From the NCBI GenBank assembly GCA_964620175.1, contig CAZUIL010000001.1, positions 12,584-76,583 on the forward strand: a stretch of DNA of 64,000 nt. The letters run 5' to 3'. This document shows positions 1 to 64,000 of this stretch, piece after piece. A program made the translations under genes and the position numbers. A model generated the notes under the pieces. The model did no database searches. It worked only from the letters and a program-made list of their open reading frames with translations, and was not told the DNA's origin. Positions within the stretch are counted from its first letter, which is position 1. Every line of letters starts with the position of its first letter. The DNA comes from an uncultured Candidatus Saccharibacteria bacterium (lineage in GTDB: Bacteria > Patescibacteriota > Saccharimonadia > Saccharimonadales > CAYZZS01).

Positions 1-2622
1 CGGACCTGCAATGTCGTAGGATTGGACAATTTGCCCGTCGATCTTAAAGTTGACCTTGCCGCCGCCTTTATCCCCGTTGCCGCCAAGCGGGTGCGTTCCC
101 TGGCTGACAGTAGCAGTAAAGGTACAGCTGCCGTTGCACGAAGCCGGTGCACTCAAACTGATACCGGGTTTTTGGTCGCTACAGTTGTGCACATCATCGC
201 GCTCACTGGTGTTTGCGCCTTGGCCGGTAACGAATATGTCACCGGAGAAGTTGGTGGCATCTGCATTATCAACCTCTTTCTTCGCGCGCTCAGGTGTACA
301 GTCGGTAGCCAGCTTGTTGGAAATAATGTCAATGATCTGCTTTTGCCCTGGTTTGCTGGACTTTTGCTTATACCACGAGGGGTAGAGGTCGGTGCTTGGA
401 CTCGGCTCGATCGAGCCTGTCCCTACGTGGTTCCTGACCACAAAGGCCGGCAGTGATTGTATCCCTGAGGGCCGTTGGCGCTCTTCGGGTTGAAGGTTAT
501 CGTGTACCCTGTCCATCCATCCCTTCCAAATCGGCCGGGTCATGGTTTCCATAAAGCCGCGCATTTCAACCTGCCGGTTGTGGTAACCGACCCATACGCC
601 GGCGGCGTAATGGGTAGAGAAGCCCATAAGCAGGCCGTCCTTGGCATCGTTGGTAGTTCCGGTTTTGATGGAGTACTTGTGGCCCTTATAGCTATGTATT
701 TTTTGGCTGAAATAGCTTGCCCGCGGGTCAGACATCATGTCGGCGACGATATACGCCGTTTCAGGTCGGACGGCTTGCTCGCCCTTGCTCGGTTTCCACT
801 CATCGACTGTCTTGCCGTTGGCGTCCTCAATCTTCAAAATATAGGTGCGCGGTATGTTAAGGCCGTTGCGTGACAGGGTGGCATAGCCATGGACATGCTC
901 ATCAAGCTTTAGATAGGCGCCGTCACCTATGGCCGACGATGCGTAGCACTGGGATTCTTTCGTGAGCTGTTCATCCTCGTAGCATTTATAGCCGCTCTCG
1001 AGCCCCAGCTTTTCTGCTGTTTCAATCGTTTTATCGACCCCGGCGATCAGCATTGCCTTTACCGCCGGAACGTTGCGTGAACCGCCAAGCGCGTAACGCA
1101 GAGTAATCGGCCCGGGATAGCGGAAGTCATAGTTGTGCAAGCAGTTCCCACCGTTTTTTGGCTGCGCTTTGTTCGTGCAAGGGTAACCCTCTAGCGGTCC
1201 CTGGGTGTCATACAACACCGAACCGGCGCCAAAGTTCTCGGTGTGCTCCATTAATGCAGTGTAATCGTATGGCTTAAAACTGGACCCGGGCGGCAAGCGC
1301 AAACGGGCATAGTTGTTTTGGCCGAATTCCGGATTTGTGAAGTCTGCACCACCGACGAGTGCCACGACCTGACCAGTCTTGACGTCCTCCGCGACAAAAG
1401 CTGCGGAGTCCCCGCCCTGTCGCCGTACTTGTGAGAGGCCTTCGCTAACTTCCTCCTCAGCAATTTGCTGCATGTTCATGTCCAGCGTCGTAATAACCTT
1501 CCAGCCGCCACGCTGTACCGTCTCCGCCCCGAACCTTTCCTCCAGCTGCTCCTTGGCTGCCAGCACAAACCATGGCGCCTTGATGCCGTCATATTTCGGC
1601 AGGCGCGGCTTAACGGTAGCAACGATGTCCACCTTCTTCGCTTCCTCGGCCTCTTCACGGCTAACCATTCCTTGCTCCACCATTTGGTCGAGAATGTAGT
1701 GTTGGCGGCCGATTGTCGCCTCTTTGTCGAAATCGCCACTGTACGGTGAATAGTAACGCGGAGACTTTGGAATGGCGGCAAGCAGGGCAGATTCGGCAAG
1801 CGTTAAGTCCTTGGCCGATTTTTGGAAGTAATCACGCGCCGCAGCCTCCACGCCGTATTCTATGCCGCCGTACGGCGCGGTATTCAGGTAACCGGTGAGT
1901 ATCTCTTGTTTCGAATAGCTGCGTTCCAGTTCGATAGCCAGTATCAGCTCTTTGATTTTCCGGGTGTAGGTAACGTCTTTTGTCCAATCCTGGGTCAGCT
2001 TAACAAGCTGTTGGGTAATGGTTGAACCGCCCTGCTGGGAATCACCGCCGCCAAACACATTATTAAAGGCAGCGCGGGTAATGCCCCTGACGTCGAAGCC
2101 GCCATGCTTGAAGAAATCCTTATCCTCAATCGCTATGGTGGCATCCTTCATATCCTGCGAAATTTCCTCATCCCTCACCGGGATGCGTTTGGCAGCGTCA
2201 TAGTCTTCCCACAGCAGCGTCTCGCCGGTCTTGTCATAGTACCGGATACTGCCGCCAATGTTATTGCCGGAGATGTCCTTTAGGTTCGGTAGATCCTTAC
2301 GGAAATAGGCGAATACCCCCACCAGCAGCAGAAAACCGGCCACAATACCGATTCCAAGCAGCTTGAGCGCCATAATGCCGCCTTCGCGGCTGAACCAGTA
2401 CTTCGCCATGCGTTTCGGATGCAGGCGGTACAGTATTCGTTTGATCCGGTTTTTCGGCAAGGTGCTCAAGTAAGCGGCCTTACGCTTGGCACGGGCATCA
2501 CGACGTGCTTTCAGCCGATCTGTAATGCTCCTATGGACCTTAAAGGTCTTGCCGCTTTTGGTCGTAAAGACGTTTTTACTGGACCGACGGCGCCCACCCG
2601 ATCCTTTTTTAAGGGGTTTCAT
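1..2622 (-). CDS. Class A penicillin-binding protein (GT51 transglycosylase + transpeptidase); C-terminal part runs off the window start
   Basis: Manual reverse-strand translation from the ATG at 2622..2620 gives MKPLKKGSGGRRRSSKNVF..., an N-terminal TM segment, the GT51 motifs EDKDFFKHGGFD and RKIKE, then a transpeptidase region. The frame stays open to position 1. It is absent from the ORF track only because it is edge-truncated. Confidence 0.8.
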   Translation of the reverse strand, partial: MKPLKKGSGGRRRSSKNVFTTKSGKTFKVHRSITDRLKARRDARAKRKAAYLSTLPKNRIKRILYRLHPKRMAKYWFSREGGIMALKLLGIGIVAGFLLLVGVFAYFRKDLPNLKDISGNNIGGSIRYYDKTGETLLWEDYDAAKRIPVRDEEISQDMKDATIAIEDKDFFKHGGFDVRGITRAAFNNVFGGGDSQQGGSTITQQLVKLTQDWTKDVTYTRKIKELILAIELERSYSKQEILTGYLNTAPYGGIEYGVEAAARDYFQKSAKDLTLAESALLAAIPKSPRYYSPYSGDFDKEATIGRQHYILDQMVEQGMVSREEAEEAKKVDIVATVKPRLPKYDGIKAPWFVLAAKEQLEERFGAETVQRGGWKVITTLDMNMQQIAEEEVSEGLSQVRRQGGDSAAFVAEDVKTGQVVALVGGADFTNPEFGQNNYARLRLPPGSSFKPYDYTALMEHTENFGAGSVLYDTQGPLEGYPCTNKAQPKNGGNCLHNYDFRYPGPITLRYALGGSRNVPAVKAMLIAGVDKTIETAEKLGLESGYKCYEDEQLTKESQCYASSAIGDGAYLKLDEHVHGYATLSRNGLNIPRTYILKIEDANGKTVDEWKPSKGEQAVRPETAYIVADMMSDPRASYFSQKIHSYKGHKYSIKTGTTNDAKDGLLMGFSTHYAAGVWVGYHNRQVEMRGFMETMTRPIWKGWMDRVHDNLQPEERQRPSGIQSLPAFVVRNHVGTGSIEPSPSTDLYPSWYKQKSSKPGQKQIIDIISNKLATDCTPERAKKEVDNADATNFSGDIFVTGQGANTSERDDVHNCSDQKPGISLSAPASCNGSCTFTATVSQGTHPLGGNGDKGGGKVNFKIDGQIVQSYDIAGP

Positions 2623-2800
2623 TTACAGATACAACTCCATATAAGTGATAGGGTAATTATATCAAATCATAGCCCAAATCAATGCAGAAATATACTTGTG
2701 CTAATGCCCCGGGCAGCTAATTAGCTACTTTATAGAAGAAGTAAAATGAGGTAAGGTTTATTAAGAACGCAAAACAGCAAATGATACATTGGGCAGCATA

Positions 2801-4051
2801 ATGACATTATCCGAAGAAATACAATGGCGGGGCTTCGTTAGCCAAACTACTTTAGGCAGTCTAAAGCTGCTTGATGAAGAAAATAAGGCGTTCTACATGG
2901 GTTTTGACGCCTCCGCTCCGTCCCAGACGGTTGGTAACCTGGCAGCCATGATGTTTGCCAAGGCCTTTCTCCGCCATGGCTGGAAGGGCGTACTCTTGGC
3001 CGGCGGCTCAACCAGCCTCATCGGTGACCCTGGCGGTAAGGATGCTGAGAGGCCGTTGCAGGATGAAGCGACGATTGCCCGCAACGTGTCGAACGCAGCC
3101 GAGCAGATCAAGCGAATCATGAGCGGTTATGAATTTAAAATGGTTAATAACCTCGATTGGACCCGTGACATGCGGGTTATCCCTTTTTTGCGTGATATCG
3201 GTAAACACTTTTCGATGACGCCGCTTATCCAGCGTGACTATATTGCCAAGCGGCTCGGCGAAAGCGGCAGCGGCATAAGTTATGCCGAGTTCAGTTATAC
3301 GATACTGCAAGGCATGGACTATCTTCATCTTTACGATACGGAGGGCGTGACGCTGCAGCTCGGCGGTTCCGACCAATGGGGCAACTGTTTGTCCGGTGTG
3401 GAGCTTATCCGTAAAGCAAGAGGTGCCCAGGCGGATGCTATCACACTGAACCTTGTCATCAATAAGGCTACCGGCAAGAAATTTGGTAAAAGTGAAGAAG
3501 GTGCTATCTGGCTGGACGCTACGATGACCAGTGTCTATAAGTTCTTCCAATTCTGGTTGAACGCTGATGATGCGGGCGTTGAGGGCTACCTGAAGATCTT
3601 CACGGAACTTGACAAGGGTACGGTTGAACGGGTAATGGCTGAGTTTAACGCGGACCGTGGACAACGAACCGCACAAAAGACGCTTGCTTACGAAGTGACT
3701 AAGCTGGTGCATGGACAGGATCGGGCCGACTCAGCCAAACGTGCCAGTGACGCGTTGTTTGGCGCGGGTGATTACACTGACCTTAAGGCTGAAGACTTCG
3801 CGATGCTGGCTAATGAGGTACCGACCATACACTGCCCTGCCGGCACTGATTTTGTCGCGGTACTAGTCAGTGCCGGTCTAGCGAAATCCAATTCTGAGGC
3901 GAGACGCTACTTGCAAGAAAAATCAGTGTACGTCAACGGCACGCAACTACCCGAGGGTAAGGAAACGCTCGCAGAGGATGACGTCATTAACGGCTTTACA
4001 ATCATTCGGCGCGGTAGAAATTCAGTAGCCCTGGTACGGATAGGTAAGTAG
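2801..4051 (+). CDS. tyrS: Tyrosyl-tRNA synthetase
   Basis: Class I aaRS with a KFGKS (KMSKS-type) motif and the GGSDQWGN TyrRS motif, plus a C-terminal S4-like domain. An alternative TTG start lies at 2789. Confidence 0.85.
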   Translation: MTLSEEIQWRGFVSQTTLGSLKLLDEENKAFYMGFDASAPSQTVGNLAAMMFAKAFLRHGWKGVLLAGGSTSLIGDPGGKDAERPLQDEATIARNVSNAAEQIKRIMSGYEFKMVNNLDWTRDMRVIPFLRDIGKHFSMTPLIQRDYIAKRLGESGSGISYAEFSYTILQGMDYLHLYDTEGVTLQLGGSDQWGNCLSGVELIRKARGAQADAITLNLVINKATGKKFGKSEEGAIWLDATMTSVYKFFQFWLNADDAGVEGYLKIFTELDKGTVERVMAEFNADRGQRTAQKTLAYEVTKLVHGQDRADSAKRASDALFGAGDYTDLKAEDFAMLANEVPTIHCPAGTDFVAVLVSAGLAKSNSEARRYLQEKSVYVNGTQLPEGKETLAEDDVINGFTIIRRGRNSVALVRIGK

Positions 4052-4069
4052 TGTATACTGCACAAAGTC

Positions 4070-4888
4070 ATGCCACGAGCCACAAGCAAGCAAACACAAA
4101 GAAAACAGGCAAGCCGAACCGAGGCCAAGAAACCGAATAAGCGGGCCGATCAGTACAATGACCCAAGCCACAACTACTTGCACTATTGGCAGGGGCGGGA
4201 ATACGAGCATGCTGCCGAAGAGGCTGCGCTTCGCCGCCTACTTAAGGGCCAGCACTTCCGCCATGCCGTTGATATTGGTGGCGGTTACGGGAGGCTGTGT
4301 GTGTTCCTTAAGCGGTATGCCGACCGTGTCACGCTGGCTGAGCCTTCTAAACAGCAGCTTGATATAGCCAAGGTGTTTTTAAAGGACCATCCAGAAGTAG
4401 AGCAGTTGCTTATGCAGGCTGATGATTTACAGTTTGCTGATGGCTCGGTTGATTTGGTTACCATGATTCGTGTCATGCACCACTTGCCTGATCCGAGTGC
4501 TGAGTTTGCCGAGGTAGCTCGTGTCCTGGCTGATGATGGGGTGTTCATACTTGAAGTCGCAAACTACGCCCACGCCAGGAATAGGCTCAGGCACTTTCTA
4601 CGAAGCAAGCCCTTGCCTGAAGAGCCAATTGATATTCGCTCCAAGGCAAACCGCCACGACGACGAAATCCCGTTCGTCAACCACAATCCGAAGACGGTAA
4701 TCAGGCAGCTGGCACATGCCGGCCTGAGGGTGGAGCGCGTACTTTCAGTGTCGAACCTCCGCTCTCCTACACTCAAGAAAGTTGTACCCCGCACTGTCAT
4801 GCTATCTATAGAAAAGATACTGCAGCCAACGCTCGCAAGGACATACTTTGGCCCGAGCGTATTTATGAAAGTCACCAAAGCCCGGTAG
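4070..4888 (+). CDS. Class I SAM-dependent methyltransferase
   Basis: VDIGGGYG glycine-rich motif I with downstream acidic motifs and a basic N-terminal tail. Confidence 0.65.
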   Translation: MPRATSKQTQRKQASRTEAKKPNKRADQYNDPSHNYLHYWQGREYEHAAEEAALRRLLKGQHFRHAVDIGGGYGRLCVFLKRYADRVTLAEPSKQQLDIAKVFLKDHPEVEQLLMQADDLQFADGSVDLVTMIRVMHHLPDPSAEFAEVARVLADDGVFILEVANYAHARNRLRHFLRSKPLPEEPIDIRSKANRHDDEIPFVNHNPKTVIRQLAHAGLRVERVLSVSNLRSPTLKKVVPRTVMLSIEKILQPTLARTYFGPSVFMKVTKAR

Positions 4889-4907
4889 TTCGTCTATACT
4901 TTATCCT

Positions 4908-6944
4908 GTGGAGCTAGACCAACCGGTATCAGCAATTAAAGGTGTAGGCGAGGAAATTGCCAAGAAGTACAGGCAGCTTGGGATTGGCAGTGTTGAAGAA
5001 CTCATCGCCTACTATCCGAGGCGTTACGATGATTACTCCAGCATTGAACCGATTGCCGGCATTAAACCCGGAATGGTGACCATACGGGCGTACGTTAAGC
5101 AGGTGAAAGGCAGGTATGTCCGCCGGGGACTGCATATTACTGAAGCAGTTGCCAGTGACGACAGCGGCAGCGTTCGCCTGGTGTGGTTCAACCAGCCGTA
5201 CCGCGAATCAGGCATAAAGCGTAACGCCGAATATTTTATCTCAGGGCAGTTCGAACTCAGCCGGCAGCGGCTGGCAATTATGAATCCATCGGCTGAACTG
5301 GTCAGTGATTTTCCTCTAAACACAGCGCGCATTGTGCCGATATACCGGGAGACGAAGGGCTTGAAATCGCAAATGGTCCGGCGTCACCTGAAGCAGCTGG
5401 TGCCTACGATGCGGGCCTTGCCTGAGTCATTGCCAGCCTGGATAGTGAAACAGAACCAGCTGCTATCCTTGTCCAACGCTGTCGTAACAATGCACTTTCC
5501 AGCGTCATCAGCCGAACTGGCCGACGCAAAACGGCGGCTCGGGTTTGAAGAAGTATTCCAGCTTAGTTTGGCCAGCCAGCTCAATAAGCATGAGTTGTTG
5601 CTGGAGCAAGCAGTCAGCATACCCTTCGATGAACGGCTGGCCAAGCAGTTTGTGGCCCATTTACCGTTCAAGCTAACCGACGCGCAGCGCCGTGCCGTCT
5701 GGCAAATATACTTGGACATGCAAAAGACCCAGCCGATGAATCGGCTACTCGAAGGTGATGTGGGGTCAGGTAAGACTGTGGTCGGTACAATGGCGGCGGT
5801 TATGGCGATCAACCAGGGTTTTCAAATTGCATTTATGGCGCCGACGGAAATCCTTGCCCGCCAGCATGCTGAGACGGTTCACAGGCTGCTCCAACCTCTA
5901 GGCCTAGCCGGTTCGGTCGGGTTGCTTATCGGGGGCATGCCGGCCAGCCAAAAACGGCTGGCGTACGAGCAAATAGCAAACGGCAGCGTTCAGTTCCTCA
6001 TTGGCACCCACGCTTTAATACAGGAAAAGGTTGACATGCATAAGCTTGGCCTCGTGATTGTTGATGAACAGCACCGATTTGGCGTTGAGCAGCGCAAGAA
6101 ACTCCAAGCCAAGGCCGGTCATATGCCGCACGTGCTTAATATGACCGCGACGCCGATACCGCGGAGTCTGGCGTTAACGTTGTACGGTGAGCTGGATGTA
6201 ACTATCATCGAGACAAAACCGCACGGCAGAAAGCCGATAGTGACAAAGATATGTTCTCCGAACTCAAGACAGCAGCTCTATGAAACGGTTGAAAGGGAGC
6301 TTGTGGCCGGCCGCCAGATGTTTGTGGTGTGTCCACAGATTTCCAGCAGCTCGTCGTCCGGAGGGAGATCTGCCGAGGCAGTTTACGAACAGCTTAGAAA
6401 GGGCCCGTTTAAGCACCGGCGCGTCGGATTGCTGCACGGGCGCATGAACCCTTCGGAAAAAAGTTCCGTGATGGAACAATTTTCGCAGCACGAGCTTGAT
6501 ATTTTAGTAGCGACAACCGTCATAGAGGTTGGAGTTGATGTGCCAAACGCTAGCGTGATGATAATTGAAGAAGCTGACAAGTTCGGCCTGGCACAAATGC
6601 ATCAGCTGCGTGGCCGCGTTGGCAGAGGCAGTCATCAAGGTTACTGCTACCTGGTGACGAGTGATTCCTCAGCTCCATCCAAGCGGCTCCGTGCGCTCGA
6701 GCAATCAACTGACGGTTTTAAGCTGGCAGAACTGGATCTTGATATCCGTGGACCTGGCGCAATCTATGGAACCCTCCAACACGGCCAGCTTGATCTGCGG
6801 GTGGCGAATTTAGCAGACACCAAGCTGATTGCGGCTGCCCGGTTGTCAGCTAAGGAGTTCGTTAAGCGCGGCGAAAATCTGTTAAAATACCCTTATCTGC
6901 ATGACCGCGTAAAACAGCTTCGTTCTGTTACTAACCTCAACTAG
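4908..6944 (+). CDS. recG: ATP-dependent DNA helicase RecG
   Basis: 678 aa with Walker A DVGSGKTVV and VIVDEQHRFG (motif II), RecG-like N-terminal wedge region and GTG start. Confidence 0.88.
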   Translation: MELDQPVSAIKGVGEEIAKKYRQLGIGSVEELIAYYPRRYDDYSSIEPIAGIKPGMVTIRAYVKQVKGRYVRRGLHITEAVASDDSGSVRLVWFNQPYRESGIKRNAEYFISGQFELSRQRLAIMNPSAELVSDFPLNTARIVPIYRETKGLKSQMVRRHLKQLVPTMRALPESLPAWIVKQNQLLSLSNAVVTMHFPASSAELADAKRRLGFEEVFQLSLASQLNKHELLLEQAVSIPFDERLAKQFVAHLPFKLTDAQRRAVWQIYLDMQKTQPMNRLLEGDVGSGKTVVGTMAAVMAINQGFQIAFMAPTEILARQHAETVHRLLQPLGLAGSVGLLIGGMPASQKRLAYEQIANGSVQFLIGTHALIQEKVDMHKLGLVIVDEQHRFGVEQRKKLQAKAGHMPHVLNMTATPIPRSLALTLYGELDVTIIETKPHGRKPIVTKICSPNSRQQLYETVERELVAGRQMFVVCPQISSSSSSGGRSAEAVYEQLRKGPFKHRRVGLLHGRMNPSEKSSVMEQFSQHELDILVATTVIEVGVDVPNASVMIIEEADKFGLAQMHQLRGRVGRGSHQGYCYLVTSDSSAPSKRLRALEQSTDGFKLAELDLDIRGPGAIYGTLQHGQLDLRVANLADTKLIAAARLSAKEFVKRGENLLKYPYLHDRVKQLRSVTNLN

Positions 6945-6972
6945 CAGCTGCACTAGAGCCATTGCGCCCGTA

Positions 6973-7863
6973 GTGCTTGAACCAAGTTATAAACCTAATG
7001 ACAGGAGCGCTGAAACCCCTTCAGTCGGATTACACATGTACGCAGGAACGACGCTTACGAAGTATTCAGGACGATTGTTTGGCGCACACCAGAAGATAGA
7101 TCGGATAGCGCGGCGGCACTTGGCGCGGCTGGTAACTGATGACAGTCGGTTCCCCGGCATTAAGACCATACTGGCATTTGAAGGGCGGAACGGCCCTGAC
7201 GGTATTAAACGGAAGAGCCCGGCAAAGGATGAGCCGTGGCATTTTTTTAACCCCTTTACGGATACCGATTCGGATCTCTTTCAAAATATAGAAGAGCATT
7301 ACACCAGACTAGTGCAAGAACTGAAGTCTGCTAACATGGAACGTTCCGCCTTTGAGGCAGCCTGGTTGGCACATGCCATAGTCGATGGCCTGACGCCCGC
7401 CCATCATTATCCCTACGAACAAAGGCTTGCTGAGCTGCGTGGCGGCCAGGGCAACGAAAGCCGTAACAGTCTGAAGCAAAAACTTGTTATGCCCGGCAGC
7501 AACCGCCGCGAGAAGGTGAAGAACAATTGGCACATGTGGGGCCCGCGTGGCTTGATTACCTCCCACGGGTTATTTGAATTCGGGGTAGCCAGCATTATAA
7601 AGCCGCTATCATTTAACGACGCAGTACCGACGCCGAAAGAAGTCGAACTGGCCGGTGCGCTCGGCGTGATTGAAATCTTTAAGCGCAGTGCCCGCGAGAT
7701 AGGCATCATGGACATGTACGGCAACTACCAAAGGAAGGGTTGGACGCCGCGGCTGGCATGGCAGGTACGCCACCGCCTTGGGCCGATTATCATCCGCACC
7801 GTTACTTTGGCTTGGTATTCAGCGATGCTCGATGCAGGATTGATGAAGGGTAAAGGAGTATAG
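6973..7863 (+). CDS. Hypothetical protein; possible metal-binding hydrolase fold
   Basis: 296-aa ORF with a GTG start. The segment WLAHAIVDGLTPAHHYPYE is His/Asp rich and reminiscent of zinc-dependent phospholipase C / S1-P1 nuclease motifs. No firm family assignment. Confidence 0.45.
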   Translation: MLEPSYKPNDRSAETPSVGLHMYAGTTLTKYSGRLFGAHQKIDRIARRHLARLVTDDSRFPGIKTILAFEGRNGPDGIKRKSPAKDEPWHFFNPFTDTDSDLFQNIEEHYTRLVQELKSANMERSAFEAAWLAHAIVDGLTPAHHYPYEQRLAELRGGQGNESRNSLKQKLVMPGSNRREKVKNNWHMWGPRGLITSHGLFEFGVASIIKPLSFNDAVPTPKEVELAGALGVIEIFKRSAREIGIMDMYGNYQRKGWTPRLAWQVRHRLGPIIIRTVTLAWYSAMLDAGLMKGKGV

Positions 7864-7866
7864 GGA

Positions 7867-8406
7867 GTGAGAGTCATTGCCGGCAGGCTCGGCGGCCGGG
7901 AATTTGCCGCACCAAAGGGACATCGGACCCATCCGATGAGTGACAAGATACGCGGTGCGCTGTTTAATATGCTCGGCGACATCTCTGGGCTGACTGTTTT
8001 AGACGCCTTTGCCGGCAGCGGTGCCCTGAGCATAGAGGCGGTAAGCCGCGGGGCGAAGCACGCCATTGCCGTAGAGCGTGACAAAAACGCCGTGGAAACT
8101 GCCCGGGGAAATGTCATTTCCCTTGGCGTAGTCGGGCAGGTAAAGGTTACCCAAGCTAATATTTCCAGCTGGTCGGACAACAACCCTGAGCGTACGTTTG
8201 ACCTGGTACTGTGTGATCCGCCCTTCGATATCGATAACGTCGGATTGCTTAACAAACTCTCCCGGCATGTAGTGGAAAGCGGTACGTACGTGCTTTCGCT
8301 GCCGGCCGACCGAGATGCACCAGAGCTGTCAGGACTCTTGCCGGCAGCATCCAAAGACTATGGCGATGCTCAGCTGGTAGTGTATAAACACCGGGGTGCA
8401 AAATAG
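7867..8406 (+). CDS. rsmD: 16S rRNA (guanine966-N2)-methyltransferase RsmD
   Basis: LDAFAGSGALSIEA SAM motif and a DPPF motif. The SD sequence AAAGGAG lies 10 nt upstream of the GTG start. Confidence 0.8.
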   Translation: MRVIAGRLGGREFAAPKGHRTHPMSDKIRGALFNMLGDISGLTVLDAFAGSGALSIEAVSRGAKHAIAVERDKNAVETARGNVISLGVVGQVKVTQANISSWSDNNPERTFDLVLCDPPFDIDNVGLLNKLSRHVVESGTYVLSLPADRDAPELSGLLPAASKDYGDAQLVVYKHRGAK

Positions 8407-8456
8407 CATCCGAGGTAGAGTTTTGGGATAAATTCGTTTAAAATACGTGTTGAATT

Positions 8457-8541
8457 GCCGGAGTGGTGGAATTGGTAGACACGCATGCCTTAGGAGCATG
8501 TGCCTTCGGGCGTGAAGGTTCAAGTCCTTTCTCCGGCACCA
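8457..8541 (+). tRNA. tRNA-Leu (anticodon TAG)
   Basis: 85 nt, GCCGGAG/CTCCGGC acceptor stem, anticodon stem CATGC/GCATG with loop CTTAGGA, long variable arm and CCA end. Confidence 0.85.
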
Positions 8542-8596
8542 TTCCAATAAAATCCTCAAGCAGACAGAGGGTTTTATTATTTAAGGCGCAGCTACG

Positions 8597-8698
8597 TTAG
8601 AAATCCGTAGTTTTGCTCCGAAGCAGCGAAGCGACGACAACAGACCCAACAGCGCCGACAACGGCGCCAATGAGAGCTGCGAAATCAAGAGGAGACAT
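8597..8698 (-). CDS. Candidate 33-aa glycine-zipper single-TM micro-protein
   Basis: MSPLDFAALIGAVVGAVGSVVVASLLRSKTTDF, with GGTGA 7 nt upstream of the ATG. It is below the ORF-track size cutoff. The call is speculative. Confidence 0.2.
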   Translation of the reverse strand: MSPLDFAALIGAVVGAVGSVVVASLLRSKTTDF

Positions 8699-8832
8699 AC
8701 AAAATCACCGTTTATGTTTATGAACTGTCCCACTACTATACCTGACGTTCGATGCCGACGGAAGACCAAACAGCACATTTTATATACCGCGTAGTTTCCA
8801 AGTGTGCCGTGAACTCGTATAATAACAGCAAT

Positions 8833-10146
8833 ATGTCACTTCCGACCCAGGCCTATAAAGGCGCACGTGATTTTTATCCAGATGACAAGCGACTGCAAAA
8901 ATACCTCTTTAGTGTAATGCGCGCAGCCGTCGAGAAGTTCGGCTATGAAGAGTACGATGCACCGATCATAGAGCCCTTGGCGATTTATCAGGCAAAAACC
9001 AGTGACGAAATCGTCAATGAGCAAACGTATGCGTTTACCGACCGCGGCGGCCGTGAGGTCGTGTTGCGGCCAGAGATGACCCCCTCCGTATCAAGAATGG
9101 TTGCCGCCAAACGGCAGGAGCTCAGCTATCCCCTCCGGTGGTACAGCATACCTAACCTTTGGCGATATGAGCGTCCCCAACGGGGCAGGATGCGCGAACA
9201 CTGGCAGTTAAATGTTGATCTCTTTGGCGTTGAGGGCCTCGAGGCCGAGCACGAGCTTATCAGTCTCGCTGCAACCATAATGCGCACCTTCGGCGCGAAG
9301 CCGGAAACTTATAAAATCCGGATCAACAATCGCCAGCTGCTGAACGAGGCTTTGCATGGTTATCTTGGCCTAAGCCAAGTTCAGGCCCATACGTTGTCAA
9401 AACTGCTGGACCGGCGCCAGAAAATGGACAAGGCTGAATTTACTGCTGAGGCAGACGCACTGCTAACACCGACGCAGCGCGAAGCCGGTACAGCCGGGCG
9501 GCTTTTCGACCTGCTAGATGTCAGTTCGTTTGAGGAGCTGCCGGCTGAGCTGGCTGCTCATCATTCCGTGACAGAGCTCAAACGCCTGCTCAAGCTCCTG
9601 GCGGACTCCGGTGTTGCAAATGCGGTGTTTGATCTTACGCTTGTCCGGGGGTTTGATTACTATACCGGCATTGTGTTCGAAATTTTCGACGTGCATCCGG
9701 AAAATAACCGCTCAATGTTTGGCGGCGGCCGTTATGATGGCCTGGTCGCCCTGTTCGGTGTCGAACCGGTACCGACAGTCGGTTTTGGCATGGGCGACGT
9801 AACATTGCAGAACTTTTTAGAAATGCATAACCTGCTGCCAACCCTGAAGACAGAAATTGAACTTTACGTCGTGCTCATCGGTGACATATACGAGCAGGCC
9901 GTCAAGCCAGTTTCTGAGTTACGTGAGATGGGACTGAGGGTGGTGGTAGACCTTTCCGGCAAGAAGCCAGACAAGCAAATTAAAACGGCAGTGAAAAAAG
10001 GTGTGCATTACGTACTGTTTATTGGTGAAAATGAATTGAGTTCAGACCAGTACATGCTGAAGAACCTTGAAACCGGTAAGGAGGAGAGGCATAGCTTGCA
10101 GCGGATTGTTAGTATAGTGAAAGACTACCGGGATGACAGCCGCTAA
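8833..10146 (+). CDS. hisS: Histidyl-tRNA synthetase
   Basis: Class II aaRS with HisRS motifs (RDFYPDD, LRPEMTPS, YRYERPQRGR) and a C-terminal anticodon-binding domain. Confidence 0.9.
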   Translation: MSLPTQAYKGARDFYPDDKRLQKYLFSVMRAAVEKFGYEEYDAPIIEPLAIYQAKTSDEIVNEQTYAFTDRGGREVVLRPEMTPSVSRMVAAKRQELSYPLRWYSIPNLWRYERPQRGRMREHWQLNVDLFGVEGLEAEHELISLAATIMRTFGAKPETYKIRINNRQLLNEALHGYLGLSQVQAHTLSKLLDRRQKMDKAEFTAEADALLTPTQREAGTAGRLFDLLDVSSFEELPAELAAHHSVTELKRLLKLLADSGVANAVFDLTLVRGFDYYTGIVFEIFDVHPENNRSMFGGGRYDGLVALFGVEPVPTVGFGMGDVTLQNFLEMHNLLPTLKTEIELYVVLIGDIYEQAVKPVSELREMGLRVVVDLSGKKPDKQIKTAVKKGVHYVLFIGENELSSDQYMLKNLETGKEERHSLQRIVSIVKDYRDDSR

Positions 10147-10576
10147 CCATGTTGTAGCCGGGGCTGTGATCGCAACGGCGTTCAAAAACCCGGTTGTCGC
10201 GTTGCCGCTCGCGTTCATGTCGCACTTCTTGCTCGATGCACTGCCACACTACGGCATTAAGGACCATACGACACCAAAGTTTGTGTATATATTAAGCCTT
10301 GATTTTGCTGTAGCCACGAGCTTTTTGTTGGCACTGGCTTTGCTTCAGCCACAGGGCTGGCAATACTTTCTACTGGCGGCTGTTGTCAGCGCCAGTCCAG
10401 ATCTGATGTGGCTGCCGCGCTGGATTAATGAATTGCGTTCCCGGGAGAACAGGCCGCTTCGCGGGCTTTCCAAATTGCATAGTAGCATCCAATGGAGCGA
10501 GCGTCCCTGGGGAGCACTCATTGAGGTCGCTGCTTTTGTCCTCGGTGTTTACGTTTTCCTCACGCTTTCCGCCTGA
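10133..10576 (+). CDS. Membrane-bound metal-dependent hydrolase-like protein (YdjM/DUF457-like)
   Basis: Polytopic membrane protein. The N-terminal NHVVAGAVIA and HFLLDALPH motifs resemble YdjM family proteins. It overlaps the hisS end by 14 nt. Confidence 0.45.
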   Translation: MTAANHVVAGAVIATAFKNPVVALPLAFMSHFLLDALPHYGIKDHTTPKFVYILSLDFAVATSFLLALALLQPQGWQYFLLAAVVSASPDLMWLPRWINELRSRENRPLRGLSKLHSSIQWSERPWGALIEVAAFVLGVYVFLTLSA

Positions 10577-10620
10577 GTTAGTCTGGATAGGACCTGGGTA
10601 ATATGGTAGAGTAAACCTCT

Positions 10621-11913
10621 ATGCATGTTGAGATTACAAAAGACGCGCCGACTAAAGTTCGGCTTACTATTAAAGGGAGCTCGGAGGAGTTGTCAAAATA
10701 TAAGGACATAGCACTTCGCCGGCTCAGTAAGAACCTGAAGGTGCCGGGTTTCCGGCAAGGCAAAGCACCCCATGCCGTCGTCGAGAAGCACATTGACCAA
10801 AATGTACTGCAGGGCGAATTCCTCGAGGAAGCGCTGGGCCAGCTATACGCTAAGGCTGCCCAAGACCAGGGGTTGCGGCCGGTAGACCGTCCGGAAGTTT
10901 CACTCAAAAAGTTCGTTCCATACAGCGTGCTTGAATTCGAGGCCGCCGTTGAAACCGTCAGCGATATCAAGCTACCGGACTATAAAAAGATAAAGAAGCA
11001 GCGGCAGACAGTAAAGGTCACCGAATCAGATGTTGACAAGGTGATTGAAAGCCTGCGCAACCGAGCCGCTGATAGGCGAGAGGTGGACCGGTCTGCAAAA
11101 GAAGGTGACCAGGTAGTGATAGATTTCTCCGGCAAGGATACCGAAGGCCAGCCTGTCCAAGGCGCAGAAGGAAAGGACTATCCATTGCTGCTTGGCAGCG
11201 ACGCGTTTATACCTGGTTTTGAGAAGCACCTCATCGGGATGAAGGCCGGAGAGGACAAATCCTTCACCTTAACTTTCCCGAAGGATTACGGTGCCAGGAT
11301 ACTGCAAGGTAAAAAAGTAATGTTTACGGTTACCGTCAACAAGGTACTTGAAGTGACCGAGCCGAAGGTTGACGATGCATTCGCTATGAAGGTCAGCCCA
11401 TTTAAAACCCTCGGCGAGTTGAGGGCGGACATTAAGCGACAAGTTATAGCTGAGCGTGAGAATCAGGCACGTACAGATTTGGAAAACGCGATCTTAGCCG
11501 ACATCATCAGTAAGACGAAAGTAGAGTTGCCCAAACGGCTTATAGACGAACAAGTGGACAGACTGATGCAGGAAGTACGTCAAAACCTAACGTACCAGGG
11601 ACTTACACTGAAGGAATATTTAGAGAACGAAGGGAAAACCGAACAACAGTTCCGCAATGACTCCCTACTGCCTCAGGCAATAGAACGGCTGAAAGGCGGA
11701 CTTGCCCTAAGTGAAATCGCTGAGCGGGAAAGCGTTACGGTTACACCTGAAGAACTTGAAGTGCGGATGCAGCTATTAAGCGGGCAGTACCAGGATAAGG
11801 CCATGCAGGCGGAACTCCAAAAGCCTGAGGCCCGGCGTGAGATAGCATCCCGAATGACAACTGAAAAAACGATGGACCTGCTGGTACAGTTCGCAGAAAC
11901 CAACAAGAAGTAA
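10621..11913 (+). CDS. tig: Trigger factor
   Basis: VPGFRQGKAP motif, a PPIase middle domain and a ~430-aa length. Confidence 0.9.
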   Translation: MHVEITKDAPTKVRLTIKGSSEELSKYKDIALRRLSKNLKVPGFRQGKAPHAVVEKHIDQNVLQGEFLEEALGQLYAKAAQDQGLRPVDRPEVSLKKFVPYSVLEFEAAVETVSDIKLPDYKKIKKQRQTVKVTESDVDKVIESLRNRAADRREVDRSAKEGDQVVIDFSGKDTEGQPVQGAEGKDYPLLLGSDAFIPGFEKHLIGMKAGEDKSFTLTFPKDYGARILQGKKVMFTVTVNKVLEVTEPKVDDAFAMKVSPFKTLGELRADIKRQVIAERENQARTDLENAILADIISKTKVELPKRLIDEQVDRLMQEVRQNLTYQGLTLKEYLENEGKTEQQFRNDSLLPQAIERLKGGLALSEIAERESVTVTPEELEVRMQLLSGQYQDKAMQAELQKPEARREIASRMTTEKTMDLLVQFAETNKK

Positions 11914-11964
11914 AGAAGATAATTAGCACTCTTGACCAACGAGTGCTAATTACAGTATGCTTGT

Positions 11965-12606
11965 ATGGGTAAGGGTATGATAAGCGTGAATGATACAAGC
12001 ATGAAACCGACAAGTTTTTTGATCCCAACCGTTATCGAAAGCGACGGCCGTATTGAGCGGGCGTATGACATATACTCCCGGCTGCTCAAAGACCGGATAG
12101 TGTTTTTAGGGGAAGATGTCAACCAACACACTGCGAACTTAATAGTCGCCCAGCTGCTTTTTTTGCAGGCCGAGGATGACAAGAAGGATATTTACCTCTA
12201 CATCAACAGCCCGGGCGGCAGCGTTTATGATGCGCTGGCTATTTATGACACCATACAATACGTTACCAATGACGTACAGACAGTCGGTATTGGCGTGCAA
12301 GCTTCAGCCGCTGCTTTTCTGCTGAGTTCGGGTACCAAGGGCAAGCGTTACTTGCTGCCGCACTCGACGGTGATGATCCACCAACCGTCCAGCGGTACAC
12401 GCGGCAAGGTGACTGACCAAGAAATTGATTTAAGGGAGTCATTGCGGGTTAAGCGGCTGCTTGAGTCAATAATGGCACGCAACACCGGCCAGCCGTTGGA
12501 GCGCATCCATGAGGATATGGAGCGCGACAAATGGATGGATGCTAAGGAATCCAAGAAATACGGCATCGTCGATCATGTCATCGAGACTGTAGCGTCGGTA
12601 AAATAG
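11965..12606 (+). CDS. clpP: ATP-dependent Clp protease proteolytic subunit
   Basis: ClpP motifs LIPTVIE...[16 protein letters not shown], and the catalytic Ser/His/Asp context. An alternative start is at 12001. Confidence 0.9.
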
Positions 12607-12787
12607 TTGACGCCGCTGAATAAACACGGTAAGCTCATATCTAAGAAGTAGTGTAAGCTGGGCAGTGCTCGCATTTATGACAACACGACACCCAAAACAC
12701 CCGCTTAGTTTCCTTCGCGCGCTAAAGGTAAAACAATACACAAACCGTCCAAAACAGCACTAAGTAATAGGGGAGGTGTTATTACGC

Positions 12788-15700
12788 ATGGCAAAGACTG
12801 CAGCGAAACCAGCGGCAAAGCAGGCAACTAAGGGAAAAAGGATCTTCTTCACTGAGACGCAAGATATCCTTGACATGCCGAACCTTGTCGACCATCAGAA
12901 CCGTTCATTCCAATGGTTCGTAGAAGAGGGGCTAGGCGAACTTTTAGCCGAAATAAGTCCGATTGATGATTACACGGGAACCAAGCTTAGCTTGCGTTTT
13001 AAGGGGTACCGCTTTGAAGACCCCAAAATGGGCGAGGCCGATGCCCGGGAGAACAATGTTAGCTACGAAGCGCCCCTGAAGGCGACGGTAGAGCTTACGA
13101 ATAAGGTAACCGGCGAGGTAAAAGAGCAAGAGATATACCTTGGTGATTACCCATGGATGACCAAGCGAGGCACGTTTGTCATTAACGGTGCTGAGCGAGT
13201 GGTGGTGAGCCAGCTGATCCGGTCGGCGGGCGTATTCTTCACGGCTGACACGCACGGAACGTCAAATTTATATGGCGCTAAAGTTATTCCTGGGCGCGGT
13301 GCCTGGCTTGAGTTTGAGACTGCCGCCAACGGTGCCATTTACGTAAAAATTGACCGCAAACGCAAGATTCCTGTGACCACTCTGCTGCGCGCGCTGGGTG
13401 TTTCAGAGGCAAAGATGCGCGAAGTCTTCGCACACGTTGACCAGGGCAAACTGAACTACCTTGACGCCACGCTTGACAAAGACCCGGCTCGGGGGACCAA
13501 TGAAGCGCTCATTGAAGTGTACCGTCGGCTCCGCCCCGGCGACCTGGCTACGGTCGACAATGCCCGGAGTTTGCTCGAGAACATGTTCTATAACTTCAAG
13601 CGTTTTGATTTCAGCCGGGTTGGCCGGTACAAGATTAACAAACGACTCAATCTGGATGTACCGAATACTATCGAGAACCGCGTTATGCGACTCGATGACC
13701 TGCTGGCAATCGTTTCCGAAATAATCCGGCTCAACAATACGCAGGAACCAGCTGATGATATCGACTCGCTTGCGAACCGGCGTGTAAAGCTGGTGGGCGA
13801 GCTTGTGCAGCGGCAGTTCCGTATTGGCTTGCTCCGTATGGAACGCAATACAAAAGACCGCATGAGCATGTCGGAAATCGAAACGGTAACACCAGGCCAG
13901 CTTATTAACGCGCGGCCAATCGTTGCTGCTGTACGCGAATTCTTCGCATCGAGCCAGCTTTCGCAGTTCATGGACCAAATTAACCCACTGTCAGAACTGG
14001 CGCATAAGCGTCGCCTCAGTTCGATGGGACCGGGAGGCTTGAGCCGTGAACGTGCTGGATTTGAGGTCCGCGATGCCCATGCAACCCACTACGGACGCAT
14101 TTGTCCTGTAGAAACCCCGGAAGGCGCTAACATCGGCTTGGTGCTTAACCTGGCAATGTACGCACGGATTAATGAATACGGCTTTATAGAAACCCCGTAT
14201 CGCAAGGTGATCAATGCGGTTACCCCAGCGGAAGCTGCCGGTTATACCGCCAGCGTTGACCTGGAGGATGAAAGCGGTAAGGTTATCGTTAAGGCTGGCA
14301 AAACAATTACAGCAGCTGATGCCAAGAAACTGGCCGCTGTTAAGAGCCAAAAGACTTGGCCGGTCCAAGCTGTAGTTACCAATAAAGTGGAGTTTCTTGA
14401 CGCTGCCGAAGAGGAGGCAGCGGTTATTGCAAGCGCCGCTGAGGAAACTGACCAAAACGGCCATTTTGTCAACGAGCGCGTCAGCGCCCGCAACCGGTTG
14501 GTATTCGGCGAAGTTGACGCCAATGATATTACGCACATGGACGCGGCCCGCAAGCAGGTGATTGGTTCGAGCGCTGGACTGATACCGTTTATTGAAAAAA
14601 ATTACGTGTACCGCTCATTGATGGGAAGCAACCAGCAGCGTCAGGCTGTGCCGCTTATCTCCCCTTCTTCGCCTATCGTGGGTACGGGCCTGGAAACGGC
14701 TGCTGCCCGCAACACCGGCCAAGTAATTGCTGCCGAGGGCAACGGCGAAGTCCTAAAGGCGAGCGCCCAAGAAGTGGTGGTGAAATATAAAGACGGTACC
14801 GTTACATATGAGCCCCAACATTTTGTAAGGAGCAACGAAGGAACCTGTATAAACCAACGGGTAGTAGTTAATACCGGCGATAAGGTAAAAGCTGGTGACG
14901 TATTAATTGAAGGCATGTCAATCGCCGACGGCGAACTGGCCCTCGGAAAGGACCTTGTTGTCGCGTTTATGCCGTGGAGCGGTTATAACTTTGAGGACGC
15001 AATCGTTATTTCCCGCAAGCTGGTTGAGGACGACACGCTGACGTCTATCCACATCGTTGACTTCATGACCGAAGTCCGCGAAACAAAGCTGGGTCCGGAA
15101 ATTGTAACCCGTGATATCCCTAACGTTTCAGAAGACGCCCTTCGTCACCTCGATGAAGACGGGATAGTCAGGATCGGTGCCGAGGTGCACCCAGGGGACA
15201 TACTTGTCGGTAAGATTACGCCGAAGGGTGAGCAGGAGCTGTCAAGCGAAGAGCGGTTGCTTCGGGCAATCTTTGGCGAAAAGGCCAAAGAAGTTCGTGA
15301 TACGTCACAACGGATGAGCAACGGCAAGCACGGCAAGGTCGTAGGGGTCAAGGTGTTCTCCCGTGCGCACGGCCATGAACTCAAGGCCGGCGTCATCATG
15401 CAAATCCAGGTATTCGTCGCCCAGATGCGAAAGATAGCTGTTGGTGATAAGCTGGGCGGCCGTCATGGCAACAAGGGCGTTATAGCCCGGATTTTGCCAG
15501 TTGAGGATATGCCGTTCATGGAAGACGGCACGCCGGTTGATATTTTGCTAAATCCGCTGGGTGTTCCATCGCGTATGAATATCGGCCAGCTGTTTGAGAC
15601 ACATCTTGGCATGGCAGCACGGGCGCTTGGCATGAAAGTAGCTAGCCCTTCATTTGACGGGGTCTCAAGCGAAAAGATCCGGGACTTGCTGGGTGAAGCC

Positions 15701-16357
15701 GGCCTGCCGGAAGACGGCAAGCAGCAGCTCTATGATGGCCGTACCGGCGAAGCGTTCAAAGAGCGGACAACAGTAGGCAGCATGTACATCATCAAACTGA
15801 ACCACATGATTGCGGATAAGATACACGCCCGCTCAACAGGGCCGTACACCATGGTGACACAACAGCCGCTTGGCGGTAAGGCACAAAACGGCGGTCAGCG
15901 GTTTGGTGAGATGGAAGTCTGGGCGCTCGAAGCCTATGGCGCTGCCAATACGCTCCAGGAAATGCTGACGATTAAATCTGACGACGTATACGGCCGCAGC
16001 AAGGCTTACGAATCAATCATTAAGCGGACAGAAATAGTCGGGCCAAAGGTGCCTGAGAGCTTCAATGTGCTTGTTAAAGAGCTTCAGGGCCTCGGACTTA
16101 AGGTGGATTTGATTTCTTCCAATAAGATAGTGGATGCTGAAGACGTCCTTGCGACCAATATCAAGGATGAAGCGGCCAATCAGGCCGAGATAGAAGTGCC
16201 GCAAGACGAAGTGTCAGAAGTAGACGTTACCGATGATGCAACGACTGATGAGTTTACCGTGCTGGAGCTGGAAGACGAGCTGCCTGCCGGGGTCGCCGCA
16301 ACACAAGATGATGACGACGAGAATGGCAATGAAGAGGACGATAAGGAGGCAGCGTAA
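12788..16357 (+). CDS. rpoB: DNA-directed RNA polymerase subunit beta
   Basis: Full-length RpoB homolog with SD AGGGGAGG upstream. The acidic C-terminal tail is unusual. Confidence 0.95.
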   Translation: MAKTAAKPAAKQATKGKRIFFTETQDILDMPNLVDHQNRSFQWFVEEGLGELLAEISPIDDYTGTKLSLRFKGYRFEDPKMGEADARENNVSYEAPLKATVELTNKVTGEVKEQEIYLGDYPWMTKRGTFVINGAERVVVSQLIRSAGVFFTADTHGTSNLYGAKVIPGRGAWLEFETAANGAIYVKIDRKRKIPVTTLLRALGVSEAKMREVFAHVDQGKLNYLDATLDKDPARGTNEALIEVYRRLRPGDLATVDNARSLLENMFYNFKRFDFSRVGRYKINKRLNLDVPNTIENRVMRLDDLLAIVSEIIRLNNTQEPADDIDSLANRRVKLVGELVQRQFRIGLLRMERNTKDRMSMSEIETVTPGQLINARPIVAAVREFFASSQLSQFMDQINPLSELAHKRRLSSMGPGGLSRERAGFEVRDAHATHYGRICPVETPEGANIGLVLNLAMYARINEYGFIETPYRKVINAVTPAEAAGYTASVDLEDESGKVIVKAGKTITAADAKKLAAVKSQKTWPVQAVVTNKVEFLDAAEEEAAVIASAAEETDQNGHFVNERVSARNRLVFGEVDANDITHMDAARKQVIGSSAGLIPFIEKNYVYRSLMGSNQQRQAVPLISPSSPIVGTGLETAAARNTGQVIAAEGNGEVLKASAQEVVVKYKDGTVTYEPQHFVRSNEGTCINQRVVVNTGDKVKAGDVLIEGMSIADGELALGKDLVVAFMPWSGYNFEDAIVISRKLVEDDTLTSIHIVDFMTEVRETKLGPEIVTRDIPNVSEDALRHLDEDGIVRIGAEVHPGDILVGKITPKGEQELSSEERLLRAIFGEKAKEVRDTSQRMSNGKHGKVVGVKVFSRAHGHELKAGVIMQIQVFVAQMRKIAVGDKLGGRHGNKGVIARILPVEDMPFMEDGTPVDILLNPLGVPSRMNIGQLFETHLGMAARALGMKVASPSFDGVSSEKIRDLLGEAGLPEDGKQQLYDGRTGEAFKERTTVGSMYIIKLNHMIADKIHARSTGPYTMVTQQPLGGKAQNGGQRFGEMEVWALEAYGAANTLQEMLTIKSDDVYGRSKAYESIIKRTEIVGPKVPESFNVLVKELQGLGLKVDLISSNKIVDAEDVLATNIKDEAANQAEIEVPQDEVSEVDVTDDATTDEFTVLELEDELPAGVAATQDDDDENGNEEDDKEAA

Positions 16358-19300
16358 TGCGAAGGTTTTCATACGGCACGGATATAGCTGACTTTGACGC
16401 GGTACGTTTGGCTGTGGCCAGCCCCGAGGACATACTTGATTGGTCCTACGGTGAGGTTACAAAGCCAGAAACTATCAACTACCGCACGCAGAAGCCGGAA
16501 CGGGATGGTTTGTTCTGCGAGCGTATATTTGGGCCTGTCAAAGATATCAATCCCCATGATGCAAAATACAAAGGGGTACGTTCGCGTGAAGCTGCCGTCG
16601 ATAAAAATGGCGAGCTGGTAACAAAAAGCATCGTTCGCCGCGAGCGCATGGGCCATATTAACTTGGCTGTCCCCGTTGCGCACATTTGGTTCCTTCGCGG
16701 CACGCCTTCAGCGATTGGCCTGGTGCTTGGCTTGACGGTCAAAAACCTTGAGCGTATCGCTTACTTTGCCAGCTATGTCATCAAAAGTGTCGACACTGAG
16801 GCACGTGACAAGATGCTGGCTGACAAAGAGGCTGAGTTTGCCGCTGCTAAAGAAGCGATCAAGGCGCGCTATGAAAAAGAGGCTGAGAAGGAAGAGGCTA
16901 ATCTTAAGGCACTTGCCGAATTGCAATCAAAAGAGCTTGACGAGGTGAGCGCCGAATTCGAGCAGTTGAGCGAACAGTTGGGAAGCCTGGAAAAACTGCG
17001 GCTCATCAGTGAAACCGAGTACCGTAGCCTGCCTGACGAGCTCCAGAAGATGATTCAAGTGGGAATGGGTGGCGCTGCTCTTAAAGACCTGCTGAGCGAA
17101 GTGGATCTCGAGCAACTGATTGCTGACTTAACCGCTGAGGCCGAAGAAGCCAAAGGACAGCGCAAGAAGAAGCTGATGAAGCGTCTGCGCTTGCTTGAGA
17201 GCATGCACCGGGCTGGCATTAAACCGAGCAGCCTGTGTGTTTCCGTTTTGCCGGTAATTCCCCCTGATCTGAGACCAATGGTCCAGCTGACAGGCGGCCG
17301 TTTCGCGACGAGCGACCTGAATGACCTCTACCGCCGGGTCATCAACCGCAACAACCGACTGAAGAAGCTGATTGAGCTTAACGCACCAGAAGTCATTCGG
17401 CGCAACGAGCAACGCATGCTGCAAGAAGCGGTTGACGCGCTCATCGACAACAATAATGCCCGCTCTGGCCGTGCAGTTGCCGCGACCGGGCAACGGCGCC
17501 GTCTCAAGAGCTTAAGTGACATGCTAAAGGGTAAGCAAGGCCGCTTTAGGCAAAACTTACTCGGTAAGCGTGTTGACTATTCCGGTCGTTCAGTAATCGT
17601 TGCCGGTCCGGAACTCAAGATTAACCAATGCGGCCTGCCGAAAATGATGGCGCTTGAACTCTTTAAGCCCTTCGTCATCGGCGAACTGATAGCGCGTGAA
17701 CAAGCCCACAATATCAGGAGCGCATCACGCATGATCGAGACCGGCGAAACGGCAGTATGGGACGCACTGGATGAAGTAATCAAGGGCAAGTATGTATTGC
17801 TCAACCGGGCTCCGTCTCTGCACCGCTTGAGTATCCAGGCGTTCCAGCCGGTACTGATTGAGGGTAAGGCAATCCAGCTGCACCCGCTGGTCTGTAAAGG
17901 CTTTAATGCGGACTTTGACGGCGACCAAATGGCTGTCCACTTGCCGCTGTCTGACGAAGCCCAGTGGGAGGCACGGGAAATAATGAGCGCCGCTAAGAAC
18001 CTGCTTAAGCCGGCGGATGGCTCGCCAATCCTCCATATCGAACAAGACATCGTACTCGGCTGTTACTATCTGACCTATGACCGGCCAGGCAGTAATACGA
18101 ATGTACGCACCTACTCAAATGCCGGCGAGGCGTTGATGGCGCTCGACAGCGGTGTAATTACGCTGCAGTCGCCTATTCGTGTGACATTTCGCGGTGAGGT
18201 AAGGGAAACGACTGTCGGAAGAGTACTGTTTAACGAAGTATTCCCCAAAGACTTCCCCTTCCAGAACGAACCGATGACCAAGAAGCGGCTTCAAAGGGTT
18301 ATGGCGCTCGTATTCGAGCGGTACGGGCAAGAACATACGGCAATAATCGCTGACCACCTCAAAGACCTCGGTTTTGAGTACGCGACGAAGTCCGGTATCT
18401 CAATGGGCATGAGTGACTTCAGTGATGTTGTTGGCTATGAAGGCATCATCGGCGAGGGTGAAAAGCGGGCCGCAGAAATTAGCGATCAGTACGACCAGGG
18501 ATTCATCACTGACGAAGAGCGGTACCGGTTAACTATTGAGAACTGGATGGCAGTCAAGGACAACATGCAGGAGCAGCTGAGCGAGCAGTTCAGCAAAGAA
18601 GACTCTGCTATGTCTATCGCTGTTATTTCCGGTGCCCGCGGAAATATCGGACAGGTTATGACCGCTGTCGGGTTGCTCGGCATCGTCACCGACGCCACTG
18701 GCCGTGACATTGAGCTGCCGATTCGGTCCAACTATAAGGTAGGCTTGTCGCCGCTCGAGTATTTTACCGCGACCCGTGGTGCCCGGAAGGGTATGATTGA
18801 CACGGCGCTAAAGACGGCGGACTCCGGCTATCTGACTCGTCGACTTGTTGACGTAAGCCAAGACGTGTTCACAATTGAAGACGACGGCGAATTAGATCCT
18901 GGTTTCGCAATCTACCGCGCAGATGCTAACGAGATTGGTGTTACCTACGCCTCTCGGCTCGAGGGACGGTTTGCCGCAGAGACAATCGGCAAGCACGTCA
19001 AGAAGGGCCAGCTCATTACCCGAGAGATTGCCGAAGCAATCGAGGCAGAGGAATCACTTGACGGTGTCAAGATAATGAGCGTGCTTAGCTGCACGAGCGT
19101 ACGCGGCGTACCGAGGAAGTCTTACGGCCTTGATCCAGCAACTGGCGAACTGGTAGCCGAACGTTACCCTGTCGGCGTCATCGCCGCGCAAAGCATTGGC
19201 GAGCCAGGTACCCAGCTTACCCTGCGCACCTTCCATGGCGGTGGTGTCGCAGGTGACGATATTACCCAAGGTCTGCCTCGCGTCGAAGAACTGTTTGAAG

Positions 19301-20157
19301 TCCGTACGCCAAAAGGCCAGGCATATTTGTCTGAAATTGCCGGGACAGTAACCGCGTGGGAAGAAGGCGACCACTATATAGTGCAAGTTGCCGCTGAGGG
19401 CGAGGACAAGGTACAGCTGCAGCTAGAGGAGAGGACTCCACAAGTAGCAAACGGCACGGAAGTAGGCATCGGAGACGTAGTCGCTTCCCATGACGAAGGC
19501 GCGAGTCCGCTCGTGGCTCCGATAGCCGGGAAGGTCCACTTAACGAAGAAAACAGTCACGATTACCCCGACGAAACAGAGCGTTGTCCGCTATGAGATAC
19601 CTGGTTTCAAGCAGCTCGTGGTAAAAAACAATGATAAGGTTGTTGCCGGCCAGCGGCTGACAAACGGTTCGATTAACCTACATGAGTTGATGCGGTTGCA
19701 GGGCGTTGAAGCCACGCAGCGCTATATCATGAACGAGATATTGCGCATATTTGCTACCCAAGGGCAAAACATTGCCGACAAGCACCTGGAGATTATCGTA
19801 CGACAGATGTTCAGCCGTGTCCAAATCGAAGAAGCTGGTGACAGCGAATTTGTAACGGGTGACGTTGTAAGCAAGTTGGCGGTCGTTGAGGCTAACGAGC
19901 ACCTGATGAAGCAGGGCAAGCAGCCTGCCAAGTACAACCAACTGCTTCTGGGGATTACGAAAGCCAGCCTTTCTACCGACTCATTCCTCAGTGCGGCTAG
20001 CTTCCAGGATACGACCCGTGTGCTTATTGCGGCTGCTACGAGCGGCAAGGTCGATCACCTCTACGGTCTCAAGGAGAATGTCATACTTGGCCGGCCAATA
20101 CCGGTCGGTACTGGGTATAATCCCATTGAAGAGGAAGAAGAGATTGCAACAGGATAG
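16357..20157 (+). CDS. rpoC: DNA-directed RNA polymerase subunit beta'
   Basis: 1266 aa with the NADFDGD catalytic motif. TAATG start/stop overlap with rpoB. Confidence 0.95.
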   Translation: MRRFSYGTDIADFDAVRLAVASPEDILDWSYGEVTKPETINYRTQKPERDGLFCERIFGPVKDINPHDAKYKGVRSREAAVDKNGELVTKSIVRRERMGHINLAVPVAHIWFLRGTPSAIGLVLGLTVKNLERIAYFASYVIKSVDTEARDKMLADKEAEFAAAKEAIKARYEKEAEKEEANLKALAELQSKELDEVSAEFEQLSEQLGSLEKLRLISETEYRSLPDELQKMIQVGMGGAALKDLLSEVDLEQLIADLTAEAEEAKGQRKKKLMKRLRLLESMHRAGIKPSSLCVSVLPVIPPDLRPMVQLTGGRFATSDLNDLYRRVINRNNRLKKLIELNAPEVIRRNEQRMLQEAVDALIDNNNARSGRAVAATGQRRRLKSLSDMLKGKQGRFRQNLLGKRVDYSGRSVIVAGPELKINQCGLPKMMALELFKPFVIGELIAREQAHNIRSASRMIETGETAVWDALDEVIKGKYVLLNRAPSLHRLSIQAFQPVLIEGKAIQLHPLVCKGFNADFDGDQMAVHLPLSDEAQWEAREIMSAAKNLLKPADGSPILHIEQDIVLGCYYLTYDRPGSNTNVRTYSNAGEALMALDSGVITLQSPIRVTFRGEVRETTVGRVLFNEVFPKDFPFQNEPMTKKRLQRVMALVFERYGQEHTAIIADHLKDLGFEYATKSGISMGMSDFSDVVGYEGIIGEGEKRAAEISDQYDQGFITDEERYRLTIENWMAVKDNMQEQLSEQFSKEDSAMSIAVISGARGNIGQVMTAVGLLGIVTDATGRDIELPIRSNYKVGLSPLEYFTATRGARKGMIDTALKTADSGYLTRRLVDVSQDVFTIEDDGELDPGFAIYRADANEIGVTYASRLEGRFAAETIGKHVKKGQLITREIAEAIEAEESLDGVKIMSVLSCTSVRGVPRKSYGLDPATGELVAERYPVGVIAAQSIGEPGTQLTLRTFHGGGVAGDDITQGLPRVEELFEVRTPKGQAYLSEIAGTVTAWEEGDHYIVQVAAEGEDKVQLQLEERTPQVANGTEVGIGDVVASHDEGASPLVAPIAGKVHLTKKTVTITPTKQSVVRYEIPGFKQLVVKNNDKVVAGQRLTNGSINLHELMRLQGVEATQRYIMNEILRIFATQGQNIADKHLEIIVRQMFSRVQIEEAGDSEFVTGDVVSKLAVVEANEHLMKQGKQPAKYNQLLLGITKASLSTDSFLSAASFQDTTRVLIAAATSGKVDHLYGLKENVILGRPIPVGTGYNPIEEEEEIATG

Positions 20158-20282
20158 TAACTCTGGTAAAATTTACACCTGAGTTTCACAAGGAAGCAAC
20201 TAAGGCAGTTAAAACTGAGGTTTAGGGGTGTGCTGAGCCCGCTTTACTAAAATGGACTGCCGCTAGTTAAAGGAGCATTAGT

Positions 20283-20696
20283 TTGCCAACAATCAATCAG
20301 CTTGTTCGAAAACCCCGTGCCAAGGCGTCTGAGAAATCAAAGTCGCCGGCTTTGATGCGGGTTACGAACAACTTAAAGACAAGACACTACGAAAAGCCAT
20401 CGCCGTTCAAGCGCGGCGTATGCGTTAAAGTGACGACCAAAACCCCGAAGAAGCCGAACTCGGCGCTTCGCAAGGTTGCCCGTGTACGTTTGAACAATGG
20501 CTATGAAGTGTGGGCGTACATTGGCGGTGAGGGCCATAACCTGCAGGAGCATGCGGTAGTATTGGTCCGCGGCGGCCGTGTAAAGGACCTTCCTGGTGTC
20601 CGCTACCACATTGTCCGCGGCAGCCTTGACCTGCAGGGTGTACAGAACCGCAAGCAGGGCCGCTCCAAATATGGTTCAAAGAAGGAGAGCAAGTAA
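20283..20696 (+). CDS. rpsL: 30S ribosomal protein S12
   Basis: [11 protein letters not shown]... matches S12. TTG start. Confidence 0.93.
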
Positions 20697-21175
20697 TGCC
20701 GAGGAAGAAAACCAAAGCGCTTGTCCGTCCGGTTGAGCCTGACCGCATTTACAATAGCGTACAGGTACAGCGGGTTATAAATCGTGTCATGCTGGATGGC
20801 AAAAAGCAGCTGGCAGAACGGCTGGTGTACGAGGGCATGCAAAAGGCAGCAGACAAACTGAAGGTCAAAAATCCGCTCGAAGTATTCGAACAGGCCATGA
20901 AGAATGTCCAGCCGCATTTCGAGACACGCTCACGTCGCGTCGGCGGCGCTAACTACCAAATCCCCTTTGAAGTCCGTGGCCAAAGGCAAAACCATCTGAC
21001 GACCATGTGGTTTGTTCAAGCTGCACGGGCACGCAAAGGCATGAGCATGGCAGACCGTATCGCGCTTGAACTGATTGACGCGTACAACGGTGCCGGTGCC
21101 GCGGTAAAGAAGAAAGAAGATACCCATAAGATGGCTGAAGCCAACCGGGCCTTTGCCCATTTCGCGAGGTACTAG
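20696..21175 (+). CDS. rpsG: 30S ribosomal protein S7
   Basis: [16 protein letters not shown]... matches S7. Confidence 0.95.
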   Translation: MPRKKTKALVRPVEPDRIYNSVQVQRVINRVMLDGKKQLAERLVYEGMQKAADKLKVKNPLEVFEQAMKNVQPHFETRSRRVGGANYQIPFEVRGQRQNHLTTMWFVQAARARKGMSMADRIALELIDAYNGAGAAVKKKEDTHKMAEANRAFAHFARY

Positions 21176-21183
21176 AATTAGTC

Positions 21184-21537
21184 ATGGACAAAGAAATCCA
21201 GCCTCTAGATATAATTGAAGTGGGTTCTGCAGAAGAAATCCTAGAGCAGTATGATGGCAACCATACAAAGGCATTCGATGCAGTTGCCGCGCGTACATTT
21301 TCAAGAGTTGCAGAGCTGGATCTAGTAGCTCCTTGGGAGATGCGTATACTGGACAATTTTTTTGAAGAAGTAGCCGGAGTGCTTTCAGAATCTGCTCATC
21401 CTGAAGCTGAAAGACTGAATGGTCGTCTAGGGGTTTTAGTTGAGCTTTGGGAAACAGGTGCAAGCAAAGAGATAGCGCCTTTTGGTTGGGAGGTTGTCAA
21501 TAAAGAAGGCGCTGTTCACATCTGGCGTCCTCAATAA
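21184..21537 (+). CDS. Hypothetical acidic protein inserted between rpsG and fusA (lower GC)
   Basis: 117-aa ORF. GC is about 40-46% against ~57% for the flanking genes, and codons are A/T-rich at the third position. No recognisable family. Confidence 0.55.
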   Translation: MDKEIQPLDIIEVGSAEEILEQYDGNHTKAFDAVAARTFSRVAELDLVAPWEMRILDNFFEEVAGVLSESAHPEAERLNGRLGVLVELWETGASKEIAPFGWEVVNKEGAVHIWRPQ

Positions 21538-21552
21538 AAAATAAGGATAGGC

Positions 21553-23640
21553 ATGGCTGAGAAGAAATACGAACTAGGAAAATACAGGAACATCGGCATT
21601 ATTGCCCATATTGACGCCGGCAAGACTACGACTACTGAGGGAATTCTTTACCGTACCGGTTTGAAGCACAAAATCGGTGCCGTACACGAGGGTGAAACAA
21701 CCACTGACTGGATGGAGCAGGAGCGCGAGCGCGGCATTACCATTACCTCTGCCGCGGTTACCTGCTTCTGGAAAGATCACAAGATTAACATCATCGACAC
21801 TCCCGGCCACATTGACTTTACCGCTGAGGTGGAGCGTTCCCTCCGTGTGCTTGATGGCGCCGTAACTGTCTTTGACGGCAAAATGGGTGTGGAATCACAG
21901 TCCGAAACTGTTTGGCGCCAAGCTGACAAATACGGTGTGCCGCGCATTTGCTTTATCAATAAAATCAACCAAACCGGCGGCGATTTTTATAAATCGCTCG
22001 AGAGCATCCACAACCGCCTTAGCAAGCGGGCTTTCCCGATTCACCTTCCCATCGGCTTTGAGCAGAGCATCTCAGGCGTTGTTGACCTTATTACCATGAA
22101 GTCGTACACCTACAAAGATTTTACCGACAAAAATCTTATTGAAGGTGAAATCCCCGAAGATATGCTGGAGCAGGCGAAGCGCTACCGTTCATTGCTCATC
22201 GAGAACGCCGTGGCTGAGGACGAAAAGATGCTGGAGAAGTACTTTGAAGTCGGCGAAGAAGGCCTCAGCGAGATGGATATCCGTCATGCCATACGTAATG
22301 CGGTGCTCACCGGAAACTTCTTTGCTGTGACCGGCGGCGATGGACGTGGCGTCATAGTCGAAAAGCTGCTCGATGCGATCACTGACTTCTTGCCGACGCC
22401 GCTTGACCGCGGCTCTGTTTGGGGAACCAACCCAAAGAACGGCGAAAAAATTGAGCGCAAGCCTGAAGATGCCCAGCCAATGAGCGCCCTGGCCTTTAAG
22501 GTAGCTACTGACCCATTTGTTGGGAAACTCTGCTTTATCCGCGTCTACTCCGGGAAGCTAACTGCAGGCTCATATGTCTATAACAGTTCCACGGGCGAGA
22601 AGGAACGCATCGGCCGGCTTGTCCGTATGCAAGCGGATAAGCGTGAAGATATCAATGAGATAACAGCAGGTGATATTGCTGCGGTAGTTGGGCTCAAAGG
22701 CACGACAACTGGTAACACGCTCTGCGACCAAGGCAATCCAGTGGTGCTTGAAAGCATTACCTTCCCAGAACCTCCTGTGTCAATTGCCATCGAACCAAAG
22801 ACTAAAGCCGACCAGGAAAAGATGTCAATTGCATTGCAGCGCCTGGCTGAAGAAGACCCGACATTCCGAGTTAACGTAGACGATGAAACTGGCCAGACCA
22901 TCATCAGCGGCATGGGGGAATTACACCTCGAAATTATAGTTGACCGCATGAAACGAGAATTTAACGTTGAAGCTAACGTTGGCCAGCCGCAGGTTGCTTA
23001 CCGTGAAACCATTCGCAAAGATAGTGTGGAAGTGGAAGGTAAGTTTGTGCGCCAATCCGGCGGCCGCGGCCAATACGGCCACGTCTGGCTACGCCTTAGT
23101 CAAAACGAGGCTGGTAAGGGCTTTGAGTTTATCAACTCCATCAAAGGGGGTGTCGTCCCGAGCGAATATATTAAGCCGGTTGAGGAAGGCATCAAGGAAG
23201 CAATGGCCAACGGTGTGCTGGCAGGCTACCCGGTCGTCGACATCAAGGCTGAGCTCTATGACGGAAGCTACCATGAAGTTGACTCTTCAGAAATGGCATT
23301 TAAAATCGCCGGCTCAATGGCACTCCAGGAAGGCGTAAAGAAGGCAGCGCCGGTACTGCTTGAGCCAGTCATGAAGGTTGTGGTCGTCACCCCAGAAGAG
23401 TTTATGGGTGACGTTATCGGCGATCTAAACAGCAAACGCGGCCGGATTGAATCCATGGAGGACCTACAGGCTGGCGTTAAGGAAATAACTGCCTTCGTGC
23501 CGCTTGGCGAGATGTTTGGCTATACGACAAACTTGCGCAGTATGACACAAGGACGGGCCAGCTCAAGCATGGAGCTCGACCATTACGCGGATGTTCCGGG
23601 CAATGTTGCCGAGGCTATTATTGCAAAGAGTACGAAGTAA
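21553..23640 (+). CDS. fusA: Elongation factor G
   Basis: [13 protein letters not shown]1 motif, 695 aa. Confidence 0.95.
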
Positions 23641-23645
23641 CAAGG

Positions 23646-23966
23646 TTGGCAGTGACTGATTTGGTGCGCTCCGGAGAAGAGCCGGTAATCTCCCTCGACC
23701 GTATCATGCCGCTTGACGAAGGCGGTGAACAAAGAATGCGTGAGGAAACCGAGATATGCCTGGCGATGATCAGGTATCGGTTGGCTCAGCCATCTGCTCC
23801 CTTTGCCGTCGAGCCGATGATAAGACATTGGGAGTATGAAGTAGACGTGGAATACCCACAGGCGCCTACTGCTAAAGCGCTGCATTTCGGACGGGCTGTT
23901 GTTGTGGCAGCGTTTTTGGGGGCAGGCGCACTAAAGTATCGGCTATCCAGGCGTCAAGCAAAATAA
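23646..23966 (+). CDS. Hypothetical protein (fusA-tuf spacer ORF)
   Basis: 106-aa ORF with a TTG start in native GC. No homolog recognised. It may be spurious. Confidence 0.25.
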   Translation: MAVTDLVRSGEEPVISLDRIMPLDEGGEQRMREETEICLAMIRYRLAQPSAPFAVEPMIRHWEYEVDVEYPQAPTAKALHFGRAVVVAAFLGAGALKYRLSRRQAK

Positions 23967-24077
23967 TGCCCGACTATTTACAACAGGGAAGAACTTCTGT
24001 ACAATTACCGGGTATCTCGCATGGGTGCTATATTCTCATGCAAAACAATTTAATCAACTAACGAGGAGTTACATCAG

Positions 24078-25259
24078 ATGGCAGAGTTTGACAGAAGCAA
24101 GCCGCACGTAAACGTAGGTACCATGGGACACGTTGACCACGGCAAGACTACGCTTACGGCAGCTATTACACACGTACTGGCTAAAAAGCTTCCAAGCGAC
24201 GTTAACAAGCCAATCAAATACGACGAGATTGATAAGGCGCCAGAGGAAAAGGCGCGTGGTATTACCATTGCGACTTCGCACCAGGAATATGAGTCAGAAA
24301 AGCGCCACTACGCGCACGTTGACATGCCCGGACATGCCGACTATGTCAAGAACATGATTACCGGTGCAGCACAGATTGACGGTGCTATCCTGGTAGTTTC
24401 TGCAGCTGACGGTCCAATGCCACAGACACGTGAGCACGTATTGCTCGCTCGGCAGGTTGGTGTACCGAAGATCCTCGTTTTCATGAACAAGATGGACCTC
24501 GCCGATCCTGAACTGGTAGAGCTGGTGGAAATGGATATTCGTGAACTGCTTGCCAAGTACGAATTCGACGAAAACTGCCCGATTATTAAGGGCTCCGCAA
24601 CCAAAGCGCTTGAAGGCGACAGTGCCAACGAAGACGCCATTATGGAACTGGTTAAGGCGATGGATGACTACATCCCAGAGCCAAAGCGCGACCTTGACAA
24701 GCCATTCATGATGGCAATCGAGGACGTCTTTTCCATTAAGGGTCGGGGCACGGTTGCGACCGGACGTGTTGAGACGGGTATAGTCAAGATTAACGATGAA
24801 GTTGAAATCGTTGGTATCCGCGACACTCGTAAAAGCGTTGTTACCGGTGTTGAAATGTTCAAGAAGAACCTTGAGCAGGGACAGGCGGGCGATAACGTTG
24901 GTATCCTTCTCCGCGGTATTGAGCGCGAAGACATTGAGCGTGGGCAAGTGCTTGCCAAGCCAGGCTCTATCACCCCGCATACCGAATTTGAGTCCGAAGT
25001 ATATATCCTGACCAAGGAGGAAGGTGGTCGTCACACGCCATTCTTTAAGGGCTACAAGCCGCAGTTTTACTTCCGAACCACGGACGTGACCGGTGAGGTA
25101 GAATTACCAGCCGATAAGGAAATGGTTATGCCGGGCGACACAGTAACCTTTAAGGTGAAGCTGCTTGCTCCAATCGCTATGGAACAGGGCCTGCGCTTCG
25201 CTATCCGTGAGGGTGGCCGCACCGTCGGCGCCGGAGTCGTCACGAAGATTAATAAGTAA
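24078..25259 (+). CDS. tuf: Elongation factor Tu
   Basis: [14 protein letters not shown], 393 aa. Confidence 0.97.
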
Positions 25260-25283
25260 GTATACTGAGTTAATCTAACAAAG

Positions 25284-25312
25284 AGAGCCTCGGAATTCCG
25301 AGGCTCTTTCAA
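25284..25312 (+). terminator. Rho-independent terminator after tuf
   Basis: Perfect 10-bp stem AGAGCCTCGG / CCGAGGCTCT with loop AATT, followed by TTCAATT. Confidence 0.6.
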
Positions 25313-25694
25313 TTGGCGAAATACGGAGTTAGAAAAGGAGGACAAGTGTGCTAGGCAGGGGTTCAGAGTAATTGATGTAGTTGTTGTGAACCCCCGCCGG
25401 CTCGTGCATGCAATTTGCCTAATCGCTCTCTGTTCTGGTCTCGGAAATTCCGAGCGAGAATACTATTGCTATTAATAACCCGGTTAGGGCATACGTTTCC
25501 CAAATCGGATTTTGGTAAGCAAAAATTAATATCTTGGTGAAGGTAAAGTTCCTCTCAAAGCAAGTAAGCCCTTGCAAAGTGCTTTTATTTATCAGCATTT
25601 TGTTATACAATATTGCTACAAACTTAATTGTGGTGATTAAAAGTCGCTGTCCGCTCTCTCTATAGTGCGCCGGAGATGTTACACCACACCAGAG

Positions 25695-25784
25695 GTTATA
25701 GTTTCTAGGTTCTAGGTTATAGAAGAAACCGCAAAACCTAACACCTAATACCTAAAACCTTTTGGACTCGAAAGGAGTCAAAAA
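25695..25784 (+). promoter_or_regulatory. S10 operon leader: repeat array plus RBS-sequestering hairpin
   Basis: CTAGGTTCTAGGTTATAG direct repeats are followed by AACCTAACACCTAATACCTAAAACC (the inverted AACCTA family). The hairpin GACTC-GAAAG-GAGTC contains the SD AAGGAG immediately 5' of the rpsJ ATG. Confidence 0.45.
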
Positions 25785-26120
25785 ATGGCTGAAAGTAAAA
25801 AGGCCGAAGCAAGTACCAATCAACGGATTCGTATTCGTCTCAAGGCATACGACCATAAGGTTATTGACCAGTCTGCCAAGCAGATTGTTGATACGGCGCT
25901 GCGTACCGGCGCAACTATAGCCGGACCAATCCCGCTGCCAACCAAACGGACAACCTACACTGTTATCAAAAGCCCGCACGTATATAAGAAAGGCCGTGAA
26001 CAGTTTGAAATGCGTATCCACAAACGGCTTATTGATGTACTCGAGCCAACGCCGAAGACGATTGACAGCCTGATGAATCTTTCATTACCGGCAGGCTGTG
26101 ATGCTGAAATTAAAATGTAA
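25785..26120 (+). CDS. rpsJ: 30S ribosomal protein S10
   Basis: [26 protein letters not shown]... matches S10. Confidence 0.95.
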
Positions 26121-26195
26121 TTGACCTACTGCGACCGTCTCTGCTAAAGCCGGAGAGGCAAACGCATAGGGCATTGACAGCTAGAAGAGGCCACC

Positions 26196-27278
26196 ATGGC
26201 ACAATTGCAATCAAGTATTGAAGCGGCTCCGTTACACGGTGGTGCCACCGATGTTGAGTTACTTGATTCGAGGGACTACTACCAGGAGTTAATGCAGCGC
26301 ATCCCACATGTACGTGAACGTGCTCATATGATGGCTATGGCTTTTTGGGCCGACGGCGCTACCGAACCGTTAATCGAATCATTGGCAGATTGCGCCGCCA
26401 ACACTGACGCAAACGTCAGCTTAGCGGCCGATAGCTTTTCGCGGTTAATGTACAACCATCTGCCTAGATGGATGCTCATGGGCAAGATGCGTGAGGCGAG
26501 CGATGGGCAATGGCAAAGGACTAAACGCCTCATTACCAGACTTGAGGAGAGCGGTGGCCAGTTCAAGTGGTTGGATACACCATCTAACCTTAAGAAGACA
26601 CTGTTCTTTCTGAACACCAACCATATTAAAGCCACAATTCTAGATGATACCGTGTATCTCGGTGGGGCGAACATTACCGGTAAAGATCTTAGCGAATCTA
26701 TCGATTTTATGGTGCGGGTCGAGAGCCCAGAATTGGCGGATATCCTAGAGCTGGTGTTGTTTGAACAAGAGGACATTGAAAGGTCAGATTTTGTACTGCA
26801 CAGCAGGAACATAGGCCATATTTACTTTGATTCCGGCAAGCGGAACCGCTCGCTTATATATGAGACAGTAAACAGCCTTGTTGCTCAAGCGGCAGAAGAG
26901 GTAAAGTTAGTAACCCGGTTTGCCCCGACCGGTACGCTCAAGCGTTCATTGGAGCAGGCGCAGGCAAATGGCGCCGAAATTAACTGTGTCTATTTGCGGC
27001 AAAAGGATATCAGCTGGCTGTACAAAGGTCTCGGCCGCTTAGGTATTCTCCAAAGCCGTCGTCTGCCTGCACGGCCCCAATCTGACATGAGTGTTGAGCA
27101 GTACGGCCCCCTGCACGCTAAGCTCTTAATCGCAGATGATAAGCTTGTCGTTAGTTCTCATAACTTTACTGGCGCGGGAGTATTGCTGGGAACCAAGGAG
27201 CTAGCAGTTATCACAGAAAACACAAAACTGGTTGCACAAGCACATGAGGCGTTTGACACCTATTTTAGTGAAGCGTGA
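26196..27278 (+). CDS. Phospholipase D / cardiolipin synthase-like protein with two HKD motifs
   Basis: HIKATILDD...GGANIT and HAKLLIADDKLVVSSHNF are HxKxxxxD motifs. The N-terminal region is PLD-like. No TM segment. Lower GC than the flanks. Inserted between rpsJ and rplC. Confidence 0.65.
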   Translation: MAQLQSSIEAAPLHGGATDVELLDSRDYYQELMQRIPHVRERAHMMAMAFWADGATEPLIESLADCAANTDANVSLAADSFSRLMYNHLPRWMLMGKMREASDGQWQRTKRLITRLEESGGQFKWLDTPSNLKKTLFFLNTNHIKATILDDTVYLGGANITGKDLSESIDFMVRVESPELADILELVLFEQEDIERSDFVLHSRNIGHIYFDSGKRNRSLIYETVNSLVAQAAEEVKLVTRFAPTGTLKRSLEQAQANGAEINCVYLRQKDISWLYKGLGRLGILQSRRLPARPQSDMSVEQYGPLHAKLLIADDKLVVSSHNFTGAGVLLGTKELAVITENTKLVAQAHEAFDTYFSEA

Positions 27279-27357
27279 GCTTGACCGCGCTGCAGCAACA
27301 ATACAGCTCATCTGTCCCGTGTAATGTAATTGAAGAGGGGCTTGCGGGTATGCTAGT

Positions 27358-27660
27358 ATGAAGCGAATAATTGTTATGGCTAAAACAAGGAAAAATAAAA
27401 ATGACAAATCAACTGGCTCGGCGGCTGATACCGTCTACCTCCTGAAGTTAGCTTTACTTTTAGTAGTCGGTTCATTCTGGATTAAGATTACCCGTGGAGA
27501 AGCGGCCCAGCTGCCGATACCGGCAGGCTTTTTAATTGGCCTGCTCGCAGCTTCTCACGAGCGTTTTGCCATTGACCGTAAAATTCAATTTGCCATCCTG
27601 CTCGTTTCGATGCTGGTCGGATTTTGGCTGCCATATGGCATTTTTGTGGCGTTGGTGTGA
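27358..27660 (+). CDS. Small polytopic membrane protein (about 3 TM)
   Basis: 100 aa, low GC, hydrophobic helices. Confidence 0.45.
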   Translation: MKRIIVMAKTRKNKNDKSTGSAADTVYLLKLALLLVVGSFWIKITRGEAAQLPIPAGFLIGLLAASHERFAIDRKIQFAILLVSMLVGFWLPYGIFVALV

Positions 27661-27661
27661 A

Positions 27662-28117
27662 ATGACGAGAAAATGGCTTAAACTCCTGCTGCATGCACGC
27701 ATACTGCTACTATTGGGCATCATTGCCTTCCTGTTTATAGGAACCGCTTTCTATTACCAGTACCAGTATGTGTTTAAGAGTACTCGTGTCATCGGTACCA
27801 TCATAACCAAGGAACGGGATGTTAGATCGGGAATCCATAGGCCAATTAGGGATACAGCGGGCTACATTTACACTGTACAGTTACCTGAACCGGTATTTGA
27901 CAGGACACAATATAGATTGCAGGTTGACGGCAATTTTCAAGTCGGCTCCGGGATTGAGATCGCAGTTCTAGAAGACTCTGATGAAGCCAGGCTATACTCC
28001 TCCAAACAAAACTATTTTCTCGCTTGGCTGATAGCTGTGCCGCTGGCAGGCTTGCTATTTGTCGTTATATTTATGACAAAAGGTTTCCAGAGGCGAACTG
28101 ATCGCAAACATGCTTAA
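27662..28117 (+). CDS. Membrane protein with N- and C-terminal TM helices flanking a ~100-aa soluble domain
   Basis: ATGA overlap with the previous ORF. Begins MTRKWLKLLLHARILLLLGIIAFLFIG and ends ...LAWLIAVPLAGLLFVVIFM. The architecture is reminiscent of the DUF3592 type. Confidence 0.45.
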   Translation: MTRKWLKLLLHARILLLLGIIAFLFIGTAFYYQYQYVFKSTRVIGTIITKERDVRSGIHRPIRDTAGYIYTVQLPEPVFDRTQYRLQVDGNFQVGSGIEIAVLEDSDEARLYSSKQNYFLAWLIAVPLAGLLFVVIFMTKGFQRRTDRKHA

Positions 28118-28138
28118 TATTGTAGAATAGTCTACATA

Positions 28139-28166
28139 TTGACAGAGGTGGTGAAAATCTGATAAT
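28139..28166 (+). promoter_or_regulatory. Sigma70-like promoter upstream of rplC
   Basis: TTGACA, a 16-nt spacer, then GATAAT. The palindrome TGTAGAatagTCTACA lies immediately 5' at 28121-28136. Confidence 0.4.
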
Positions 28167-28285
28167 CTATTGCGGTATATCAAGACTTTGTACGGCAGCA
28201 CTTGGTGATTTAGCAGGTCTAACAGAGATAGAAACCGCTAGGCACCAAGCATTTTATTGCTCAGTACTAAAAACCGAAGGAAGTT

Positions 28286-28897
28286 ATGAAGGGATTGATA
28301 ACGCGCAAGCTAGGCATGACCAGTACCATCAACGATGACGGTACCGTGCAGGCTATTACCTTGCTTTCTGCTGAGCCAGGTGTGGTAACCCAGGTTAAGT
28401 CGGATGAGTCCGACGGCTACACCGCGGTCCAGGTTGGCATTGGTACGGGCAAGCGTCTGTCAAAGTCGCTCATCGGCCACCTTAAGCCTTCCAAGAGCAC
28501 ACCAAAGGTAATCAAGGAATTCAGGGTGAGCGAAATTACAGAGGCCATGCAGGTTGGCGCCACCATCACCGCTGAAGCATTCGAAGTTGGTGACATCGTG
28601 CACGCTACCGGAACAAGCAAAGGTAAAGGATGGGCTGGTACTATCAAGCGTCATAATTTCCATCGGGGTCGCAAAACGCACGGCGGCCGCTCATACCGAA
28701 GGGTCGGCTCTATCGGCTCGATGTACCCACAGAAGATTTTTAAGGGCAAGAAAATGGCTGGACAAATGGGCAATGAGCAGGTGACCGTTCGCAACCTAAC
28801 CATCGCTTTGGTAGACAAAGAGCATGGCGTAATCGGCGTAGCCGGGGCGATACCAGGCCCTCGCAAGGGTATCGTTATATTACGGGGGGCAAACTAA
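28286..28897 (+). CDS. rplC: 50S ribosomal protein L3
   Basis: MKGLITRKLGMTSTINDDG... matches L3. Confidence 0.95.
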   Translation: MKGLITRKLGMTSTINDDGTVQAITLLSAEPGVVTQVKSDESDGYTAVQVGIGTGKRLSKSLIGHLKPSKSTPKVIKEFRVSEITEAMQVGATITAEAFEVGDIVHATGTSKGKGWAGTIKRHNFHRGRKTHGGRSYRRVGSIGSMYPQKIFKGKKMAGQMGNEQVTVRNLTIALVDKEHGVIGVAGAIPGPRKGIVILRGAN

Positions 28898-29535
28898 TGG
28901 CAGTTGCAAGCACCTATACCAAGGCCGGCAACAAGGCTACGAACAGCGCCAAATTGGATAAGAAGGTATTTGGCGTCGACACCGTTAGCCATGAGCTCCT
29001 GAAGCAAGCCTATACCGCGTACCTCGCGAACGGCAGGGTCAATCTCGCGAATACAAAGACGCGTGGCGAGGTCAGGGGCGGCGGCAAAAAACCGTGGCGA
29101 CAAAAGGGTACCGGCCGGGCACGCTTTGGCTCTTCACGGGTACCGATTTGGCGTGGCGGTGGTATCACCTTCGGCCCTACCGGTGAAGAGAACTATACCC
29201 ACAGGCTGCCGTTAAAGGCTAAACGAGCCGCGCTGCGGCAGGCACTTTCACTGAAGGCAAAGGAAAGCCAAGTAATTGTCGTCGAAGCGTTAAACTTTTC
29301 TGGCAAAACTGCTGAAGCAGCCGGCTTCCTGCAAAAGATCAACGCCACAGGTAACGTATTGCTAGTGGTAGAGGATAAGACCGACGAGGTCGTACGGGCA
29401 GTACGCAACCTGCCAGCTGTAATAGTAGTCCAAGCGACCTACATCAACGTGTTTGATGTGCTGAATGCTGACGCCATCGTTATAACAAGCAGCGCCCTGC
29501 AGTCAGTGCATGACTGGCTCGGAGGGGAAAAATAA
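28897..29535 (+). CDS. rplD: 50S ribosomal protein L4
   Basis: RGGGKKPWRQKGTGRAR matches L4. Confidence 0.95.
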   Translation: MAVASTYTKAGNKATNSAKLDKKVFGVDTVSHELLKQAYTAYLANGRVNLANTKTRGEVRGGGKKPWRQKGTGRARFGSSRVPIWRGGGITFGPTGEENYTHRLPLKAKRAALRQALSLKAKESQVIVVEALNFSGKTAEAAGFLQKINATGNVLLVVEDKTDEVVRAVRNLPAVIVVQATYINVFDVLNADAIVITSSALQSVHDWLGGEK

Positions 29536-29536
29536 T

Positions 29537-29878
29537 ATGAGTAAGACATTGGTACTCAAGCCCCGGATTAGTGAAAAGGCATACGCGCTGAGCCAATCAG
29601 CCAACGTGTATGTATTTGAAGTACCGTCTGAAACCAATAAGCAATCAGTCGCTGAGGCGGTAGCGAAGCAATTCTCGGTAACGGTCAATAAAGTGAATAT
29701 ATACAACAGCAAGGGCAAGCGTAAGCGAAGCGTCCGCAAAAGCGGCCGTCAAGTCATGGGAAAGCGGCCTGATACCAAACGGGCCTATGTAACCCTTAAG
29801 CAGGGTGACAGTATTCCTGTGTTTGCTGCTGTCGAAGAGGCCGAAAAAGAAGCCGCTAAGTCTGGAGGAGGTAAGTAA
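29537..29878 (+). CDS. rplW: 50S ribosomal protein L23
   Basis: MSKTLVLKPRISEKAY... matches L23. The start was chosen inside the longer track ORF. Confidence 0.9.
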   Translation: MSKTLVLKPRISEKAYALSQSANVYVFEVPSETNKQSVAEAVAKQFSVTVNKVNIYNSKGKRKRSVRKSGRQVMGKRPDTKRAYVTLKQGDSIPVFAAVEEAEKEAAKSGGGK

Positions 29879-30738
29879 TGGCTATTAAGTCCTACCGGCC
29901 AGTTACACCAGGACAGCGGGGCATGACCACGCAAGACACCAGTGCTGTTACTGCTAAGAAGCCGCTTAAGTCGCTGCTGGCAGTCCGTAAGAAATCGAGC
30001 GGGCGAAACAACCAGGGGCGGATTACTGTCCGTCATCGTGGCGGCGGTGCGCGCAAGTTCTACCGGCTGGTAAACTTCCAGCTAGACCCTGGTAGCACTG
30101 CGACAGTTGAGCAGATCGAATACGATCCGAACCGCTCAGCGCATATTGCCAGGATCAAAGATAGCGACGGCAAGTACCACTATGTCATCGCGGCCCAGGG
30201 TATGCGCGTCGGGCAGAAACTGGCGAGCGGCAAAGGAAGCGCGATAGAAACCGGCAATCGTCTGCAACTGAAAGACATACCGGTTGGGAGCGTTATCCAC
30301 GCAATTGAGCTCCAGCCTGGACAAGGTGCCAAGCTGGTGCGGAGTGCTGGCAACAGTGCCCAGCTGATGGCCAAGGATGGCGAATACGCTCAAGTACGGC
30401 TACCAAGCGGCGAAGTGCGCATAGTGCACCATGAATGCACGGCAAGTATTGGTATGGTTGGCAACGTCCAACACCAGAATATAAAGATTGGCAAGGCCGG
30501 GCGTTCCCGCAGGCGGGGCATCAGGCCCACTGTCCGCGGAGTTGTTATGAATGCAGTAGATCACCCTCATGGCGGTGGTGACGGTGGCCGGCATGGCATC
30601 GGTGGTGGTAAAAACCATGGTGCTGCCCCACGCACGCCATGGGGGCAAAAGACCCTTGGCTACAAGACCCGCCGGCGAAAGAGTACCAACAAATATATCG
30701 TAAGGAGCCGTCATGCGGCGAAACGGAAGAAAGGGTAA
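29878..30738 (+). CDS. rplB: 50S ribosomal protein L2
   Basis: L2 motifs HPHGGGDGGRHGIGG. Confidence 0.95.
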   Translation: MAIKSYRPVTPGQRGMTTQDTSAVTAKKPLKSLLAVRKKSSGRNNQGRITVRHRGGGARKFYRLVNFQLDPGSTATVEQIEYDPNRSAHIARIKDSDGKYHYVIAAQGMRVGQKLASGKGSAIETGNRLQLKDIPVGSVIHAIELQPGQGAKLVRSAGNSAQLMAKDGEYAQVRLPSGEVRIVHHECTASIGMVGNVQHQNIKIGKAGRSRRRGIRPTVRGVVMNAVDHPHGGGDGGRHGIGGGKNHGAAPRTPWGQKTLGYKTRRRKSTNKYIVRSRHAAKRKKG

Positions 30739-30744
30739 CCGATT

Positions 30745-31014
30745 ATGAGCCGTTCACTGAAGAAGGGACCGTTTGTTGATCCGAAGCTCGCAAAGAAGGT
30801 TGCGGCTCTGGGCACTGAGGACCGTACAATTATCAAAACCTGGGCCCGGGCATCGGTTATTCCACCTGAGTTCGTAGGCCGTACAATCGCCGTCCACAAC
30901 GGTAAGGTGCATGTACCGGTATTTGTGACTGAAAACATGGTGGGACATAAGTTAGGCGAATTTGCGCCTACACGTAAATTCCGCACACATGGCGGTAAGT
31001 TGGCGAAAGGTTAG
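30745..31014 (+). CDS. rpsS: 30S ribosomal protein S19
   Basis: [12 protein letters not shown]... matches S19. Confidence 0.95.
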
Positions 31015-31025
31015 AGGATAGAAGT

Positions 31026-31415
31026 ATGCCAGTCCAAGCAATAGCACGGAGCGTCAAGCTGTCACCACGTAAAGTAAGCGTGGTAGTCAGCCTGGTGCGC
31101 GGTAGAAGCGTCGCTGAAGCCGAGGCTATATTGTCGCATACCCCACGGCGTGCAGCCCTGCCGGTCCTAAAGACTTTGCAAGCTGCAAAGGCGAATGCTG
31201 ACAACAATCACAACCTTAAACCCGAATCGCTGAGGATTACTGAAATAAGCGTGACGCCAGGTGTCCGCTACAAGCGTTATCGTCCGGCAGCACACGGCCG
31301 CGCCTTGCCATTCCAACGTAAGACGAGCCATATAAAGGTAGTCGTTGACGGCGATAAACGCCAGCCGAAGAAGCAGCCCGCCAAAACGGCACAACCGAAG
31401 AAGGAGAAGGCGTAA
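31026..31415 (+). CDS. rplV: 50S ribosomal protein L22
   Basis: L22 homolog. Confidence 0.92.
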   Translation: MPVQAIARSVKLSPRKVSVVVSLVRGRSVAEAEAILSHTPRRAALPVLKTLQAAKANADNNHNLKPESLRITEISVTPGVRYKRYRPAAHGRALPFQRKTSHIKVVVDGDKRQPKKQPAKTAQPKKEKA

Positions 31416-32044
31416 TGGGACAGAAAGTTAATCCGATAAGCATGCGGCTCCAACTCAACAAGGATTGGCGCAGCAAATGGTTTGCCAATAAGCGCGAGTA
31501 CGCCAACTATCTAAAAGACGACCTGGCTGTACGGCGCCTTATCAAGGACAAGCTTGGTTCACGGGCAGCTATCAATAAGGTAGATATCGAACGCTCGCCT
31601 AACCTCGTATCCGTAACAATCAGCACCGCAAAGGCTGGTGTTGTCATTGGCCGTGGTGGGACCGGCGCCCAGGAGCTCAAGGCTGCAATTGAAAAAATTT
31701 ACGGTGTTCCAGTACGGGTCAATATCGAAGAAGTTAAGAAGCCGGAACTGTATGCCAAGCTTGTGGCTGAAAATATTGCCCACCAGCTGGAGCGGCGCAT
31801 TGCATTTAGACGTGCAATCAAATCATCTTCAGCCGCCAGCATGCGCGCTGGGGCCAAAGGCGTCAGGATTGAAGTCTCTGGCAGGTTAAATGGCGCGGAG
31901 ATGTCACGGCGCGAAAAGGATGTAGTGGGCAGTGTTCCTTTGCACACCCTCAGGGCGGATATTGATTATGCACATGTTGATGCTAAGACGCCCGATGGCA
32001 TTATTGGTGTCAAGGTTTGGATCTATAAGGGGGAGGCTCAGTAA
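31415..32044 (+). CDS. rpsC: 30S ribosomal protein S3
   Basis: [12 protein letters not shown]... matches S3. Confidence 0.95.
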
Positions 32045-32457
32045 TGTTGCTTCCTAACAGAACCAAGTACCGCAAGGTACGCAAGGGAAAGATCCGCGGG
32101 CCGGCAACGTCTGGCAACTATATCGCGTTTGGTGACTTTGCGCTGCAGTCTATGGAAGGCATGCGCATTACCAGTCGACAGATTGAGGCTGCCCGACAAG
32201 CGATGACCCGTTACGTTAAACGCGGCGGCAAGATATGGATCCGGATTTTCCCGCATACGCCGGTGTCCCGCAAACCGCAGGACGTGAAGATGGGAAGCGG
32301 TAAGGGCAACCCGGAGTTCTTCGCAGCCAAGGTTAAGCCCGGTACCATACTGTTCGAGATGCAAGGCGTATCTGAAGAAGTTGCCCGGGAGGCAATGCGA
32401 TTGGCGAGTCACAAGCTGCCGGTCAAGACAAAGTTCCTGGTCAAGGAGGAAGCGTAA
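32044..32457 (+). CDS. rplP: 50S ribosomal protein L16
   Basis: [15 protein letters not shown]... matches L16. Confidence 0.95.
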
Positions 32458-32458
32458 C

Positions 32459-32659
32459 ATGAAAATCGTGGAAATACGCAAACTGTCTACTGCCCAGCTG
32501 ACAACGGAAAGCACCAAGCTACGCGAAGAAATAGCCGAGCTTCGACGCCGGCTGCATATGGGTGAAGTGCAGAATGTTAAGGTAATCAGGAACAAAAGGA
32601 AAGATCTCGCTCGCATGCTGACTGTTCTCGGCGAGCAGCTAGCAAAGGAGAAAATGTAA
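32459..32659 (+). CDS. rpmC: 50S ribosomal protein L29
   Basis: MKIVEIRKLSTAQL... matches L29. Internal start of the track ORF. Confidence 0.9.
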   Translation: MKIVEIRKLSTAQLTTESTKLREEIAELRRRLHMGEVQNVKVIRNKRKDLARMLTVLGEQLAKEKM

Positions 32660-32961
32660 TGGCACGTGTATTAATCGGCACGGTTGCATCGAACAAGGCT
32701 GACAAAAGCATTGTCGTTTCAGTGCTCACTCGTAAAACACACCCACTCTATAAGAAGCAGTACAGCGAATCCAAGCGGTTTATGGTACATGATGAAAAGA
32801 ACGAGGCTGAAATAGGCGACAAAGTCGCAATCGTAGAAACGAGGCCGATCAGCGCACGCAAGCGATACACCTTGCAGCGTGTCATCGAACGGCCTGCAAT
32901 CCGTCAAGAGGACCAGGCAGTGGCCGATAAAGCGCCGGCTGATGAGGCCGAGGAGCAATAA
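32659..32961 (+). CDS. rpsQ: 30S ribosomal protein S17
   Basis: S17 homolog. Confidence 0.93.
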
Positions 32962-33329
32962 TGTTACAGCAAGAATCAATTCTTAACGTGTGCGACAACA
33001 GCGGAGCCAAGAAAATACTTTGCATCCGTGTTCTTGGCGGAACCAAGCGTCGCTATGCACGCATTGGTGATACAATCGTCGCCAGTGTCAAAGAGGCTAA
33101 CCCGACCGGCAACGTCAAGAAAAAGTCAGTTGTCAGGGCAGTCGTTGTGCGCACGCAAGCGCCAATTCGCCGCAAGGACGGCTCCACTATCAAGTTCGAT
33201 GATAACGCCGCGGTGATAATCGGCGATGACAAGCAACCGCGTGCGACACGTATATTTGGGCCGGTCCCACGGGAATTGCGTGAGCTTGGCTATAGTAAGA
33301 TAATTTCCCTTGCACCGGAGGTCCTGTAA
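32961..33329 (+). CDS. rplN: 50S ribosomal protein L14
   Basis: L14 homolog. Confidence 0.95.
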
Positions 33330-33661
33330 TGAATGCTGTTGTCTATAAGATCCGGCTCAAGAAGGGCGATACAGTCGTAGTACGGTCCGGAAAGCACAAA
33401 GGCAAGACCGGCAAAGTAATCGCGACGCATCCGCGGGAAAACAAAGTTACCGTGGAAGGCATTAACGTGGTGAAGAAGCACGTCAAACCAAACCGCAGCC
33501 ACCCACAAGGTGGCATCATTGAGATTACCAAACCTATCTGGGTTTCGAAGGTCGGCATCGTTGAGCCAAGTAGTAAGCAGCCAAGCAAAATCGGCTACAC
33601 GCTTTCCAAGGACGGAAAACGAGTCCGCATCTATAAGAAAACCGGCAAGGAGATCAAGTAA
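33329..33661 (+). CDS. rplX: 50S ribosomal protein L24
   Basis: KOW-domain L24. Confidence 0.93.
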   Translation: MNAVVYKIRLKKGDTVVVRSGKHKGKTGKVIATHPRENKVTVEGINVVKKHVKPNRSHPQGGIIEITKPIWVSKVGIVEPSSKQPSKIGYTLSKDGKRVRIYKKTGKEIK

Positions 33662-34242
33662 TGGCTACCGCAACTCAATCAAAGCAGGCAGCCGCCAGGC
33701 TAAAAGACCTGTATCATAAGCAACTTGTCAAAGAGCTGCAGGGGGAACTCGGCCTGCAGAACCCGCATGAAGTGCCGCGCATTGAAAAGATCGTGGTCAA
33801 TATTGGCCTCGGCCGTGCCAAAGACGATAAGAAGCTTATAGAGGTGGCTGCCAATACTCTCCGTAAAATTACCGGCCAGCAACCGGTCGAAACCGTTGCC
33901 CGAAAGTCTATCGCCAGCTTTAAACTGCGCGAGGGCAATAAGATTGGGCTCAAGGTGACGCTCCGCGACGAACGGATGTATGAATTCCTGGACAGGATCA
34001 TTACCGTCGTGTTGCCGCGGTTACGCGACTTCCACGGCGTGCCGCAAAAGGCGTTTGACAAGTCAGGTAACTACAGCCTTGGCTTCACGGACCAGTCGGT
34101 GTTCCCGGAGCTAACGTTTGATGAGACAACGACTACCCACGGGCTGCAGGCCGTAATAGTAATCAATAGCAAAGAACCAGCACACTCTAAGGCATTGCTC
34201 GAGAAGTTTGGCATGCCGTTTGAGAGAAAGGAGCAAAAGTAA
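33661..34242 (+). CDS. rplE: 50S ribosomal protein L5
   Basis: L5 homolog. Confidence 0.95.
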
Positions 34243-34511
34243 TGGCAAAGAAGTCAATTGTCGCACGTGACCTAAAGCGACAGAAAATGATTAAGCGCTA
34301 CGCCGCCAAGCGTGCGGAACTGAAGGCAATGGGCGATTATGAGGGTTTGCACAGACTGCCGCGCAACTCATCTCCTACACGCTGGAAGAACCGATGTATT
34401 GAGACAGGTCGCCCGCACGGATATATGCGGACGTTCGGCCTAAGCCGTATCTCATTCCGTGAACACGCGAGCAAAGGTGAGATCCCTGGCGTAACAAAAT
34501 CGAGCTGGTAG
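34242..34511 (+). CDS. rpsN: 30S ribosomal protein S14
   Basis: 89-aa S14. Confidence 0.9.
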
Positions 34512-34523
34512 GGAAGGATATAT

Positions 34524-34919
34524 ATGGTAACAACTGATCCAATAGCAGACATGTTGACAAGAGTCCGGAACGCGATTGCGGTTCGGAAGCATGAGGTATC
34601 CTTGCCACATTCAAAGGTCAAGGAGTCAGTTGCGCGTCTGCTCAAAGAAAACCAGTTCATCGATGACGTTAAGGTTATTGACGCAGATGTCGGCAAGATT
34701 ATGAAAGTTATGATCAATGCCCCTGATGACAATGCACGCATTACCGAAATTGTCCGAATGAGCAAGCCGGGGAGACGGCAGTATGCCCGCGCCGATGACA
34801 TCCCGTTTGTGAAACGCGGCCGCGGGATAGTAATTGTGTCGACATCCCAAGGTATGATGAGTGACCGCGAAGCGCGCCAAAAGCGGCTCGGCGGCGAATT
34901 AATTTGTAAGGTGTACTAA
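34524..34919 (+). CDS. rpsH: 30S ribosomal protein S8
   Basis: S8 homolog. Confidence 0.95.
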   Translation: MVTTDPIADMLTRVRNAIAVRKHEVSLPHSKVKESVARLLKENQFIDDVKVIDADVGKIMKVMINAPDDNARITEIVRMSKPGRRQYARADDIPFVKRGRGIVIVSTSQGMMSDREARQKRLGGELICKVY

Positions 34920-34933
34920 GTGGAGTTACTATA

Positions 34934-35473
34934 ATGAGTCGAGTAGGAAAACTGCCGGTTGCGATACCAAGCGGCGTGACAATCACTGTCGACCCCAGCG
35001 AGATTAGCGTCAGCGGACCCAAGGGTACGCTGAAGCAACCGATTCTAGGGGGTATCACTGTGGTCCAGGAAGGCGACCAGGCCATAGTCGCAAGGGCTAA
35101 TGACGAACCAGTAAACCGCGCCCGCCATGGCCTGATGCGTTCACTGGTAAATAACATGGTGGTCGGTGTCAGCACCGGATTCAGCAAAAAGCTTGAGATT
35201 AACGGCGTCGGTTTCCGCGTCGCGATGCAGGGGTCTGACCTAAAGTTTAACCTTGGTTATTCCCATGACATCATATATAAAGTACCGCAGGGTGTTACAG
35301 CCACTGTCGAACAAAACACCATTACCATCAGCGGTATCGACAAGCAGCAGGTTGGACAGGTCGCTGCGGATATCCGGGCGCTTCGGAAGCCAGAGCCGTA
35401 CAAAGGCAAGGGCATTAAGTACCAGGGTGAGCGCATTATCCGTAAGAGCGGTAAATCTGGTAAGGAAAAATAG
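34934..35473 (+). CDS. rplF: 50S ribosomal protein L6
   Basis: L6 homolog. Confidence 0.95.
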   Translation: MSRVGKLPVAIPSGVTITVDPSEISVSGPKGTLKQPILGGITVVQEGDQAIVARANDEPVNRARHGLMRSLVNNMVVGVSTGFSKKLEINGVGFRVAMQGSDLKFNLGYSHDIIYKVPQGVTATVEQNTITISGIDKQQVGQVAADIRALRKPEPYKGKGIKYQGERIIRKSGKSGKEK

Positions 35474-35480
35474 GTTGCAT

Positions 35481-35837
35481 ATGAAACGGTTAGCGAATAA
35501 ATTACACAATCTGAAAATGCGCCGGGCACGGGTGCGTGCCGTGGTCTCCGGTACCGCCGAGCGGCCGAGGCTGAGCGTCCATGTGAGCAATCGCCACATT
35601 TTGGCGCAACTCATTGACGATACCAAGCACGCCACGATTGCTTATGTCACGACTGCCGGCCAGAAGGCACTGAAGGGCACGATGACCGAACGAGCGCAGT
35701 GGGTGGGCGATGAAATTGCTAAAAAAGCACGCACCAAGAAGGTAAGGCAGGTGGTGTTTGACCGAAACGGACGATTGTACCATGGGCGGGTCAGCGCTTT
35801 GGCTGACGCCGCGCGGAAAGGCGGATTGGAGTTCTAA
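35481..35837 (+). CDS. rplR: 50S ribosomal protein L18
   Basis: MKRLANKLHNLKMRRARVRA... matches L18. Start at an internal Met of the track ORF. Confidence 0.9.
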   Translation: MKRLANKLHNLKMRRARVRAVVSGTAERPRLSVHVSNRHILAQLIDDTKHATIAYVTTAGQKALKGTMTERAQWVGDEIAKKARTKKVRQVVFDRNGRLYHGRVSALADAARKGGLEF

Positions 35838-35889
35838 TGGCATACTTAGCAGTAGCAGCAAAAAAAGAAGTAACGGGAGAAGGATTCTG

Positions 35890-36453
35890 ATGGCCGCACC
35901 GTATAGAAGCCGCACCCCTAGGGACAACATAGGGCTGGGCGAAGAAAAGCAGTTTGACGAGCGGGTAGTGCACATTGACCGTGTGGCCCGTGTCGTAAAA
36001 GGTGGCCGCCGGTTCCGATTCCGCGCGCTCGTTGTCATTGGCGATCATAAAAACCGTGTTGGAGTCGGCAGCGCAAAGGGCGCAGACGTCAGTGCAGCGG
36101 TTGCCAAGGCGGTGGACGTCGCCAAGAAAAACATGGTTACCATTTCGCTCAAGAACGGTACGATTCCGCATGACACACAGGCGAAAGTTGGTGGCGCAAA
36201 CATCCTGATTAAGCCGGCCAGCGCTGGTACCGGCCTCATTGCCGGTGGCGTAGTACGGACAGTACTGGAAGTCGCTGGCGTCAGCAACGCCCTCAGCAAA
36301 TCGCTTGGCTCGACTAACAAGACTAACACTGCCTACGCAGCTATCGAAGCCTTGAAGAATGTTGTCCCCGCCGAGAACTGGATTACTACCCGTGCTGCAG
36401 CGATGAGCAAGCCAAAACGGCAAGCAGCTGGCAAAGCGAAAGAGGATAAGTAA
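35890..36453 (+). CDS. rpsE: 30S ribosomal protein S5
   Basis: S5 dsRBD + S5 C-terminal domain. Start at the internal Met MAAPYRSR with SD GGGAGAAGGA upstream. Confidence 0.9.
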   Translation: MAAPYRSRTPRDNIGLGEEKQFDERVVHIDRVARVVKGGRRFRFRALVVIGDHKNRVGVGSAKGADVSAAVAKAVDVAKKNMVTISLKNGTIPHDTQAKVGGANILIKPASAGTGLIAGGVVRTVLEVAGVSNALSKSLGSTNKTNTAYAAIEALKNVVPAENWITTRAAAMSKPKRQAAGKAKEDK

Positions 36454-36923
36454 TGAAGTACAATGAACTGGAAGTACGGTCTACAAAAGCTAAGCGACGT
36501 GTAGGGCGCGGCATAGCCGCCGGACAAGGCAAGACTGCCGGACGCGGCACCAAAGGACAGGGATCCCGAGCCGGTGGTGGTGTCCGTCCTGGGTTTGAGG
36601 GCGGCCAAAATCCGCTGTATGCACGCTTGCCAAAACTACGCGGCTTCCGTTCGCCACGGCCAAAGGCCGAGGTGGTGTATACGGGTCAGCTGGACGAGAT
36701 TAAGGAAACGGTGGTTGACAATACCGCCGCTGCTAAAGCTGGATTGGTTTCTTCACCGCATGTTAAGGCCAAGCTGGTGCTTAAGGGAGACGTTACTAAA
36801 AAGCTGACCGTTAAGCTGCAGGCTGCTTCCAAAGGGGCTGTTGCAGCCATTGAAAAGGCTGGCGGCACGTTCGAAAAGACCGCACAGCTCCCCCGCCAAA
36901 AAAGCAAGAAGTCAGATAAATAG
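36453..36923 (+). CDS. rplO: 50S ribosomal protein L15
   Basis: L15 homolog. Follows rpsE directly, with no L30 gene. Confidence 0.93.
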   Translation: MKYNELEVRSTKAKRRVGRGIAAGQGKTAGRGTKGQGSRAGGGVRPGFEGGQNPLYARLPKLRGFRSPRPKAEVVYTGQLDEIKETVVDNTAAAKAGLVSSPHVKAKLVLKGDVTKKLTVKLQAASKGAVAAIEKAGGTFEKTAQLPRQKSKKSDK

Positions 36924-36934
36924 CGGCAACGGTT

Positions 36935-36960
36935 TTATGACACTATAATCTGTGTCATAA
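36935..36960 (+). promoter_or_regulatory. 9-bp inverted repeat flanking a TATAAT box upstream of secY
   Basis: TTATGACAC-tataatct-GTGTCATAA is a perfect palindrome centred on a -10-like hexamer, 40 nt 5' of the secY ATG. Confidence 0.4.
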
Positions 36961-36999
36961 TAGCCGTAATTCGACAGGTAGAGGGATGTATAAACAGTA

Positions 37000-38502
37000 A
37001 TGAGCTGGAAAGTAATTTGGCGCTCGCTTAAAAACCCTGATATGCGCAAACGCATCATCGCGGTGCTTGGCATGTTGCTTGCCTTCCGCGTGTTGGCGCA
37101 TATACCAATTCCCCTTGGCAATCCGGAAACGCTGAAGCAGTTGCTGGAAAGTCTCTTTACCTCGACGCAAACCACACAACTGCTGAGCTTTATTAATGTG
37201 TTGTCCGGCGGCGCGCTGGCTAACTTTTCCATCGTGCTGGCCGGCCTCGGGCCATACATTACCGCCTCTTTGGTCATGCAGCTGCTCACTAAAGCCATAC
37301 CAAAGCTTGAAGCGCTGAATAAAGAGGGTGAGTACGGGCGCAAGAAGATCAACCAGTACACCCGAACGCTGACGTTTCCACTCGCAGTTATCCAGTCAAT
37401 CGGTGCCATTTACCTTGTCCGCCAGTCCGCGGCTAGTATCGCCGGACTTGGTGATATAACCGCTGGAACGTCGCTGATACAATGGGTGCTCATGGTGGCT
37501 GCCCTTACCGGCGGCTCGATGTTGATGATGTGGCTGGGTGAACTGATTACTGAACAAGGCATCGGCAATGGCATTTCATTGCTTATAACAGTCGGTATTA
37601 TCAGCAGCCTGCCGGCTACCGTGTCACAGATAATGAACTCGGTGATCGACCAAAGCGCACGCTGGAATGTGTTTGGCTTGCAGCTGCCTATTGATACCTC
37701 TGGCTTGATATTCGCGCTGATATTGCTCGCCATAACGGTCATCACCACGATTATTATCGTCAAGCTCAATGAGGCCTCACGCAATATTACGGTCAACTAT
37801 GCTAAGCGGGTACAGGGCAACCGCACCTACGGTGGCGTTACAACCACCCTGCCGGTGAAGCTTATCACTGCCGGTGTTATCCCAATTATCTTTGCTGTGG
37901 CGTTCTTAAGCGTGCCCAGCTTTGTTGGCCAGCTATTGGCCGGCATGAGCAGCGGACGGCTGCAGGAAATCGGCAACACGCTGATTCTGTGGTTCCAGAA
38001 CCCAAGCCCGCAATCCTTTGCGGCCGGCGGGTTTGAGCCGTATGTTTACCCGGTTGTCTACTTCCTGCTCGTCTTTATGTTTACCTTTTTCTATACGAGC
38101 ATTACCTTCAACTCAAAAGAGATCGCCGAGAACCTGCAGAAGCAAGGCGGCTTTATTCCCGGAATCCGCTCCGGCAGCCAAACCGAGCAGTACCTTGCAA
38201 AACTTGTCAACCGGCTTACTTTGTTCGGCGCGTTGAGCCTGGGATTACTGGCGCTCATGCCGATTATCGGTCAGGTATTCCTGCAAACGAGCATTGCCAT
38301 CGGCGGCACGAGCATCCTCATCTTGGTATCCGTAGCGCTCGAGACGCTCCGTCAGCTCGAATCACGCGCGCTTATGGTCACCTATGACGATTACACCCGT
38401 CCGGACTTCTTCGGCGAGCCCACCATCGCTGGCGCACCTGAACCAACCGGCGTCAAACGCCGCTTCGGCCTCCGCAGACATAAAGAAAAAATACAAAAGT
38501 AG
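37000..38502 (+). CDS. secY: Preprotein translocase subunit SecY
   Basis: 10-TM SecY, 500 aa with a C-terminal extension. Confidence 0.95.
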   Translation: MSWKVIWRSLKNPDMRKRIIAVLGMLLAFRVLAHIPIPLGNPETLKQLLESLFTSTQTTQLLSFINVLSGGALANFSIVLAGLGPYITASLVMQLLTKAIPKLEALNKEGEYGRKKINQYTRTLTFPLAVIQSIGAIYLVRQSAASIAGLGDITAGTSLIQWVLMVAALTGGSMLMMWLGELITEQGIGNGISLLITVGIISSLPATVSQIMNSVIDQSARWNVFGLQLPIDTSGLIFALILLAITVITTIIIVKLNEASRNITVNYAKRVQGNRTYGGVTTTLPVKLITAGVIPIIFAVAFLSVPSFVGQLLAGMSSGRLQEIGNTLILWFQNPSPQSFAAGGFEPYVYPVVYFLLVFMFTFFYTSITFNSKEIAENLQKQGGFIPGIRSGSQTEQYLAKLVNRLTLFGALSLGLLALMPIIGQVFLQTSIAIGGTSILILVSVALETLRQLESRALMVTYDDYTRPDFFGEPTIAGAPEPTGVKRRFGLRRHKEKIQK

Positions 38503-38559
38503 TAAAAACACTTTACAAACACCGGTAGCAACTGATATAATTCACCCTTGTTATAATTT

Positions 38560-38781
38560 ATGGCCAAAAATAAGGAAGTCATCGAGCTGACTGGGACTGT
38601 GGTAGAGACCTTACCGGGGACTCAGTTTCGGGTAGAGCTTCAGAACGGCCATCAAATAATAGCTCATGTCGCCGGCAAAATGCGCAAGCATTTTATCAGG
38701 ATCGTACCAGGCGACAGCGTTACGGTTGAGTTGACCCCTTACGACCTTACGAAGGGCAGAATCACCTATCGCAAGTCATAA
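38560..38781 (+). CDS. infA: Translation initiation factor IF-1
   Basis: [20 protein letters not shown]... matches IF-1. Confidence 0.93.
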
Positions 38782-38877
38782 TTAAGCAGTGTGTTCGGTG
38801 AAAAACCGGATCCGCATAGGCCCAGTGCAGCAACGATGTTGCATAGGGCACCCAAAGAAGAAAGGAATTCCAGCGGG

Positions 38878-38994
38878 ATGAAAGTGCGTGCTAGCGTAAA
38901 GAAAATCAGCTCCGACGACATCATCGTCCGCCGCAAGGGACGGGTGTACGTTATTAATAAAATGAAGCCAAAGCACAAGCAGAGGCAGGGGTAG
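38878..38994 (+). CDS. rpmJ: 50S ribosomal protein L36
   Basis: [38 protein letters not shown] matches L36. Internal start of a longer track ORF. Confidence 0.9.
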
Positions 38995-39049
38995 TGATGG
39001 GTGCTATATTCTTCACAACTCAGAATTCTAAGTCCGGAGGTGACTGCTA

Positions 39050-39436
39050 ATGGCCAGAATCTCAGGCGTAACTATCCCTTCCGAAAAACAAGTGCAAGTG
39101 GCACTGACTTACGTTTACGGCATTGGTCCGCGTACCAGCCGTACGATCGTGGCCAAAGCCAAGGTTGATCCGACGATACGAGTCAAGGATTTAACCGACG
39201 CCGAAATTTCGCGGATCCAAGATGTTATTAACGAAAGTCACACTGTTGAAGGTGAGTTGCAGCGGATCGTGACCGGAAACATTAAGCGGCTGAAGGACAT
39301 TAACGCATACCGCGGCATACGGCACGCTGCCGGTCTGCCATCGCGGGGGCAACGGACTAAGACCAACGCCCGGACACGCCGTGGCAAGAAGGTAACCGTT
39401 GGCGGTACTGCTAAAAAAGTAGCGTCCAAGACGTAG
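39050..39436 (+). CDS. rpsM: 30S ribosomal protein S13
   Basis: MARISGVTIP... matches S13. Confidence 0.95.
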   Translation: MARISGVTIPSEKQVQVALTYVYGIGPRTSRTIVAKAKVDPTIRVKDLTDAEISRIQDVINESHTVEGELQRIVTGNIKRLKDINAYRGIRHAAGLPSRGQRTKTNARTRRGKKVTVGGTAKKVASKT

Positions 39437-39451
39437 TTTCAGGAGTAACTC

Positions 39452-39868
39452 ATGGCAGAAGCACCATCAACCACCACCACAACAACAACACCAGCCAGAA
39501 AAAAGAAGGTAAAGCGCTCTGTTCCCTACGGGCAGCTGCACATCCTCGCTACGTTTAACAACACGATAGTGACTTTTACCGACAGCAAAGGCGGCGCCTT
39601 GACCACCGCCAGCGCCGGCGCCCTCGGGTTCCGTGGCTCCAAGAAGGGCACGGCCTATGCCGCGCAGGTAGCGACCGAAAAGGCCGGCCAGGCTGCCCGG
39701 CAACAGCACGGCCTCTCGAAAGTTGACGTATTTGTACGGGGCATCGGTCTTGGCAGGGAAGCAGCCATTAGGACACTGCAATCACTTGGCATACAAGTAG
39801 AGAGCATACGGGACGTGACTGGCATACCGCACGGTGGTGTCCGTCCAAGGAAGGCAAGGAGAGTATAG
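39452..39868 (+). CDS. rpsK: 30S ribosomal protein S11
   Basis: S11 with an N-terminal poly-Thr tract. Confidence 0.93.
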   Translation: MAEAPSTTTTTTTPARKKKVKRSVPYGQLHILATFNNTIVTFTDSKGGALTTASAGALGFRGSKKGTAYAAQVATEKAGQAARQQHGLSKVDVFVRGIGLGREAAIRTLQSLGIQVESIRDVTGIPHGGVRPRKARRV

Positions 39869-39870
39869 GT

Positions 39871-40488
39871 ATGGCACGAGACAGAGGCTCGATAGTTAAG
39901 ATGAGCCGGCGCGAAGGCTACGCGCTGCACCCAAAGGCTCATAAGGCGCTCGTCAAGCGTTCCAGTCCGCCAGGGCAGCAATCACGCCGTGGCATGAGGA
40001 GCAAGAGCAGCCAGTATGCCTTGCAACTTCGTGAGAAGCAGAAGGTAAAGCGACTGTACGGCCTGCTGGAGCGGCAGTTCAGCAATCTGATGAACGAAGC
40101 GTCGCGCAAAGAGGGCGAATCGGGTGAAATCCTATTGCAGTACCTTGAGCGGCGTTTGGACAACGCTGTGTACCGTGCCGGTTTTGCGCCAAGCCGCCGT
40201 GCCGCCCGTCAGCTCGTTACCCACGGCCACTTCTTGCTGAACGGCCGGCGGGTCGATATCCCGTCTATTCGCTTACAACCCGGTAACGTCATTACGCTCA
40301 GGGACCACAGCAAGCAAACTGAGTACTTTAAGAAAATTGACGACACCAGCCCGGCACCGTCTGAGACACCAGCCTGGCTCAAGATCAACCGCAAGAAGTT
40401 CGAAGTGCAAGTTACCGGCTTACCAACCAGAGAAGAGGTGGAGCCTGACATTAATGAGCAACTAATCGTGGAATACTACTCACGCTAA
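39871..40488 (+). CDS. rpsD: 30S ribosomal protein S4
   Basis: S4 homolog. Confidence 0.93.
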   Translation: MARDRGSIVKMSRREGYALHPKAHKALVKRSSPPGQQSRRGMRSKSSQYALQLREKQKVKRLYGLLERQFSNLMNEASRKEGESGEILLQYLERRLDNAVYRAGFAPSRRAARQLVTHGHFLLNGRRVDIPSIRLQPGNVITLRDHSKQTEYFKKIDDTSPAPSETPAWLKINRKKFEVQVTGLPTREEVEPDINEQLIVEYYSR

Positions 40489-40507
40489 GGGAGGCAAATT
40501 AAAAGCT

Positions 40508-41452
40508 ATGTCAAAACTAATTCACACACCAGGAGTCGTAAATGTCGATGATCACGGCGCCAACAGCGCGACGTTTTCAGTCGAGCCGCTCCACACCGGC
40601 TATGGAATGACACTCGGCAATTCGTTGCGACGGGTGTTGCTTTCAAGCATTGCCGGGGCCGCTGTTACCGCTTTTAAAGTTGAAGGCGCAACACACGAAT
40701 TCACCACACTCAAAGGCGTCAAGGAAGATATCGTTGAAATTATGCTCAACCTTAAGGGTATCCGTTTCCGTGTGTTCGGCGGCGAGTTGCAATCGCTGCG
40801 CCTCACTAAGAAGGGCAAGGGCAAGGTAACGGCCAAGGACATTGCGACCAACGCTGACGTTGAGATAGTAAATCCCGATCATGTTATTGCTACCATTGAT
40901 GATGATAAAGCCAGTGTCGTTATGGACCTCGTGGTTGAGACTGGCCGCGGCTACCGCACGGTTGAGGAAGGAGCCACTCGGAAAGCAAGCGATATGATCG
41001 CACTTGACGCGGTCTTCAGCCCGGTACTCCGTGTTCGCTACAAGGTGGAGAATACCCGTGTCGGCCAGGTGACTGACCTCGACAAGCTGATTATCACGAT
41101 TGATACTGACGGGTCAATTACACCGCGTGAGGCGTTCGAAGAGGCGGCAGCCATACTCGTAAACCAGTACACCGCCCTCGCCGGCCAAACCCGCGTAGAG
41201 GCCGCCGCGCCAATTGGCAATACTATTGACGAGGCAAGTGACGGTGAAGGATCCGAGGACGCACCCGAGCTGATGACGCCAATTGAGGACCTTAACCTTT
41301 CAGCCCGGACCACCAACGCCCTCATCAACAATGACATCCACACACTCAAGGATCTCTTCAGCCTTAGTGACGCAGAACTCAGGGACCTGAAGGGCTTTGG
41401 CAGCAAGGCACTGGATGAAGTAAAAGAAAAGCTTGCGGAGTTGGAACTGTAG
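40508..41452 (+). CDS. rpoA: DNA-directed RNA polymerase subunit alpha
   Basis: RpoA N-terminal domain and C-terminal domain. Confidence 0.95.
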   Translation: MSKLIHTPGVVNVDDHGANSATFSVEPLHTGYGMTLGNSLRRVLLSSIAGAAVTAFKVEGATHEFTTLKGVKEDIVEIMLNLKGIRFRVFGGELQSLRLTKKGKGKVTAKDIATNADVEIVNPDHVIATIDDDKASVVMDLVVETGRGYRTVEEGATRKASDMIALDAVFSPVLRVRYKVENTRVGQVTDLDKLIITIDTDGSITPREAFEEAAAILVNQYTALAGQTRVEAAAPIGNTIDEASDGEGSEDAPELMTPIEDLNLSARTTNALINNDIHTLKDLFSLSDAELRDLKGFGSKALDEVKEKLAELEL

Positions 41453-41454
41453 CC

Positions 41455-41928
41455 ATGCATCGCCACGGATACAAAGGGAGAAAATTCGGACGCGAGCGCG
41501 ACCAGCGCCGGGCGCTTATTAAGGGCCTGGCAGATTCGCTCATCTTACATGAGTCAATTGAGACGACGCTGCCGAAGGCCAAAGAGATTGTGCCCTATGT
41601 CGAAAAGCTTATCACCAAAGCCAAGAAAGGTGACTTGCACAGCCGCCGACAGGTCATAAGCGCATTGCAGACTGTTGAGAGCGCGCATAAGCTGGTGGAC
41701 GATATTGCGCCGAAGCTAAAGACGCGCACCAGCGGCCACTTACGTATAGAGAAAACCAAGCTGCGCCGTGGTGACAACGCCGAGCTTGCTAAGGTCAGCT
41801 TCGTTGATGATTTGAAGACGGCGAAGGCTCCTGCCGCGCAGGCGGCTGAGAAGCAGCCGGCGCCGAGAAAGGCGAAGCCCGCAGCCACTTCCCGCACCAA
41901 GGCAGCTGGTAAAAAGGAAAGTAAGTAA
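41455..41928 (+). CDS. rplQ: 50S ribosomal protein L17
   Basis: L17 with a basic/Ala-rich C-terminal extension. Confidence 0.92.
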   Translation: MHRHGYKGRKFGRERDQRRALIKGLADSLILHESIETTLPKAKEIVPYVEKLITKAKKGDLHSRRQVISALQTVESAHKLVDDIAPKLKTRTSGHLRIEKTKLRRGDNAELAKVSFVDDLKTAKAPAAQAAEKQPAPRKAKPAATSRTKAAGKKESK

Positions 41929-42368
41929 TGAAGACATACAGCGCTAAACCAAGTGAAGTAACACGCAAATGGTACCTGCTTGATGCCAGTGAGGCGCCGC
42001 TCGGTCGGGTTGCAACAAGGGTGGCTACACTGCTCACAGGCAAGCACAAGCCGATGTTTACCCGGCATATCGACTGCGGCGACTATGTCGTGGTAATCAA
42101 TGCCGCAAACCTGGTAGTGACCGGTGACAAGCTTGACGCAAAGCGATACTACCGCCACAGCGGATACCCTGGCGGGTTGAAGCAAACAACGCTCAAACAG
42201 CAGCTGGAAAAGGACCCAGCCGCGGCAGTAATGCATGCCGTCAGGGGAATGCTGCCGGCCAATAAACTTCGGCCGCAGCAACTCAAGCGCCTCAAGGTCT
42301 ACGCCGGCGAAGAGCATTCCCACATGGCACAGCAACCAGAAAAGATAGCAGTGAAGGACAGTAAATAA
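41928..42368 (+). CDS. rplM: 50S ribosomal protein L13
   Basis: L13 homolog. Confidence 0.95.
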   Translation: MKTYSAKPSEVTRKWYLLDASEAPLGRVATRVATLLTGKHKPMFTRHIDCGDYVVVINAANLVVTGDKLDAKRYYRHSGYPGGLKQTTLKQQLEKDPAAAVMHAVRGMLPANKLRPQQLKRLKVYAGEEHSHMAQQPEKIAVKDSK

Positions 42369-42369
42369 T

Positions 42370-42774
42370 ATGGCAACGAAAGCAAACAACTATTTCTACG
42401 CACTCGGACGGCGAAAAAGCTCTACCGCAAGGGTCAGGCTGACTGCCGGCAGCGGCAAGGTGACAATTAACGGGAAACCTGCCGAAGAGTACCTAGCCGG
42501 CAGCCGCAACTTGTCCGGCAAGATGATGAAGCCGTTTGCTGTGCTCGAGCAGGAGAACAAGTACGACATCAGCGCTGTTGTGAGTGGTGGCGGCCATAGC
42601 GGGCAGGTAGAGGCAATTCAGCTTGGCATTGCAAAGGCGCTGGCGGCAATGAACGAAGACCTGCGTGGCACCTTAAGGCGAGCTGAGCTGCTTGGCCGCG
42701 ACCCACGCGAGAAAGAGCGCAAGAAGTTCGGACTTAAGGGCGCGCGCAAGCAACGCCAGTTCACAAAGCGTTAG
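42370..42774 (+). CDS. rpsI: 30S ribosomal protein S9
   Basis: S9 homolog ending ...RQFTKR. Confidence 0.95.
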   Translation: MATKANNYFYALGRRKSSTARVRLTAGSGKVTINGKPAEEYLAGSRNLSGKMMKPFAVLEQENKYDISAVVSGGGHSGQVEAIQLGIAKALAAMNEDLRGTLRRAELLGRDPREKERKKFGLKGARKQRQFTKR

Positions 42775-42790
42775 ATTTGTAGTGGTTCCC

Positions 42791-42819
42791 TTGACAAGCG
42801 CTATGATTACCAGTATTGT
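42791..42819 (+). promoter_or_regulatory. Candidate promoter for the trpS leader
   Basis: TTGACA, a 17-nt spacer, then TATTGT. Confidence 0.35.
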
Positions 42820-42829
42820 CAGTATCGTT

Positions 42830-42901
42830 ATGAACAGCTTACGTGTTTACGGGTTTTACTTTTGGTTTAGCACCCTAGCCAACGGGCGGCCCGGTTCATA
42901 G
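42830..42901 (+). CDS. Candidate 23-aa leader peptide (aromatic-rich, one Trp codon)
   Basis: MNSLRVYGFYFWFSTLANGRPGS. Its stop codon lies directly after the antiterminator 5' strand CGGGCGGC (42883-42890). Confidence 0.3.
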   Translation: MNSLRVYGFYFWFSTLANGRPGS

Positions 42902-42932
42902 CGTATATACAACCTAACAAAACGAATAATAT

Positions 42933-42955
42933 GCCGCCCGAGAGGCGGCTTTTTT
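42933..42955 (+). terminator. Intrinsic terminator / attenuator between rpsI and the trpS operon
   Basis: GCCGCC-cgaga-GGCGGC followed by TTTTTT. The 5' arm can alternatively pair with CGGGCGGC at 42883-42890. Confidence 0.6.
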
Positions 42956-42976
42956 AATCTGCAAAGGAGATAAACC

Positions 42977-43228
42977 ATGCACGACCAACAACGAAAACAA
43001 GAATTGGAGAAACTTGTCGAAAGTCTGGCTAATGACGAACGGCTGGTAAACGCCAACAGCCTTGAAATTTCCCAACGGATAGGCGAATGTGCGCGTACCG
43101 TACTGGGCTATGATCCAGGGAGAGAAATTATTACACTCAACGAGCAGGCACAGAATGATGTTTTGATGGTAATGCGGGGGCTGCGTGACGCCCTCTTCGT
43201 CCGACCACAGCAAGGTAGTGGTTTGTGA
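42977..43228 (+). CDS. Hypothetical protein
   Basis: 83 aa with a strong SD AAGGAGA. No family recognised. Confidence 0.5.
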   Translation: MHDQQRKQELEKLVESLANDERLVNANSLEISQRIGECARTVLGYDPGREIITLNEQAQNDVLMVMRGLRDALFVRPQQGSGL

Positions 43229-43261
43229 GATAACGGCGAAGCCGTATAATACAGGTTAACT

Positions 43262-44293
43262 ATGGGTAAGACGACAATACTCACCGGACTGAGGGCAAAT
43301 AACGATTTGCATATCGGCAACTATTTTGGTGCGCTCCTGCCTACTATCGACATGGCAAAAAAACACGCCGGAGAATACCAAATAAACCTTTTCGTGCCTG
43401 ATTTGCACAGCTTCACAACGCCGATTGATCACAGTAAGCTTTATCAGCAAACGATGAATAATCTCAAGATTTTTGCTGCTGCTGGACTGCCCTTGGATAA
43501 TCCAGACGTATACATTTACCGCCAAAGCTACATTCCTGCTCATAGCGAACTCACCGTCATTCTCAACAGTTTTACCGGCTTCGGCGAGATGAGCCGTATG
43601 ACCCAGTTCAAGGATAAGTCGAGCAAACTTGCCGCAGAACGGATCAGCGTCGGCTTGTTTGATTACCCGGTTCTTATGGCAGCGGACATATTGTTATATC
43701 ACGCGGAGTTGATACCGGTTGGCGACGACCAAACGCAGCACATTGAATTTACGCGTGATATCGCCACGCGCCTCAACCGCCAGTTCGGCGAGCTTTTTGC
43801 AGTTCCGAAACCAGTCAAGCAGCAGCACGAATTCTTCGGTAAAGACCAGGGGCTGAGGATCAAAGATTTAGCTGATCCCACAAAGAAGATGAGTAAGTCA
43901 GAAGCTTCGGACAAAGGCATCGTATTCCTGATGGATAAGCCAGCGGACGCGGCCAAAAAGGTGCTTGCCGCTACGACCGACAGCGTCGGCAGCGTAAACT
44001 ATGATCCGGAGAACCAGCCGGGCATCAGTAACTTGCTCCAGATCTTAGCGCTGCTTACCGACACCCCGCTCGAGGCAGTCAGCAAGCAGTACCATGGCCA
44101 GTCGAGCTACGCCGACCTAAAGCGGGCGGTAGCCGAGCAGGTGGAGCGGTTTTTGACTAACTTCCAGCAAGCCTACCAGCACATTGACGAAGCGGCGCTC
44201 CTCAGTAAGCTGGAGGCATCGGAGGCGGCTATGTCGCAAGTAGCCGACGCCACCCTTGCGAAAGTCCAGAAGGCTGTAGGTTTGCGGCCATAA
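43262..44293 (+). CDS. trpS: Tryptophanyl-tRNA synthetase
   Basis: HIGH-type motif LHIGNYFG and a KMSKS motif. Confidence 0.9.
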   Translation: MGKTTILTGLRANNDLHIGNYFGALLPTIDMAKKHAGEYQINLFVPDLHSFTTPIDHSKLYQQTMNNLKIFAAAGLPLDNPDVYIYRQSYIPAHSELTVILNSFTGFGEMSRMTQFKDKSSKLAAERISVGLFDYPVLMAADILLYHAELIPVGDDQTQHIEFTRDIATRLNRQFGELFAVPKPVKQQHEFFGKDQGLRIKDLADPTKKMSKSEASDKGIVFLMDKPADAAKKVLAATTDSVGSVNYDPENQPGISNLLQILALLTDTPLEAVSKQYHGQSSYADLKRAVAEQVERFLTNFQQAYQHIDEAALLSKLEASEAAMSQVADATLAKVQKAVGLRP

Positions 44294-44294
44294 T

Positions 44295-45164
44295 ATGCGC
44301 CGGACAATCATTGTTGACGACAGCGACGCGCAGCAACGGCTCGACAGCTTTATAACCGAGAATATTTCGGAGCTAAACCGCAGCTACGCGCAGCAGCTTA
44401 TCGATAGCGGCAGCGTAACGGTCAATGGCAAGGCTAAAAAGCCGTCATATAAACTGCGGCCTAATGACTCAATAACGCTCGAAGCTGACCTTAAGAGCAA
44501 GGCCGCCCAACCGGCAGTCAGCCTGCCGGTGATTTACGAAGATGAACACGTCGTTGTTATTGATAAGCCGGCCGGCGTGCTAACACACAGCAAGGGCAGC
44601 TTCAACCCAGAGGCAACTGTAGCAACCTTTATCGCCCCGAAGCTGCAGGGCTTGAAGGGGGAACGTGCCGGCATCGTCCACCGGCTCGACCGGGACACCT
44701 CAGGCGTTATGATATGTGCAAAGGACCAAGCAACCATGGCCATCCTGCAGAAGCAGTTTTCGGTCCGCACCGTGGAGAAGGAGTACATCGCGGTGGTAGA
44801 GGGGAATCTTGACCCGAAACAGGCGGTGATTGACGTGCCGATAGAGCGCAACCCCAAGCGGCCGCAAACTTTTCGGGCAGGCAGCAATGGCAAGCCGGCC
44901 CAAACCACGTACACCGTACTTGAGGAGAAAAACGGTTACAGCGTCGTCCAGCTTGCGCCCAGGACCGGCCGCACCCATCAGCTTCGGGTGCATCTCGCTT
45001 ACCTTAAGCACCCCATCGTAGGTGACAGGCTTTATGGCGGCAAACCGGCTGACCGGCTGTACCTGCATGCCTCCAAGCTGGACATACGCCTGCCGGACGG
45101 ACGGCGAATGACCTTCACCGCGCCACTGCCGGATGAGTTTAGCAAGTTAGGGGGACAGGCGTGA
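44295..45164 (+). CDS. rluD: RluA-family 23S rRNA pseudouridine synthase (RluD-like)
   Basis: N-terminal S4 domain and the HRLDRDTSGVM catalytic motif. Confidence 0.8.
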   Translation: MRRTIIVDDSDAQQRLDSFITENISELNRSYAQQLIDSGSVTVNGKAKKPSYKLRPNDSITLEADLKSKAAQPAVSLPVIYEDEHVVVIDKPAGVLTHSKGSFNPEATVATFIAPKLQGLKGERAGIVHRLDRDTSGVMICAKDQATMAILQKQFSVRTVEKEYIAVVEGNLDPKQAVIDVPIERNPKRPQTFRAGSNGKPAQTTYTVLEEKNGYSVVQLAPRTGRTHQLRVHLAYLKHPIVGDRLYGGKPADRLYLHASKLDIRLPDGRRMTFTAPLPDEFSKLGGQA

Positions 45165-46021
45165 CGGCACTCGTCCTCCATGGCCAGGTTGCCGCGGCGG
45201 TGGGGCGGTTCCTGGCAAAGCCAGCCCACGCTCTCATTATTGAAGGCGTGCCCGGCAGCGGCAAGCTGACGCTTGCTCGCCACATTGCCGAAGGAATTTT
45301 AAACATAGAGGGCAAGCTCGACAGTTACGGATATTTTCTGCAGTTGTCGCCAAACGGCGGGACCATTCCAATCGATGCGGTCCGCAGTCTGCGTTCGTTT
45401 TTGAAGCTAAAGACCGTGGGCAACGGTTCGATCAGGCGCGTCGTGATAATTGAAAACGCCGAGAGCATGACGGCCGAGGCCCAGAACGCCGTGTTAAAGC
45501 TTTTGGAAGAGCCGCCGGCTGACACTGTCATATTGCTCACTGCCACAAACGCCAGGCTGTTGCTGCCAACCATCGCATCGCGGACGCAGCGCCTGGCCAT
45601 TAAGAGTCCGCCCAAAACGGCGGTAGCCACGGCGTTTTCTTCAGCACCGAAGGACGCTGTAGACCGCGCTTACCTCATCAGCGCCGGCGCCATGGGGCTC
45701 TTTACAATGCTAGTAGAGAACCAACAGGATCACACGCTGCTCCAAAATATCGACCGCGCCAAGCGGCTGCTGGCAGCAAGCCGGTTCGAACGGGTCGCAG
45801 GCATTGAGCAGTTAGGTAAGGACCGCGGGCAGCTCATTGAGCTGCTGTACGCGCTAAAGAAGATTGCCCGGGCAGCCATGCTACAATCAGCAGCTAACGG
45901 TAAAAATTCCGAGACAGCACGGTGGATCACCATGAGCAGGCAACTGAACGCTGCCGAAGCCGCACTGGCCGCCAACGCCGTGCCAAAGCTGGTACTATCC
46001 CAGCTGTTCCTCAACATTTGA
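45161..46021 (+). CDS. holB: DNA polymerase III subunit delta'
   Basis: GVPGSGKLTLA P-loop and the SRTQRL sensor motif. GTG start. Confidence 0.75.
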   Translation: MTALVLHGQVAAAVGRFLAKPAHALIIEGVPGSGKLTLARHIAEGILNIEGKLDSYGYFLQLSPNGGTIPIDAVRSLRSFLKLKTVGNGSIRRVVIIENAESMTAEAQNAVLKLLEEPPADTVILLTATNARLLLPTIASRTQRLAIKSPPKTAVATAFSSAPKDAVDRAYLISAGAMGLFTMLVENQQDHTLLQNIDRAKRLLAASRFERVAGIEQLGKDRGQLIELLYALKKIARAAMLQSAANGKNSETARWITMSRQLNAAEAALAANAVPKLVLSQLFLNI

Positions 46022-46034
46022 TATAATCAATCGT

Positions 46035-46688
46035 ATGCTCGAGCTCACTATCGTAGCTGCCTTTGGGTACTTTGCCTACCGCAATACGACTATACGTGAT
46101 GAAGAACTTTCTGCGCTCCCACGGCGTATTAGCGACAAGCTTGGCAAGCTGTGGGACATTGCGCACCAGGGAATGCGTGAAAACCGCTTTCTCCGCGCTG
46201 AGAAGGCGCTCTTGACCATACTGAAAATCGATGAGAAAAACGCTGCCGCCTACAACCGCCTAGGGATTCTGTACGCAAAGCAAAAGGAATACAAAGACGC
46301 TATAGACTGCTTTGAGATAGCTTCCAGTATCGAAGCCACTCCCTCCAGCCTCCATAACCTCGGTCTCATTTATTACGAGACAGAGAATTACCAGAAGGCG
46401 GCAGTGGCGTTTGAGCAGGCACTGAAGCTCGAAGACGGTCTGGCTGCCCGGCATGTGGCCTATGCTAAAGTCCAGGAAAAGCTCGGTAATGACAAATTGA
46501 TGTTCCAGGAACTAGACCGCGCTGTTGAGCTCGAGCCGAACCAAGAGACCTACGGATTGCTCCTCAAGGCCTATGAGGCGCGGGGAATGGAAGCCGAAGC
46601 CGACGAAGTCCGCGAAAAGCTCAAGAAACTCATCGTGCCGTCTGGGAAGTCCAAGCGCATCCTCCGCCCCAAGCGTGTCGTAATATAA
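46035..46688 (+). CDS. TPR-repeat protein with N-terminal TM anchor
   Basis: Several 34-aa TPR-like repeats (AYNRLGILYAKQKEYKDAIDCFE...). Confidence 0.65.
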   Translation: MLELTIVAAFGYFAYRNTTIRDEELSALPRRISDKLGKLWDIAHQGMRENRFLRAEKALLTILKIDEKNAAAYNRLGILYAKQKEYKDAIDCFEIASSIEATPSSLHNLGLIYYETENYQKAAVAFEQALKLEDGLAARHVAYAKVQEKLGNDKLMFQELDRAVELEPNQETYGLLLKAYEARGMEAEADEVREKLKKLIVPSGKSKRILRPKRVVI

Positions 46689-46801
46689 GCATTTATTATT
46701 CCTTCGGCTCGGTTGCAATTCAGTTTGTGACGCTCTCTCATCGCCTCAATATGGCAACTGTACCGGCAAGAAAAAACAAGCCTGGAATGGCTCGTCTTTT
46801 T

Positions 46802-46822
46802 ATGGTGCAGAGGGAGGGATTC
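46802..46822. repeat. 21-bp direct repeat copying the tRNA-Tyr 3' end (att-like)
   Basis: ATGGTGCAGAGGGAGGGATTC is identical to 46991-47011, which is the 3' end of tRNA-Tyr on the minus strand. Confidence 0.7.
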
Positions 46823-46991
46823 AAGTGGAATTGGCTGGCGCATAAGGTATGCACAGCTTATATATACGACGCTTCGCTCGAGGCTACAAAAACACCCACT
46901 GGGTATTTTTGCCCCGAAGGCTTCCCTCGTGCGTTCAAATCATCATCTATCAAGAATCCTCCATAGCTCCCAAAAAGGGAGCGACGGAGGA

Positions 46992-47077
46992 TGGTGCAGA
47001 GGGAGGGATTCGAACCCCCGAAGGCGAATGCCAGCAGATTTACAGTCTGCCGTGTTTGACCGCTTCACTACCTCTGC
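46992..47077 (-). tRNA. tRNA-Tyr (anticodon GTA)
   Basis: 86 nt with a long variable arm. Anticodon loop CTGTAAA. GGTTCGAATCC T-loop. CCA encoded. Confidence 0.85.
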
Positions 47078-47172
47078 ATTGCGGAGAAGCGCGTGGCTTC
47101 TCCGACAAATTGTAACACCTCTTGTTAACTACACCCGACATTTAGCATCCTCGCACAATGCTAAATATATAG

Positions 47173-47248
47173 TGGAGCCGGCAGAGGGATTCGAACCCAC
47201 GACCCGCTGTTTACAAAACAGCTGCTCTGGCCACTGAGCTATGCCGGC
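47173..47248 (-). tRNA. tRNA-Thr (anticodon TGT)
   Basis: 76 nt. Acceptor stem GCCGGCA/TGCCGGC. Anticodon loop TTTGTAA. Confidence 0.8.
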
Positions 47249-47418
47249 ATTTTCCAAAATTCCAAGGATGAAGTTTACCATAATAAGGGGAGTTTTGCCA
47301 CTGGATCGGGCGTGCAGCCGGGCTGCGGCTGGCCGCTCAGGCCAAGAACCCCTTCCACATAGCTGAAAAAGCTGGTAGTATTTTAATCTGTTAGCGGGAG
47401 AACGGCTTTAGCCGTGTT

Positions 47419-47493
47419 GCCCAAGTAGCTCAGTGGTAGAGCGCATCCATGGTAAGGATGAGGTCACGAGTTCAATCCTCGTCTTGGGCTCCA
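47419..47493 (+). tRNA. tRNA-Thr (anticodon GGT)
   Basis: 75 nt. Acceptor stem GCCCAAG/CTTGGGC. Anticodon loop ATGGTAA. Confidence 0.85.
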
Positions 47494-47502
47494 TTTTTAT
47501 TT

Positions 47503-47865
47503 ATGCGTAGGAATAATCAAGAATACGGGCCAGCATACTATCAGCATAGGCGCAGTTTACGGGTAATGGCAGCGATCGGCGGGTTTATGATGGCGCTGGG
47601 TGCTGTTGGGATAAGCTACACAGAACGCTATACCGCGGAGCGCGATCTCGCAGCAATAACTACCGGGGTCGGTGGTGCAGTCCTGGCAGGTGTTGGTATT
47701 TGTATGGCCATGAAAGATTCGTCAGAATACCATGAGAATGGAAGAAACACCGCCTTGGTCGATGATCCTGAGGACTGCTGTGACGAAGAAGAGCTGTGGG
47801 AAAACGTGGTAATCGAAACCGATTGGATCAATGAGGTCGAAAAATACGCCAACGGCCAGCGCTGA
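47503..47865 (+). CDS. Small glycine-zipper two-TM membrane protein with acidic C-terminus
   Basis: TM helices VMAAIGGFMMALGAVGISY and ITTGVGGAVLAGVGICMAM. It is paralogous to the ORF at 52027-52308. The start was taken after the tRNA (the track ORF began inside the tRNA). Confidence 0.4.
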   Translation: MRRNNQEYGPAYYQHRRSLRVMAAIGGFMMALGAVGISYTERYTAERDLAAITTGVGGAVLAGVGICMAMKDSSEYHENGRNTALVDDPEDCCDEEELWENVVIETDWINEVEKYANGQR

Positions 47866-47937
47866 GGCCATAGGTGTTGAAAACTGAGCATAATCTGTTA
47901 CAATACCAGGTAATAAGTTATAGAGGTTAGGTTTTAA

Positions 47938-48141
47938 ATGGCCAAAAAAGGCGATAAACGAAAAGTGATTGGTTTGGTGTGCGAGGAGTCCGGACACCGC
48001 CATTATTACACGACCAAGAATACCCAGAACAGCCCAGAGAAACTGCAGCTGCGTAAGTATAATCCTATCCTGCGCAAGCATACGCTCTACGTCGAGACCA
48101 AGAAAAACCTTGGCCGAAACGAAGTAAAACCTAAGAAATAA
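47938..48141 (+). CDS. rpmG: 50S ribosomal protein L33
   Basis: MAKKGDKRKVIGLVC...YNPILRKHTLYVETKK matches L33. Confidence 0.9.
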   Translation: MAKKGDKRKVIGLVCEESGHRHYYTTKNTQNSPEKLQLRKYNPILRKHTLYVETKKNLGRNEVKPKK

Positions 48142-48156
48142 GGTAAGTCGGGTGGG

Positions 48157-48211
48157 CGCTACATATAGTGCAGGTACACCATATGTAGTAGCAAGCACGC
48201 TATATGTAGCG
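48157..48211. terminator. Long inverted repeat between convergent rpmG and tRNA-Trp
   Basis: CGCTACATATAG ... CTATATGTAGCG arms with a third TATGTAG copy in the loop. No classical T-run. Confidence 0.35.
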
Positions 48212-48226
48212 TGTCCCTGCTGCTTG

Positions 48227-48303
48227 TGGCAGGAGTGGAGGGACTCGAACCCCCGACACCCGGTTTTGGAGACCGGTGCTCTAGCCACCTGAGCTACACT
48301 CCT
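48227..48303 (-). tRNA. tRNA-Trp (anticodon CCA)
   Basis: 77 nt. Anticodon loop CTCCAAA. GGTTCGAGTCC T-loop. Confidence 0.85.
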
Positions 48304-48456
48304 ATCAGAAACACAGGGGTACACACTTAAAAGGTGCTTGCAGCGTAGCCGTCTGGCTACGCGTCCTCTTACGACAATCATACCTGATAGGAAGCCAAAT
48401 GTCATCCGTATGTCCTTTTCAGATACCAGTTAATCTGTTATACAATATGGGTACCT

Positions 48457-49116
48457 ATGAGCAAGATCACCGTTACCAAACCGTTATTGATAATGATGTA
48501 CGGATTTCCCGGGTCAGGTAAGACCTATTTCGCCCGCCAATTCTGCGAGGCAGTGAGCGCCGCCCATTTGGAAGGTGATAGGATCCGCAGCGAACTCTTT
48601 GAAAACCCGAGATACGACAAGCAGGAAAATGATATCGTAACGCACTTGATGGAGTATATGGCCGAGGAATTCCTCAAGGCCGGCGTAAGCGTAGTCTACG
48701 ACCTGAACGCCATGCGTCTTGCCCAACGGCGGGTGCTACGGGATATCGCCCGGAAGGCACATGCCAGCCACCTGCTGATATGGCAGCAAATCGATCCCGA
48801 ATCTGCACTGCTGCGGTCAACGAGCCGTGACCGGCGCCGGAGTGACGACAAACACGCCGCGCCGCTCGACAAGGACACCTTTGAGCGGGTTGCCAGCTAT
48901 ATGCAGAACCCTAAAAATGAGGACTACATGGTAATCAGTGGCAAGCATACGTTCAATACCCAAAAGAGCGCCGTACTCAAGCGGCTGTATGACCAAGGCA
49001 TAATTACCTCGGATACCGCGTCGTCGCACGTCGTAAAACCAGGGCTGGTAAACCTGGTGCCGAACCCAATGGGCGGGCGCGTTGACATTAGCCGGAGAAA
49101 CATAGTTATCCGTTGA
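48457..49116 (+). CDS. P-loop kinase-like ATP-binding protein (AAA_33/zeta-toxin-like fold)
   Basis: Walker A YGFPGSGKTYFA, 219 aa. Confidence 0.55.
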   Translation: MSKITVTKPLLIMMYGFPGSGKTYFARQFCEAVSAAHLEGDRIRSELFENPRYDKQENDIVTHLMEYMAEEFLKAGVSVVYDLNAMRLAQRRVLRDIARKAHASHLLIWQQIDPESALLRSTSRDRRRSDDKHAAPLDKDTFERVASYMQNPKNEDYMVISGKHTFNTQKSAVLKRLYDQGIITSDTASSHVVKPGLVNLVPNPMGGRVDISRRNIVIR

Positions 49117-49117
49117 C

Positions 49118-49840
49118 ATGGCAGCAAAACTGCTCGATATACCGGGCATCGGGCCGGTCAAACTCTACAAGCGGCGCCGCTCAAAATCCATACGTCTCTC
49201 CATCGCCTCGGACGGCCAGGTCCGAGTTACCATGCCGCCCTGGCTGCCCTACATGGCCGGCGTTGAGTTTGCCAAATCAAAGCAGGCATGGATACGGGAA
49301 CACCTTACCCAAACCCAGGCTGTCTTCGGGCACGGAGACAGGATCGGCAAAGCCCATACCCTGGTACTTTCGCAAAATGGCGCGGCAAGAATCAGTACGC
49401 GCATAAGCGGCAGCAGCATCAGGGTCAACGTGCCTATGAGCCTGCCGAGCGAACACCCCGATATCCAAGCCGCGATCAAAACCGCCTCTATACGTGCGCT
49501 TCGTAGCCAGTCCGAGCAGCTGCTAACGCAGCGTCTTGCCGAACTGGCCGTGCAGCACGGCTTTACCTACCGCTCGATTTCTATCAAACAACTCAGGCGC
49601 CGGTGGGGCAGCTGCAACAGTGAGGGCGACATAGCATTGAACCTGTTCCTGATGCAACTGCCCTGGGAACTTATAGATTACGTAATCCTGCACGAATTGG
49701 TCCATACGGAAGTATTGCACCATGGCAAGGAATTCTGGGATGCACTTGAATCAGTCTTGCCTAATTCCAGACGGCTGCGGACAGAAATCAAGAAGTACCA
49801 GCCATCACTGCAAGCGCAAAACGTAACCAGTATGGCATAA
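49118..49840 (+). CDS. YgjP/DUF45-family metal-dependent hydrolase (HExxH)
   Basis: RRRWGSC...ILHELVH motif characteristic of DUF45 proteins. Confidence 0.65.
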   Translation: MAAKLLDIPGIGPVKLYKRRRSKSIRLSIASDGQVRVTMPPWLPYMAGVEFAKSKQAWIREHLTQTQAVFGHGDRIGKAHTLVLSQNGAARISTRISGSSIRVNVPMSLPSEHPDIQAAIKTASIRALRSQSEQLLTQRLAELAVQHGFTYRSISIKQLRRRWGSCNSEGDIALNLFLMQLPWELIDYVILHELVHTEVLHHGKEFWDALESVLPNSRRLRTEIKKYQPSLQAQNVTSMA

Positions 49841-49847
49841 TAGCATT

Positions 49848-50969
49848 ATGCTTACAGAAGCTCCCCTTGACGGCAAAGCCGCAGCGCTCGAGCACGAGCG
49901 TCTCACCAGCCTGATCAATAGCATGGCTGACGGCGTAATTGCTACCGACGAACAAGCGAATATCGTCCTGTACAACGGAGCGGCACTGAACATATTGGAC
50001 AGCAACCGTGACATTACCGGCCGGCCGCTCGCAAGCCACATGCGGCTGATTGACGCCGAGGGACAGCTTGTTAATGTACAGGAGCTCATTACCAAGATCA
50101 GGACGCCGCTCGTGTCACGGGATTACCGGCTTGAATATGCGGATAAGAGCGCTGTCAACCTGTATTTAAGTATCGCGCCGGTGCGCTTGGGCTACGGCCA
50201 AAACGGAAAACGCGGCTACGTGGTGCTGCTGCGCGACATCACGCGCGAAAAGTCACTTGAGGAAGAGCGTGACGAGTTCATCAGCGTTGTCAGCCACGAA
50301 CTGCGCACCCCTGTTACCATCGCCGAGGGCAATATTGGCAACGCCCGGTACATCTTTGAAAGGCACGGCGATTTGACGCAGGTGGAATCAGCGCTCAAGG
50401 CGGCGCATGACCAGGTTACTTTTCTGGCCGGCCTCATCAACGACCTCTCGACGCTTGCCCGGGCAGAGCGCGGTAAGCTGACATTGGAAATAAGCGAAAT
50501 CAACGCCCACAACCTGTTAACTGCGCTGGTGTCCGAATATGAACCGCAGGCAACGACAAAAGGCCTTGAGATTAAAAGTGAGCTCGACCCGCACCTGGAA
50601 ACCCTGTACTCGAGCGAACTGTACGTGCGTGAGATTTTGCAGAACTTCATCACCAACGCCATAAAGTACACCGAGCATGGAAGCGTGACTGTTGGCGCAA
50701 AGGCACAGCATAACGGCGTGGAATTCTTTGTCAGGGATACGGGTATAGGCATCAGCAAGGGCGACCAGGCAAAGGTATTTGACAAGTTCTTTCGCTCTGA
50801 GGACTACCGGACCCGCAAGAACAGCGGTACCGGCATCGGCCTGTATATCACGATTAAGCTTGCTAAGATAATAGGCGCCCAGATACGGATGGAGAGCGAG
50901 CTGAACAAAGGGTCGACATTCACCTTGGCGGTGCCCAACCTAAGCCGGGAAAGCCAGCAAAAGCAATGA
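49848..50969 (+). CDS. Cytoplasmic PAS-domain sensor histidine kinase
   Basis: PAS-like N-terminus, HisKA H-box SHELRTP, and HATPase_c motifs (N, G1 DTGIGI, G2 GTGIGL). No adjacent response regulator. Confidence 0.8.
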   Translation: MLTEAPLDGKAAALEHERLTSLINSMADGVIATDEQANIVLYNGAALNILDSNRDITGRPLASHMRLIDAEGQLVNVQELITKIRTPLVSRDYRLEYADKSAVNLYLSIAPVRLGYGQNGKRGYVVLLRDITREKSLEEERDEFISVVSHELRTPVTIAEGNIGNARYIFERHGDLTQVESALKAAHDQVTFLAGLINDLSTLARAERGKLTLEISEINAHNLLTALVSEYEPQATTKGLEIKSELDPHLETLYSSELYVREILQNFITNAIKYTEHGSVTVGAKAQHNGVEFFVRDTGIGISKGDQAKVFDKFFRSEDYRTRKNSGTGIGLYITIKLAKIIGAQIRMESELNKGSTFTLAVPNLSRESQQKQ

Positions 50970-51087
50970 AACGGCTGTGCAACGCAACCTGTTGCACAAT
51001 TGTTGCCACTGGTGTAGTATTGACTTGACGGACCTACAGGAATGTAGGTTTTTTAATTGCCTATGAATGGCAGGGAGAGACACCCAA

Positions 51088-51495
51088 ATGGCACAGGAAG
51101 GCCAAAAGCGTAAACCGAGGATCCGCAAGCAGCCAACGGTACGTGAAAAGACTGAGCAGGCACGGTCCGATACACAGCGCCCGCGCCGCATCAGGAAATC
51201 AGCAGGCAAGGTAGGCAAACCGCTCCGCGTCCTATCGGCCGCCGGCAAGAAGGAATACTACTTGCCACTGCCCGATAACCGCCTCGGCCGCTTCTTAAAC
51301 AAGCGCCGTAAACTCCTGCCCAGCTACTTCAGGGAAAGTTGGCAAGAGCTTCGCCGCGTTACGTGGCCTGGCCGGAAGGAAACACTCAAGCTGACGCTTG
51401 CGGTTTTCATTTTCGCCATTGTGTTCGGTGTTGCGATCTCTCTGACAGATTACGGCTTAGACAAACTATTTAGAAAGGTCCTGCTACGATCATGA
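51088..51495 (+). CDS. secE: Preprotein translocase subunit SecE (with basic N-terminal extension)
   Basis: C-terminal WPGRKETLKLTLAVFIFAIVFGV SecE TM. SD AGGGAGAG lies before the ATG at 51088. An alternative start is at 51067. Confidence 0.8.
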   Translation: MAQEGQKRKPRIRKQPTVREKTEQARSDTQRPRRIRKSAGKVGKPLRVLSAAGKKEYYLPLPDNRLGRFLNKRRKLLPSYFRESWQELRRVTWPGRKETLKLTLAVFIFAIVFGVAISLTDYGLDKLFRKVLLRS

Positions 51496-52034
51496 GCAAA
51501 CGTTACGACAGTACCAAACACTGGTACGCGATACATACTTACAGCGGCTACGAAGAGAAGGTAGCCGAAAGCATTCGCCAGCGCGCCGAAAGCCTGGACA
51601 TGAAAGACAAGATATTCCAGGTACTGGTGCCTAAGGAAAAGATGATAGAGGTAAAGAACGGCAAGCGAAAGGTAGTGGAAAAGCGCATTTTCCAAGGCTA
51701 CGTGCTCGTGCAAATGAAGCTGAGCGAAGATGCCTGGTATATCGTGCGCAACACGCCATCGGTTACCGGCTTCGTGGGGAGCGGTTCAGAGCCGACGCCT
51801 ATCGCACAGGATGAGATGGAAAAGATCATGAAGCGCATGGGCCGTGAAGAGCCGAAGCACAAGATTGATTACAACATCGGTGAGGTCGTCAATATCACCG
51901 ACGGGCCGTTTAAGGGCTTTGACGGCACCATAAGTGAAATTGACGTACAGAAGGGCAAACTGAAGGTTCTGGTTAACATGTTTGGCCGGGAAACTCCAGT
52001 AGAGCTTGATAGCTTGCAGGTAAAGCGTGTATGA
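51492..52034 (+). CDS. nusG: Transcription antiterminator NusG
   Basis: NGN domain (WYAIHTYSGYE) and C-terminal KOW. Confidence 0.92.
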   Translation: MSKRYDSTKHWYAIHTYSGYEEKVAESIRQRAESLDMKDKIFQVLVPKEKMIEVKNGKRKVVEKRIFQGYVLVQMKLSEDAWYIVRNTPSVTGFVGSGSEPTPIAQDEMEKIMKRMGREEPKHKIDYNIGEVVNITDGPFKGFDGTISEIDVQKGKLKVLVNMFGRETPVELDSLQVKRV

Positions 52035-52308
52035 GCAGGGAAGCCTAAATAAAGAGGCCGTACGGGAACAGGCTGATAGCAGCGCTAGCTACACTACGCT
52101 GGAACGAAAGGCTGCAGTTGCTGTCACTGCTGGCGTCGCAACACTAGGGGGAGCATTAGCGCTGATTGAGTGCGGCTATGTCAACCCGGCTACAATTATT
52201 GCTACTGGTGTCGGCTCCATACTGTTTGGCAGCGGGATTGTCGCGGTACACGCAAGCGCCGGCAACCAGACTGAGCGGGCAACACTGGACAACAGGGGTG
52301 ATGTATAG
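52027..52308 (+). CDS. Small glycine-zipper two-TM membrane protein between nusG and rplK
   Basis: GTG start overlapping the nusG stop. TM helices AAVAVTAGVATLGGALALI and IIATGVGSILFGSGIVAV. Paralog of 47503-47865. Confidence 0.4.
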   Translation: MYEQGSLNKEAVREQADSSASYTTLERKAAVAVTAGVATLGGALALIECGYVNPATIIATGVGSILFGSGIVAVHASAGNQTERATLDNRGDV

Positions 52309-52421
52309 TAAAATTAACCGGTTACGCACCATCAGCTTGGGATTGGGAAACCAGCATACAGCTTCTTTAACGCTAATTCCTGTTTCCATGCTGCTAACTA
52401 CTTAAGATAACGGAGTATACC

Positions 52422-52853
52422 GTGGCAGACGCAAAGCAAGTAAAAGCTAATTTGAAGATGAAAATCCGCGGCGGCCAGGCCAGTGCAGCGCCACCGGTCG
52501 GTAGCACCCTTGGCCAGTACGGCGTAAACATGATGGATTTCATCAACCCGTTCAACGAACAAACCAAGGACATGATGGGGCAAAACGTTACGGTGCACAT
52601 TACCATTTATGATGACCGCACCATGACGTGGCGGGTCGTGGGCACGCCAACCGACGACTTAATCCGCAACGCGTTGAAAATCGATAAGGGTTCCGGCAAG
52701 CCAAACAGTGAGAAGATTGCCAAGAAGCTCAGCCAAAACCAGCTTCGGGAAATCGCCGAAGCAAAGGCCAAGGACATGAATGCTGACAGCATCGAATCCG
52801 TCATGAAGATGGTAGCCGGTACTGCCCGCAGCATGGGAGTCGAAGTCGAGTAA
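52422..52853 (+). CDS. rplK: 50S ribosomal protein L11
   Basis: L11 homolog. GTG start. Confidence 0.93.
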   Translation: MADAKQVKANLKMKIRGGQASAAPPVGSTLGQYGVNMMDFINPFNEQTKDMMGQNVTVHITIYDDRTMTWRVVGTPTDDLIRNALKIDKGSGKPNSEKIAKKLSQNQLREIAEAKAKDMNADSIESVMKMVAGTARSMGVEVE

Positions 52854-52913
52854 CAACTAACCGTGGGACCCTGACAACTGGATGCCAGGGGCTTGTACCA
52901 CAAAGGAGCAATT

Positions 52914-53906
52914 ATGCCGAAGGCAAAACAACAGGCAGAAGAAGCCGTAGAGGCAATTAAGGGGGAGGTAACTGATGGGAATACTAAAGAAGGCAATCAA
53001 GCTGCGGCTGAAGCAGCTCAAAAACCAGCCGAAGAAGTAAAAACAGCGGAAACTGGCGACAGCCCAGCAAAGAAGCCATTGGCAAAGTCGGGAAAGCGCA
53101 GTGCCAAGGCAATCAAAGAAGCCGAAACATTGGCTGCCAAGAAAGAGCGCAAGGAAGCTGGTCAAGACGAGAAGGACGAAAAGCCTAAACAGGCGCAGAA
53201 ACCAGCCCGTTCAAAGCTGGAACGCCGCGGCAAAAAATTCCGCGAGGCAGCCAAGCTTATTGAGAAGGGCAAAGAATACCCGCTTGAACAAGCAGTGGAG
53301 CTGGCAGCAAAAACCAGTACTACTAAGTTTGACGCCACCGTTGAGCTGCACGTGCGGCTAAGTGTCGACCCAAGGCATTCCGACCAGAATGTACGGGATT
53401 CGCTCATCCTTCCGGCCGGTACGGGCAAAGTGGTGCGCGTAGCTGTCTTTGCCGAGGATGATGACGCCGCGAAAGCCAAGGCGGCCGGCGCTGACCTGGC
53501 GGGCACCGATACTATCACCGGCAAGCTTGAAAAAGGAATCATTGAATTTGACACACTCATCGCCACGCCTGCCGTCATGGCCCGGCTTGGCAAGTTTGCC
53601 CGCCTGCTTGGGCCAAAGGGCCTGATGCCGAACCCTAAGAGCGGCACGGTAACCGGTGACGTCGCGAAGGCTGTCAAGGACGCTAAGGCCGGCAAAGTTG
53701 ATTACCGCGTAGACAGTACCGGGATCGTACACGTCGGCATCGGGAAAGTAAGCTTTGGGGCTGACAAACTGCTTGAGAATGCCAACGCTGTCATCGCCAG
53801 TATCAAGGCTGCCAAGCCAGCCTCTGTAAAGGGAACGTACGTCCGCTCGGCTTTCGTGACAACAAGCATGGGACCAAGCGTCAAAGTCGCTACCGCCGCC
53901 CTCTAG
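52914..53906 (+). CDS. rplA: 50S ribosomal protein L1 with ~110-aa K/A/E-rich N-terminal extension
   Basis: The C-terminal 220 aa are L1. The N-terminus is low-complexity lysine/alanine/glutamate-rich. SD AAGGAG. Confidence 0.9.
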   Translation: MPKAKQQAEEAVEAIKGEVTDGNTKEGNQAAAEAAQKPAEEVKTAETGDSPAKKPLAKSGKRSAKAIKEAETLAAKKERKEAGQDEKDEKPKQAQKPARSKLERRGKKFREAAKLIEKGKEYPLEQAVELAAKTSTTKFDATVELHVRLSVDPRHSDQNVRDSLILPAGTGKVVRVAVFAEDDDAAKAKAAGADLAGTDTITGKLEKGIIEFDTLIATPAVMARLGKFARLLGPKGLMPNPKSGTVTGDVAKAVKDAKAGKVDYRVDSTGIVHVGIGKVSFGADKLLENANAVIASIKAAKPASVKGTYVRSAFVTTSMGPSVKVATAAL

Positions 53907-53956
53907 CAGCCCAGCTCCTGTTGCCTGCCTCAGGCAACTAATGTTTAATAGAGCTT

Positions 53957-54754
53957 ATGCTGCTAATAGGTATGACCGGGCCGATCGGCCACGGCAAGAG
54001 TACGTTGGCTAAGGCACTCAAGAAGATTGAGCCCTCTACCGTACATCTTGAATCCAGCATGGTGATCGCGGAAGTAGCGAATGCCATGCACACGGCATTG
54101 CGAAGCGTGCCCGTTGAAGGCAACCTCGATTTCATTAACGACTGGCTGAAGTCCTTGCCGCCGATTTTAAACCAGGCTGTCCATACCCAGACCAGTTACG
54201 AGCAAATTAGGATTGACCCACAGGCAGTTCAGGAGCACCCGGTAGAATACGAGAAGCTTTTCCTCCATGTAAAGAACATCATTCGGAACCCTGTGCTTGC
54301 CCAGCAGGAAATAACACCTGAAAACAAAGAAGCCTACCGGCCGTTTTTACAGTGGCTTGGCGGTTACCTGGTCGCCAAGATTAACCCACGCCTCTGGTAC
54401 GAAGAGATCATCAGGCGGGCGTATGAAGCAGAGTCCCGTGGCTGCAAATTATGTATTGTCGGCGGCTTGCGCTATCCTACCGACGCACAGCTCATTCGGC
54501 AAGCCGGCGGTTTTATCTTTAAAGTCTACCGGCCGGGACACTTACAAAACGACATACTGGACCCAACCGAACGCGAACGTGACAACATACAGGTCGACAG
54601 TACGATAGTGAGCAACGGCACCATCGAAGACCTGAACAAATGCGCCGTCATCGTGCTGGAGGACGCCAAGCGAAATGAGCTGAGGTCGGTGTACCAGACG
54701 TTGGATTTCCGTGACAAGCCATTGCCAGCCGGACAACCAAGCCCGTCGGCATAG
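53957..54754 (+). CDS. P-loop nucleotide/nucleoside kinase-like protein
   Basis: Walker A GMTGPIGHGKST (of the dephospho-CoA kinase / dNMP kinase type). Sits in a nucleotide-metabolism neighbourhood. Confidence 0.5.
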   Translation: MLLIGMTGPIGHGKSTLAKALKKIEPSTVHLESSMVIAEVANAMHTALRSVPVEGNLDFINDWLKSLPPILNQAVHTQTSYEQIRIDPQAVQEHPVEYEKLFLHVKNIIRNPVLAQQEITPENKEAYRPFLQWLGGYLVAKINPRLWYEEIIRRAYEAESRGCKLCIVGGLRYPTDAQLIRQAGGFIFKVYRPGHLQNDILDPTERERDNIQVDSTIVSNGTIEDLNKCAVIVLEDAKRNELRSVYQTLDFRDKPLPAGQPSPSA

Positions 54755-54832
54755 TTGTAATTTTGAGGCAGGGCTTGCAACCGGTGTTTGACATCTCGTA
54801 CACTATTATTGAATGATTGGAGAGGGTAACTG

Positions 54833-55546
54833 ATGGGGGTGTACAGCAACACTCAGATACGGCAAGCACTTGAGGAGGGGCACATCGTTTGCCGGCCGTT
54901 TAATCCCAAGCACGTCAGCCATGCCAGCCTTGATGTGACGCTCGGCCACTACTATTATCGAACCGGCCAGGCTCAGAAGGGCTATGTGTATAATCCATTC
55001 GATAAATCAGATGTACTGCGCTACTTCAGCGACGTGCACGAGGCAGTAAAGCACAAGACATGGTGTGATGCGAATGGCGTAAAGCTATTAGCCGGTATCC
55101 CGGCAGACCACCCGGTCATCCCCCTAAAGCCAGGCGAGCGGATACTCGCGCATACGCATGAGTTCTTTGGCATTAAACCGCCGGGAGCATATGAGATCAA
55201 GAGCCGTTCAAGCTGGGGACGCAACGGCATTGCGGTTTGTTTTGATGCAGGTTGGGTTGATCCGGGCTACATTAACCGCTTAACACTTGAGATTTACAAC
55301 CTTAATGAACACGAAACTGTACTGCTACCGGTGGGCGAACGCATAGCTCAGGCGGTGTTTTATGAGACCGGTCCGGTTGATGGTAATTATGGAGAGGGAC
55401 GCGACAAGGGCTTTAGCGGTAAGTATCAATCCGGCACCAACCTAGATGTGTTAATAAAGAACTGGACGCCCGATCAAATGCTGCCGCGCGCCTACAAGGA
55501 TACCCGCAGCTTGCCTGAGACAATCAAGGGCCTTAAAGCGCTATGA
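54833..55546 (+). CDS. dcd: dCTP deaminase / dUTPase-superfamily protein
   Basis: AGWVDPGYINRLTLEIYNLN matches the Dcd/Dut jelly-roll active-site motif. SD GGAGAGGG. Confidence 0.65.
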   Translation: MGVYSNTQIRQALEEGHIVCRPFNPKHVSHASLDVTLGHYYYRTGQAQKGYVYNPFDKSDVLRYFSDVHEAVKHKTWCDANGVKLLAGIPADHPVIPLKPGERILAHTHEFFGIKPPGAYEIKSRSSWGRNGIAVCFDAGWVDPGYINRLTLEIYNLNEHETVLLPVGERIAQAVFYETGPVDGNYGEGRDKGFSGKYQSGTNLDVLIKNWTPDQMLPRAYKDTRSLPETIKGLKAL

Positions 55547-55586
55547 CTACTGTAAGCACCCTTTGGGATCTAACGGAGGAAGCCGT

Positions 55587-56369
55587 ATGGTGCGCAGCTT
55601 AGAGAACCTGCCAGCACAGCATGAGTACGAAACGAAATTGCCGGTTCTGCAGGATATCCATAGCATTGATTCGCTGCGCCAGCCGTTCTTACAAACTCAC
55701 TATGCGGAAAAGTTGGCGGCAAATCCGCCCCGCTTCTTCCGCTATGTTTGGGATGACGTTGAGAAGTTTAAAGAGAAGTTTGGTCCAGATGTTGACCCAG
55801 TGCAGCATGGCCCCTACCAAGCCCGTACTATCGCCATCCCTATGATTGAAGCACAGCGCCAGGCAGACAACCTGCCGCAACTGTCAGCGTTTGAGGAAGC
55901 TCATTTTGTAGCCTTGCATGTCGTACATGACGACCACGAGGGGATAACCGGCGATACAGACAAACTCGACCGGACAATTGAAATGGAGCATGCCGAGTTT
56001 GTAGAATGGAAGAGGATTATCACCGAAATACATGGTGAAGCTAAAACTGCAGAGTTTATCAGTATGGCAGTATTATTCATGCATGGTGACGGAGGGTTTA
56101 AAGCTGACTTCTGGGAAGCCAGCGAGGTCTTAGGCTACTACGAAAGCGGTGTCCGTGCCTGGCTACTCGGTGATGAAGACGGCTTAACAGACACCGAACG
56201 TAAAAAGGCACTGACCATGGGTTATTGGGTTGTGGCCCACAATCTTCGCACCCTTGAGTCTGTCAGAGATAAGATCGCGCATGTCGACGAAATCCTTATT
56301 AGTACCGCAGACATAGTGGGGGCTATCTGCAAAGCATCCGACATAACCAGACAGGAGTTGATGCTGTAA
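55587..56369 (+). CDS. HD-domain phosphohydrolase (5'-deoxynucleotidase YfbR-like)
   Basis: The H...HD...D pattern (VQHG ... LHVVHDDHEGITGD). SD GGAGGA before the ATG at 55587. A TTG alternative is at 55563. Confidence 0.5.
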   Translation: MVRSLENLPAQHEYETKLPVLQDIHSIDSLRQPFLQTHYAEKLAANPPRFFRYVWDDVEKFKEKFGPDVDPVQHGPYQARTIAIPMIEAQRQADNLPQLSAFEEAHFVALHVVHDDHEGITGDTDKLDRTIEMEHAEFVEWKRIITEIHGEAKTAEFISMAVLFMHGDGGFKADFWEASEVLGYYESGVRAWLLGDEDGLTDTERKKALTMGYWVVAHNLRTLESVRDKIAHVDEILISTADIVGAICKASDITRQELML

Positions 56370-58690
56370 TGGGCACGACACAGGGCACATTTATCGTTAT
56401 AGAAGGTACCGATGGGTCAGGCAAGGGCACGCAGTTCAAGCTGCTTGTCGACAAGCTGAAAGATGAGGGGTATGACGTCGCAGGCTTTGATTTCCCGCGC
56501 TATGACGAGCCTTCTAGCTATTTTGTCCGTGAGTATCTAAACGGCAACTATGGTACAGCCGAAGAGGTCGGCCCGTACACCGCCTCGATGTTCTATGCAC
56601 TTGACCGTTACCAAGCGGCACCTGATATCCAGCGCGCGCTTGATGATGGCAAAGTAGTAGTTGCGAACCGTTTCACCGGCTCCAGCATGGCGCACCAGGG
56701 CACCAAGTTCCATAATGCCGAAGAGCGCCGCGGCTATTTTATCTGGCTTGATAACCTTGAGTACCAGATGCTTGGCATACCGCGCCCGGACAAGAGCTTT
56801 GTGCTGCGAGTACCCGCCGATACGGCACAAAAGCTCGTCGACCAAAAGGAGAAGCGAAGCTATACTGACAAGAAACGTGACATCCATGAAGCTGATATCA
56901 ATCACCTCACCATGGCGGTGGAGGTGTATGATGACCTCTGCCAACTCTTTCCGCGTGACTTTTCACGCATCGATTGCGTCCGCAATGATGAGCTTCTCGA
57001 TGTCACAACTATTAGTAAACTACTGTGGGAGAAAGTACAGCCTATGATGCCGCCAAAGCCCGATGGGACGGATCGAAAAAAAAATAAACCAAAAGAAGTG
57101 ATTTCAGATAATCCATTCGTAAAAAAGACTGCTGATGGCTACCAGGTTACTGAGCAAGGCAAGCAGTTCCTGGGCGAAGCAGTCACCGATGTGGACGGCG
57201 ATGTGTATGCCTTTAGCGAAACGTTAAGTCCTGTCACGATTGCGGCAGCAATGGCAAGACTAAGCCGCCGGGGGGATGACATGCGTATCACCATTCTTGA
57301 CGAGTTCGCCGCATCGCTTGGCAAGGACGAACAGCTGCTGCAGCGGGTCATCACGGCATATGGCGACGACTCTGTGCAGCAACTCGTCGGCCAGCATGTC
57401 GTAGTAGAAGGGGCGAGCAATTTACTGACGAAGAAGCTGGAGTGGGGCAGGCTTGCGGCTTATCTTGAGCAGTCCACCCGTTATATTTATTTTGACCAAA
57501 AGGACAGTTCCGGTAATTACCGTTACTACACGCCGAACACCCTCGTTGGTAAGGCTGCAAGGCACTACAACCAGCAGATGGATCGGATATTTGAGCTGTA
57601 TTCAAAGATGGTGCGCGAACTGACTAAATACGTGCAGGACAAATCCACGGTTCCGGAGTCTGAGCGCGATATTGCCTGGAAGGGAGCTACTCGTGCCCAA
57701 GCTTGTGACGCTATACGGCCAGTGCTGCCGGTGGCAACTAAATCAACAGTCGGCATCTACGCATCTGGCCAGGCGCTGGAGAGCCTGATAATGCACCTGC
57801 TAAGCGACGAACTGCAGGAAGCAAGGGATACCGGTGAGAAGATGCTGCGTGAGGCCCGGAAAGTTATACCTACCTTCTTGGAGCGGGCCGACAAGCCGGA
57901 CCGGGGCGGTGCAGCCATTGCCTACCGGAGCAATACCCGCTCAGCCGTGAAGCAGCTGGCGAATGGGCTCCTAAAAGAGACTTATGGTTCGTCTGTTGAA
58001 CCGGTCCAGCTGTTAAGTGCCTGGCCGCGGAATGAACTCGACCTAGTGCCCGATATGCTCTATGAGCATAGCAGCTTGCCGCTCAGCGAGATCATTAGCC
58101 AAGCCCAGGGATGGGATTATGATAAAAAGGTCAGGGTATTCAATGCCTATATCGGCGAACGGCTCAATCGGCGCCACCGGCCTGGCCGTGCGCTGGAAAA
58201 GGCCCACTATAGTTGGGATCTGGTCTGCGACTACGGGATTTTCCGTGACCTCCAGCGGCACCGGATGGTTGACGACCTCGCCTGGCAAATGCTGACTCCC
58301 CGCTACGGCTATAATGTCCCGACACTAGTCGAAGAGGCAAACTTAACTGAGGAGTTTCAGGAATGTTTTGACATTAGCCTGGAGCTTTATAGCTACTTAC
58401 AATCTGAAGGGTATGAGCTTGAAGCCCAGTACGCGACGCTCCTCGGCCATAAGATGCGCTGGAAAGTTACCTACAACGCCCGTGAGGCGTTCCATCTCCA
58501 TGAGTTACGCACCAGTCCGCAGGGACACCCCGGCTACCGTAAATTGGTATCGGAAATGCATGAAAAGCTAGCCGAAGTACACCCGTTGCTGGCTGACGCT
58601 ATGAAGTTCGTTAACCGCGATGAGGATCCTGAACTGACCCGCTTGGCGGCGGAGCGCTACACACAGTTCAAGTTAAAGCAACTAACTTAA
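56369..58690 (+). CDS. tmk-thyX: Thymidylate kinase fused to tandem flavin-dependent thymidylate synthase (ThyX) domains
   Basis: N-terminal FIVIEGTDGSGKGTQ P-loop with the DRY...SMAHQG Tmk motifs. Two ThyX-like repeats follow: the first is degenerate (WGR...STRY), the second keeps the RHR signature (FRDLQRHRMVDD), NAREAFHLHELR and a C-terminal helix. Confidence 0.7.
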   Translation: MGTTQGTFIVIEGTDGSGKGTQFKLLVDKLKDEGYDVAGFDFPRYDEPSSYFVREYLNGNYGTAEEVGPYTASMFYALDRYQAAPDIQRALDDGKVVVANRFTGSSMAHQGTKFHNAEERRGYFIWLDNLEYQMLGIPRPDKSFVLRVPADTAQKLVDQKEKRSYTDKKRDIHEADINHLTMAVEVYDDLCQLFPRDFSRIDCVRNDELLDVTTISKLLWEKVQPMMPPKPDGTDRKKNKPKEVISDNPFVKKTADGYQVTEQGKQFLGEAVTDVDGDVYAFSETLSPVTIAAAMARLSRRGDDMRITILDEFAASLGKDEQLLQRVITAYGDDSVQQLVGQHVVVEGASNLLTKKLEWGRLAAYLEQSTRYIYFDQKDSSGNYRYYTPNTLVGKAARHYNQQMDRIFELYSKMVRELTKYVQDKSTVPESERDIAWKGATRAQACDAIRPVLPVATKSTVGIYASGQALESLIMHLLSDELQEARDTGEKMLREARKVIPTFLERADKPDRGGAAIAYRSNTRSAVKQLANGLLKETYGSSVEPVQLLSAWPRNELDLVPDMLYEHSSLPLSEIISQAQGWDYDKKVRVFNAYIGERLNRRHRPGRALEKAHYSWDLVCDYGIFRDLQRHRMVDDLAWQMLTPRYGYNVPTLVEEANLTEEFQECFDISLELYSYLQSEGYELEAQYATLLGHKMRWKVTYNAREAFHLHELRTSPQGHPGYRKLVSEMHEKLAEVHPLLADAMKFVNRDEDPELTRLAAERYTQFKLKQLT

Positions 58691-58962
58691 ATACCGTCCT
58701 CTCTCATTCTTATGAAGGCCATGATTGCTTGCTGTCCGAGACTTGTTTCAATAGATTTAACTTCAATATCTACTTGATTCAAGTGGCTGTCCAATTGTTC
58801 CACAATGTCTCGCAGATGCCAGTGCGGCGTCTGGCCATTCAGTTCAATTTCCAGACCGTTATTTTCACGAATGTAATTAATAAACTCACCACCAGTCAGT
58901 CGGGATTCTGCTTCAGGTTCTTTTTTACTACCAATTGTGTGTTGTCTCTCAAAAACTGACAT
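58687..58962 (-). CDS. Hypothetical protein (minus strand, convergent with tmk-thyX)
   Basis: 91 aa with SD GGAG 6-9 nt upstream of the ATG. No family recognised. Confidence 0.45.
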   Translation of the reverse strand: MSVFERQHTIGSKKEPEAESRLTGGEFINYIRENNGLEIELNGQTPHWHLRDIVEQLDSHLNQVDIEVKSIETSLGQQAIMAFIRMREDGI

Positions 58963-59238
58963 TTTGTAACTCCGAACGTTATTTATACGCTTTTACACAC
59001 TAAAATCAACTGTCTGCTTGGAATGGCAATTGGAGAGAATTAGGAAATGCGAGCTTATAAAAGCTCAAGCAAAGTTCCTATAAGAGACGGTAGGCCCTGA
59101 GAGACGCAAGAAAAGTTGCGCAACCATTCTCAGAGAGGCGAACAGCGCTATGTACGCTAATCAGGGTCAATGAATTACCCTGCCGCCCGCTACGGAACAT
59201 CGTTGTCCGATAGCCCTACCTGACAGCTTGTGCATCGG

Positions 59239-59439
59239 CTACTTCCTACAAAGTCGAGCGAATTCACGCTCCCTTCGCTGCAACCGGTTTTGCCAATCCG
59301 GCACCAATTCCGGCCGTTCGACAGCCAGTTGTGACTGCAACAGTGTCCTGTACCTGCAAATCTGCTTTTCCAGGCCACGCAAGTTTTCCATACGTCGCAT
59401 TACCTTTACATCAGGGTTCCAAGACGCGTCGGCAACCAT
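59239..59439 (-). CDS. Hypothetical 66-aa Arg/Gln-rich protein
   Basis: SD GGAGAGG before the ATG at 59439 (the TTG alternative at 59457 gives 72 aa). The RBS lies inside one arm of a 12-bp inverted repeat. Confidence 0.4.
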   Translation of the reverse strand: MVADASWNPDVKVMRRMENLRGLEKQICRYRTLLQSQLAVERPELVPDWQNRLQRREREFARLCRK

Positions 59440-59547
59440 TGGTCTCTTCCTCTCCAATTGCTAATGTGCTGTCCCCCCATTGGGACCTGGGAAACTGAGT
59501 TCCCATGGCTAGACTCGCAATAAGTCCAGGCACGGAAGCGCAGCTGT

Positions 59548-59592
59548 TAAAAAAACCGGCTCTTTTGGTTGGAGCCGGTTATTGATTTTCGT
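59548..59592. terminator. Bidirectional intrinsic terminator
   Basis: A7 run, then 9-bp stem AACCGGCTC/GAGCCGGTT with a 9-nt loop, then a T-rich tail. Functional on both strands. Confidence 0.6.
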
Positions 59593-59916
59593 TCTGCTTT
59601 TTAGCGTATAACTACTCCAACCACTTATTTCGCCATAATGAGCACGAGACCATACTTGCGGCATGGCATGTGCTGTGCGAATAGTGTTTGAAGTTTTGTT
59701 ATCACGAATATCAACTTAACGCGCACGGCGCCTATTGTCAAGCATGTTCCTGCAGTGTGTTGACAAATTTCAGCGGTAGGCACAGTATTAGAGCTATGGC
59801 ACGCCGCAATACAGGCATGACTATTACAGCGCACCGATTTGTGCGGTGTTGATAGTAGTTGCCAAAACAGACGCTAAAAACCCCGCAAGGGGTGATTTTA
59901 TTTAAAGGGAGAGATT

Positions 59917-60147
59917 ATGGAAAACCAGCCACCGCTCGACAAGTCAAATGAAATAGTAACTGTTGATGGCCCGACCGCAGCTGAGTTACTGGGGTCTCGG
60001 GCGCTTCGTCAGCTGCAAGCCCACGAAGCAGGACAAACAAGCGAAATGGTTGAATACGGCAACGGCCGCCGGCTCAAAGTAGGCAATACAATCTTTATTC
60101 CATTTCGAAGCAACAAGGAACCTAATGCTGACCAGAGTGAGTATTGA
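59917..60147 (+). CDS. Hypothetical 76-aa protein
   Basis: SD AGGGAGAG. A CCCC-GCAA-GGGG hairpin lies immediately upstream. Confidence 0.45.
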   Translation: MENQPPLDKSNEIVTVDGPTAAELLGSRALRQLQAHEAGQTSEMVEYGNGRRLKVGNTIFIPFRSNKEPNADQSEY

Positions 60148-60270
60148 CACTAGGGCCCAAATAATTTAGAATGTAGCAGATTACCAAAGACAGTAGCGTT
60201 TGCCTACGAGCGAATTAAGAAGGCTACCGAGGTTCAACAAGCAAGTACGTATAGTCGTAGAGTTGTAAAC

Positions 60271-60297
60271 GTCTTTGGTAGCCCAAAGGCTTTTTTT
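60271..60297 (+). terminator. L10 (rplJ) leader attenuator hairpin
   Basis: GTCTTTGG-tagc-CCAAAGGC followed by T7, 50 nt upstream of rplJ. Confidence 0.55.
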
Positions 60298-60346
60298 ATG
60301 GCTCGTTAACAAACAAGGTCGATCAGTAAACTAACAGAGGTTTCAA

Positions 60347-60877
60347 ATGGCTTTATCGAAAGACAAGAAGCATGAAATAGTTCGTGAGGTAGCGGACCTG
60401 CTGTCTGCCTCAAAACTAACGGTAGTAGCAAAATATCAGGGTACAACGGTGGGAGCAATGCAAACCCTGCGCCGTGAGGCCCGACAGAACGGGACAAATG
60501 TCAAAGTAGTGAAAAACCGCTTGCTTAAGAAGGCAGTGGAGCAAGTCGACACATTAAGCGAGGTGGACACCAGTATGCTAGACGGCATGTTGATGTACGC
60601 GTTTAACAGTGATGACGAAGTTGCGCCAGCACAGGCGCTCGCTACTTTTGCCAAGACCAATCCAAATATTGAATTTGTCGGTGCGATCACATCAGAAGGC
60701 AAATTCATTGGTCCAGAGGATGTCAAAGCACTAGCTGACTTGCCGAGCAAAGAACAATTGCGCGGCATGTTGGTAGGCACCATCGCGGCACCGCTAAGCG
60801 GTTTCGTCAATGTGCTGGGTGGTAATGTGCGTAGCGTATTAAATGTACTAAATGCACGTGCAGAAGCAATTAAATAG
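60347..60877 (+). CDS. rplJ: 50S ribosomal protein L10
   Basis: L10 homolog. Confidence 0.93.
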
Positions 60878-60887
60878 GGAGAATAGT

Positions 60888-61298
60888 ATGTCTGAAGAAG
60901 CAAGTAAAGTAGAAGTTCCAAAAGAGTTTGAAAAGCTCGTAGCTGAGCTTGATAAAATGTCAGCGCTAGAGATCAGTAAGTTCGTCAAGTTCCTTGAAGA
61001 GTACTGGGGCGTGAGCGCTGCCGCGCCAGCAATGGCAGTCGCTATGCCAGCCGGTGGAAGTGAAGCTGCGCCAGCTGAAGAGGAGAAAAGCGAGTACGAC
61101 GTTATCCTTAAGGATGCCGGGGCTCAGAAGGTTGCAGTTATCAAGGCCGTAAAGGATATAACCGGCCTTGGCCTTGGTGAAGCAAAGGCAATCGTTGACG
61201 GCGCTCCAAAGCCAGTGCTTGAAAAGGCCAAGAAGGAAGATGCTGAAAATGCCAAGAAATCGCTCGAAGAGGCTGGAGCGACGGTAGAGCTGGCGTAG
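60888..61298 (+). CDS. rplL: 50S ribosomal protein L7/L12
   Basis: [10 protein letters not shown]...Ala-rich hinge...C-terminal domain [23 protein letters not shown]. Start internal to the track ORF, with SD GGGAGA. Confidence 0.93.
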
Positions 61299-61338
61299 GC
61301 ATACATCTACCAGCTCCCCTGGTAACAGGATACTTTTA

Positions 61339-61365
61339 TACCCGCCGAATCCGGCGGGTATTTTT
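61339..61365 (+). terminator. Rho-independent terminator after rplL
   Basis: TACCCGCCG-aatc-CGGCGGGTA followed by TTTTT. Confidence 0.65.
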
Positions 61366-61470
61366 ATCCACAGTTTTTTATTGTTGCTTTGACTTGACTT
61401 TTGAAACATGATAGTTTTAGGCGTAAGTGTACTTAAACAAACACTTTACTGTTAAGAGAGACATGAGGAC

Positions 61471-61980
61471 ATGGCAGACGTACCGGAAAAGCAAATCAAA
61501 CGGCTGAGGACGCTTATTCAGGAAGCTGAGACGAGCTTAGCGGCAGCTAAGGAACTGCTGGTAAGTCTGGTCGGTGATGACGAAGTTGTCACAACAGGTG
61601 CCAAAGAAGAGTCACTTGGCAAGGTAATCGAAGGTGTGTTTGATGGGCAAAACATGGTCGGGTCGGACAGTAAGACCTATCCGGTTCCAGCCAATTATGC
61701 ATCAAAGTCGAAATTGGTACAGGGAGACATACTGAAGCTTACCATCGCTGAAGACGGTTCCTTTTTATACAAACAAATTGGCCCTATTCCTAGAAAGCAA
61801 GTCGTCGGCACGCTTAAGCTGGAAAACGGCCACTACTACGTTGATGTCAATGGCAAGCTCTACCGCGTACTACTCGCAAGCGTCACTTATTTCAAGGCCA
61901 AGCCGGGTGATCAGGTAAGCGTCAACATTCCTGAAGACGACGCCAATGCTGAGTGGGCAGCATTGGAAGCGGCACTCTAG
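61471..61980 (+). CDS. Hypothetical protein
   Basis: 169 aa with its own RBS. No family recognised. Confidence 0.5.
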   Translation: MADVPEKQIKRLRTLIQEAETSLAAAKELLVSLVGDDEVVTTGAKEESLGKVIEGVFDGQNMVGSDSKTYPVPANYASKSKLVQGDILKLTIAEDGSFLYKQIGPIPRKQVVGTLKLENGHYYVDVNGKLYRVLLASVTYFKAKPGDQVSVNIPEDDANAEWAALEAAL

Positions 61981-62034
61981 CATAGGCAATTCAACAACAA
62001 CCATAACCATTTCAGTCAGCTATAATGGTGTGGA

Positions 62035-63510
62035 ATGGGACAAGTCTTTTATAGAAAGTACCGGTCGAGGAGTTTGGCTGAAATTGTCGGCCAGGAGCAC
62101 ATTACACAAGTGCTCAGCAATGCCCTGAAGCAAGGGAAGATCAGCCATGCTTACCTTTTTACGGGCCCGCGTGGAGTAGGAAAAACCAGCATCGCGCGTA
62201 TTTTGGCGCATGAAGTCAACAGGCTGCCGTACGATGATGAAAATCCGCACCTTGATATCATTGAAATTGATGCCGCCAGTAACCGGCGCATTGACGAGGT
62301 GAGAGACATACGCGATAAAGTCCATACCGCACCCGCAAGCGCCAAGTATAAGGTCTATATTATTGACGAGGTGCATATGCTGACAAAGGAGGCATTCAAT
62401 GCCCTCCTCAAAACGCTTGAAGAGCCACCACCCCATGCCATATTCATTCTGGCGACTACTGAAGCCCATAAGCTACCTGAGACTATCGTCAGCCGTACCC
62501 AGCGTTTCTCATTCAAGCCGGTCAAGCCGGCGGCAATCGTGAAGCATCTGGCTACCATTGCTAAACAAGAGAAAATTGATATTAGCAGCGAAGCGCTGGA
62601 GCTTATAGCCGAGCATGGGGAGGGAAGCTTCAGGGACAGCATTAGCCTGCTCGACCAAATCCACAGCAGCGGTGCGAAAGTTGACCGTGGCGCCGTAGAA
62701 CAAATGCTGGGCATAGCCCCCGCAAGCGCAATCGAACGCCTTGTCCAGGCCATAGCCACCGGAAGCTTTACGCAGCTAACAGAGGAGCTGACCGCCATAC
62801 GTGAACGCGGCTACCATGCGGCCAGTGTCAGCCGTCAGCTTATCCGCTCGTTGCGAGAAAAACTGCTTGGCAACAAGCTGGAGGCGATCCCGGCAGGGAC
62901 CGTGATTACGCTCATGCAAAAGCTGCTCGAAGTGCCCGCTGCCTCCGATCCTGACGGATTACTGGAGCTTCTCTTGTTCGAAACACAACTTAAACTGCAG
63001 CCACCGCCAAAGGGCAAAGCTGCGCTACGCGTTGAGCCACAGGCAACGCTTGCTAGACCGGTGAAGCGTAGCATGGCCAAGGGCACGAAGCAGCTTGACA
63101 GCAGCACTGCGAAGCCAAAGCCAGCAGCGAATCCCAAACTACCGAACGACATGCCATCCGATTCGTTCCAGGCGGTGTGGGACGAGGCATTGGCAACCAT
63201 TAAGCGGCGACACAACACACTCTACAGCATTATAAAGACAGCCCGTCCGGAGATAAACGGTGATGTGGTAACGTTACGGTTCGGTTACAGCTTCTACCAA
63301 AAGCAGCTCAAGGAGGAAAAGAACCGGCAAACAGTAACCAGCATATTATCCACTATAGGCGGCCGGCAACTCACTATCGAATGCGTCGTCGATAAGGCGA
63401 CCGCTAGTGCTTTGCCCAAAGCAGATACCCAGGCCCCCGACATCGCGGCAACTGACAGTCTCACAGCCATAAGCAATATCTTTGGCAGTGCGGAATTGTT
63501 AGAATCATAG
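62035..63510 (+). CDS. dnaX: DNA polymerase III subunits gamma/tau
   Basis: GPRGVGKTSIARILA Walker A, DEVHML, sensor SRTQRF, 491 aa. Confidence 0.9.
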   Translation: MGQVFYRKYRSRSLAEIVGQEHITQVLSNALKQGKISHAYLFTGPRGVGKTSIARILAHEVNRLPYDDENPHLDIIEIDAASNRRIDEVRDIRDKVHTAPASAKYKVYIIDEVHMLTKEAFNALLKTLEEPPPHAIFILATTEAHKLPETIVSRTQRFSFKPVKPAAIVKHLATIAKQEKIDISSEALELIAEHGEGSFRDSISLLDQIHSSGAKVDRGAVEQMLGIAPASAIERLVQAIATGSFTQLTEELTAIRERGYHAASVSRQLIRSLREKLLGNKLEAIPAGTVITLMQKLLEVPAASDPDGLLELLLFETQLKLQPPPKGKAALRVEPQATLARPVKRSMAKGTKQLDSSTAKPKPAANPKLPNDMPSDSFQAVWDEALATIKRRHNTLYSIIKTARPEINGDVVTLRFGYSFYQKQLKEEKNRQTVTSILSTIGGRQLTIECVVDKATASALPKADTQAPDIAATDSLTAISNIFGSAELLES

Positions 63511-63515
63511 TACGT

Positions 63516-64000
63516 ATGGAACCTGAGGGCGCCAAATTACCGCCGCAGAACATCGACGCCGAAGCCAGCCTTCTCGGCGCGATACTGATTGACAGCGACG
63601 CCGTTGTCAAAGTGGCTGACATGTTGCAGGCGGATGACTTCTATGACGAGCGGCACAGGCGGATTTATGAAGCGGTGATCCAGCTTTACGAAAAGCACCA
63701 GCCAATTGATGTGCTGACACTGTCTGACCAGCTTAAGTCGACCGGTTTTCTTGACATGGTCGGCGGTGCTGCGTATTTAGCCGAACTAACCAATTATGTT
63801 CCCACGGCCGCTCATGCCGAACAGTACGCCGAGATTGTCGCCCAAAAGGGGATACGCAGGCGTCTTATCAAGGCTTCGCAGGAGATAGTCGGCATTGGCT
63901 TTGACGAGTCAAAATCAATCCAGGAGTTGATTGAGGAAGCGGAGTCCAGGTTGTTCGAGGTGAGCCAACGGCATATCAAACAAGATATCGTCAGCCTCGA
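63516..64000 (+). CDS. dnaB: Replicative DNA helicase DnaB (N-terminal part; continues beyond the window)
   Basis: Manual translation gives MEPEGAKLPPQNIDAEASLLGAILIDSDAVVKVADML...YDERHRRIYEAV, the DnaB N-terminal domain. The frame is open to the window end. Confidence 0.8.
   Translation, partial: MEPEGAKLPPQNIDAEASLLGAILIDSDAVVKVADMLQADDFYDERHRRIYEAVIQLYEKHQPIDVLTLSDQLKSTGFLDMVGGAAYLAELTNYVPTAAHAEQYAEIVAQKGIRRRLIKASQEIVGIGFDESKSIQELIEEAESRLFEVSQRHIKQDIVSL

Follow-up and report, generated by a model that had tools for sequence, protein, structure and literature searches.

A variable rpsJ-rplC interval in a Saccharimonadales genome and its genes, including one for a divergent PLD-superfamily protein

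Three open reading frames (ORFs) lie between the ribosomal protein genes rpsJ and rplC on the forward strand of a 64,000-nt stretch (the window) of a Saccharimonadales (TM7) genome. Do they form a new system lodged in the S10 operon, or are they genes of separate provenance that happen to share a place where gene content changes? A first-pass annotation had taken the former view. The ORFs are genuine: their 360-, 94- and 151-aa products are present in the NCBI gene calls too, and the annotated frame obtains the best score of the six for each of them. The reading that we favor, and consider probable, is that the genes occupy a hypervariable spacer between two ribosomal units, which holds a lipid-synthase-like protein of the phospholipase D (PLD) superfamily, a lineage-wide membrane protein (ORF2) and an orphan membrane protein (ORF3). 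The claimed new system in the S10 operon mostly dissolves in the process, and a false lead is avoided; the three genes do not appear to constitute a mobile island, a defense system or an obligate three-part machine.

The interval between rpsJ and rplC

The interval opens downstream of rpsJ (ribosomal protein S10; positions 25785–26120, + strand, identified from its ORF and translation), the last conserved gene ahead of the variable spacer, and is closed by rplC (ribosomal protein L3; 28286–28897, +), which heads the S10-type operon located downstream and encodes a product 65–76% identical to other Saccharimonadales L3 proteins. Between the two, all in the same orientation, are the PLD gene (26196–27278), ORF2 (27376–27660) and ORF3 (27662–28117). 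The genes for the two membrane proteins had been described as overlapping in an ATGA arrangement; such an overlap is absent, and the stop codon of ORF2 (27658–27660) is separated from the start codon of ORF3 (27662) by 1 nt (TGAAATG).

We compared the locus with 80 related loci, all from metagenome-assembled genomes, for which sampling extended no more than 10 kb from rplC and ORF calling was crude. A tblastn search located rpsJ in 68 of these, and the distance between rpsJ and rplC in them ranges from 186 to 9259 nt, with a median of 1430 nt; it is shorter than 300 nt in only four. The premise that rpsJ and rplC are normally adjacent is thus untrue in this lineage: across Saccharibacteria, a gap of changeable size and content regularly separates the two genes, which would belong to different ribosomal transcription units. 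The cargo of the spacer represents at least 42 Pfam families, for example, NUDIX, ilvA/ilvB, Maf and PyrG, about 30% of the cargo genes are encoded on the opposite strand, and no integrase or defense family is found among the 25 cargo families listed. Such fast turnover of the cargo contradicts the proposal that placement in a ribosomal operon guarantees retention of the genes.

The three ORFs fare differently in this comparison of neighborhoods across related CPR genomes. ORF2 recurs, being located inside the gap in 52 of the 68 loci, including minimal loci where it is the only gene in the gap (e.g., L020, L031 and L061), whereas neither the PLD gene nor ORF3 is present in any of the 80 relatives. 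Accordingly, the three genes do not form a single island: ORF2 is vertically inherited across the Saccharimonadales as a resident of the rpsJ-rplC interval, and the PLD gene is cargo of this genome alone.

Nor does the interval appear to lie inside the S10 operon. The sigma-70-like promoter of rplC that had been predicted at 28139–28166 (+; TTGACA-16-GATAAT) is indeed present, with 11 of the 12 positions matching, and promoter-like sites with at least 10 matching positions precede rplC in 51 of the 80 loci, compared with 25 of 400 shuffled sequences (6%). Downstream of the promoter, positions 28190–28259 (+) correspond to a leader RNA folded into a nested three-stem hairpin that is followed by a U-run. 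Compensatory changes affect 12 of its 18 base pairs, and a covariance model of the leader has a single match in each of 80 out of 81 sources, always immediately in front of rplC; the 1.36 Mb searched contained no further match. A promoter-like site and a conserved, covarying leader thus precede rplC. On these grounds, we take the gap to be an operon boundary and rplC to head a unit of its own; in a contiguous S10 operon, rplC would come immediately after rpsJ without an intervening promoter.

As a covarying, conserved structure in the 5′ untranslated region of a ribosomal-protein operon, the element has the properties of a ribosomal-protein leader and is a candidate autoregulatory attenuator, with putative ligand binding and feedback. 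The Escherichia coli S10 operon has an L4-responsive leader and attenuator. The two are alike in combining a structured hairpin with a U-run in the 5′ leader of an rplD-containing operon that has its own promoter, and the leader described here is strongly conserved and covarying; unlike the E. coli leader, it precedes rplC rather than rpsJ, which is split off, and no Rfam family matches it at either gathering or E-value thresholds. A possible second copy upstream of rpsJ (14 bits, E = 0.03) was unconvincing. The only published rplC-proximal leader candidate that we found is archaeal, from Archaeoglobi (PMC7247131). The rplC leader, which we did not encounter in the literature searched, is a candidate for feedback control by a ribosomal protein in CPR bacteria.

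The literature search also returned no paper connecting Saccharibacteria with a split of the S10 operon; mentions of rpsJ in PMC10633639 concern only the use of the rpsJ promoter. A gene array that ranks among the most conserved in bacteria is broken in a whole CPR order, at a single point that tolerates rapid gene turnover. In Saccharimonadales, the classical S10 operon is split after rpsJ, rplC heads what appears to be a unit of its own with a promoter and a structured leader, and the stretch from rpsJ to the rplC promoter has become a hypervariable spacer. The ancestral layout would be rpsJ, ORF2, leader and rplC, the simplest arrangement seen in the relatives, and ordinary genes have been gained and lost on both sides of ORF2. 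In the present genome, the PLD gene is located between rpsJ and ORF2, and ORF3 between ORF2 and the rplC promoter. Since no terminator was found, transcription from the rpsJ promoter probably continues through all three genes.

Composition, mobility and the two membrane proteins

The island interpretation had relied on GC content, stated to be 40–48% in the three genes as opposed to about 57% in the flanking ones. The measured values are 49.3% for the PLD gene, 45.9% for ORF2 and 44.7% for ORF3, against 47.0% for rpsJ and 53.4% for rplC, in a window of 52.2% GC with a mean of 52.6% (SD 3.1) across its ORFs. The low-GC argument fails because ORF2 and rpsJ, which are native, are equally low. Composition and codon usage of the PLD gene are near-native: its GC content falls short of the ORF mean by only about 1 SD, and it ranks 16th of 64 genes by codon usage. 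ORF3 combines the lowest GC content of the three ORFs with the fourth lowest codon score of the 64 genes.

This composition of ORF3 is among the observations compatible with a horizontally acquired island, possibly one in which the PLD protein is a secreted phospholipase toxin deployed against the host bacterium, with ORF3 as an immunity-like membrane protein. Saccharibacteria are epibionts that obtain lipids from their hosts (PMC10633639), the PLD gene and ORF3 are missing in the 80 relatives, and close relatives of the PLD protein are extremely rare (three in 5.8 billion clusters). We nevertheless regard this possibility as very unlikely. Besides the near-native composition of the PLD gene, no integrase was found, there is no tRNA near the three genes, and the only flanking repeats are of chance-level length (12–20 nt). 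The PLD protein has no match among phage, plasmid or viral (IMG/VR) sequences, and no hydrophobic N-terminal signal is predicted in it. Furthermore, the native ORF2 separates the PLD gene from ORF3, which implies that the two were not acquired as one block.

Both genes downstream of the PLD gene encode small membrane proteins, as originally suggested. Three helices are predicted in ORF2 (by a Kyte-Doolittle scan and in the AF2 model); the protein has an N-terminal tail that is basic and contains the motif SHE(H/R)FxIDRKI. Its start is most likely at 27376, which gives the 94-aa product, and not at 27358. The family comprises at least 3553 clusters, all unnamed, and a Pfam scan of 28 members returned only noise, with no match to the VTT domain, such that ORF2 is not DedA-like. 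ORF2 is a very widespread Saccharibacteria-specific membrane protein that marks the split point and has neither a name nor a structural relative. According to the proposed scenario, its lineage-wide role would be independent of the PLD protein.

ORF3 encompasses a transmembrane (TM) segment at residues 8–26, a soluble part of about 90 residues and a second TM segment at residues 119–137. It has been likened to DUF3592 (PF12158), proteins of which share this succession of TM segment, soluble domain and TM segment. Neither the 151-aa nor a 193-aa version of ORF3 has a Pfam match at E ≤ 10, and homologs are lacking, so that the label would rest only on architecture. Among 1.84 billion representatives, the search for ORF3 homologs recovered only the protein itself and two very large proteins with tandem repeats (of 2851 and 991 aa), the scores of which are sums of weak tandem-repeat matches and were dismissed as artifacts; phmmer comparison of ORF3 with all spacer proteins gave nothing.

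The PLD-superfamily protein

The 360-aa product was described from the outset as a soluble protein with two HxK(x)4D (HKD) motifs, and this description stands: no TM segment is predicted, both motifs are present, the Pfam PLDc_2 model, the recommended check, matches with 68.1 bits (cut-off 27), and the protein adopts the PLD fold. The first motif, HIKATILD (26622–26645, +), contributes H143, K145 and D150, all invariant in an alignment of 56 sequences; in the second, HAKLLIAD (27114–27137, +), H307 is invariant, as is N323, and K309 and D314 are nearly so.

The assignment within the superfamily is less straightforward. Like ClsB, the protein is a single soluble chain with two HKD motifs and no N-terminal TM segment, although it is shorter (360 versus ~410 aa) and has no match to the ClsB model (NF008427; cut-off 281 bits) at E ≤ 1e-3. 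It scores 13.5 bits with the bacterial Cls model (TIGR04265; cut-off 290). With type I PssA (PDB 3hsi and 8yr5; NF006946) it shares the highest Foldseek TM-score (0.69), and its N-terminal half is alignable by sequence with both the PssA model and 3hsi, but the identity is 16%, PssA is larger (~450 aa), and the match to the model, confined to that half, reaches 22.3 bits, where the cut-off is 314.

The best single matches of the protein in both NCBIfam (2.2e-10) and PADLOC (5.1e-12) are to DrmC of the DISARM system, and the PLD3/PLD4 exonucleases are marginally first in the Foldseek ranking, with Nuc (1byr) second in a profile search of the PDB. These matches raise the possibility of a DrmC- or Nuc-like nuclease or defense effector that cuts nucleic acids, which we consider highly improbable. 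The similarity to DrmC is limited to the C-terminal HKD domain and remains below the cut-off (40.5 versus 133 bits), in a protein with two HKD motifs; the adjacent genes are rpsJ, ORF2, ORF3 and rplC, with no drmA, drmB, methylase or other DISARM partner, and PADLOC matches neither ORF2 nor ORF3. The sequence family points in another direction: 55 of its 56 members match the ClsB model (best E-value 2.8e-47) and 53 match the bacterial Cls model (best 1.8e-81), far more strongly than they match NucT (e-15 to e-31 for the PLD relatives with the Cls models versus e-5 to e-8 with NucT). The closer relatives likewise stay well under the Cls-type cut-offs of 281–290 bits, at 22–110 bits overall and 22–94 bits with the ClsB model alone. 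The gene contexts of the relatives are housekeeping or lipid-related; of nine contexts, four include an adjoining gene for a DedA/VTT-like membrane protein, and in one the neighbors encode an inositol-phosphate synthase and a GT4 protein.

We thus infer that the protein is a divergent, lipid-synthase-like member of the cardiolipin/phosphatidylserine-synthase (Cls/Pss) side of the PLD superfamily with both HKD motifs intact; with respect to Cls, it is a remote offshoot and not an ortholog. Its most likely activity would be that of a phosphatidyl-transferase on the cytoplasmic side of the membrane, exchanging or condensing phospholipid head groups, which may be useful to an epibiont that lacks fatty-acid synthesis and remodels scavenged lipids. 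PLD-type interconversion of scavenged phospholipids has been proposed in an analysis of Saccharibacteria genomes (PMC6031116). The protein is a tractable candidate for the editing of scavenged phospholipids by a lipid-auxotrophic epibiont.

Whether the PLD protein acts together with its membrane-bound neighbors is a separate matter. It could form a functional module with ORF2 and/or ORF3 as a membrane anchor or partner, in a lipid-handling system specific to Saccharibacteria. Genes for small polytopic DedA/VTT-like membrane proteins adjoin PLD relatives, often overlapping them, in four of the nine contexts, which suggests that a membrane partner is typical of the family, and ORF2 and ORF3 are nearly contiguous. 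In addition, in a second, independent lineage, a PLD homolog with 38% identity adjoins an ORF2 homolog with 47% identity, in reversed order (L002, L087 and L088), which could mean a functional link. However, these three loci are on contigs shorter than 2 kb, amount to one independent observation and might share the same hotspot. ORF2 is not one of the DedA-like proteins and occurs in thousands of clusters, and in the 52 loci, without any PLD gene, and ORF3 has no homolog anywhere searched. A dedicated module is therefore unlikely. We are similarly doubtful of a broader version, by which the spacer is a strongly expressed accessory-gene platform anchored by ORF2, and the PLD protein with ORF2/ORF3 is a new lipid-scavenging or remodeling module; if true, that module would help the epibiont to use host-derived phospholipids.

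A metagenome scan for relatives of the PLD protein recovered five loci, none in the Saccharibacteria rpsJ-rplC context. One of the relatives, with 31% identity, is encoded on a CPR-like contig that does not carry ORF2 (L089).

Genes between rpsJ and rplC

The window belongs to a Saccharimonadales (Saccharibacteria, TM7) genome; the L3 proteins of 80 species-representative genomes, the majority of which are labelled Saccharimonadales, share 65–76% identity with the one encoded here. Downstream of tuf (24078–25259; EF-Tu), the ribosomal protein genes rpsJ (25785–26120; S10) and rplC (28286–28897; L3) are separated by three genes encoding a 360-aa protein of the phospholipase D superfamily (26196–27278; hereafter PLD) and two membrane proteins, ORF2 (27376–27660, with an alternative start at 27358; 94 aa) and ORF3 (27662–28117; 151 aa). 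Since the NCBI annotation contains identical products of 360, 94 and 151 aa, and a codon model derived from housekeeping genes of the window ranks the annotated frame of each gene first among the six, all three are treated as real. As stated in the first-pass annotation, PLD is predicted to be soluble and is followed by two small membrane proteins. PLD has no predicted transmembrane (TM) segment and a non-hydrophobic N-terminus; ORF2 has three predicted helices, and ORF3 is predicted to consist of a TM segment at each end of ~90 soluble residues.

The reported ATGA overlap of ORF2 and ORF3 proved incorrect: the sequence reads TGAAATG, with a single base between stop and start. Given this 1-nt spacer, the short distances between rpsJ and PLD (75 nt) and between PLD and ORF2 (97 nt), and the absence of terminator-like sites separating the three genes, PLD, ORF2 and ORF3 would be transcribed via read-through from rpsJ. 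Their supposedly marked low GC content was overstated. PLD (49.3%) is only ~1 SD low and ranks 16th of 64 genes in codon usage, and the values for ORF2 (45.9%) and ORF3 (44.7%) compare with 47.0% for rpsJ, 53.4% for rplC and 52.2% for the window. At 525 nt and 41.5% GC, the spacer between tuf and rpsJ (25260–25784) is unusually long and GC-poor; it contains a perfect 12+12 palindrome (25284–25307), probably the tuf terminator, and a long imperfect hairpin (~25692–25762; z = −1.9) immediately 5′ of rpsJ.

The rpsJ–rplC interval is a variable spacer between units

From 80 related genomes, mostly MAGs and sampled around rplC only, we retrieved rplC with 10 kb of flanking sequence in each direction and located rpsJ, rplC, PLD, ORF2 and ORF3 by tblastn. 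Adjacency of rpsJ and rplC had been assumed to be the norm, but in the 68 loci containing both genes they lie 186 to 9259 nt apart (median 1430 nt), and less than 300 nt apart in just four. In 62 of the 80 loci an ORF2 homologue precedes rplC, and in 52 of the 68 it falls inside the gap on the same strand as rplC; no homologue of PLD or ORF3 was detected by tblastn within 10 kb of rplC in any of the 80. Because the smallest occupied gaps (L020, L031, L061, L035 and L080) hold ORF2 alone, the ancestral layout is most simply rpsJ, ORF2, rplC. ORF2 is native and clearly independent of PLD, and PLD and ORF3 are additions specific to the window genome, rather than the three forming an island inside an operon.

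The other spacer content, called by a greedy longest-ORF rule, is highly diverse (223 ORFs in 138 clusters), with ~30% of it on the opposite strand. The 120 larger products match at least 42 Pfam families, with NUDIX hydrolases in 16; further cargo includes Maf, PfkB kinases, GT2, CTP synthase, adenosine deaminase, Pup ligase and VanY, and no integrase, transposase or defence family is among the 25 cargo Pfam families listed. This cargo is demonstrably short-lived. Four loci (L012, L023, L059 and L070) carry an opposite-strand ilvA/ilvB/RidA block in the spacer, encoding threonine dehydratase (500 aa), the acetolactate synthase large subunit (568–590 aa) and a RidA-like protein, joined in three of them by an 84–87-aa protein that this analysis assigned to no family.

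Promoter and leader RNA of rplC

The TTGACA-16-GATAAT promoter-like site described ahead of rplC is present at 28139–28166. Comparable sites (≥10 of 12 positions, ≤250 nt upstream of rplC) occur in 51 of the 80 related loci versus 25 of 400 shuffles. Between promoter and gene sits a conserved leader of ~75 nt (28190–28259), found ~30–150 nt upstream of rplC in the related loci. In its predicted fold, three stems are nested, their conserved loops reading AGG, AACAGAGG and GAAACC, and a U-run ends the element; 12 of its 18 pairs show compensatory changes (RNAalifold). When both strands of 1.36 Mb were scanned, a covariance model built on 37 sequences recovered a single copy, immediately 5′ of rplC, from each of 80 of the 81 sources, and no other copies; no Rfam family matches. 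We regard the element as a candidate for a new leader or attenuator of the ribosomal-protein type, possibly L4, in Saccharimonadales.

The promoter-like sites and the conserved leader indicate that, in this lineage, rplC starts a regulated unit of its own, so that the rpsJ–rplC interval is a boundary between units and not operon interior. Therefore, the argument that embedding would ensure retention and co-expression of the three genes fails. Overall, the first-pass observation is confirmed in part, namely for the enzyme, the membrane proteins and the promoter-like site, and its interpretation is supported only in part. The more original by-products are the splitting of the S10 array throughout the lineage, the resident membrane protein ORF2 and the rplC leader.

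The leader model also gives a weak 14-bit match within the tuf–rpsJ spacer (25522–25589). The Rfam L10_leader matches at 60166–60305 (47 bits; gathering score 44), upstream of an rplJ-like ORF at 60347, which is ordinary and agrees with the ribosomal genes of the window. Four public records labelled Burkholderiaceae, Nevskiaceae, Bacillota and Dormiibacterota MAGs (L008, L012, L052 and L065) bear a Saccharimonadales-type rplC (68–73% identity) and leader, the first three also ORF2, and are thus likely mis-binned or mislabelled.

PLD and the two membrane proteins

Both HKD motifs of PLD (HIKATILD and HAKLLIAD) are intact, as first described, and the protein matches Pfam PLDc_2 with 68.1 bits (cut-off 27). 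Close relatives are very rare: 5.8 billion clusters yielded three, the window protein itself and two homologues (P0002 and P0003; 38% identity) encoded on contigs of <2 kb immediately downstream of an ORF2 homologue; this second lineage counts as one independent observation only, and its contigs are very short. A profile search extends the set to 66 two-HKD proteins of ~360 aa in other phyla, and the AF2 model based on their alignment is confident (pLDDT 89.5, pTM 0.90), retrieving PLD3/PLD4 and PssA with similar E-values in Foldseek. Against curated models, PLD scores 40.5 bits for DrmC (cut-off 133), 22.3 for PssA (314) and 13.5 for Cls (290). At the family level, 55 of 56 members match ClsB (best 2.8e-47) and 53 of 56 bacterial Cls (best 1.8e-81); the closer relatives give e-12 to e-31 against Cls models and e-5 to e-8 against NucT. 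Nine relatives lie in housekeeping gene contexts, one of them adjoining inositol-1-phosphate synthase and a GT4 glycosyltransferase, with no defence genes nearby; no relatives were found in phage, plasmid or viral sequences, nor flanking repeats around PLD. On remote homology, fold and context, PLD is probably an active, very divergent member of the lipid-synthase (Cls/Pss) branch, whose substrate may be lipid or nucleic acid. It adds a new, divergent member to a known superfamily, in a context ordinary here and unusual for bacteria generally.

Four of the nine relatives adjoin a gene for a DedA/VTT-like membrane protein (one passing the Pfam cut-off, three sub-threshold), mostly overlapping it, which suggests a conserved enzyme and membrane-partner pair in the wider family. 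These gene pairs, with the membrane-protein gene up- or downstream, lie at L001 9531–11101, L083 5531–7107, L085 6001–7868 and L097 3001–4892. That PLD itself uses a small membrane partner appears improbable, the idea being kept alive by this coupling and by the recurrence of PLD–ORF2 adjacency in the second lineage. We favour PLD as a peripheral membrane phosphatidyl-transferase that would remodel head groups of scavenged phospholipids. Saccharibacteria are lipid auxotrophs, which such a role fits. It also fits an earlier genome-based proposal of PLD-type interconversion of scavenged phospholipids in Saccharibacteria (PMC6031116).

ORF3, previously called DUF3592-like, has no such Pfam match even at E ≤ 10 and is an orphan; among 1.84 billion representatives searched exhaustively with HMMER, the only matches were ORF3 itself and two repeat-protein artefacts. 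Directly 3′ of the ORF2 homologue, L058 encodes an unrelated 170–184-aa protein (9047–9601) of the same TM/soluble/TM layout, with no Pfam match. Clustered at 90% identity, the ORF2 family comprises at least 3553 clusters (profile search, E ≤ 1e-3), all of ~85–100 aa and nearly all unnamed or "hypothetical", apart from a few seemingly spurious JGI transporter labels. A Pfam scan of 28 members matched no family, and no structural relatives were found. Members share an N-terminal tail rich in Lys/Arg and, between helices 2 and 3, the motif SHEHFxIDRKIEY with its nearly invariant residues, and every named organism is a member of Saccharibacteria or Patescibacteria. ORF2 represents a large, uncharacterised family of membrane proteins that is specific to the lineage and tied to the rpsJ–rplC interval.

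What the first reader, a model, noticed from the sequence alone, without database searches (positions are those of the whole stretch)
56369..58690. Single 773-aa polypeptide fusing thymidylate kinase to a tandem (pseudo-dimeric) ThyX
The N-terminal 210 aa carry all Tmk motifs (P-loop GTDGSGKGT, DRY, and the lid region SMAHQG). The remaining ~560 aa align as two ThyX-like repeats. The first has a degenerate signature (KKLEWGRLAAYLEQSTRY). The second has the intact RHR motif (QRHRMVDD), NAR, and the C-terminal ELR helix. A covalent Tmk-ThyX fusion would channel dUMP to dTMP to dTDP in one protein. The half-degenerate tandem ThyX resembles the architectures in which one active site is built from duplicated domains. 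I cannot confirm that this fusion has been described.
Basis: partly seen in the sequence, partly recalled or inferred. Interest (0 to 1): 0.6.

Follow-up and report, generated by a model that had tools for sequence, protein, structure and literature searches.

The report
Thymidylate kinase fused to double ThyX
This is a real gene, standard in Saccharibacteria, that joins the enzyme making the DNA building block dTMP (in an unusual doubled form) to the enzyme that phosphorylates it; databases already list thousands of copies, but I found no experimental study of it.

Summary
The ORF at 56369..58690 (+) is real and encodes 773 aa. It has a thymidylate kinase domain (res 1-226), a disordered linker of about 20 aa, and two Thy1/ThyX domains (res 285-505 and 545-773). 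Each piece passes its Pfam threshold on its own. The fusion is not an artefact. More than 7,600 database proteins match, the 120 best all full length with both domains. All 80 Saccharibacteria loci fetched carry an uninterrupted ORF of at least 760 codons in the same slot between rplA and rplJ. JGI already names these proteins 'thymidylate kinase/thymidylate synthase ThyX'. The doubled ThyX also exists unfused in DPANN archaea, other bacteria and phages, and was noted in 2009 as uncharacterised. The two repeats keep complementary halves of the ThyX catalytic set. I infer that a dimer mimics the ThyX tetramer with two complete and two vestigial sites. Comparative evidence supports real thymidylate synthase activity. 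Unfused relatives keep 12-13 of 13 catalytic residues. Seventeen divergent Tmk-fused relatives keep only 0-8, and 7 of 7 examined have ThyA and/or DHFR nearby. Substrate channelling is untested. Verdict: a genuine, lineage-typical, unstudied variant of known enzymes.

The parts
56369..58690 (+). Whole ORF: 773-aa Tmk-ThyX-ThyX fusion, stop codon TAA at 58688-58690
56369..57046 (+). Thymidylate kinase domain (res 1-226). P-loop E12-T21 at 56402-56431; R80 at 56606-56608; N100-R101-F102 (the DR[YHF] position) at 56666-56674; basic lid at res 158-176 (56840-56896)
   Evidence: Pfam 76.7 bits. phmmer to Mtb TMPK E 1.8e-16 with alignment. Foldseek TM 0.85 to 1n5k. 55% identical to a free-standing Tmk in a relative.
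57047..57109 (+). Pro/Lys-rich flexible linker (res 227-247), including an A9 run
   Evidence: pLDDT below 50 at res 236-245. No Pfam hit. Length and sequence vary across 80 homologues and the A-run is not conserved.
57110..57220 (+). N-terminal beta-hairpin and helix element of the tandem-ThyX module (res 248-284)
   Evidence: Unfused tandem ThyX proteins start aligning here. Secondary structure from the model.
57221..57883 (+). ThyX repeat 1 (res 285-505). It keeps R361, E367, S369, R371, Y372 (motif at 57431-57484) and R450. It lacks the R78/H79, N163/R165 and R174 equivalents.
   Evidence: Pfam Thy1 69.4 bits. Family profile vs Mtb ThyX 3gwc/2af6, E 4e-16. Residue table.
57884..58000 (+). 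Helical connector between the two repeats (res 506-544)
   Evidence: Model secondary structure, helix 513-534
58001..58687 (+). ThyX repeat 2 (res 545-773). It keeps R626 and R630-H631-R632 (58244-58306), N703-A-R705 and R714 (58469-58528), and H603. Q687 replaces the R147 equivalent, and the Ser/Arg/Tyr loop is poorly conserved in the family.
   Evidence: Pfam Thy1 59.6 bits. hhalign vs T. maritima ThyX: probability 94.6%, E 1.5e-8, 195 columns. Residue table.
54833..55546 (+). dCTP deaminase-like gene (237 aa), the likely supplier of dUTP/dUMP. It lies immediately upstream of the fusion in 75 of 80 related loci.
   Evidence: PF22769 E 6.6e-32. TIGR02274 89.1 bits vs cut-off 92.8. Synteny.
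53957..54754 (+). DNMK-like (phage T4 gp1-type) deoxynucleotide monophosphate kinase gene in the same block
   Evidence: PF21448 32.1 bits, cut-off 27.1. Found in 23 of 80 loci.
55563..56369 (+). Unannotated 268-aa ORF inserted between the DCD-like gene and the fusion. Its stop overlaps the fusion's ATG.
   Evidence: No Pfam, NCBIfam or PDB hit. Present in 1 of 80 related loci.

Best explanation
The gene encodes a bifunctional enzyme for two consecutive steps of dTTP synthesis in a Saccharibacteria (Patescibacteria) chromosome.

The C-terminal 525 residues are a 'duplicated' flavin-dependent thymidylate synthase (dUMP + CH2-THF + NADPH -> dTMP). The N-terminal 226 residues are an M. tuberculosis-type dTMP kinase (dTMP + ATP -> dTDP). 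The dCTP deaminase-like gene just upstream plausibly supplies the uracil nucleotide.

The two ThyX repeats are an ancient internal duplication, and each keeps only part of the catalytic set:
- Repeat 1 keeps the active-site loop (E367, S369, R371, Y372 = T. maritima E86, S88, R90, Y91) and R450 (= R147).
- Repeat 2 keeps R626, R630-H631-R632 (= R74, R78-H79-R80), N703/R705 (= N163/R165) and R714 (= R174).

Canonical ThyX is a homotetramer whose four sites are each built from three subunits. I therefore infer that two copies of this protein form a pseudo-tetramer with two complete and two vestigial sites, matched one-to-one with the two Tmk domains.

Shown here: domain identities, fold, conservation pattern, genomic context and phyletic spread. 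Inferred: enzymatic activities, oligomeric state, number of live sites. The benefit of the fusion is also inferred. I favour fixed 1:1 stoichiometry and proximity over true channelling.
For: Domains and fold. The AF2 model built with 83 diverse sequences has pLDDT 92.3. The Tmk fold reaches TM 0.85 to Mtb TMPK. The tandem module superposes on viral double-length thymidylate synthases (TM 0.80 over 461 residues, E 1e-15).

Not an artefact: 7,621 homologues, the top 120 all 765-797 aa with both Pfam domains. At least 546 confirmed matches in species-representative genomes, and 80 of 80 fetched loci have an uninterrupted ORF of at least 760 codons.

Complementary residues are family-wide. In 83 representatives at <=50% identity to one another, repeat 1 has S369 in 69/83, R371 in 68, Y372 in 68, E367 in 75 and R450 in 70. 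Repeat 2 has R630 in 70, H631 in 68, R632 in 68, N703 in 71, R705 in 75 and R714 in 66. Of 61 unfused tandem ThyX representatives, 54 keep 13/13 of these positions and 7 keep 12/13, at a median 38% identity to ours.

The roles of these residues come from the literature:
- S88, R90 and Y91 are critical, and R174 activates dUMP (PMC8316439; PMC11940539).
- dUMP contacts in Mtb ThyX are listed in PMC9571937.
- Active sites lie at the interface of three monomers (PMC5954106; PMC11940539).

Rosetta-stone context: the closest unfused relative (P0125, 55% identical) sits in a cluster of ThyX2, nucleoside deoxyribosyltransferase, separate Tmk, NUDIX, DCD and SHMT. That free Tmk is 55% identical to our Tmk domain and also reads N-R-Y at the DRx motif.

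Natural loss-of-constraint test: 17 divergent Tmk-fused representatives keep only 0-8 of 13 catalytic residues. All 7 of their loci that I looked up carry ThyA and/or DHFR, 6 of them with dCMP deaminase, within 8 kb. Only 2 of 80 intact-type loci do, and the 64-kb window has none. Fisher p = 6e-9, ignoring phylogeny.
Against: - No experiment exists on this protein or, as far as I found, on any Tmk-ThyX fusion.
- Both enzymatic halves fall below NCBI's equivalog cut-offs: thyX TIGR02170 51.6 vs 87.9; dTMP kinase TIGR00041 69.1 vs 83.25; NF005923 124.4 vs 193.
- Neither repeat alone has the RHRx7S ThyX motif.
- The Tmk DR[YHF] motif reads NRF.
- I had no model coordinates and no multimer prediction, so the 'two complete sites' claim rests on symmetry logic. 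The split of residues between repeats does not map trivially onto what I could read about which subunit contributes which residue. For example, the R147 equivalent is kept in repeat 1 while the R174 equivalent is kept in repeat 2.
- No SHMT or folate gene lies in the 64-kb window.
- A thyA elsewhere in the genome cannot be excluded.
Confidence: 0.75

Rival explanations
1. The fusion is an artefact: a frameshift, sequencing error or assembly join near 57000-57100 has merged a tmk gene with a thyX gene.
For: An A9 homopolymer sits in the linker (57074-57082), and both alternative frames terminate within a few codons.
Against: 80 of 80 independently assembled Saccharibacteria loci have one ORF of at least 760 codons across the junction. 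The 120 best of more than 7,600 matching database proteins are all full length. Base composition is uniform across the junction. The A-run is not conserved, so the ORF does not depend on it.
Confidence: 0.01
2. The protein is functionally only a thymidylate kinase. The double ThyX module is a catalytically dead scaffold or regulatory domain, as appears to be the case in ThyA-bearing relatives.
For: 17 of 21 other Tmk-fused cluster representatives have lost 5-13 of 13 ThyX catalytic residues yet keep the module. Their repeat 2 is better conserved (median 40% pairwise) than their Tmk domain (25%). Some positions are invariant only in fused proteins: N555, Y584, R645, S675. This hints at a second, non-catalytic role.
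Against: The window protein keeps 13/13 catalytic positions, as do 79 of the 80 close homologues checked; the 80th was not assessed, because its longest ORF was a different gene. It has a DCD-like gene rather than dCMP deaminase, ThyA or DHFR next to it. No ThyA or DHFR lies in the 64 kb.
Confidence: 0.07
3. The double ThyX module catalyses a related but different flavin/folate-dependent pyrimidine C5 modification (for example on dCMP or UMP, or a hydroxymethylation), not dTMP synthesis.
For: The module is divergent. It scores below the thyX equivalog cut-off, and single-sequence searches against solved ThyX structures find nothing. Enzymes of the ThyX fold acting on other nucleotides are known (my own knowledge, not tested here).
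Against: The dUMP-contacting and activating residues are all retained collectively. The module is fused to a dTMP kinase. In relatives it clusters with Tmk, DCD and SHMT. Its catalytic residues decay specifically where ThyA/DHFR are present, which is what functional equivalence to ThyA predicts.
Confidence: 0.07
4. The point of the fusion is true substrate channelling of dTMP from the ThyX site to the Tmk site, rather than mere co-expression, stoichiometry or proximity.
For: The two domains catalyse consecutive reactions. The fusion is fixed across a whole bacterial class. Fusion-specific invariant residues on repeat 2 could form a docking surface for Tmk.
Against: The linker is disordered and varies from 14 to 36 aa. 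pTM is only 0.69 despite pLDDT 92, which suggests an undefined inter-domain arrangement. The fusion persists when ThyX is dead, so it cannot exist only for channelling. Close relatives manage with separate genes.
Confidence: 0.2

Closest known systems
Canonical homotetrameric ThyX / flavin-dependent thymidylate synthase (T. maritima TM0449, PDB 1kq4/1o26; M. tuberculosis ThyX, PDB 2af6/3gwc)
   Same: Same Thy1 fold (PF02511), present in both repeats. Collectively it keeps the same catalytic residues: R78/H79/R80, E86, S88, R90, Y91, R147, N163/R165, R174. Presumably the same FAD/NADPH/CH2-THF chemistry.
   Different: Two divergent ThyX domains sit in one chain. No single domain has the full RHRx7S motif. 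I predict 2 rather than 4 complete sites per pseudo-tetramer. It scores below the TIGR02170 cut-off and is fused to Tmk.
Unfused duplicated (tandem) ThyX of about 520-560 aa: Chloroflexi (Valas & Bourne 2009, PMC3224940), DPANN archaea, other Patescibacteria, and phages such as Microcystis phage LMM01 and Tunturiibacter phage Tunturi_5
   Same: Same two-repeat module with the same complementary residue pattern (12-13 of 13 positions kept). Identity to ours is 34-55%.
   Different: No N-terminal Tmk domain. They lack the fusion-specific invariant residues N555, Y584 and S675. A DPANN subgroup still keeps the N163/R165 equivalents in repeat 1.
M. tuberculosis-type thymidylate kinase (PDB 1g3u/1n5k; NCBIfam NF005923)
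   Same: Best sequence match (E 1.8e-16) and best structural match (TM 0.85). Shared features are the P-loop with D15 and K19, the R80 and R101 equivalents of Mtb R74 and R95, D171/E174, and a basic lid.
   Different: The DR[YHF] motif reads N-R-F. P-loop G20 replaces Mtb R14. It scores below the equivalog cut-off and is covalently attached to ThyX2.
Tmk fused to a degenerate ThyX2 module in ThyA/DHFR-bearing Saccharimonadales (e.g. HSW74759.1 = P0182, annotated 'hypothetical protein')
   Same: Same architecture, length (717-802 aa) and genomic slot between rplA and rplJ. Identity to ours in the ThyX2 region is 32-50%.
   Different: Only 0-8 of 13 catalytic residues are kept. The neighbours are dCMP deaminase, ThyA and DHFR instead of DCD.
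Bifunctional DHFR-TS of protozoa and plants (analogy only, from general knowledge)
   Same: Two consecutive enzymes of the thymidylate cycle are fused in one chain that acts as a dimer. It is the textbook case for asking whether a fusion channels its intermediate.
   Different: Unrelated folds (ThyA and DHFR), a different pair of reactions, and no pseudo-oligomeric duplication.

Membership tests
ThyX / FDTS (Pfam PF02511 Thy1) | Significant match to the Thy1 domain model above Pfam's gathering score | tested here: met
   Repeat 1 scores 69.4 bits and repeat 2 scores 59.6 bits, each scanned alone; the cut-off is 24.8.
ThyX / FDTS | ThyX signature RHRx7S within one domain (Myllykallio et al. 2002, from my own knowledge; T. 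maritima R78-H79-R80...S88, sequence verified) | tested here: not met
   Repeat 1 reads W359-G360-R361-x7-S369. Repeat 2 reads R630-H631-R632-x7-Q640, or x10-T643 in the hhalign register. The motif is complete only when the two repeats are combined.
ThyX / FDTS | dUMP-binding and activating residues (E86, S88, R90, Y91, R147, R174) and flavin-side residues (R78, H79, N163, R165) | tested here: met
   All are present collectively. E367, S369, R371, Y372 and R450 lie in repeat 1. R630, H631, N703, R705 and R714 lie in repeat 2. They are conserved at 66-75 of 83 across the family.
ThyX / FDTS | NCBIfam equivalog TIGR02170 (thyX) trusted cut-off | tested here: not met
   51.6 bits for the whole protein and 54.1 bits for the tandem part alone, vs a cut-off of 87.9. 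The unfused relative P0125 also fails, at 45.8 bits.
ThyX / FDTS | Homotetramer with four active sites, each formed by three subunits | not testable with these tools
   Only a monomer model was available, without coordinates. A pseudo-tetramer formed by a dimer is inferred.
ThyX / FDTS | FAD-, NADPH- and CH2-THF-dependent conversion of dUMP to dTMP | not testable with these tools
   Indirect support only: decay of the catalytic residues coincides with ThyA/DHFR in 7 of 7 loci, and SHMT and Tmk cluster with the unfused form.
Thymidylate kinase (Pfam PF02223; TIGR00041) | Match to the Thymidylate_kin model above the gathering score, and the Tmk fold | tested here: met
   76.7 bits vs a cut-off of 27. 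Foldseek TM 0.83-0.87 to Mtb and T. thermophilus Tmk.
Thymidylate kinase | P-loop GxxGxGK[ST] with the Asp that contacts the dTMP 3'-OH | tested here: met
   E12-G-T-D15-G-S-G-K19-G-T21, aligned to Mtb E6-G-V-D9-G-A-G-K13-R-T15. D15, K19 and T21 are invariant in 35 close homologues.
Thymidylate kinase | DR[YHF] motif after strand 3 | tested here: inconclusive
   It reads N100-R101-F102. The Arg is kept but Asp is replaced by Asn. The same N-R-Y occurs in a free-standing Tmk of a relative, so this looks like a lineage trait rather than decay.
Thymidylate kinase | NCBIfam equivalog cut-offs (TIGR00041; NF005923) | tested here: not met
   69.1 vs 83.25 and 124.4 vs 193. The free-standing relative fails in the same way, at 71.1 and 121.2.
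Duplicated (tandem) ThyX | Two Thy1 repeats in one chain with the complementary residue pattern (13 positions) | tested here: met
   The window protein has 13/13. 61 of 61 unfused representatives keep 12-13. Structural superposition on viral tandem thymidylate synthases gives TM 0.80.

The most novel reading that the evidence does not exclude
Saccharibacteria carry a 'thymidylate island' between rplA and rplJ that exists in two states.

In the state seen in this window, a Tmk-ThyX2 fusion is the cell's thymidylate synthase. It works as a dimer whose pseudo-tetrameric ThyX core has only two live active sites, paired 1:1 with two Tmk domains.

In lineages that acquired dCMP deaminase, ThyA and DHFR, the ThyX2 module lost its catalytic residues. 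It is nevertheless retained, fused and under purifying selection, as a pseudoenzyme that Tmk needs as an oligomerisation scaffold or a nucleotide-sensing regulator. This would be a ThyX-to-ThyA displacement caught with its fossil still attached.
Probability: 0.45. Interest if true: 0.65.

Novelty: new variant of a known kind. Interest (0 to 1): 0.45.

Why it matters
ThyX is absent from humans and is pursued as an antibacterial target. Its unusual active site, shared by three subunits, is still being worked out.

A naturally 'heterodimerised' ThyX, in which each repeat has kept a different half of the catalytic set, is an evolutionary dissection of which subunit must contribute which residue. 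It also gives a ready-made system for asking whether all four sites of the tetramer are needed.

The covalent link to Tmk is fixed across Saccharibacteria, which are ultra-small epibionts with minimal nucleotide metabolism, and so marks dTMP-to-dTDP as a tightly coupled step there.

The relatives with a dead ThyX2 still fused to Tmk next to ThyA and DHFR offer a clean case of non-orthologous displacement and pseudoenzyme retention.

None of this changes textbook biochemistry, and the architecture is already visible in databases. The value is as a well-defined, testable variant rather than a new kind of system.

Tried and rejected
- Single-sequence phmmer of each ThyX half against PDB sequences found no ThyX. 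Only a family profile reached solved ThyX structures.
- BLASTP of half 1 against half 2 found nothing significant. Profile-profile comparison was needed.
- The first AF2 run, with 35 close homologues, was poor (pLDDT 69.6). It was superseded by the 83-sequence run.
- The search for related loci with the diverse alignment A2 failed because it had no conserved 7-10 column stretch. A1 was used instead, which biases the 80 loci toward close relatives.
- The A9 run in the linker was tested as a possible programmed-slippage site that could yield free Tmk. It is not conserved in 80 homologous loci, so I rejected the idea.
- Neighbourhoods of two DPANN tandem ThyX genes show no adjacent Tmk, so that clade gives no Rosetta-stone signal.
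- Literature searches for a Tmk-ThyX fusion, for ThyX in Saccharibacteria or Patescibacteria, and for tandem ThyX found only the 2009 remark.
- The key paper on subunit contributions (Leduc 2004, PMC409905) is not held. I could therefore not assign each catalytic residue to its subunit of origin.
- My recollection that Chlamydia trachomatis ThyX is double-length (about 529 aa, 60.9 kDa) and has been assayed biochemically could not be verified here. Basta et al. 2012 did express and assay the C. trachomatis enzyme. I give the length only as memory.
- The 268-aa neighbour gave no hit in Pfam, NCBIfam or PDB.


Full report
**1. The observation**

The ORF listing finds one ATG-to-TAA ORF at 56369..58690 (+) encoding 773 aa, exactly as reported. 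Its ATG overlaps the stop of the upstream ORF by one base (TAATG), and an AGGAG lies upstream.

Pfam on the whole protein gives Thymidylate_kin at res 11-171 (73.3 bits) and Thy1 with two stretches (121.9 bits). When the protein is cut into pieces, each domain passes alone:

| Piece | Family | Score |
|---|---|---|
| res 1-211 | Thymidylate_kin | 76.7 bits |
| res 281-526 | Thy1 | 69.4 bits (E 4.6e-19) |
| res 527-773 | Thy1 | 59.6 bits (E 4.5e-16) |
| res 212-280 | none | - |

So the Tmk + ThyX + ThyX reading is correct and far beyond chance.

In the alignment to M. tuberculosis TMPK, the family's DR[YHF] motif corresponds to N100-R101-F102. The 'DRY' at 79-81 is the equivalent of Mtb R74. 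'SMAHQG' aligns with the thymine-side segment (Mtb S99-Y103), not the lid. The lid is the basic stretch DQKEKRSYTDKKRDIHEAD (res 158-176), which is also the low-confidence loop in the models.

**2. Not an artefact**

The window is a Saccharibacteria core chromosomal region. It carries rpoB, rpoC, fusA and tuf, then secE, nusG, rplK and rplA upstream of the finding, and the L10 leader, rplJ, rplL and dnaX downstream. GC content is flat across the gene.

A search of 5.8 billion proteins returned 7,621 homologues. The 120 best are all 765-797 aa and carry PF02223 + PF02511. They come from many independent assemblies, and several are named by JGI 'thymidylate kinase/thymidylate synthase ThyX' or by NCBI 'FAD-dependent thymidylate synthase [Candidatus Saccharimonadales]'.

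In one genome per species, 546 of the first 600 pattern matches encode a relative. All 80 loci kept are Saccharibacteria/Saccharimonadia MAGs with a full-length match. Every one has an uninterrupted ORF of at least 760 codons.

The A9 run in the linker (57074-57082) is not conserved, and the linker varies from 14 to 36 residues. A frameshift or assembly join is excluded.

**3. Anatomy**

With an alignment of 83 diverse relatives, AlphaFold2 gives pLDDT 92.3 and pTM 0.69. The only disordered internal segment is res 236-245.

- The Tmk domain (res 1-226) superposes on Mtb TMPK at TM 0.85.
- Unfused relatives begin aligning at about res 247-260. The module therefore starts with a small hairpin-helix element (res 248-284).
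- This is followed by repeat 1 (res 285-505), a helical connector (res 506-544) and repeat 2 (res 545-773).
- The whole tandem module superposes on two viral double-length thymidylate synthases. One is A0A6B7EUB9 (461 aa, TM 0.80, 510 columns, E 1e-15). The other is the Microcystis phage LMM01 enzyme (491 aa).

The repeats are ancient. BLASTP sees nothing between them, but profiles align in register at E 4e-5. A family profile matches Mtb and Corynebacterium ThyX through repeat 1 (E 4e-16). It matches H. pylori and T. maritima ThyX through repeat 2 (E 1e-5 to 1e-3).

**4. Complementary half-sites**

I verified my recalled T. maritima ThyX sequence against PDB 1kq4 (219 of 220 residues identical). 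I then aligned it to each repeat profile: repeat 2 at probability 94.6% and E 1.5e-8; repeat 1 at E 3.7e-4. Counts are across 83 representatives.

| T. maritima residue | Repeat 1 | Repeat 2 |
|---|---|---|
| R74 | K355 | R626 (74/83) |
| R78 | lost: W/R/D at 359 | R630 (70/83) |
| H79 | lost: G360 | H631 (68/83) |
| R80 | R361 (72/83) | R632 (68/83) |
| E86 | E367 (75/83) | lost |
| S88 / R90 / Y91 | S369 (69) / R371 (68) / Y372 (68) | T643 / R645 / Y646 in ours, weakly conserved (R in 33/83, Y in 22/83) |
| R147 | R450 (70/83) | Q687 |
| N163 | S466 | N703 (71/83) |
| R165 | Q468 | R705 (75/83) |
| R174 | L478 | R714 (66/83) |

The literature identifies S88, R90 and Y91 as critical and R174 as the activator of dUMP (PMC8316439; PMC11940539). 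It lists the Mtb dUMP contacts R199, R107, R95, Q103, R87 and R172 (PMC9571937). It places each of the four sites at the interface of three monomers (PMC5954106; PMC11940539).

In a D2 tetramer built from two chains that each supply one repeat-1 and one repeat-2 position, symmetry forces two classes of site, two of each. The complementary retention means one class can be complete and the other cannot.

This is an inference. I had no coordinates or multimer model, and I could not read the paper that assigns residues to subunits. The split of the R147 and R174 equivalents between repeats means the mapping is not trivially the two-subunit picture.

**5. Is it a working thymidylate synthase?**

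Three lines of comparative evidence say yes.

(a) Among 61 unfused tandem ThyX representatives (median 38% identity to ours), 54 keep 13 of 13 key positions and 7 keep 12 of 13. These include DPANN archaea annotated as FAD-dependent thymidylate synthase.

(b) The closest unfused relative (P0125, 545 aa, 55% identical) lies in a cluster of ThyX2, nucleoside deoxyribosyltransferase, Tmk (a separate 224-aa gene), NUDIX, DCD and SHMT. SHMT makes the CH2-THF that ThyX consumes. That free Tmk is 55% identical to our Tmk domain and shares the N-R-Y variant of the DRx motif. The D-to-N change is therefore a lineage trait, not decay.

(c) Of 21 other Tmk-fused cluster representatives, 4 keep 13 of 13. 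The other 17 keep only 0-8 of 13, although their ThyX2 region is 32-50% identical to ours.

I looked up 7 of those 17 loci. All 7 have ThyA and/or DHFR within 8 kb, 6 of them also with dCMP deaminase, in the same rplA...rplJ slot. Only 2 of 80 intact-type loci (L060, L078) have ThyA and DHFR nearby, and both still have intact motifs. The 64-kb window has none. Fisher p = 6e-9. The flanks were unequal and phylogeny is ignored.

DHFR is what a ThyA-based cycle needs and a ThyX-based one does not (established biochemistry). Catalytic constraint on ThyX2 therefore disappears exactly where ThyA is available, which is what functional equivalence predicts. The window protein has the intact pattern, as do 79 of the 80 close homologues; in the 80th locus the longest ORF was a different gene, so it was not assessed.

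**6. Context in the window**

A terminator-like hairpin follows rplA (53920-53938). A promoter-like site (TTGACA-18-AATGAT, 54788-54817) precedes the DCD-like gene. The block reads:

- DNMK-like kinase (53957-54754)
- dCTP deaminase-like gene (54833-55546; PF22769 E 6.6e-32; TIGR02274 89.1 vs cut-off 92.8)
- an unannotated 268-aa ORF (55563-56369)
- the fusion

The DCD-like gene is immediately upstream of the fusion in 75 of 80 related loci. The 268-aa ORF occurs in only 1 of 80.

The likely pathway is dCTP -> dUTP/dUMP (DCD-like; whether it is bifunctional is unknown) -> dTMP (ThyX2) -> dTDP (Tmk).

**7. Why fused?**

Channelling is possible but unsupported:

- The linker is disordered and variable.
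- pTM is modest.
- Close relatives use separate genes.
- The fusion persists when ThyX2 is catalytically dead.

In those dead versions, repeat 2 is more conserved (median 40% pairwise identity) than the Tmk domain itself (25%). Four repeat-2 positions are invariant in all or nearly all 22 fused proteins but rare in unfused ones: N555 in 4 of 61, Y584 in 0 of 61, R645 in 11 of 61 and S675 in 2 of 61.

This suggests that ThyX2 also serves Tmk structurally or as a regulator. For example, it could dimerise Tmk, which is normally a homodimer. I rate fixed stoichiometry and proximity plus a scaffold role as more likely than a true tunnel.

**8. Comparison with the known**

The protein works like ThyX plus Tmk. 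As a family member it passes the Pfam domain tests and has the catalytic residues collectively. It fails the single-domain RHRx7S signature and all three NCBIfam equivalog cut-offs.

The duplicated ThyX was noted for Chloroflexi in 2009 as 'not characterized' (PMC3224940). I found no paper on the Tmk fusion or on ThyX in Saccharibacteria. The library is open-access only.

From memory, unverified here, Chlamydia trachomatis ThyX is also double-length, and it has been assayed. Basta et al. 2012 did express it.

**9. Verdict**

This is a real, lineage-typical, database-annotated but experimentally unstudied architecture: a new variant of known enzymes, not a new kind of system.

It is the family-wide complementary half-sites, and the ThyA-linked decay of a ThyX2 module that nevertheless stays fused to Tmk.

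Noticed in passing
window 55563..56369 (+): A 268-aa ORF with no Pfam, NCBIfam or PDB match sits between the DCD-like gene and the fusion, and its stop overlaps the fusion's ATG. It is present in only 1 of 80 related loci. It contains 'VHDDHEGITGD', which resembles the HDxxExxxGD motif of YfbR/HDDC2-type HD-domain 5'-deoxynucleotidases. That resemblance is from memory and untested.
   Followed up: partly
related loci L087, L089, L090, L091, L092, L093, L094 (fusion gene at about 6001/8001 onward in each): Divergent Tmk-ThyX2 fusions have lost 5-13 of 13 ThyX catalytic residues but keep the module. Their repeat 2 is more conserved than their Tmk domain. They always sit near ThyA and/or DHFR, usually with dCMP deaminase, in the same rplA...rplJ slot. 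This looks like a ThyX-to-ThyA displacement with a retained pseudoenzyme.
   Followed up: yes
window 58001..58687 (repeat 2): N555, Y584, R645, S675: These positions are invariant in 20-22 of 22 Tmk-fused representatives, including the catalytically dead ones, but rare in 61 unfused tandem ThyX proteins (4, 0, 11 and 2 of 61). They could form a Tmk-docking or second-function surface, or they could simply mark the clade.
   Followed up: partly
related loci L060 and L078: Two close homologues (about 69% identity) keep all ThyX catalytic residues yet already have ThyA and DHFR within 6 kb. They may be intermediates in the displacement.
   Followed up: partly
window 52893..53906 (+): Ribosomal protein L1 is 337 aa, with the L1 domain only at res 140-328, so it has an N-terminal extension of about 140 aa. 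L1 genes in related loci are also 303-366 aa. The TTG start was not verified.
   Followed up: no
window 60166..60305 (+): An L10 leader RNA (RF00557, 47 bits vs a gathering score of 44) is preceded by a near-consensus promoter-like site, TTGACA-17-TAGAAT, at 60144..60172. A four-gene nucleotide-metabolism block splits the usual rplKA-rplJL arrangement, and rpoB/rpoC lie 40 kb upstream (12776..20157) rather than after rplL.
   Followed up: partly
window 57074..57082: An A9 homopolymer lies inside the inter-domain linker, and both alternative frames stop within a few codons. It is not conserved in 80 homologous loci, so it is probably incidental to Lys codons rather than a slippage device.
   Followed up: yes
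window 53957..54754 (+): A T4 gp1-like deoxynucleotide monophosphate kinase (DNMK, PF21448, 32 bits) lies directly after rplA. This phage-type dNMP kinase in a bacterial core region is detectable in 23 of 80 related loci.
   Followed up: no
window 58690..60140: About 1.4 kb between the fusion and the L10 leader holds only short ORFs without family matches: 91 aa on the minus strand at 58687..58962 and 76 aa at 59917..60147. There is a strong terminator-like hairpin at 59554..59580. In related loci this interval holds variable genes such as M20 peptidase and threonine dehydratase.
   Followed up: no

What the first reader, a model, noticed from the sequence alone, without database searches (positions are those of the whole stretch)
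58687..59916. Oppositely oriented 1.2-kb low-coding locus with two small ORFs, palindromes and a bidirectional terminator, wedged before rplJ
In an otherwise densely coding, + strand-only region, this stretch has no ORF longer than 91 aa. It carries two minus-strand genes with good RBSs: a 66-aa Arg/Gln-rich protein and a 91-aa protein, separated by a 275-nt structured spacer. A near-perfect intrinsic terminator works on both strands (59548-59592). A 7-bp inverted repeat TTGTCAA...TTGACAA (59735-59766) has operator-like spacing. A GNRA-capped hairpin sits directly before the + strand 76-aa gene at 59917. The ORF sizes suggest a TA-like or regulatory module, but nothing matches a described family. 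The long non-coding stretches could instead encode a structured RNA.
Basis: seen in the sequence. Interest (0 to 1): 0.65.

Follow-up and report, generated by a model that had tools for sequence, protein, structure and literature searches.

The report
Two back-to-back leader-peptide transcription attenuators
The "low-coding" stretch before rplJ in this Saccharibacteria genome holds two divergent promoters, each followed by a tiny leaderless reading frame and a terminator switch of the textbook attenuation type, and these control small orphan genes; the mechanism is known, but it does not appear to have been described in this phylum.

Summary

- **Organism and locus.** The window comes from a Saccharimonadales (Saccharibacteria) genome. 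The tmk-thyX to rplJ gap is a hypervariable locus in 80 related genomes.
- **Minus-strand attenuator.** The "bidirectional terminator" and one arm of the "operator-like" repeat belong to a conserved unit at 59547-59741. It comprises a TTGACA promoter, an invariant GTG 8 nt after the -10 box, a 26-codon micro-ORF, a rod-like hairpin, and covarying antiterminator and terminator helices. Twenty-three relatives carry it at the same place. All length variation inside the micro-ORF is in whole codons.
- **Plus-strand attenuator.** The other repeat arm is the -35 box of a second unit (59760-59903). It has an 18-codon leaderless ORF, and the "GNRA hairpin" is its terminator. Sixteen relatives have homologues with Ile-rich peptides, some directly upstream of ilvA or ridA-ilvA.
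- **Regulated genes.** The 91-aa and 76-aa ORFs are strict orphans. The 66-aa ORF has no support.
- **Excluded readings.** No Rfam family matches. Nothing points to a toxin-antitoxin pair or a decayed gene.

Verdict: these are new members of a known kind, ribosome-mediated attenuators. The closest analogue is the leaderless ilvBNC attenuator of Corynebacterium. The signal sensed and the function of the regulated genes remain unknown.

The parts
58687..58962 (-). 91-aa ORF (p91). It is the distal regulated gene of the minus-strand unit and is convergent with tmk-thyX, overlapping its stop codon by 4 nt. It has an SD (GGAG) and a possible promoter of its own.
   Evidence: ORF list. It was called as a gene in an NCBI contig of 90.6 kb and in a Logan contig. 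No relative was found in 5.8 billion proteins or among 1.84 billion representatives by HMMER. Its only Pfam match is far below threshold (E 0.14). The AlphaFold model has pLDDT 45 and is unusable.
58963..59238 (-). 276-nt spacer of unknown role. It contains the hairpin GAGCTT/AAGCTC.
   Evidence: Fold z-score is -3.2 on the minus strand and -1.6 on the plus strand. There is no Rfam match and no similarity to any related locus.
59239..59439 (-). 66-aa ORF (p66). It has a strong SD but is unsupported as a gene.
   Evidence: It is absent from the protein collection and has no homologue. No Pfam match. About 21 of 24 nt around its SD and ATG are shared with locus L003, but the L003 67-aa ORF is not similar in protein sequence.
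58991..59549 (.). 559-bp segment between the attenuator and p91. It is missing from the Logan contigs of run SRR7082976, which stop exactly at its two ends. It may be a strain-variable insertion.
   Evidence: In relatives the regulated ORF starts 1-18 nt after the U-run in 16 of 20 loci where a first ORF was scored.
59549..59580 (-). Intrinsic terminator of attenuator 1 (regions 3 and 4). The stem is CCGGCUC/GAGCCGG plus AA/UU, followed by a seven-U run at 59555-59549.
   Evidence: It is conserved with compensatory changes in 23 relatives (helix 8).
59615..59622 (-). Region 2 (GGUUGGAG). It pairs either with region 1 inside the micro-ORF or with the 5' arm of the terminator (CUCCAACC, 59574-59567), forming the antiterminator.
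   Evidence: Antiterminator helix: 84.5% of cells paired against 21-51% when slid, with G-C/A-U swaps. RNAalifold picked this helix by itself. Masking test.
59625..59705 (-). Leader micro-ORF 1. GTG start, 26 codons (MITKLQTLFAQHMPCRKYGLVLIMAK), TAA stop 2 nt before region 2. It also forms the 5' half and apex of a rod-like hairpin (P1-P4).
   Evidence: An open frame of 23-27 codons with a GTG or ATG start occurs in 23 of 23 relatives. The distance from the start to the invariant Arg codon is 39, 42, 45 or 48 nt, always a multiple of 3, while untranslated spacers vary in all classes. Structure: 80% paired against 34-45% when slid. The antisense frame is broken by stops.
59714..59741 (-). Promoter of attenuator 1. 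The -35 TTGACA is at 59741-59736, followed by a 16-nt spacer and the -10 TTAAGT at 59719-59714. The GTG lies 8 nt downstream, so the transcript would be leaderless.
   Evidence: TTGACAA and a TAnAnT box are conserved in all aligned relatives, with 7-10 nt between the -10 box and the GTG.
59760..59788 (+). Promoter of attenuator 2. The -35 TTGACA is at 59760-59765, followed by a 17-nt spacer and the -10 CAGTAT at 59783-59788. The ATG lies 7 nt downstream.
   Evidence: The same layout (TTGACA, 15-18 nt, -10-like box, 6-8 nt, ATG) occurs in 16 homologous leaders. The -10 box is weak (3 of 6) and was not listed by the promoter scan.
59796..59852 (+). Leader micro-ORF 2. ATG start, 18 codons (MARRNTGMTITAHRFVRC), TGA stop. 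A small hairpin CACCG/CGGUG sits at its 3' end.
   Evidence: Homologues were found by nhmmer in 16 relatives. All are 16-20 codons and Ile-rich, at 24% Ile. The window copy has only one Ile.
59880..59903 (+). Terminator of attenuator 2. The SD and the p76 start codon follow directly.
   Evidence: A terminator hairpin is present at this position in 17 of 17 family members. Pairing of regions 2 and 3 in the window is weak (-10.5 kcal/mol, z -1.0).
59917..60147 (+). 76-aa ORF (p76), the gene regulated by attenuator 2. It is an orphan.
   Evidence: Only itself was found in 5.8 billion proteins. No Pfam match and no PDB sequence match. The AlphaFold model has pLDDT 62, and Foldseek gives no hit with E < 0.06.
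60166..60305 (+). Ribosomal protein L10 leader (Rfam RF00557). It lies outside the finding and, together with its promoter at 60144-60172, marks the right border of the variable locus.
   Evidence: The same family was found upstream of rplJ in 9 of the 10 relatives scanned.

Best explanation
The locus consists of two divergently transcribed, leaderless leader-peptide transcription attenuators placed back to back. Each controls small lineage-specific genes.

**Unit 1 (minus strand).**
- RNA polymerase starts about 7-8 nt after the -10 box, at or next to an invariant GTG.
- A ribosome translates a 26-codon micro-ORF.
- The 5' half of that ORF (region 1) pairs with the segment just after its stop codon (region 2, GGUUGGAG), forming a long hairpin.
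- When region 2 is held in that hairpin, or is covered by a ribosome sitting at the stop codon, the terminator (regions 3 and 4, plus seven U) forms and transcription ends at about 59549.
- When a ribosome stalls inside region 1, region 2 is free to pair with the 5' arm of the terminator. Transcription then reads through into the downstream genes: a 559-bp stretch that may encode a 66-aa protein, then the 91-aa ORF.

**Unit 2 (plus strand).** It has the same logic, with an 18-codon ORF and the GCAA-capped terminator, and it controls the 76-aa ORF.

**Shown.**
- The conserved promoter.
- The conserved reading frame, with indels only in whole codons.
- Covarying hairpin, antiterminator and terminator helices.
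- In most relatives (16 of 20 loci where a first ORF was scored), the SD and start codon of a downstream gene follow 1-18 nt after the U-run.
- Relatives of unit 2 carry Ile-rich peptides upstream of ilvA or ridA-ilvA.

**Inferred.**
- That the micro-ORFs are translated.
- That the transcripts are leaderless.
- That ribosome stalling is the trigger.
- That the signal is a shortage of charged tRNA. This is likely Ile or Leu in relatives. It is unclear in this genome, because both of its peptides have lost most Ile codons.
For: **Conservation of unit 1.**
- nhmmer and a covariance model find the element in 23 of 80 related tmk-thyX loci. It is always in the same place and orientation, and it occurs once in the window.
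- Its fold has a z-score of -6.4.
- 80% of cells are paired against 34-45% in slid controls, and 23 of 37 pairs show changes on both sides.
- The antiterminator is 84.5% paired against 21-51% when slid, and RNAalifold predicted it independently.

**Evidence that micro-ORF 1 is coding.**
- A GTG or ATG start and an open frame of 23-27 codons, ending 0-12 nt before UUGGA, occur in 23 of 23 relatives.
- The start-to-Arg-codon distance is 39, 42, 45 or 48 nt, a multiple of 3 in 23 of 23. Untranslated spacers vary in all residues mod 3.
- The start codon lies 7-10 nt after the -10 box.

**Folding tests on unit 1.**
- With region 1 masked, regions 2 and 3 pair in 22 of 23 sequences.
- With a ribosome at the stop codon, the terminator forms in 23 of 23.

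**Downstream genes.** Among relatives the regulated ORF begins 1-18 nt after the U-run in 16 of 20 loci where a first ORF was scored.

**Unit 2.**
- Sixteen homologous leaders have 16-20-codon, 24%-Ile peptides and a terminator. They are followed by ilvA (L030, L045), by ridA-ilvA (L020, L062), or by small ORFs.

**A third type in relatives.** Eighteen relatives carry a leader peptide with 26% Leu. In L034 and L038 it sits directly before a cimA/leuA-like gene.

**Published analogue.** Corynebacterium glutamicum has leader peptides upstream of trpE, leuA, ilvB and aroF (PMC3890552). Its ilvBNC attenuator is leaderless, with an anti-antiterminator hairpin that covers the start codon (PMC11857589).
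Against: - There are no expression data of any kind.
- The best-conserved codons of unit 1 (K-H, C-R, Y-G, V-L) are also the two strands of stems P3 and P4. Peptide conservation and RNA conservation therefore cannot be separated.
- Codon-position entropy is only mildly periodic: 1.11, 1.02 and 1.27.
- Leaderless GTG initiation is inefficient in model bacteria and is undocumented in this phylum.
- The window's two peptides have no run of any one amino acid. Unit 1 has 2 Ile and 4 Leu; unit 2 has 1 Ile, 3 Thr and 4 Arg.
- The regulated genes are orphans, not biosynthetic genes.
- In 10 of 23 sequences the minimum-energy fold of the truncated transcript already prefers pairing of regions 2 and 3 without a ribosome.
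- For unit 2 in the window, the pairing of regions 2 and 3 is weak (z -1.0).
- RNAalifold found no consensus structure on the MAFFT alignment of the unit-2 family.
- In the window, 559 bp separate terminator 1 from p91, and p91 may have its own promoter.
Confidence: 0.65

Rival explanations
1. Unit 1 is an RNA-only sensor: a riboswitch, or a protein- or RNA-binding leader. On this reading the rod-like hairpin is the ligand-binding domain, and it drives the same terminator/antiterminator switch. The open frame would be a by-product.
For: The RNA has strong, covarying structure. The conserved 'codons' coincide exactly with stems P3 and P4. An asymmetric internal loop and a GA bulge are conserved. 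The window's peptide has no run of any one amino acid.
Against: The start codon is invariant at a fixed distance from the -10 box. The frame is open in 23 of 23 sequences, and indels occur only in whole codons. The stop codon always lies just before region 2. Two other leader types at the same locus have unmistakable Ile-rich and Leu-rich micro-ORFs. No Rfam family matches.
Confidence: 0.15
2. The micro-ORF of unit 1 encodes a functional small protein, or the 160-nt transcript is a stand-alone small RNA. On this reading the hairpin with its U-run is simply its terminator, and the downstream ORFs are expressed on their own.
For: The peptide core AKHxCRxYGxVL is conserved beyond what a codon-counting attenuator needs. 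The window's p91 has a plausible promoter and SD of its own, and it lies 585 nt from the terminator.
Against: In most relatives (16 of 20 loci where a first ORF was scored) the next gene's SD and ATG follow 1-18 nt after the U-run, leaving no room for a promoter. Region 2 and the 5' arm of the terminator covary as an alternative helix, which a plain terminator does not need.
Confidence: 0.1
3. The 66-aa and 91-aa ORFs form a toxin-antitoxin-like pair.
For: The only support is the sizes of the two ORFs and their shared strand.
Against: Neither ORF has any Pfam match with E <= 0.1; PADLOC and the other libraries were not scanned. p66 has no homologue and was never called as a gene. p91 is an orphan. 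A 276-nt gap separates them, whereas such pairs are normally adjacent or overlapping (established knowledge). No relative has a comparable pair.
Confidence: 0.02
4. The stretch 58991-59549, and perhaps p91 too, is the decayed remnant of a longer gene that relatives still carry under the same leader.
For: Relatives have 85-176-aa ORFs immediately after the leader. In the window that position holds only short frames. GC content is higher there (0.53) than in the flanks.
Against: tblastx and tblastn of the region against all ORFs found in the relatives' gaps give no significant match outside the leader itself.
Confidence: 0.08

Closest known systems
Leaderless ilvBNC (and leuA, trpE, aroF) leader-peptide attenuators of Corynebacterium glutamicum
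   Same: Both have a short leader ORF translated from a leaderless transcript. Both have a first hairpin that involves the start-codon region and acts as an anti-antiterminator, followed by antiterminator and terminator hairpins (PMC11857589, PMC3890552). Here, helix P0 pairs the GUGA start region with the segment after region 2.
   Different: There is no sequence similarity. The start codon is GTG in unit 1. In this window the peptides lack runs of Ile, Leu or Val codons, and the regulated genes are orphan small ORFs rather than a biosynthetic operon. The phylum is different (Saccharibacteria).
Classical enterobacterial amino-acid attenuators (trpL, leuL, ilvL/ivbL, thrL, hisL; Rfam leader families)
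   Same: They share the 1:2, 2:3 and 3:4 alternative pairings, a stop codon just upstream of region 2, and an intrinsic terminator right before the regulated gene. Relatives of unit 2 have Ile-rich peptides before ilvA, and the third type has a Leu-rich peptide before a cimA/leuA-like gene.
   Different: The enterobacterial leader ORFs use an SD, whereas these appear leaderless. No Rfam leader model matches. Two units are arranged divergently, and in most relatives they share one near-palindromic -35 box.
Nascent-peptide sensor leaders (TnaC, SpeFL, Erm/Cat leader peptides)
   Same: These are short leader ORFs of similar length (TnaC has 24 codons) in which the amino-acid sequence itself, not codon counting, matters. 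Unit 1 has a conserved peptide core.
   Different: No known arrest motif is shared. This is a resemblance recalled from knowledge and was not tested. Conservation of the core can be explained by the RNA stems.
Ribosomal protein L10 leader (RF00557)
   Same: It is a neighbouring cis-regulatory leader with a terminator, at 60166-60305.
   Different: It is a separate element outside the finding. It binds a protein and has no micro-ORF.

Membership tests
Ribosome-mediated (leader-peptide) transcription attenuator | A short ORF with a start codon in the 5' leader, kept in frame among relatives | tested here: met
   Unit 1: 23 of 23 relatives have a GTG or ATG start and 23-27 codons, with indels only in whole codons. 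Unit 2: 17 of 17 family members have an ATG and 16-20 codons.
Ribosome-mediated (leader-peptide) transcription attenuator | An intrinsic terminator between the leader ORF and the regulated gene | tested here: met
   In relatives the regulated ORF starts 1-18 nt after the U-run in 16 of 20 loci where a first ORF was scored.
Ribosome-mediated (leader-peptide) transcription attenuator | Mutually exclusive 1:2, 2:3 and 3:4 pairings, with region 1 inside the ORF and the stop codon next to region 2 | tested here: met
   This holds for unit 1: covariation of all three helices and the masking test. For unit 2 in the window it is inconclusive: the 2:3 z-score is -1.0, and RNAalifold found no consensus.
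Ribosome-mediated (leader-peptide) transcription attenuator | Enrichment of codons for the sensed amino acid in the leader peptide | tested here: inconclusive
   Relatives of unit 2 have 24% Ile and the third type has 26% Leu. Unit 1 relatives have 12% Ile, with an Ile-Ile doublet in region 1. The window's own peptides have only 2 and 1 Ile and no run of any residue.
Ribosome-mediated (leader-peptide) transcription attenuator | Regulated genes belong to the metabolism of the sensed amino acid | tested here: not met
   In the window the regulated genes are orphan ORFs. The feature is met only in some relatives, which carry ilvA, ridA-ilvA or cimA/leuA-like genes.
Ribosome-mediated (leader-peptide) transcription attenuator | Translation of the leader ORF controls read-through in vivo | not testable with these tools
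   This needs 5'- and 3'-end mapping, toeprinting and reporter mutants.
Metabolite riboswitch of a described class | Match to a curated aptamer model | tested here: not met
   An Rfam 15 scan found nothing at E <= 1 over 57000-62000, and only terminator look-alikes at E <= 10 over 58900-59950. Ten relatives were scanned at the gathering threshold and gave only the L10 leader.
Toxin-antitoxin module | Two adjacent small genes, at least one of which belongs to a known toxin or antitoxin family | tested here: not met
   Neither ORF has any Pfam match with E <= 0.1. There are no homologues. A 276-nt gap separates the ORFs. PADLOC was not scanned.

The most novel reading that the evidence does not exclude
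Unit 1 may not be a codon-counting attenuator. It could be a sequence-specific nascent-peptide sensor. On this reading the conserved core, AKHxCRxYGxVL(I/V)MAK, stalls the ribosome in response to a small molecule or a translation stress. Stalling would then switch on a hypervariable set of orphan small proteins in an epibiotic bacterium, for example factors for host interaction or stress. A paired Leu- or Ile-type attenuator faces it, and in most relatives the two share one palindromic -35 box, so the two outputs could be mutually exclusive.
Probability: 0.15. Interest if true: 0.75.

Novelty: new member of a known kind. Interest (0 to 1): 0.45.

Why it matters
- **First report in this group.** If confirmed, these would be the first leader-peptide attenuators described in Saccharibacteria or Patescibacteria, as far as the searched literature shows.
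- **What they imply about the cell.** These ultrasmall bacteria would couple transcription to translation and initiate on leaderless transcripts. Some of them would also regulate ilvA, ridA and cimA/leuA-like genes by Ile- and Leu-type attenuation, although the group is usually described as lacking amino-acid biosynthesis.
- **Practical uses.** The elements offer a native regulatory part, which the field has asked for (PMC11665869). They also give an annotation rule for a hypervariable locus that gene callers leave blank.
- **For this window.** An odd-looking "non-coding" kilobase turns out to be an ordinary, well-understood type of control region in front of genes of unknown function.

Tried and rejected
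- **First reading revised.** I initially read unit 1 as a riboswitch-like aptamer. I changed this after seeing the invariant GTG and the whole-codon indels.
- **Metagenome scan wasted.** I scanned metagenome contigs with the pattern TGCCGYN{3,6}TWYGGNNNNGTGYTYNTNNTGG to find the leader in other contexts. 
- **Homologue searches.** Searches for p91, p66 and p76 found nothing beyond the proteins themselves.
- **Structure prediction.** Single-sequence AlphaFold gave pLDDT 45 for p91 (unusable) and 62 for p76. Foldseek against the PDB gave no hit below E 0.06 and TM scores under 0.45. A first impression from secondary-structure order that p76 might be an excisionase-like winged helix got no support.
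- **p66 compared with L003.** p66 and the 67-aa ORF at the same position in L003 show no alignment. p91 against the L003 87-aa ORF gives E 0.099, which is only suggestive.
- **Weak model hits.** Plus-strand covariance-model hits in L029, L041, L061 and L054 matched only the linker and terminator. They belong to other leaders.
- **Antisense frame.** A conserved-looking plus-strand frame across unit 1 (…LFRHNEHE…) is the antisense reading of the leader. It is broken by stop codons in the window and in several relatives.
- **Chance hit.** An nhmmer hit of the unit-2 profile at window 4984-5040 lies inside a 678-aa ORF and is due to chance.
- **RNAalifold.** It gave no pairs on the MAFFT alignment of the unit-2 family.

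Full report
**Setting.** The window comes from a Saccharibacteria genome of the order Saccharimonadales. The 773-aa protein ending at 58690 is a thymidylate kinase-ThyX fusion. Its 80 best relatives in the species-level genome collection are nearly all labelled Saccharibacteria, Saccharimonadales or Saccharimonadia; the rest carry broader labels (Patescibacteria group, or simply 'bacterium'). In those genomes the order dcd, tmk-thyX ... rplJ, rplL, conserved 169-aa gene is kept. The distance from thyX to rplJ, however, ranges from about 0.5 to 5.5 kb. The finding therefore lies in a hypervariable locus. Its right border is the ribosomal protein L10 leader (Rfam RF00557, 60166-60305) with a near-consensus promoter at 60144-60172.

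**Check of the observation.**
- The 91-aa and 66-aa minus-strand ORFs are there, and nothing longer is.
- The spacer is 276 nt and folds moderately better than shuffles on the minus strand only: z -3.2 against -1.6.
- The hairpin at 59554-59580 is there.
- The 7-bp inverted repeat and the GCAA-capped hairpin at 59880-59893 are there.

No Rfam family matches inside 58687-59916, even at E <= 10.

**The conserved core.**
- The three ORFs (91, 66 and 76 aa) have no counterpart in any of the 80 related loci.
- In contrast, about 170 nt of DNA at 59547-59720 is conserved.
- Aligned in minus-strand sense, it shows three things: a TTGACAA box, a TAnAnT box 16-17 nt later, and then a transcript that ends in a hairpin with six to eight U.
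- A covariance model built from 18 copies finds 23 full copies among the 80 loci. All lie after thyX on the minus strand. The window contains exactly one.
- The window copy folds with z -6.4.
- On the 23-sequence alignment, 80% of cells pair, against 34-45% when the partners are slid. Twenty-three of 37 pairs show changes on both sides.
- The 3' strand of the basal helix (UUGGAGnn) is also complementary to the 5' arm of the terminator. This alternative helix is 84.5% paired against 21-51% when slid, with G-C/A-U exchanges. RNAalifold chose it unprompted.
- The element is therefore a terminator/antiterminator switch.

**It contains a reading frame.**
- The only invariant bases at the 5' end are G-T-G, 7-10 nt after the -10 box.
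- From that GTG (ATG in two genomes), all 23 relatives and the window have an open frame of 23-27 codons. It stops 0-12 nt before UUGGA.
- The distance from the start to the invariant Arg codon takes four values: 39, 42, 45 and 48 nt. It is a multiple of three in 23 of 23 sequences.
- The two untranslated spacers vary in all residues mod 3.
- The antisense frame is interrupted by stops in the window and elsewhere.
- The window peptide is MITKLQTLFAQHMPCRKYGLVLIMAK (59705-59625).
- The geometry is that of a classical attenuator. Region 1 lies inside the ORF, region 2 just after the stop codon, and regions 3 and 4 form the terminator.
- In a folding test, masking region 1 (a stalled ribosome) gives the antiterminator in 22 of 23 sequences. 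Masking the stop-codon neighbourhood gives the terminator in 23 of 23.
- One caveat applies. The best-conserved codons (K-H, C-R, Y-G, V-L) are also the two strands of stems P3 and P4, and codon-position entropy is only mildly periodic. Coding and structural constraints are therefore confounded.

**The other half of the locus.**
Seven nt further on is an ATG (59796) that opens an 18-codon frame, MARRNTGMTITAHRFVRC.
- Next come the GCAA-capped hairpin with its T-rich tail, then an SD, then the 76-aa ORF.
- A profile of this unit finds 16 homologues in relatives. All have the same promoter-to-ATG spacing, 16-20 codons, peptides with 24% Ile (for example MTQQGIISIIIMPPQARR), and a terminator.
- In those relatives the next gene is ilvA (L030, L045), ridA-ilvA (L020, L062) or a small unknown ORF.
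- Most relatives carry a third type facing unit 1: a 22-30-codon peptide with 26% Leu (M..LKQLLLLGLTGLCFSMVEA). The end of its ORF (GUUGAAGCC) is complementary to the 5' arm of its terminator. In L034 and L038 it sits directly before a cimA/leuA-like gene.
- These two families make the leader-peptide reading of unit 1 much more credible.
- In most relatives the two divergent promoters share one near-palindromic -35 box. In the window, L030 and L045 there are two separate boxes.

**The regulated genes.**
- In relatives, the SD and ATG of an 85-176-aa ORF follow the U-run of unit 1. In 16 of 20 loci where a first ORF was scored the gap is 1-18 nt. These ORFs fall into at least two small families plus singletons, none with a Pfam match.
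- In the window, 585 nt separate the terminator from the 91-aa ORF.
- p91 is a strict orphan. Only itself is found in 5.8 billion proteins and among 1.84 billion representatives.
- p76 is likewise an orphan.
- p66 is absent from the collection and has no homologue. About 21 of 24 nt around its SD and ATG recur in L003, but the ORF there is unrelated in sequence.
- Structure prediction was uninformative.
- The Logan contigs of run SRR7082976 end exactly at 58990 and 59550. If the 559 bp between them were removed, p91's SD and ATG would lie about 27 nt after the U-run, as in relatives. This suggests a strain-variable insertion, but it is not shown.
- No trace of a decayed relative's gene was found.

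**Comparison with what is known.**
- The mechanism is textbook ribosome-mediated attenuation.
- The closest described analogue is the leaderless ilvBNC attenuator of Corynebacterium glutamicum. Its first hairpin covers the start codon and acts as an anti-antiterminator (PMC11857589). Leader peptides also precede trpE, leuA, ilvB and aroF in that organism (PMC3890552).
- I found no description of natural attenuators or riboswitches in Saccharibacteria or Patescibacteria in the searchable library.
- The defining features of the family are met for the ORF, the terminator and the alternative helices.
- They are not met in this window for codon enrichment or for regulated genes linked to the metabolism of a sensed amino acid. 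Regulation in vivo cannot be tested here.

**Verdict.** The 'regulatory / structured RNA' idea is right in spirit, but it applies to a different part of the region. The locus is best explained as two back-to-back leaderless leader-peptide attenuators controlling orphan genes (confidence 0.65). These are new members of a known kind. Interest is moderate. The signal they sense in this genome and the function of the regulated genes remain open.

Noticed in passing
window 61471-61980 (+): The 169-aa ORF after rplL has no Pfam hit on record. It is nonetheless 69-90% identical across the related loci that reach it (75-90% where the match is full length). It is better conserved than ribosomal protein L10 (48-71%) in the same loci.
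   Followed up: no
window 56369-58690 (+): A thymidylate kinase and ThyX are fused into one 773-aa protein. The fusion is conserved in at least 347 genome hits.
   Followed up: partly
L003-L082, between thyX and rplJ: The gap varies from 0.5 to 5.5 kb. In some Saccharimonadales it holds ilvA, ridA, cimA/leuA-like, ilvE-like and M20 peptidase genes. This is notable for a group described as lacking amino-acid biosynthesis.
   Followed up: partly
e.g. L034:8978-9110, L038:9034-9160, L053:9307-9440 (+): This is a third leader type, absent from the window. It is a leaderless 22-30-codon ORF encoding M..LKQLLLLGLTGLCFSMVEA (26% Leu), followed by a long-range helix (GGGCUGUGC/GCACAGCCC) and a terminator. 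It faces unit 1 and shares a near-palindromic -35 box with it.
   Followed up: partly
window 58990 and 59550: Two Logan contigs from run SRR7082976 end exactly at these positions. This brackets 559 bp and hints at strain-level presence/absence variation.
   Followed up: partly
window 60144-60172 (+): A near-consensus promoter (TTGACA, 17 nt, TAGAAT; 11 of 12 matches) for the L10 leader overlaps the stop codon of the 76-aa ORF.
   Followed up: no
L061:8412-8545, L041:8553-8618, L029:8384-8547 (+): In these relatives yet another leader lies on the plus strand directly after thyX. It has its own promoter, a GGCUCGnAGGAGC hairpin and a similar terminator, and it precedes 102-379-aa ORFs. I did not analyse it for a micro-ORF.
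   Followed up: no
window 61315-61367 (+): A weak sub-threshold Rfam hit (anti-hemB, 24 bits against a gathering score of 49.5) lies just after the end of rplL (61298). The match is mainly a GC-rich hairpin followed by a U-run, so it looks like an intrinsic terminator.
   Followed up: no
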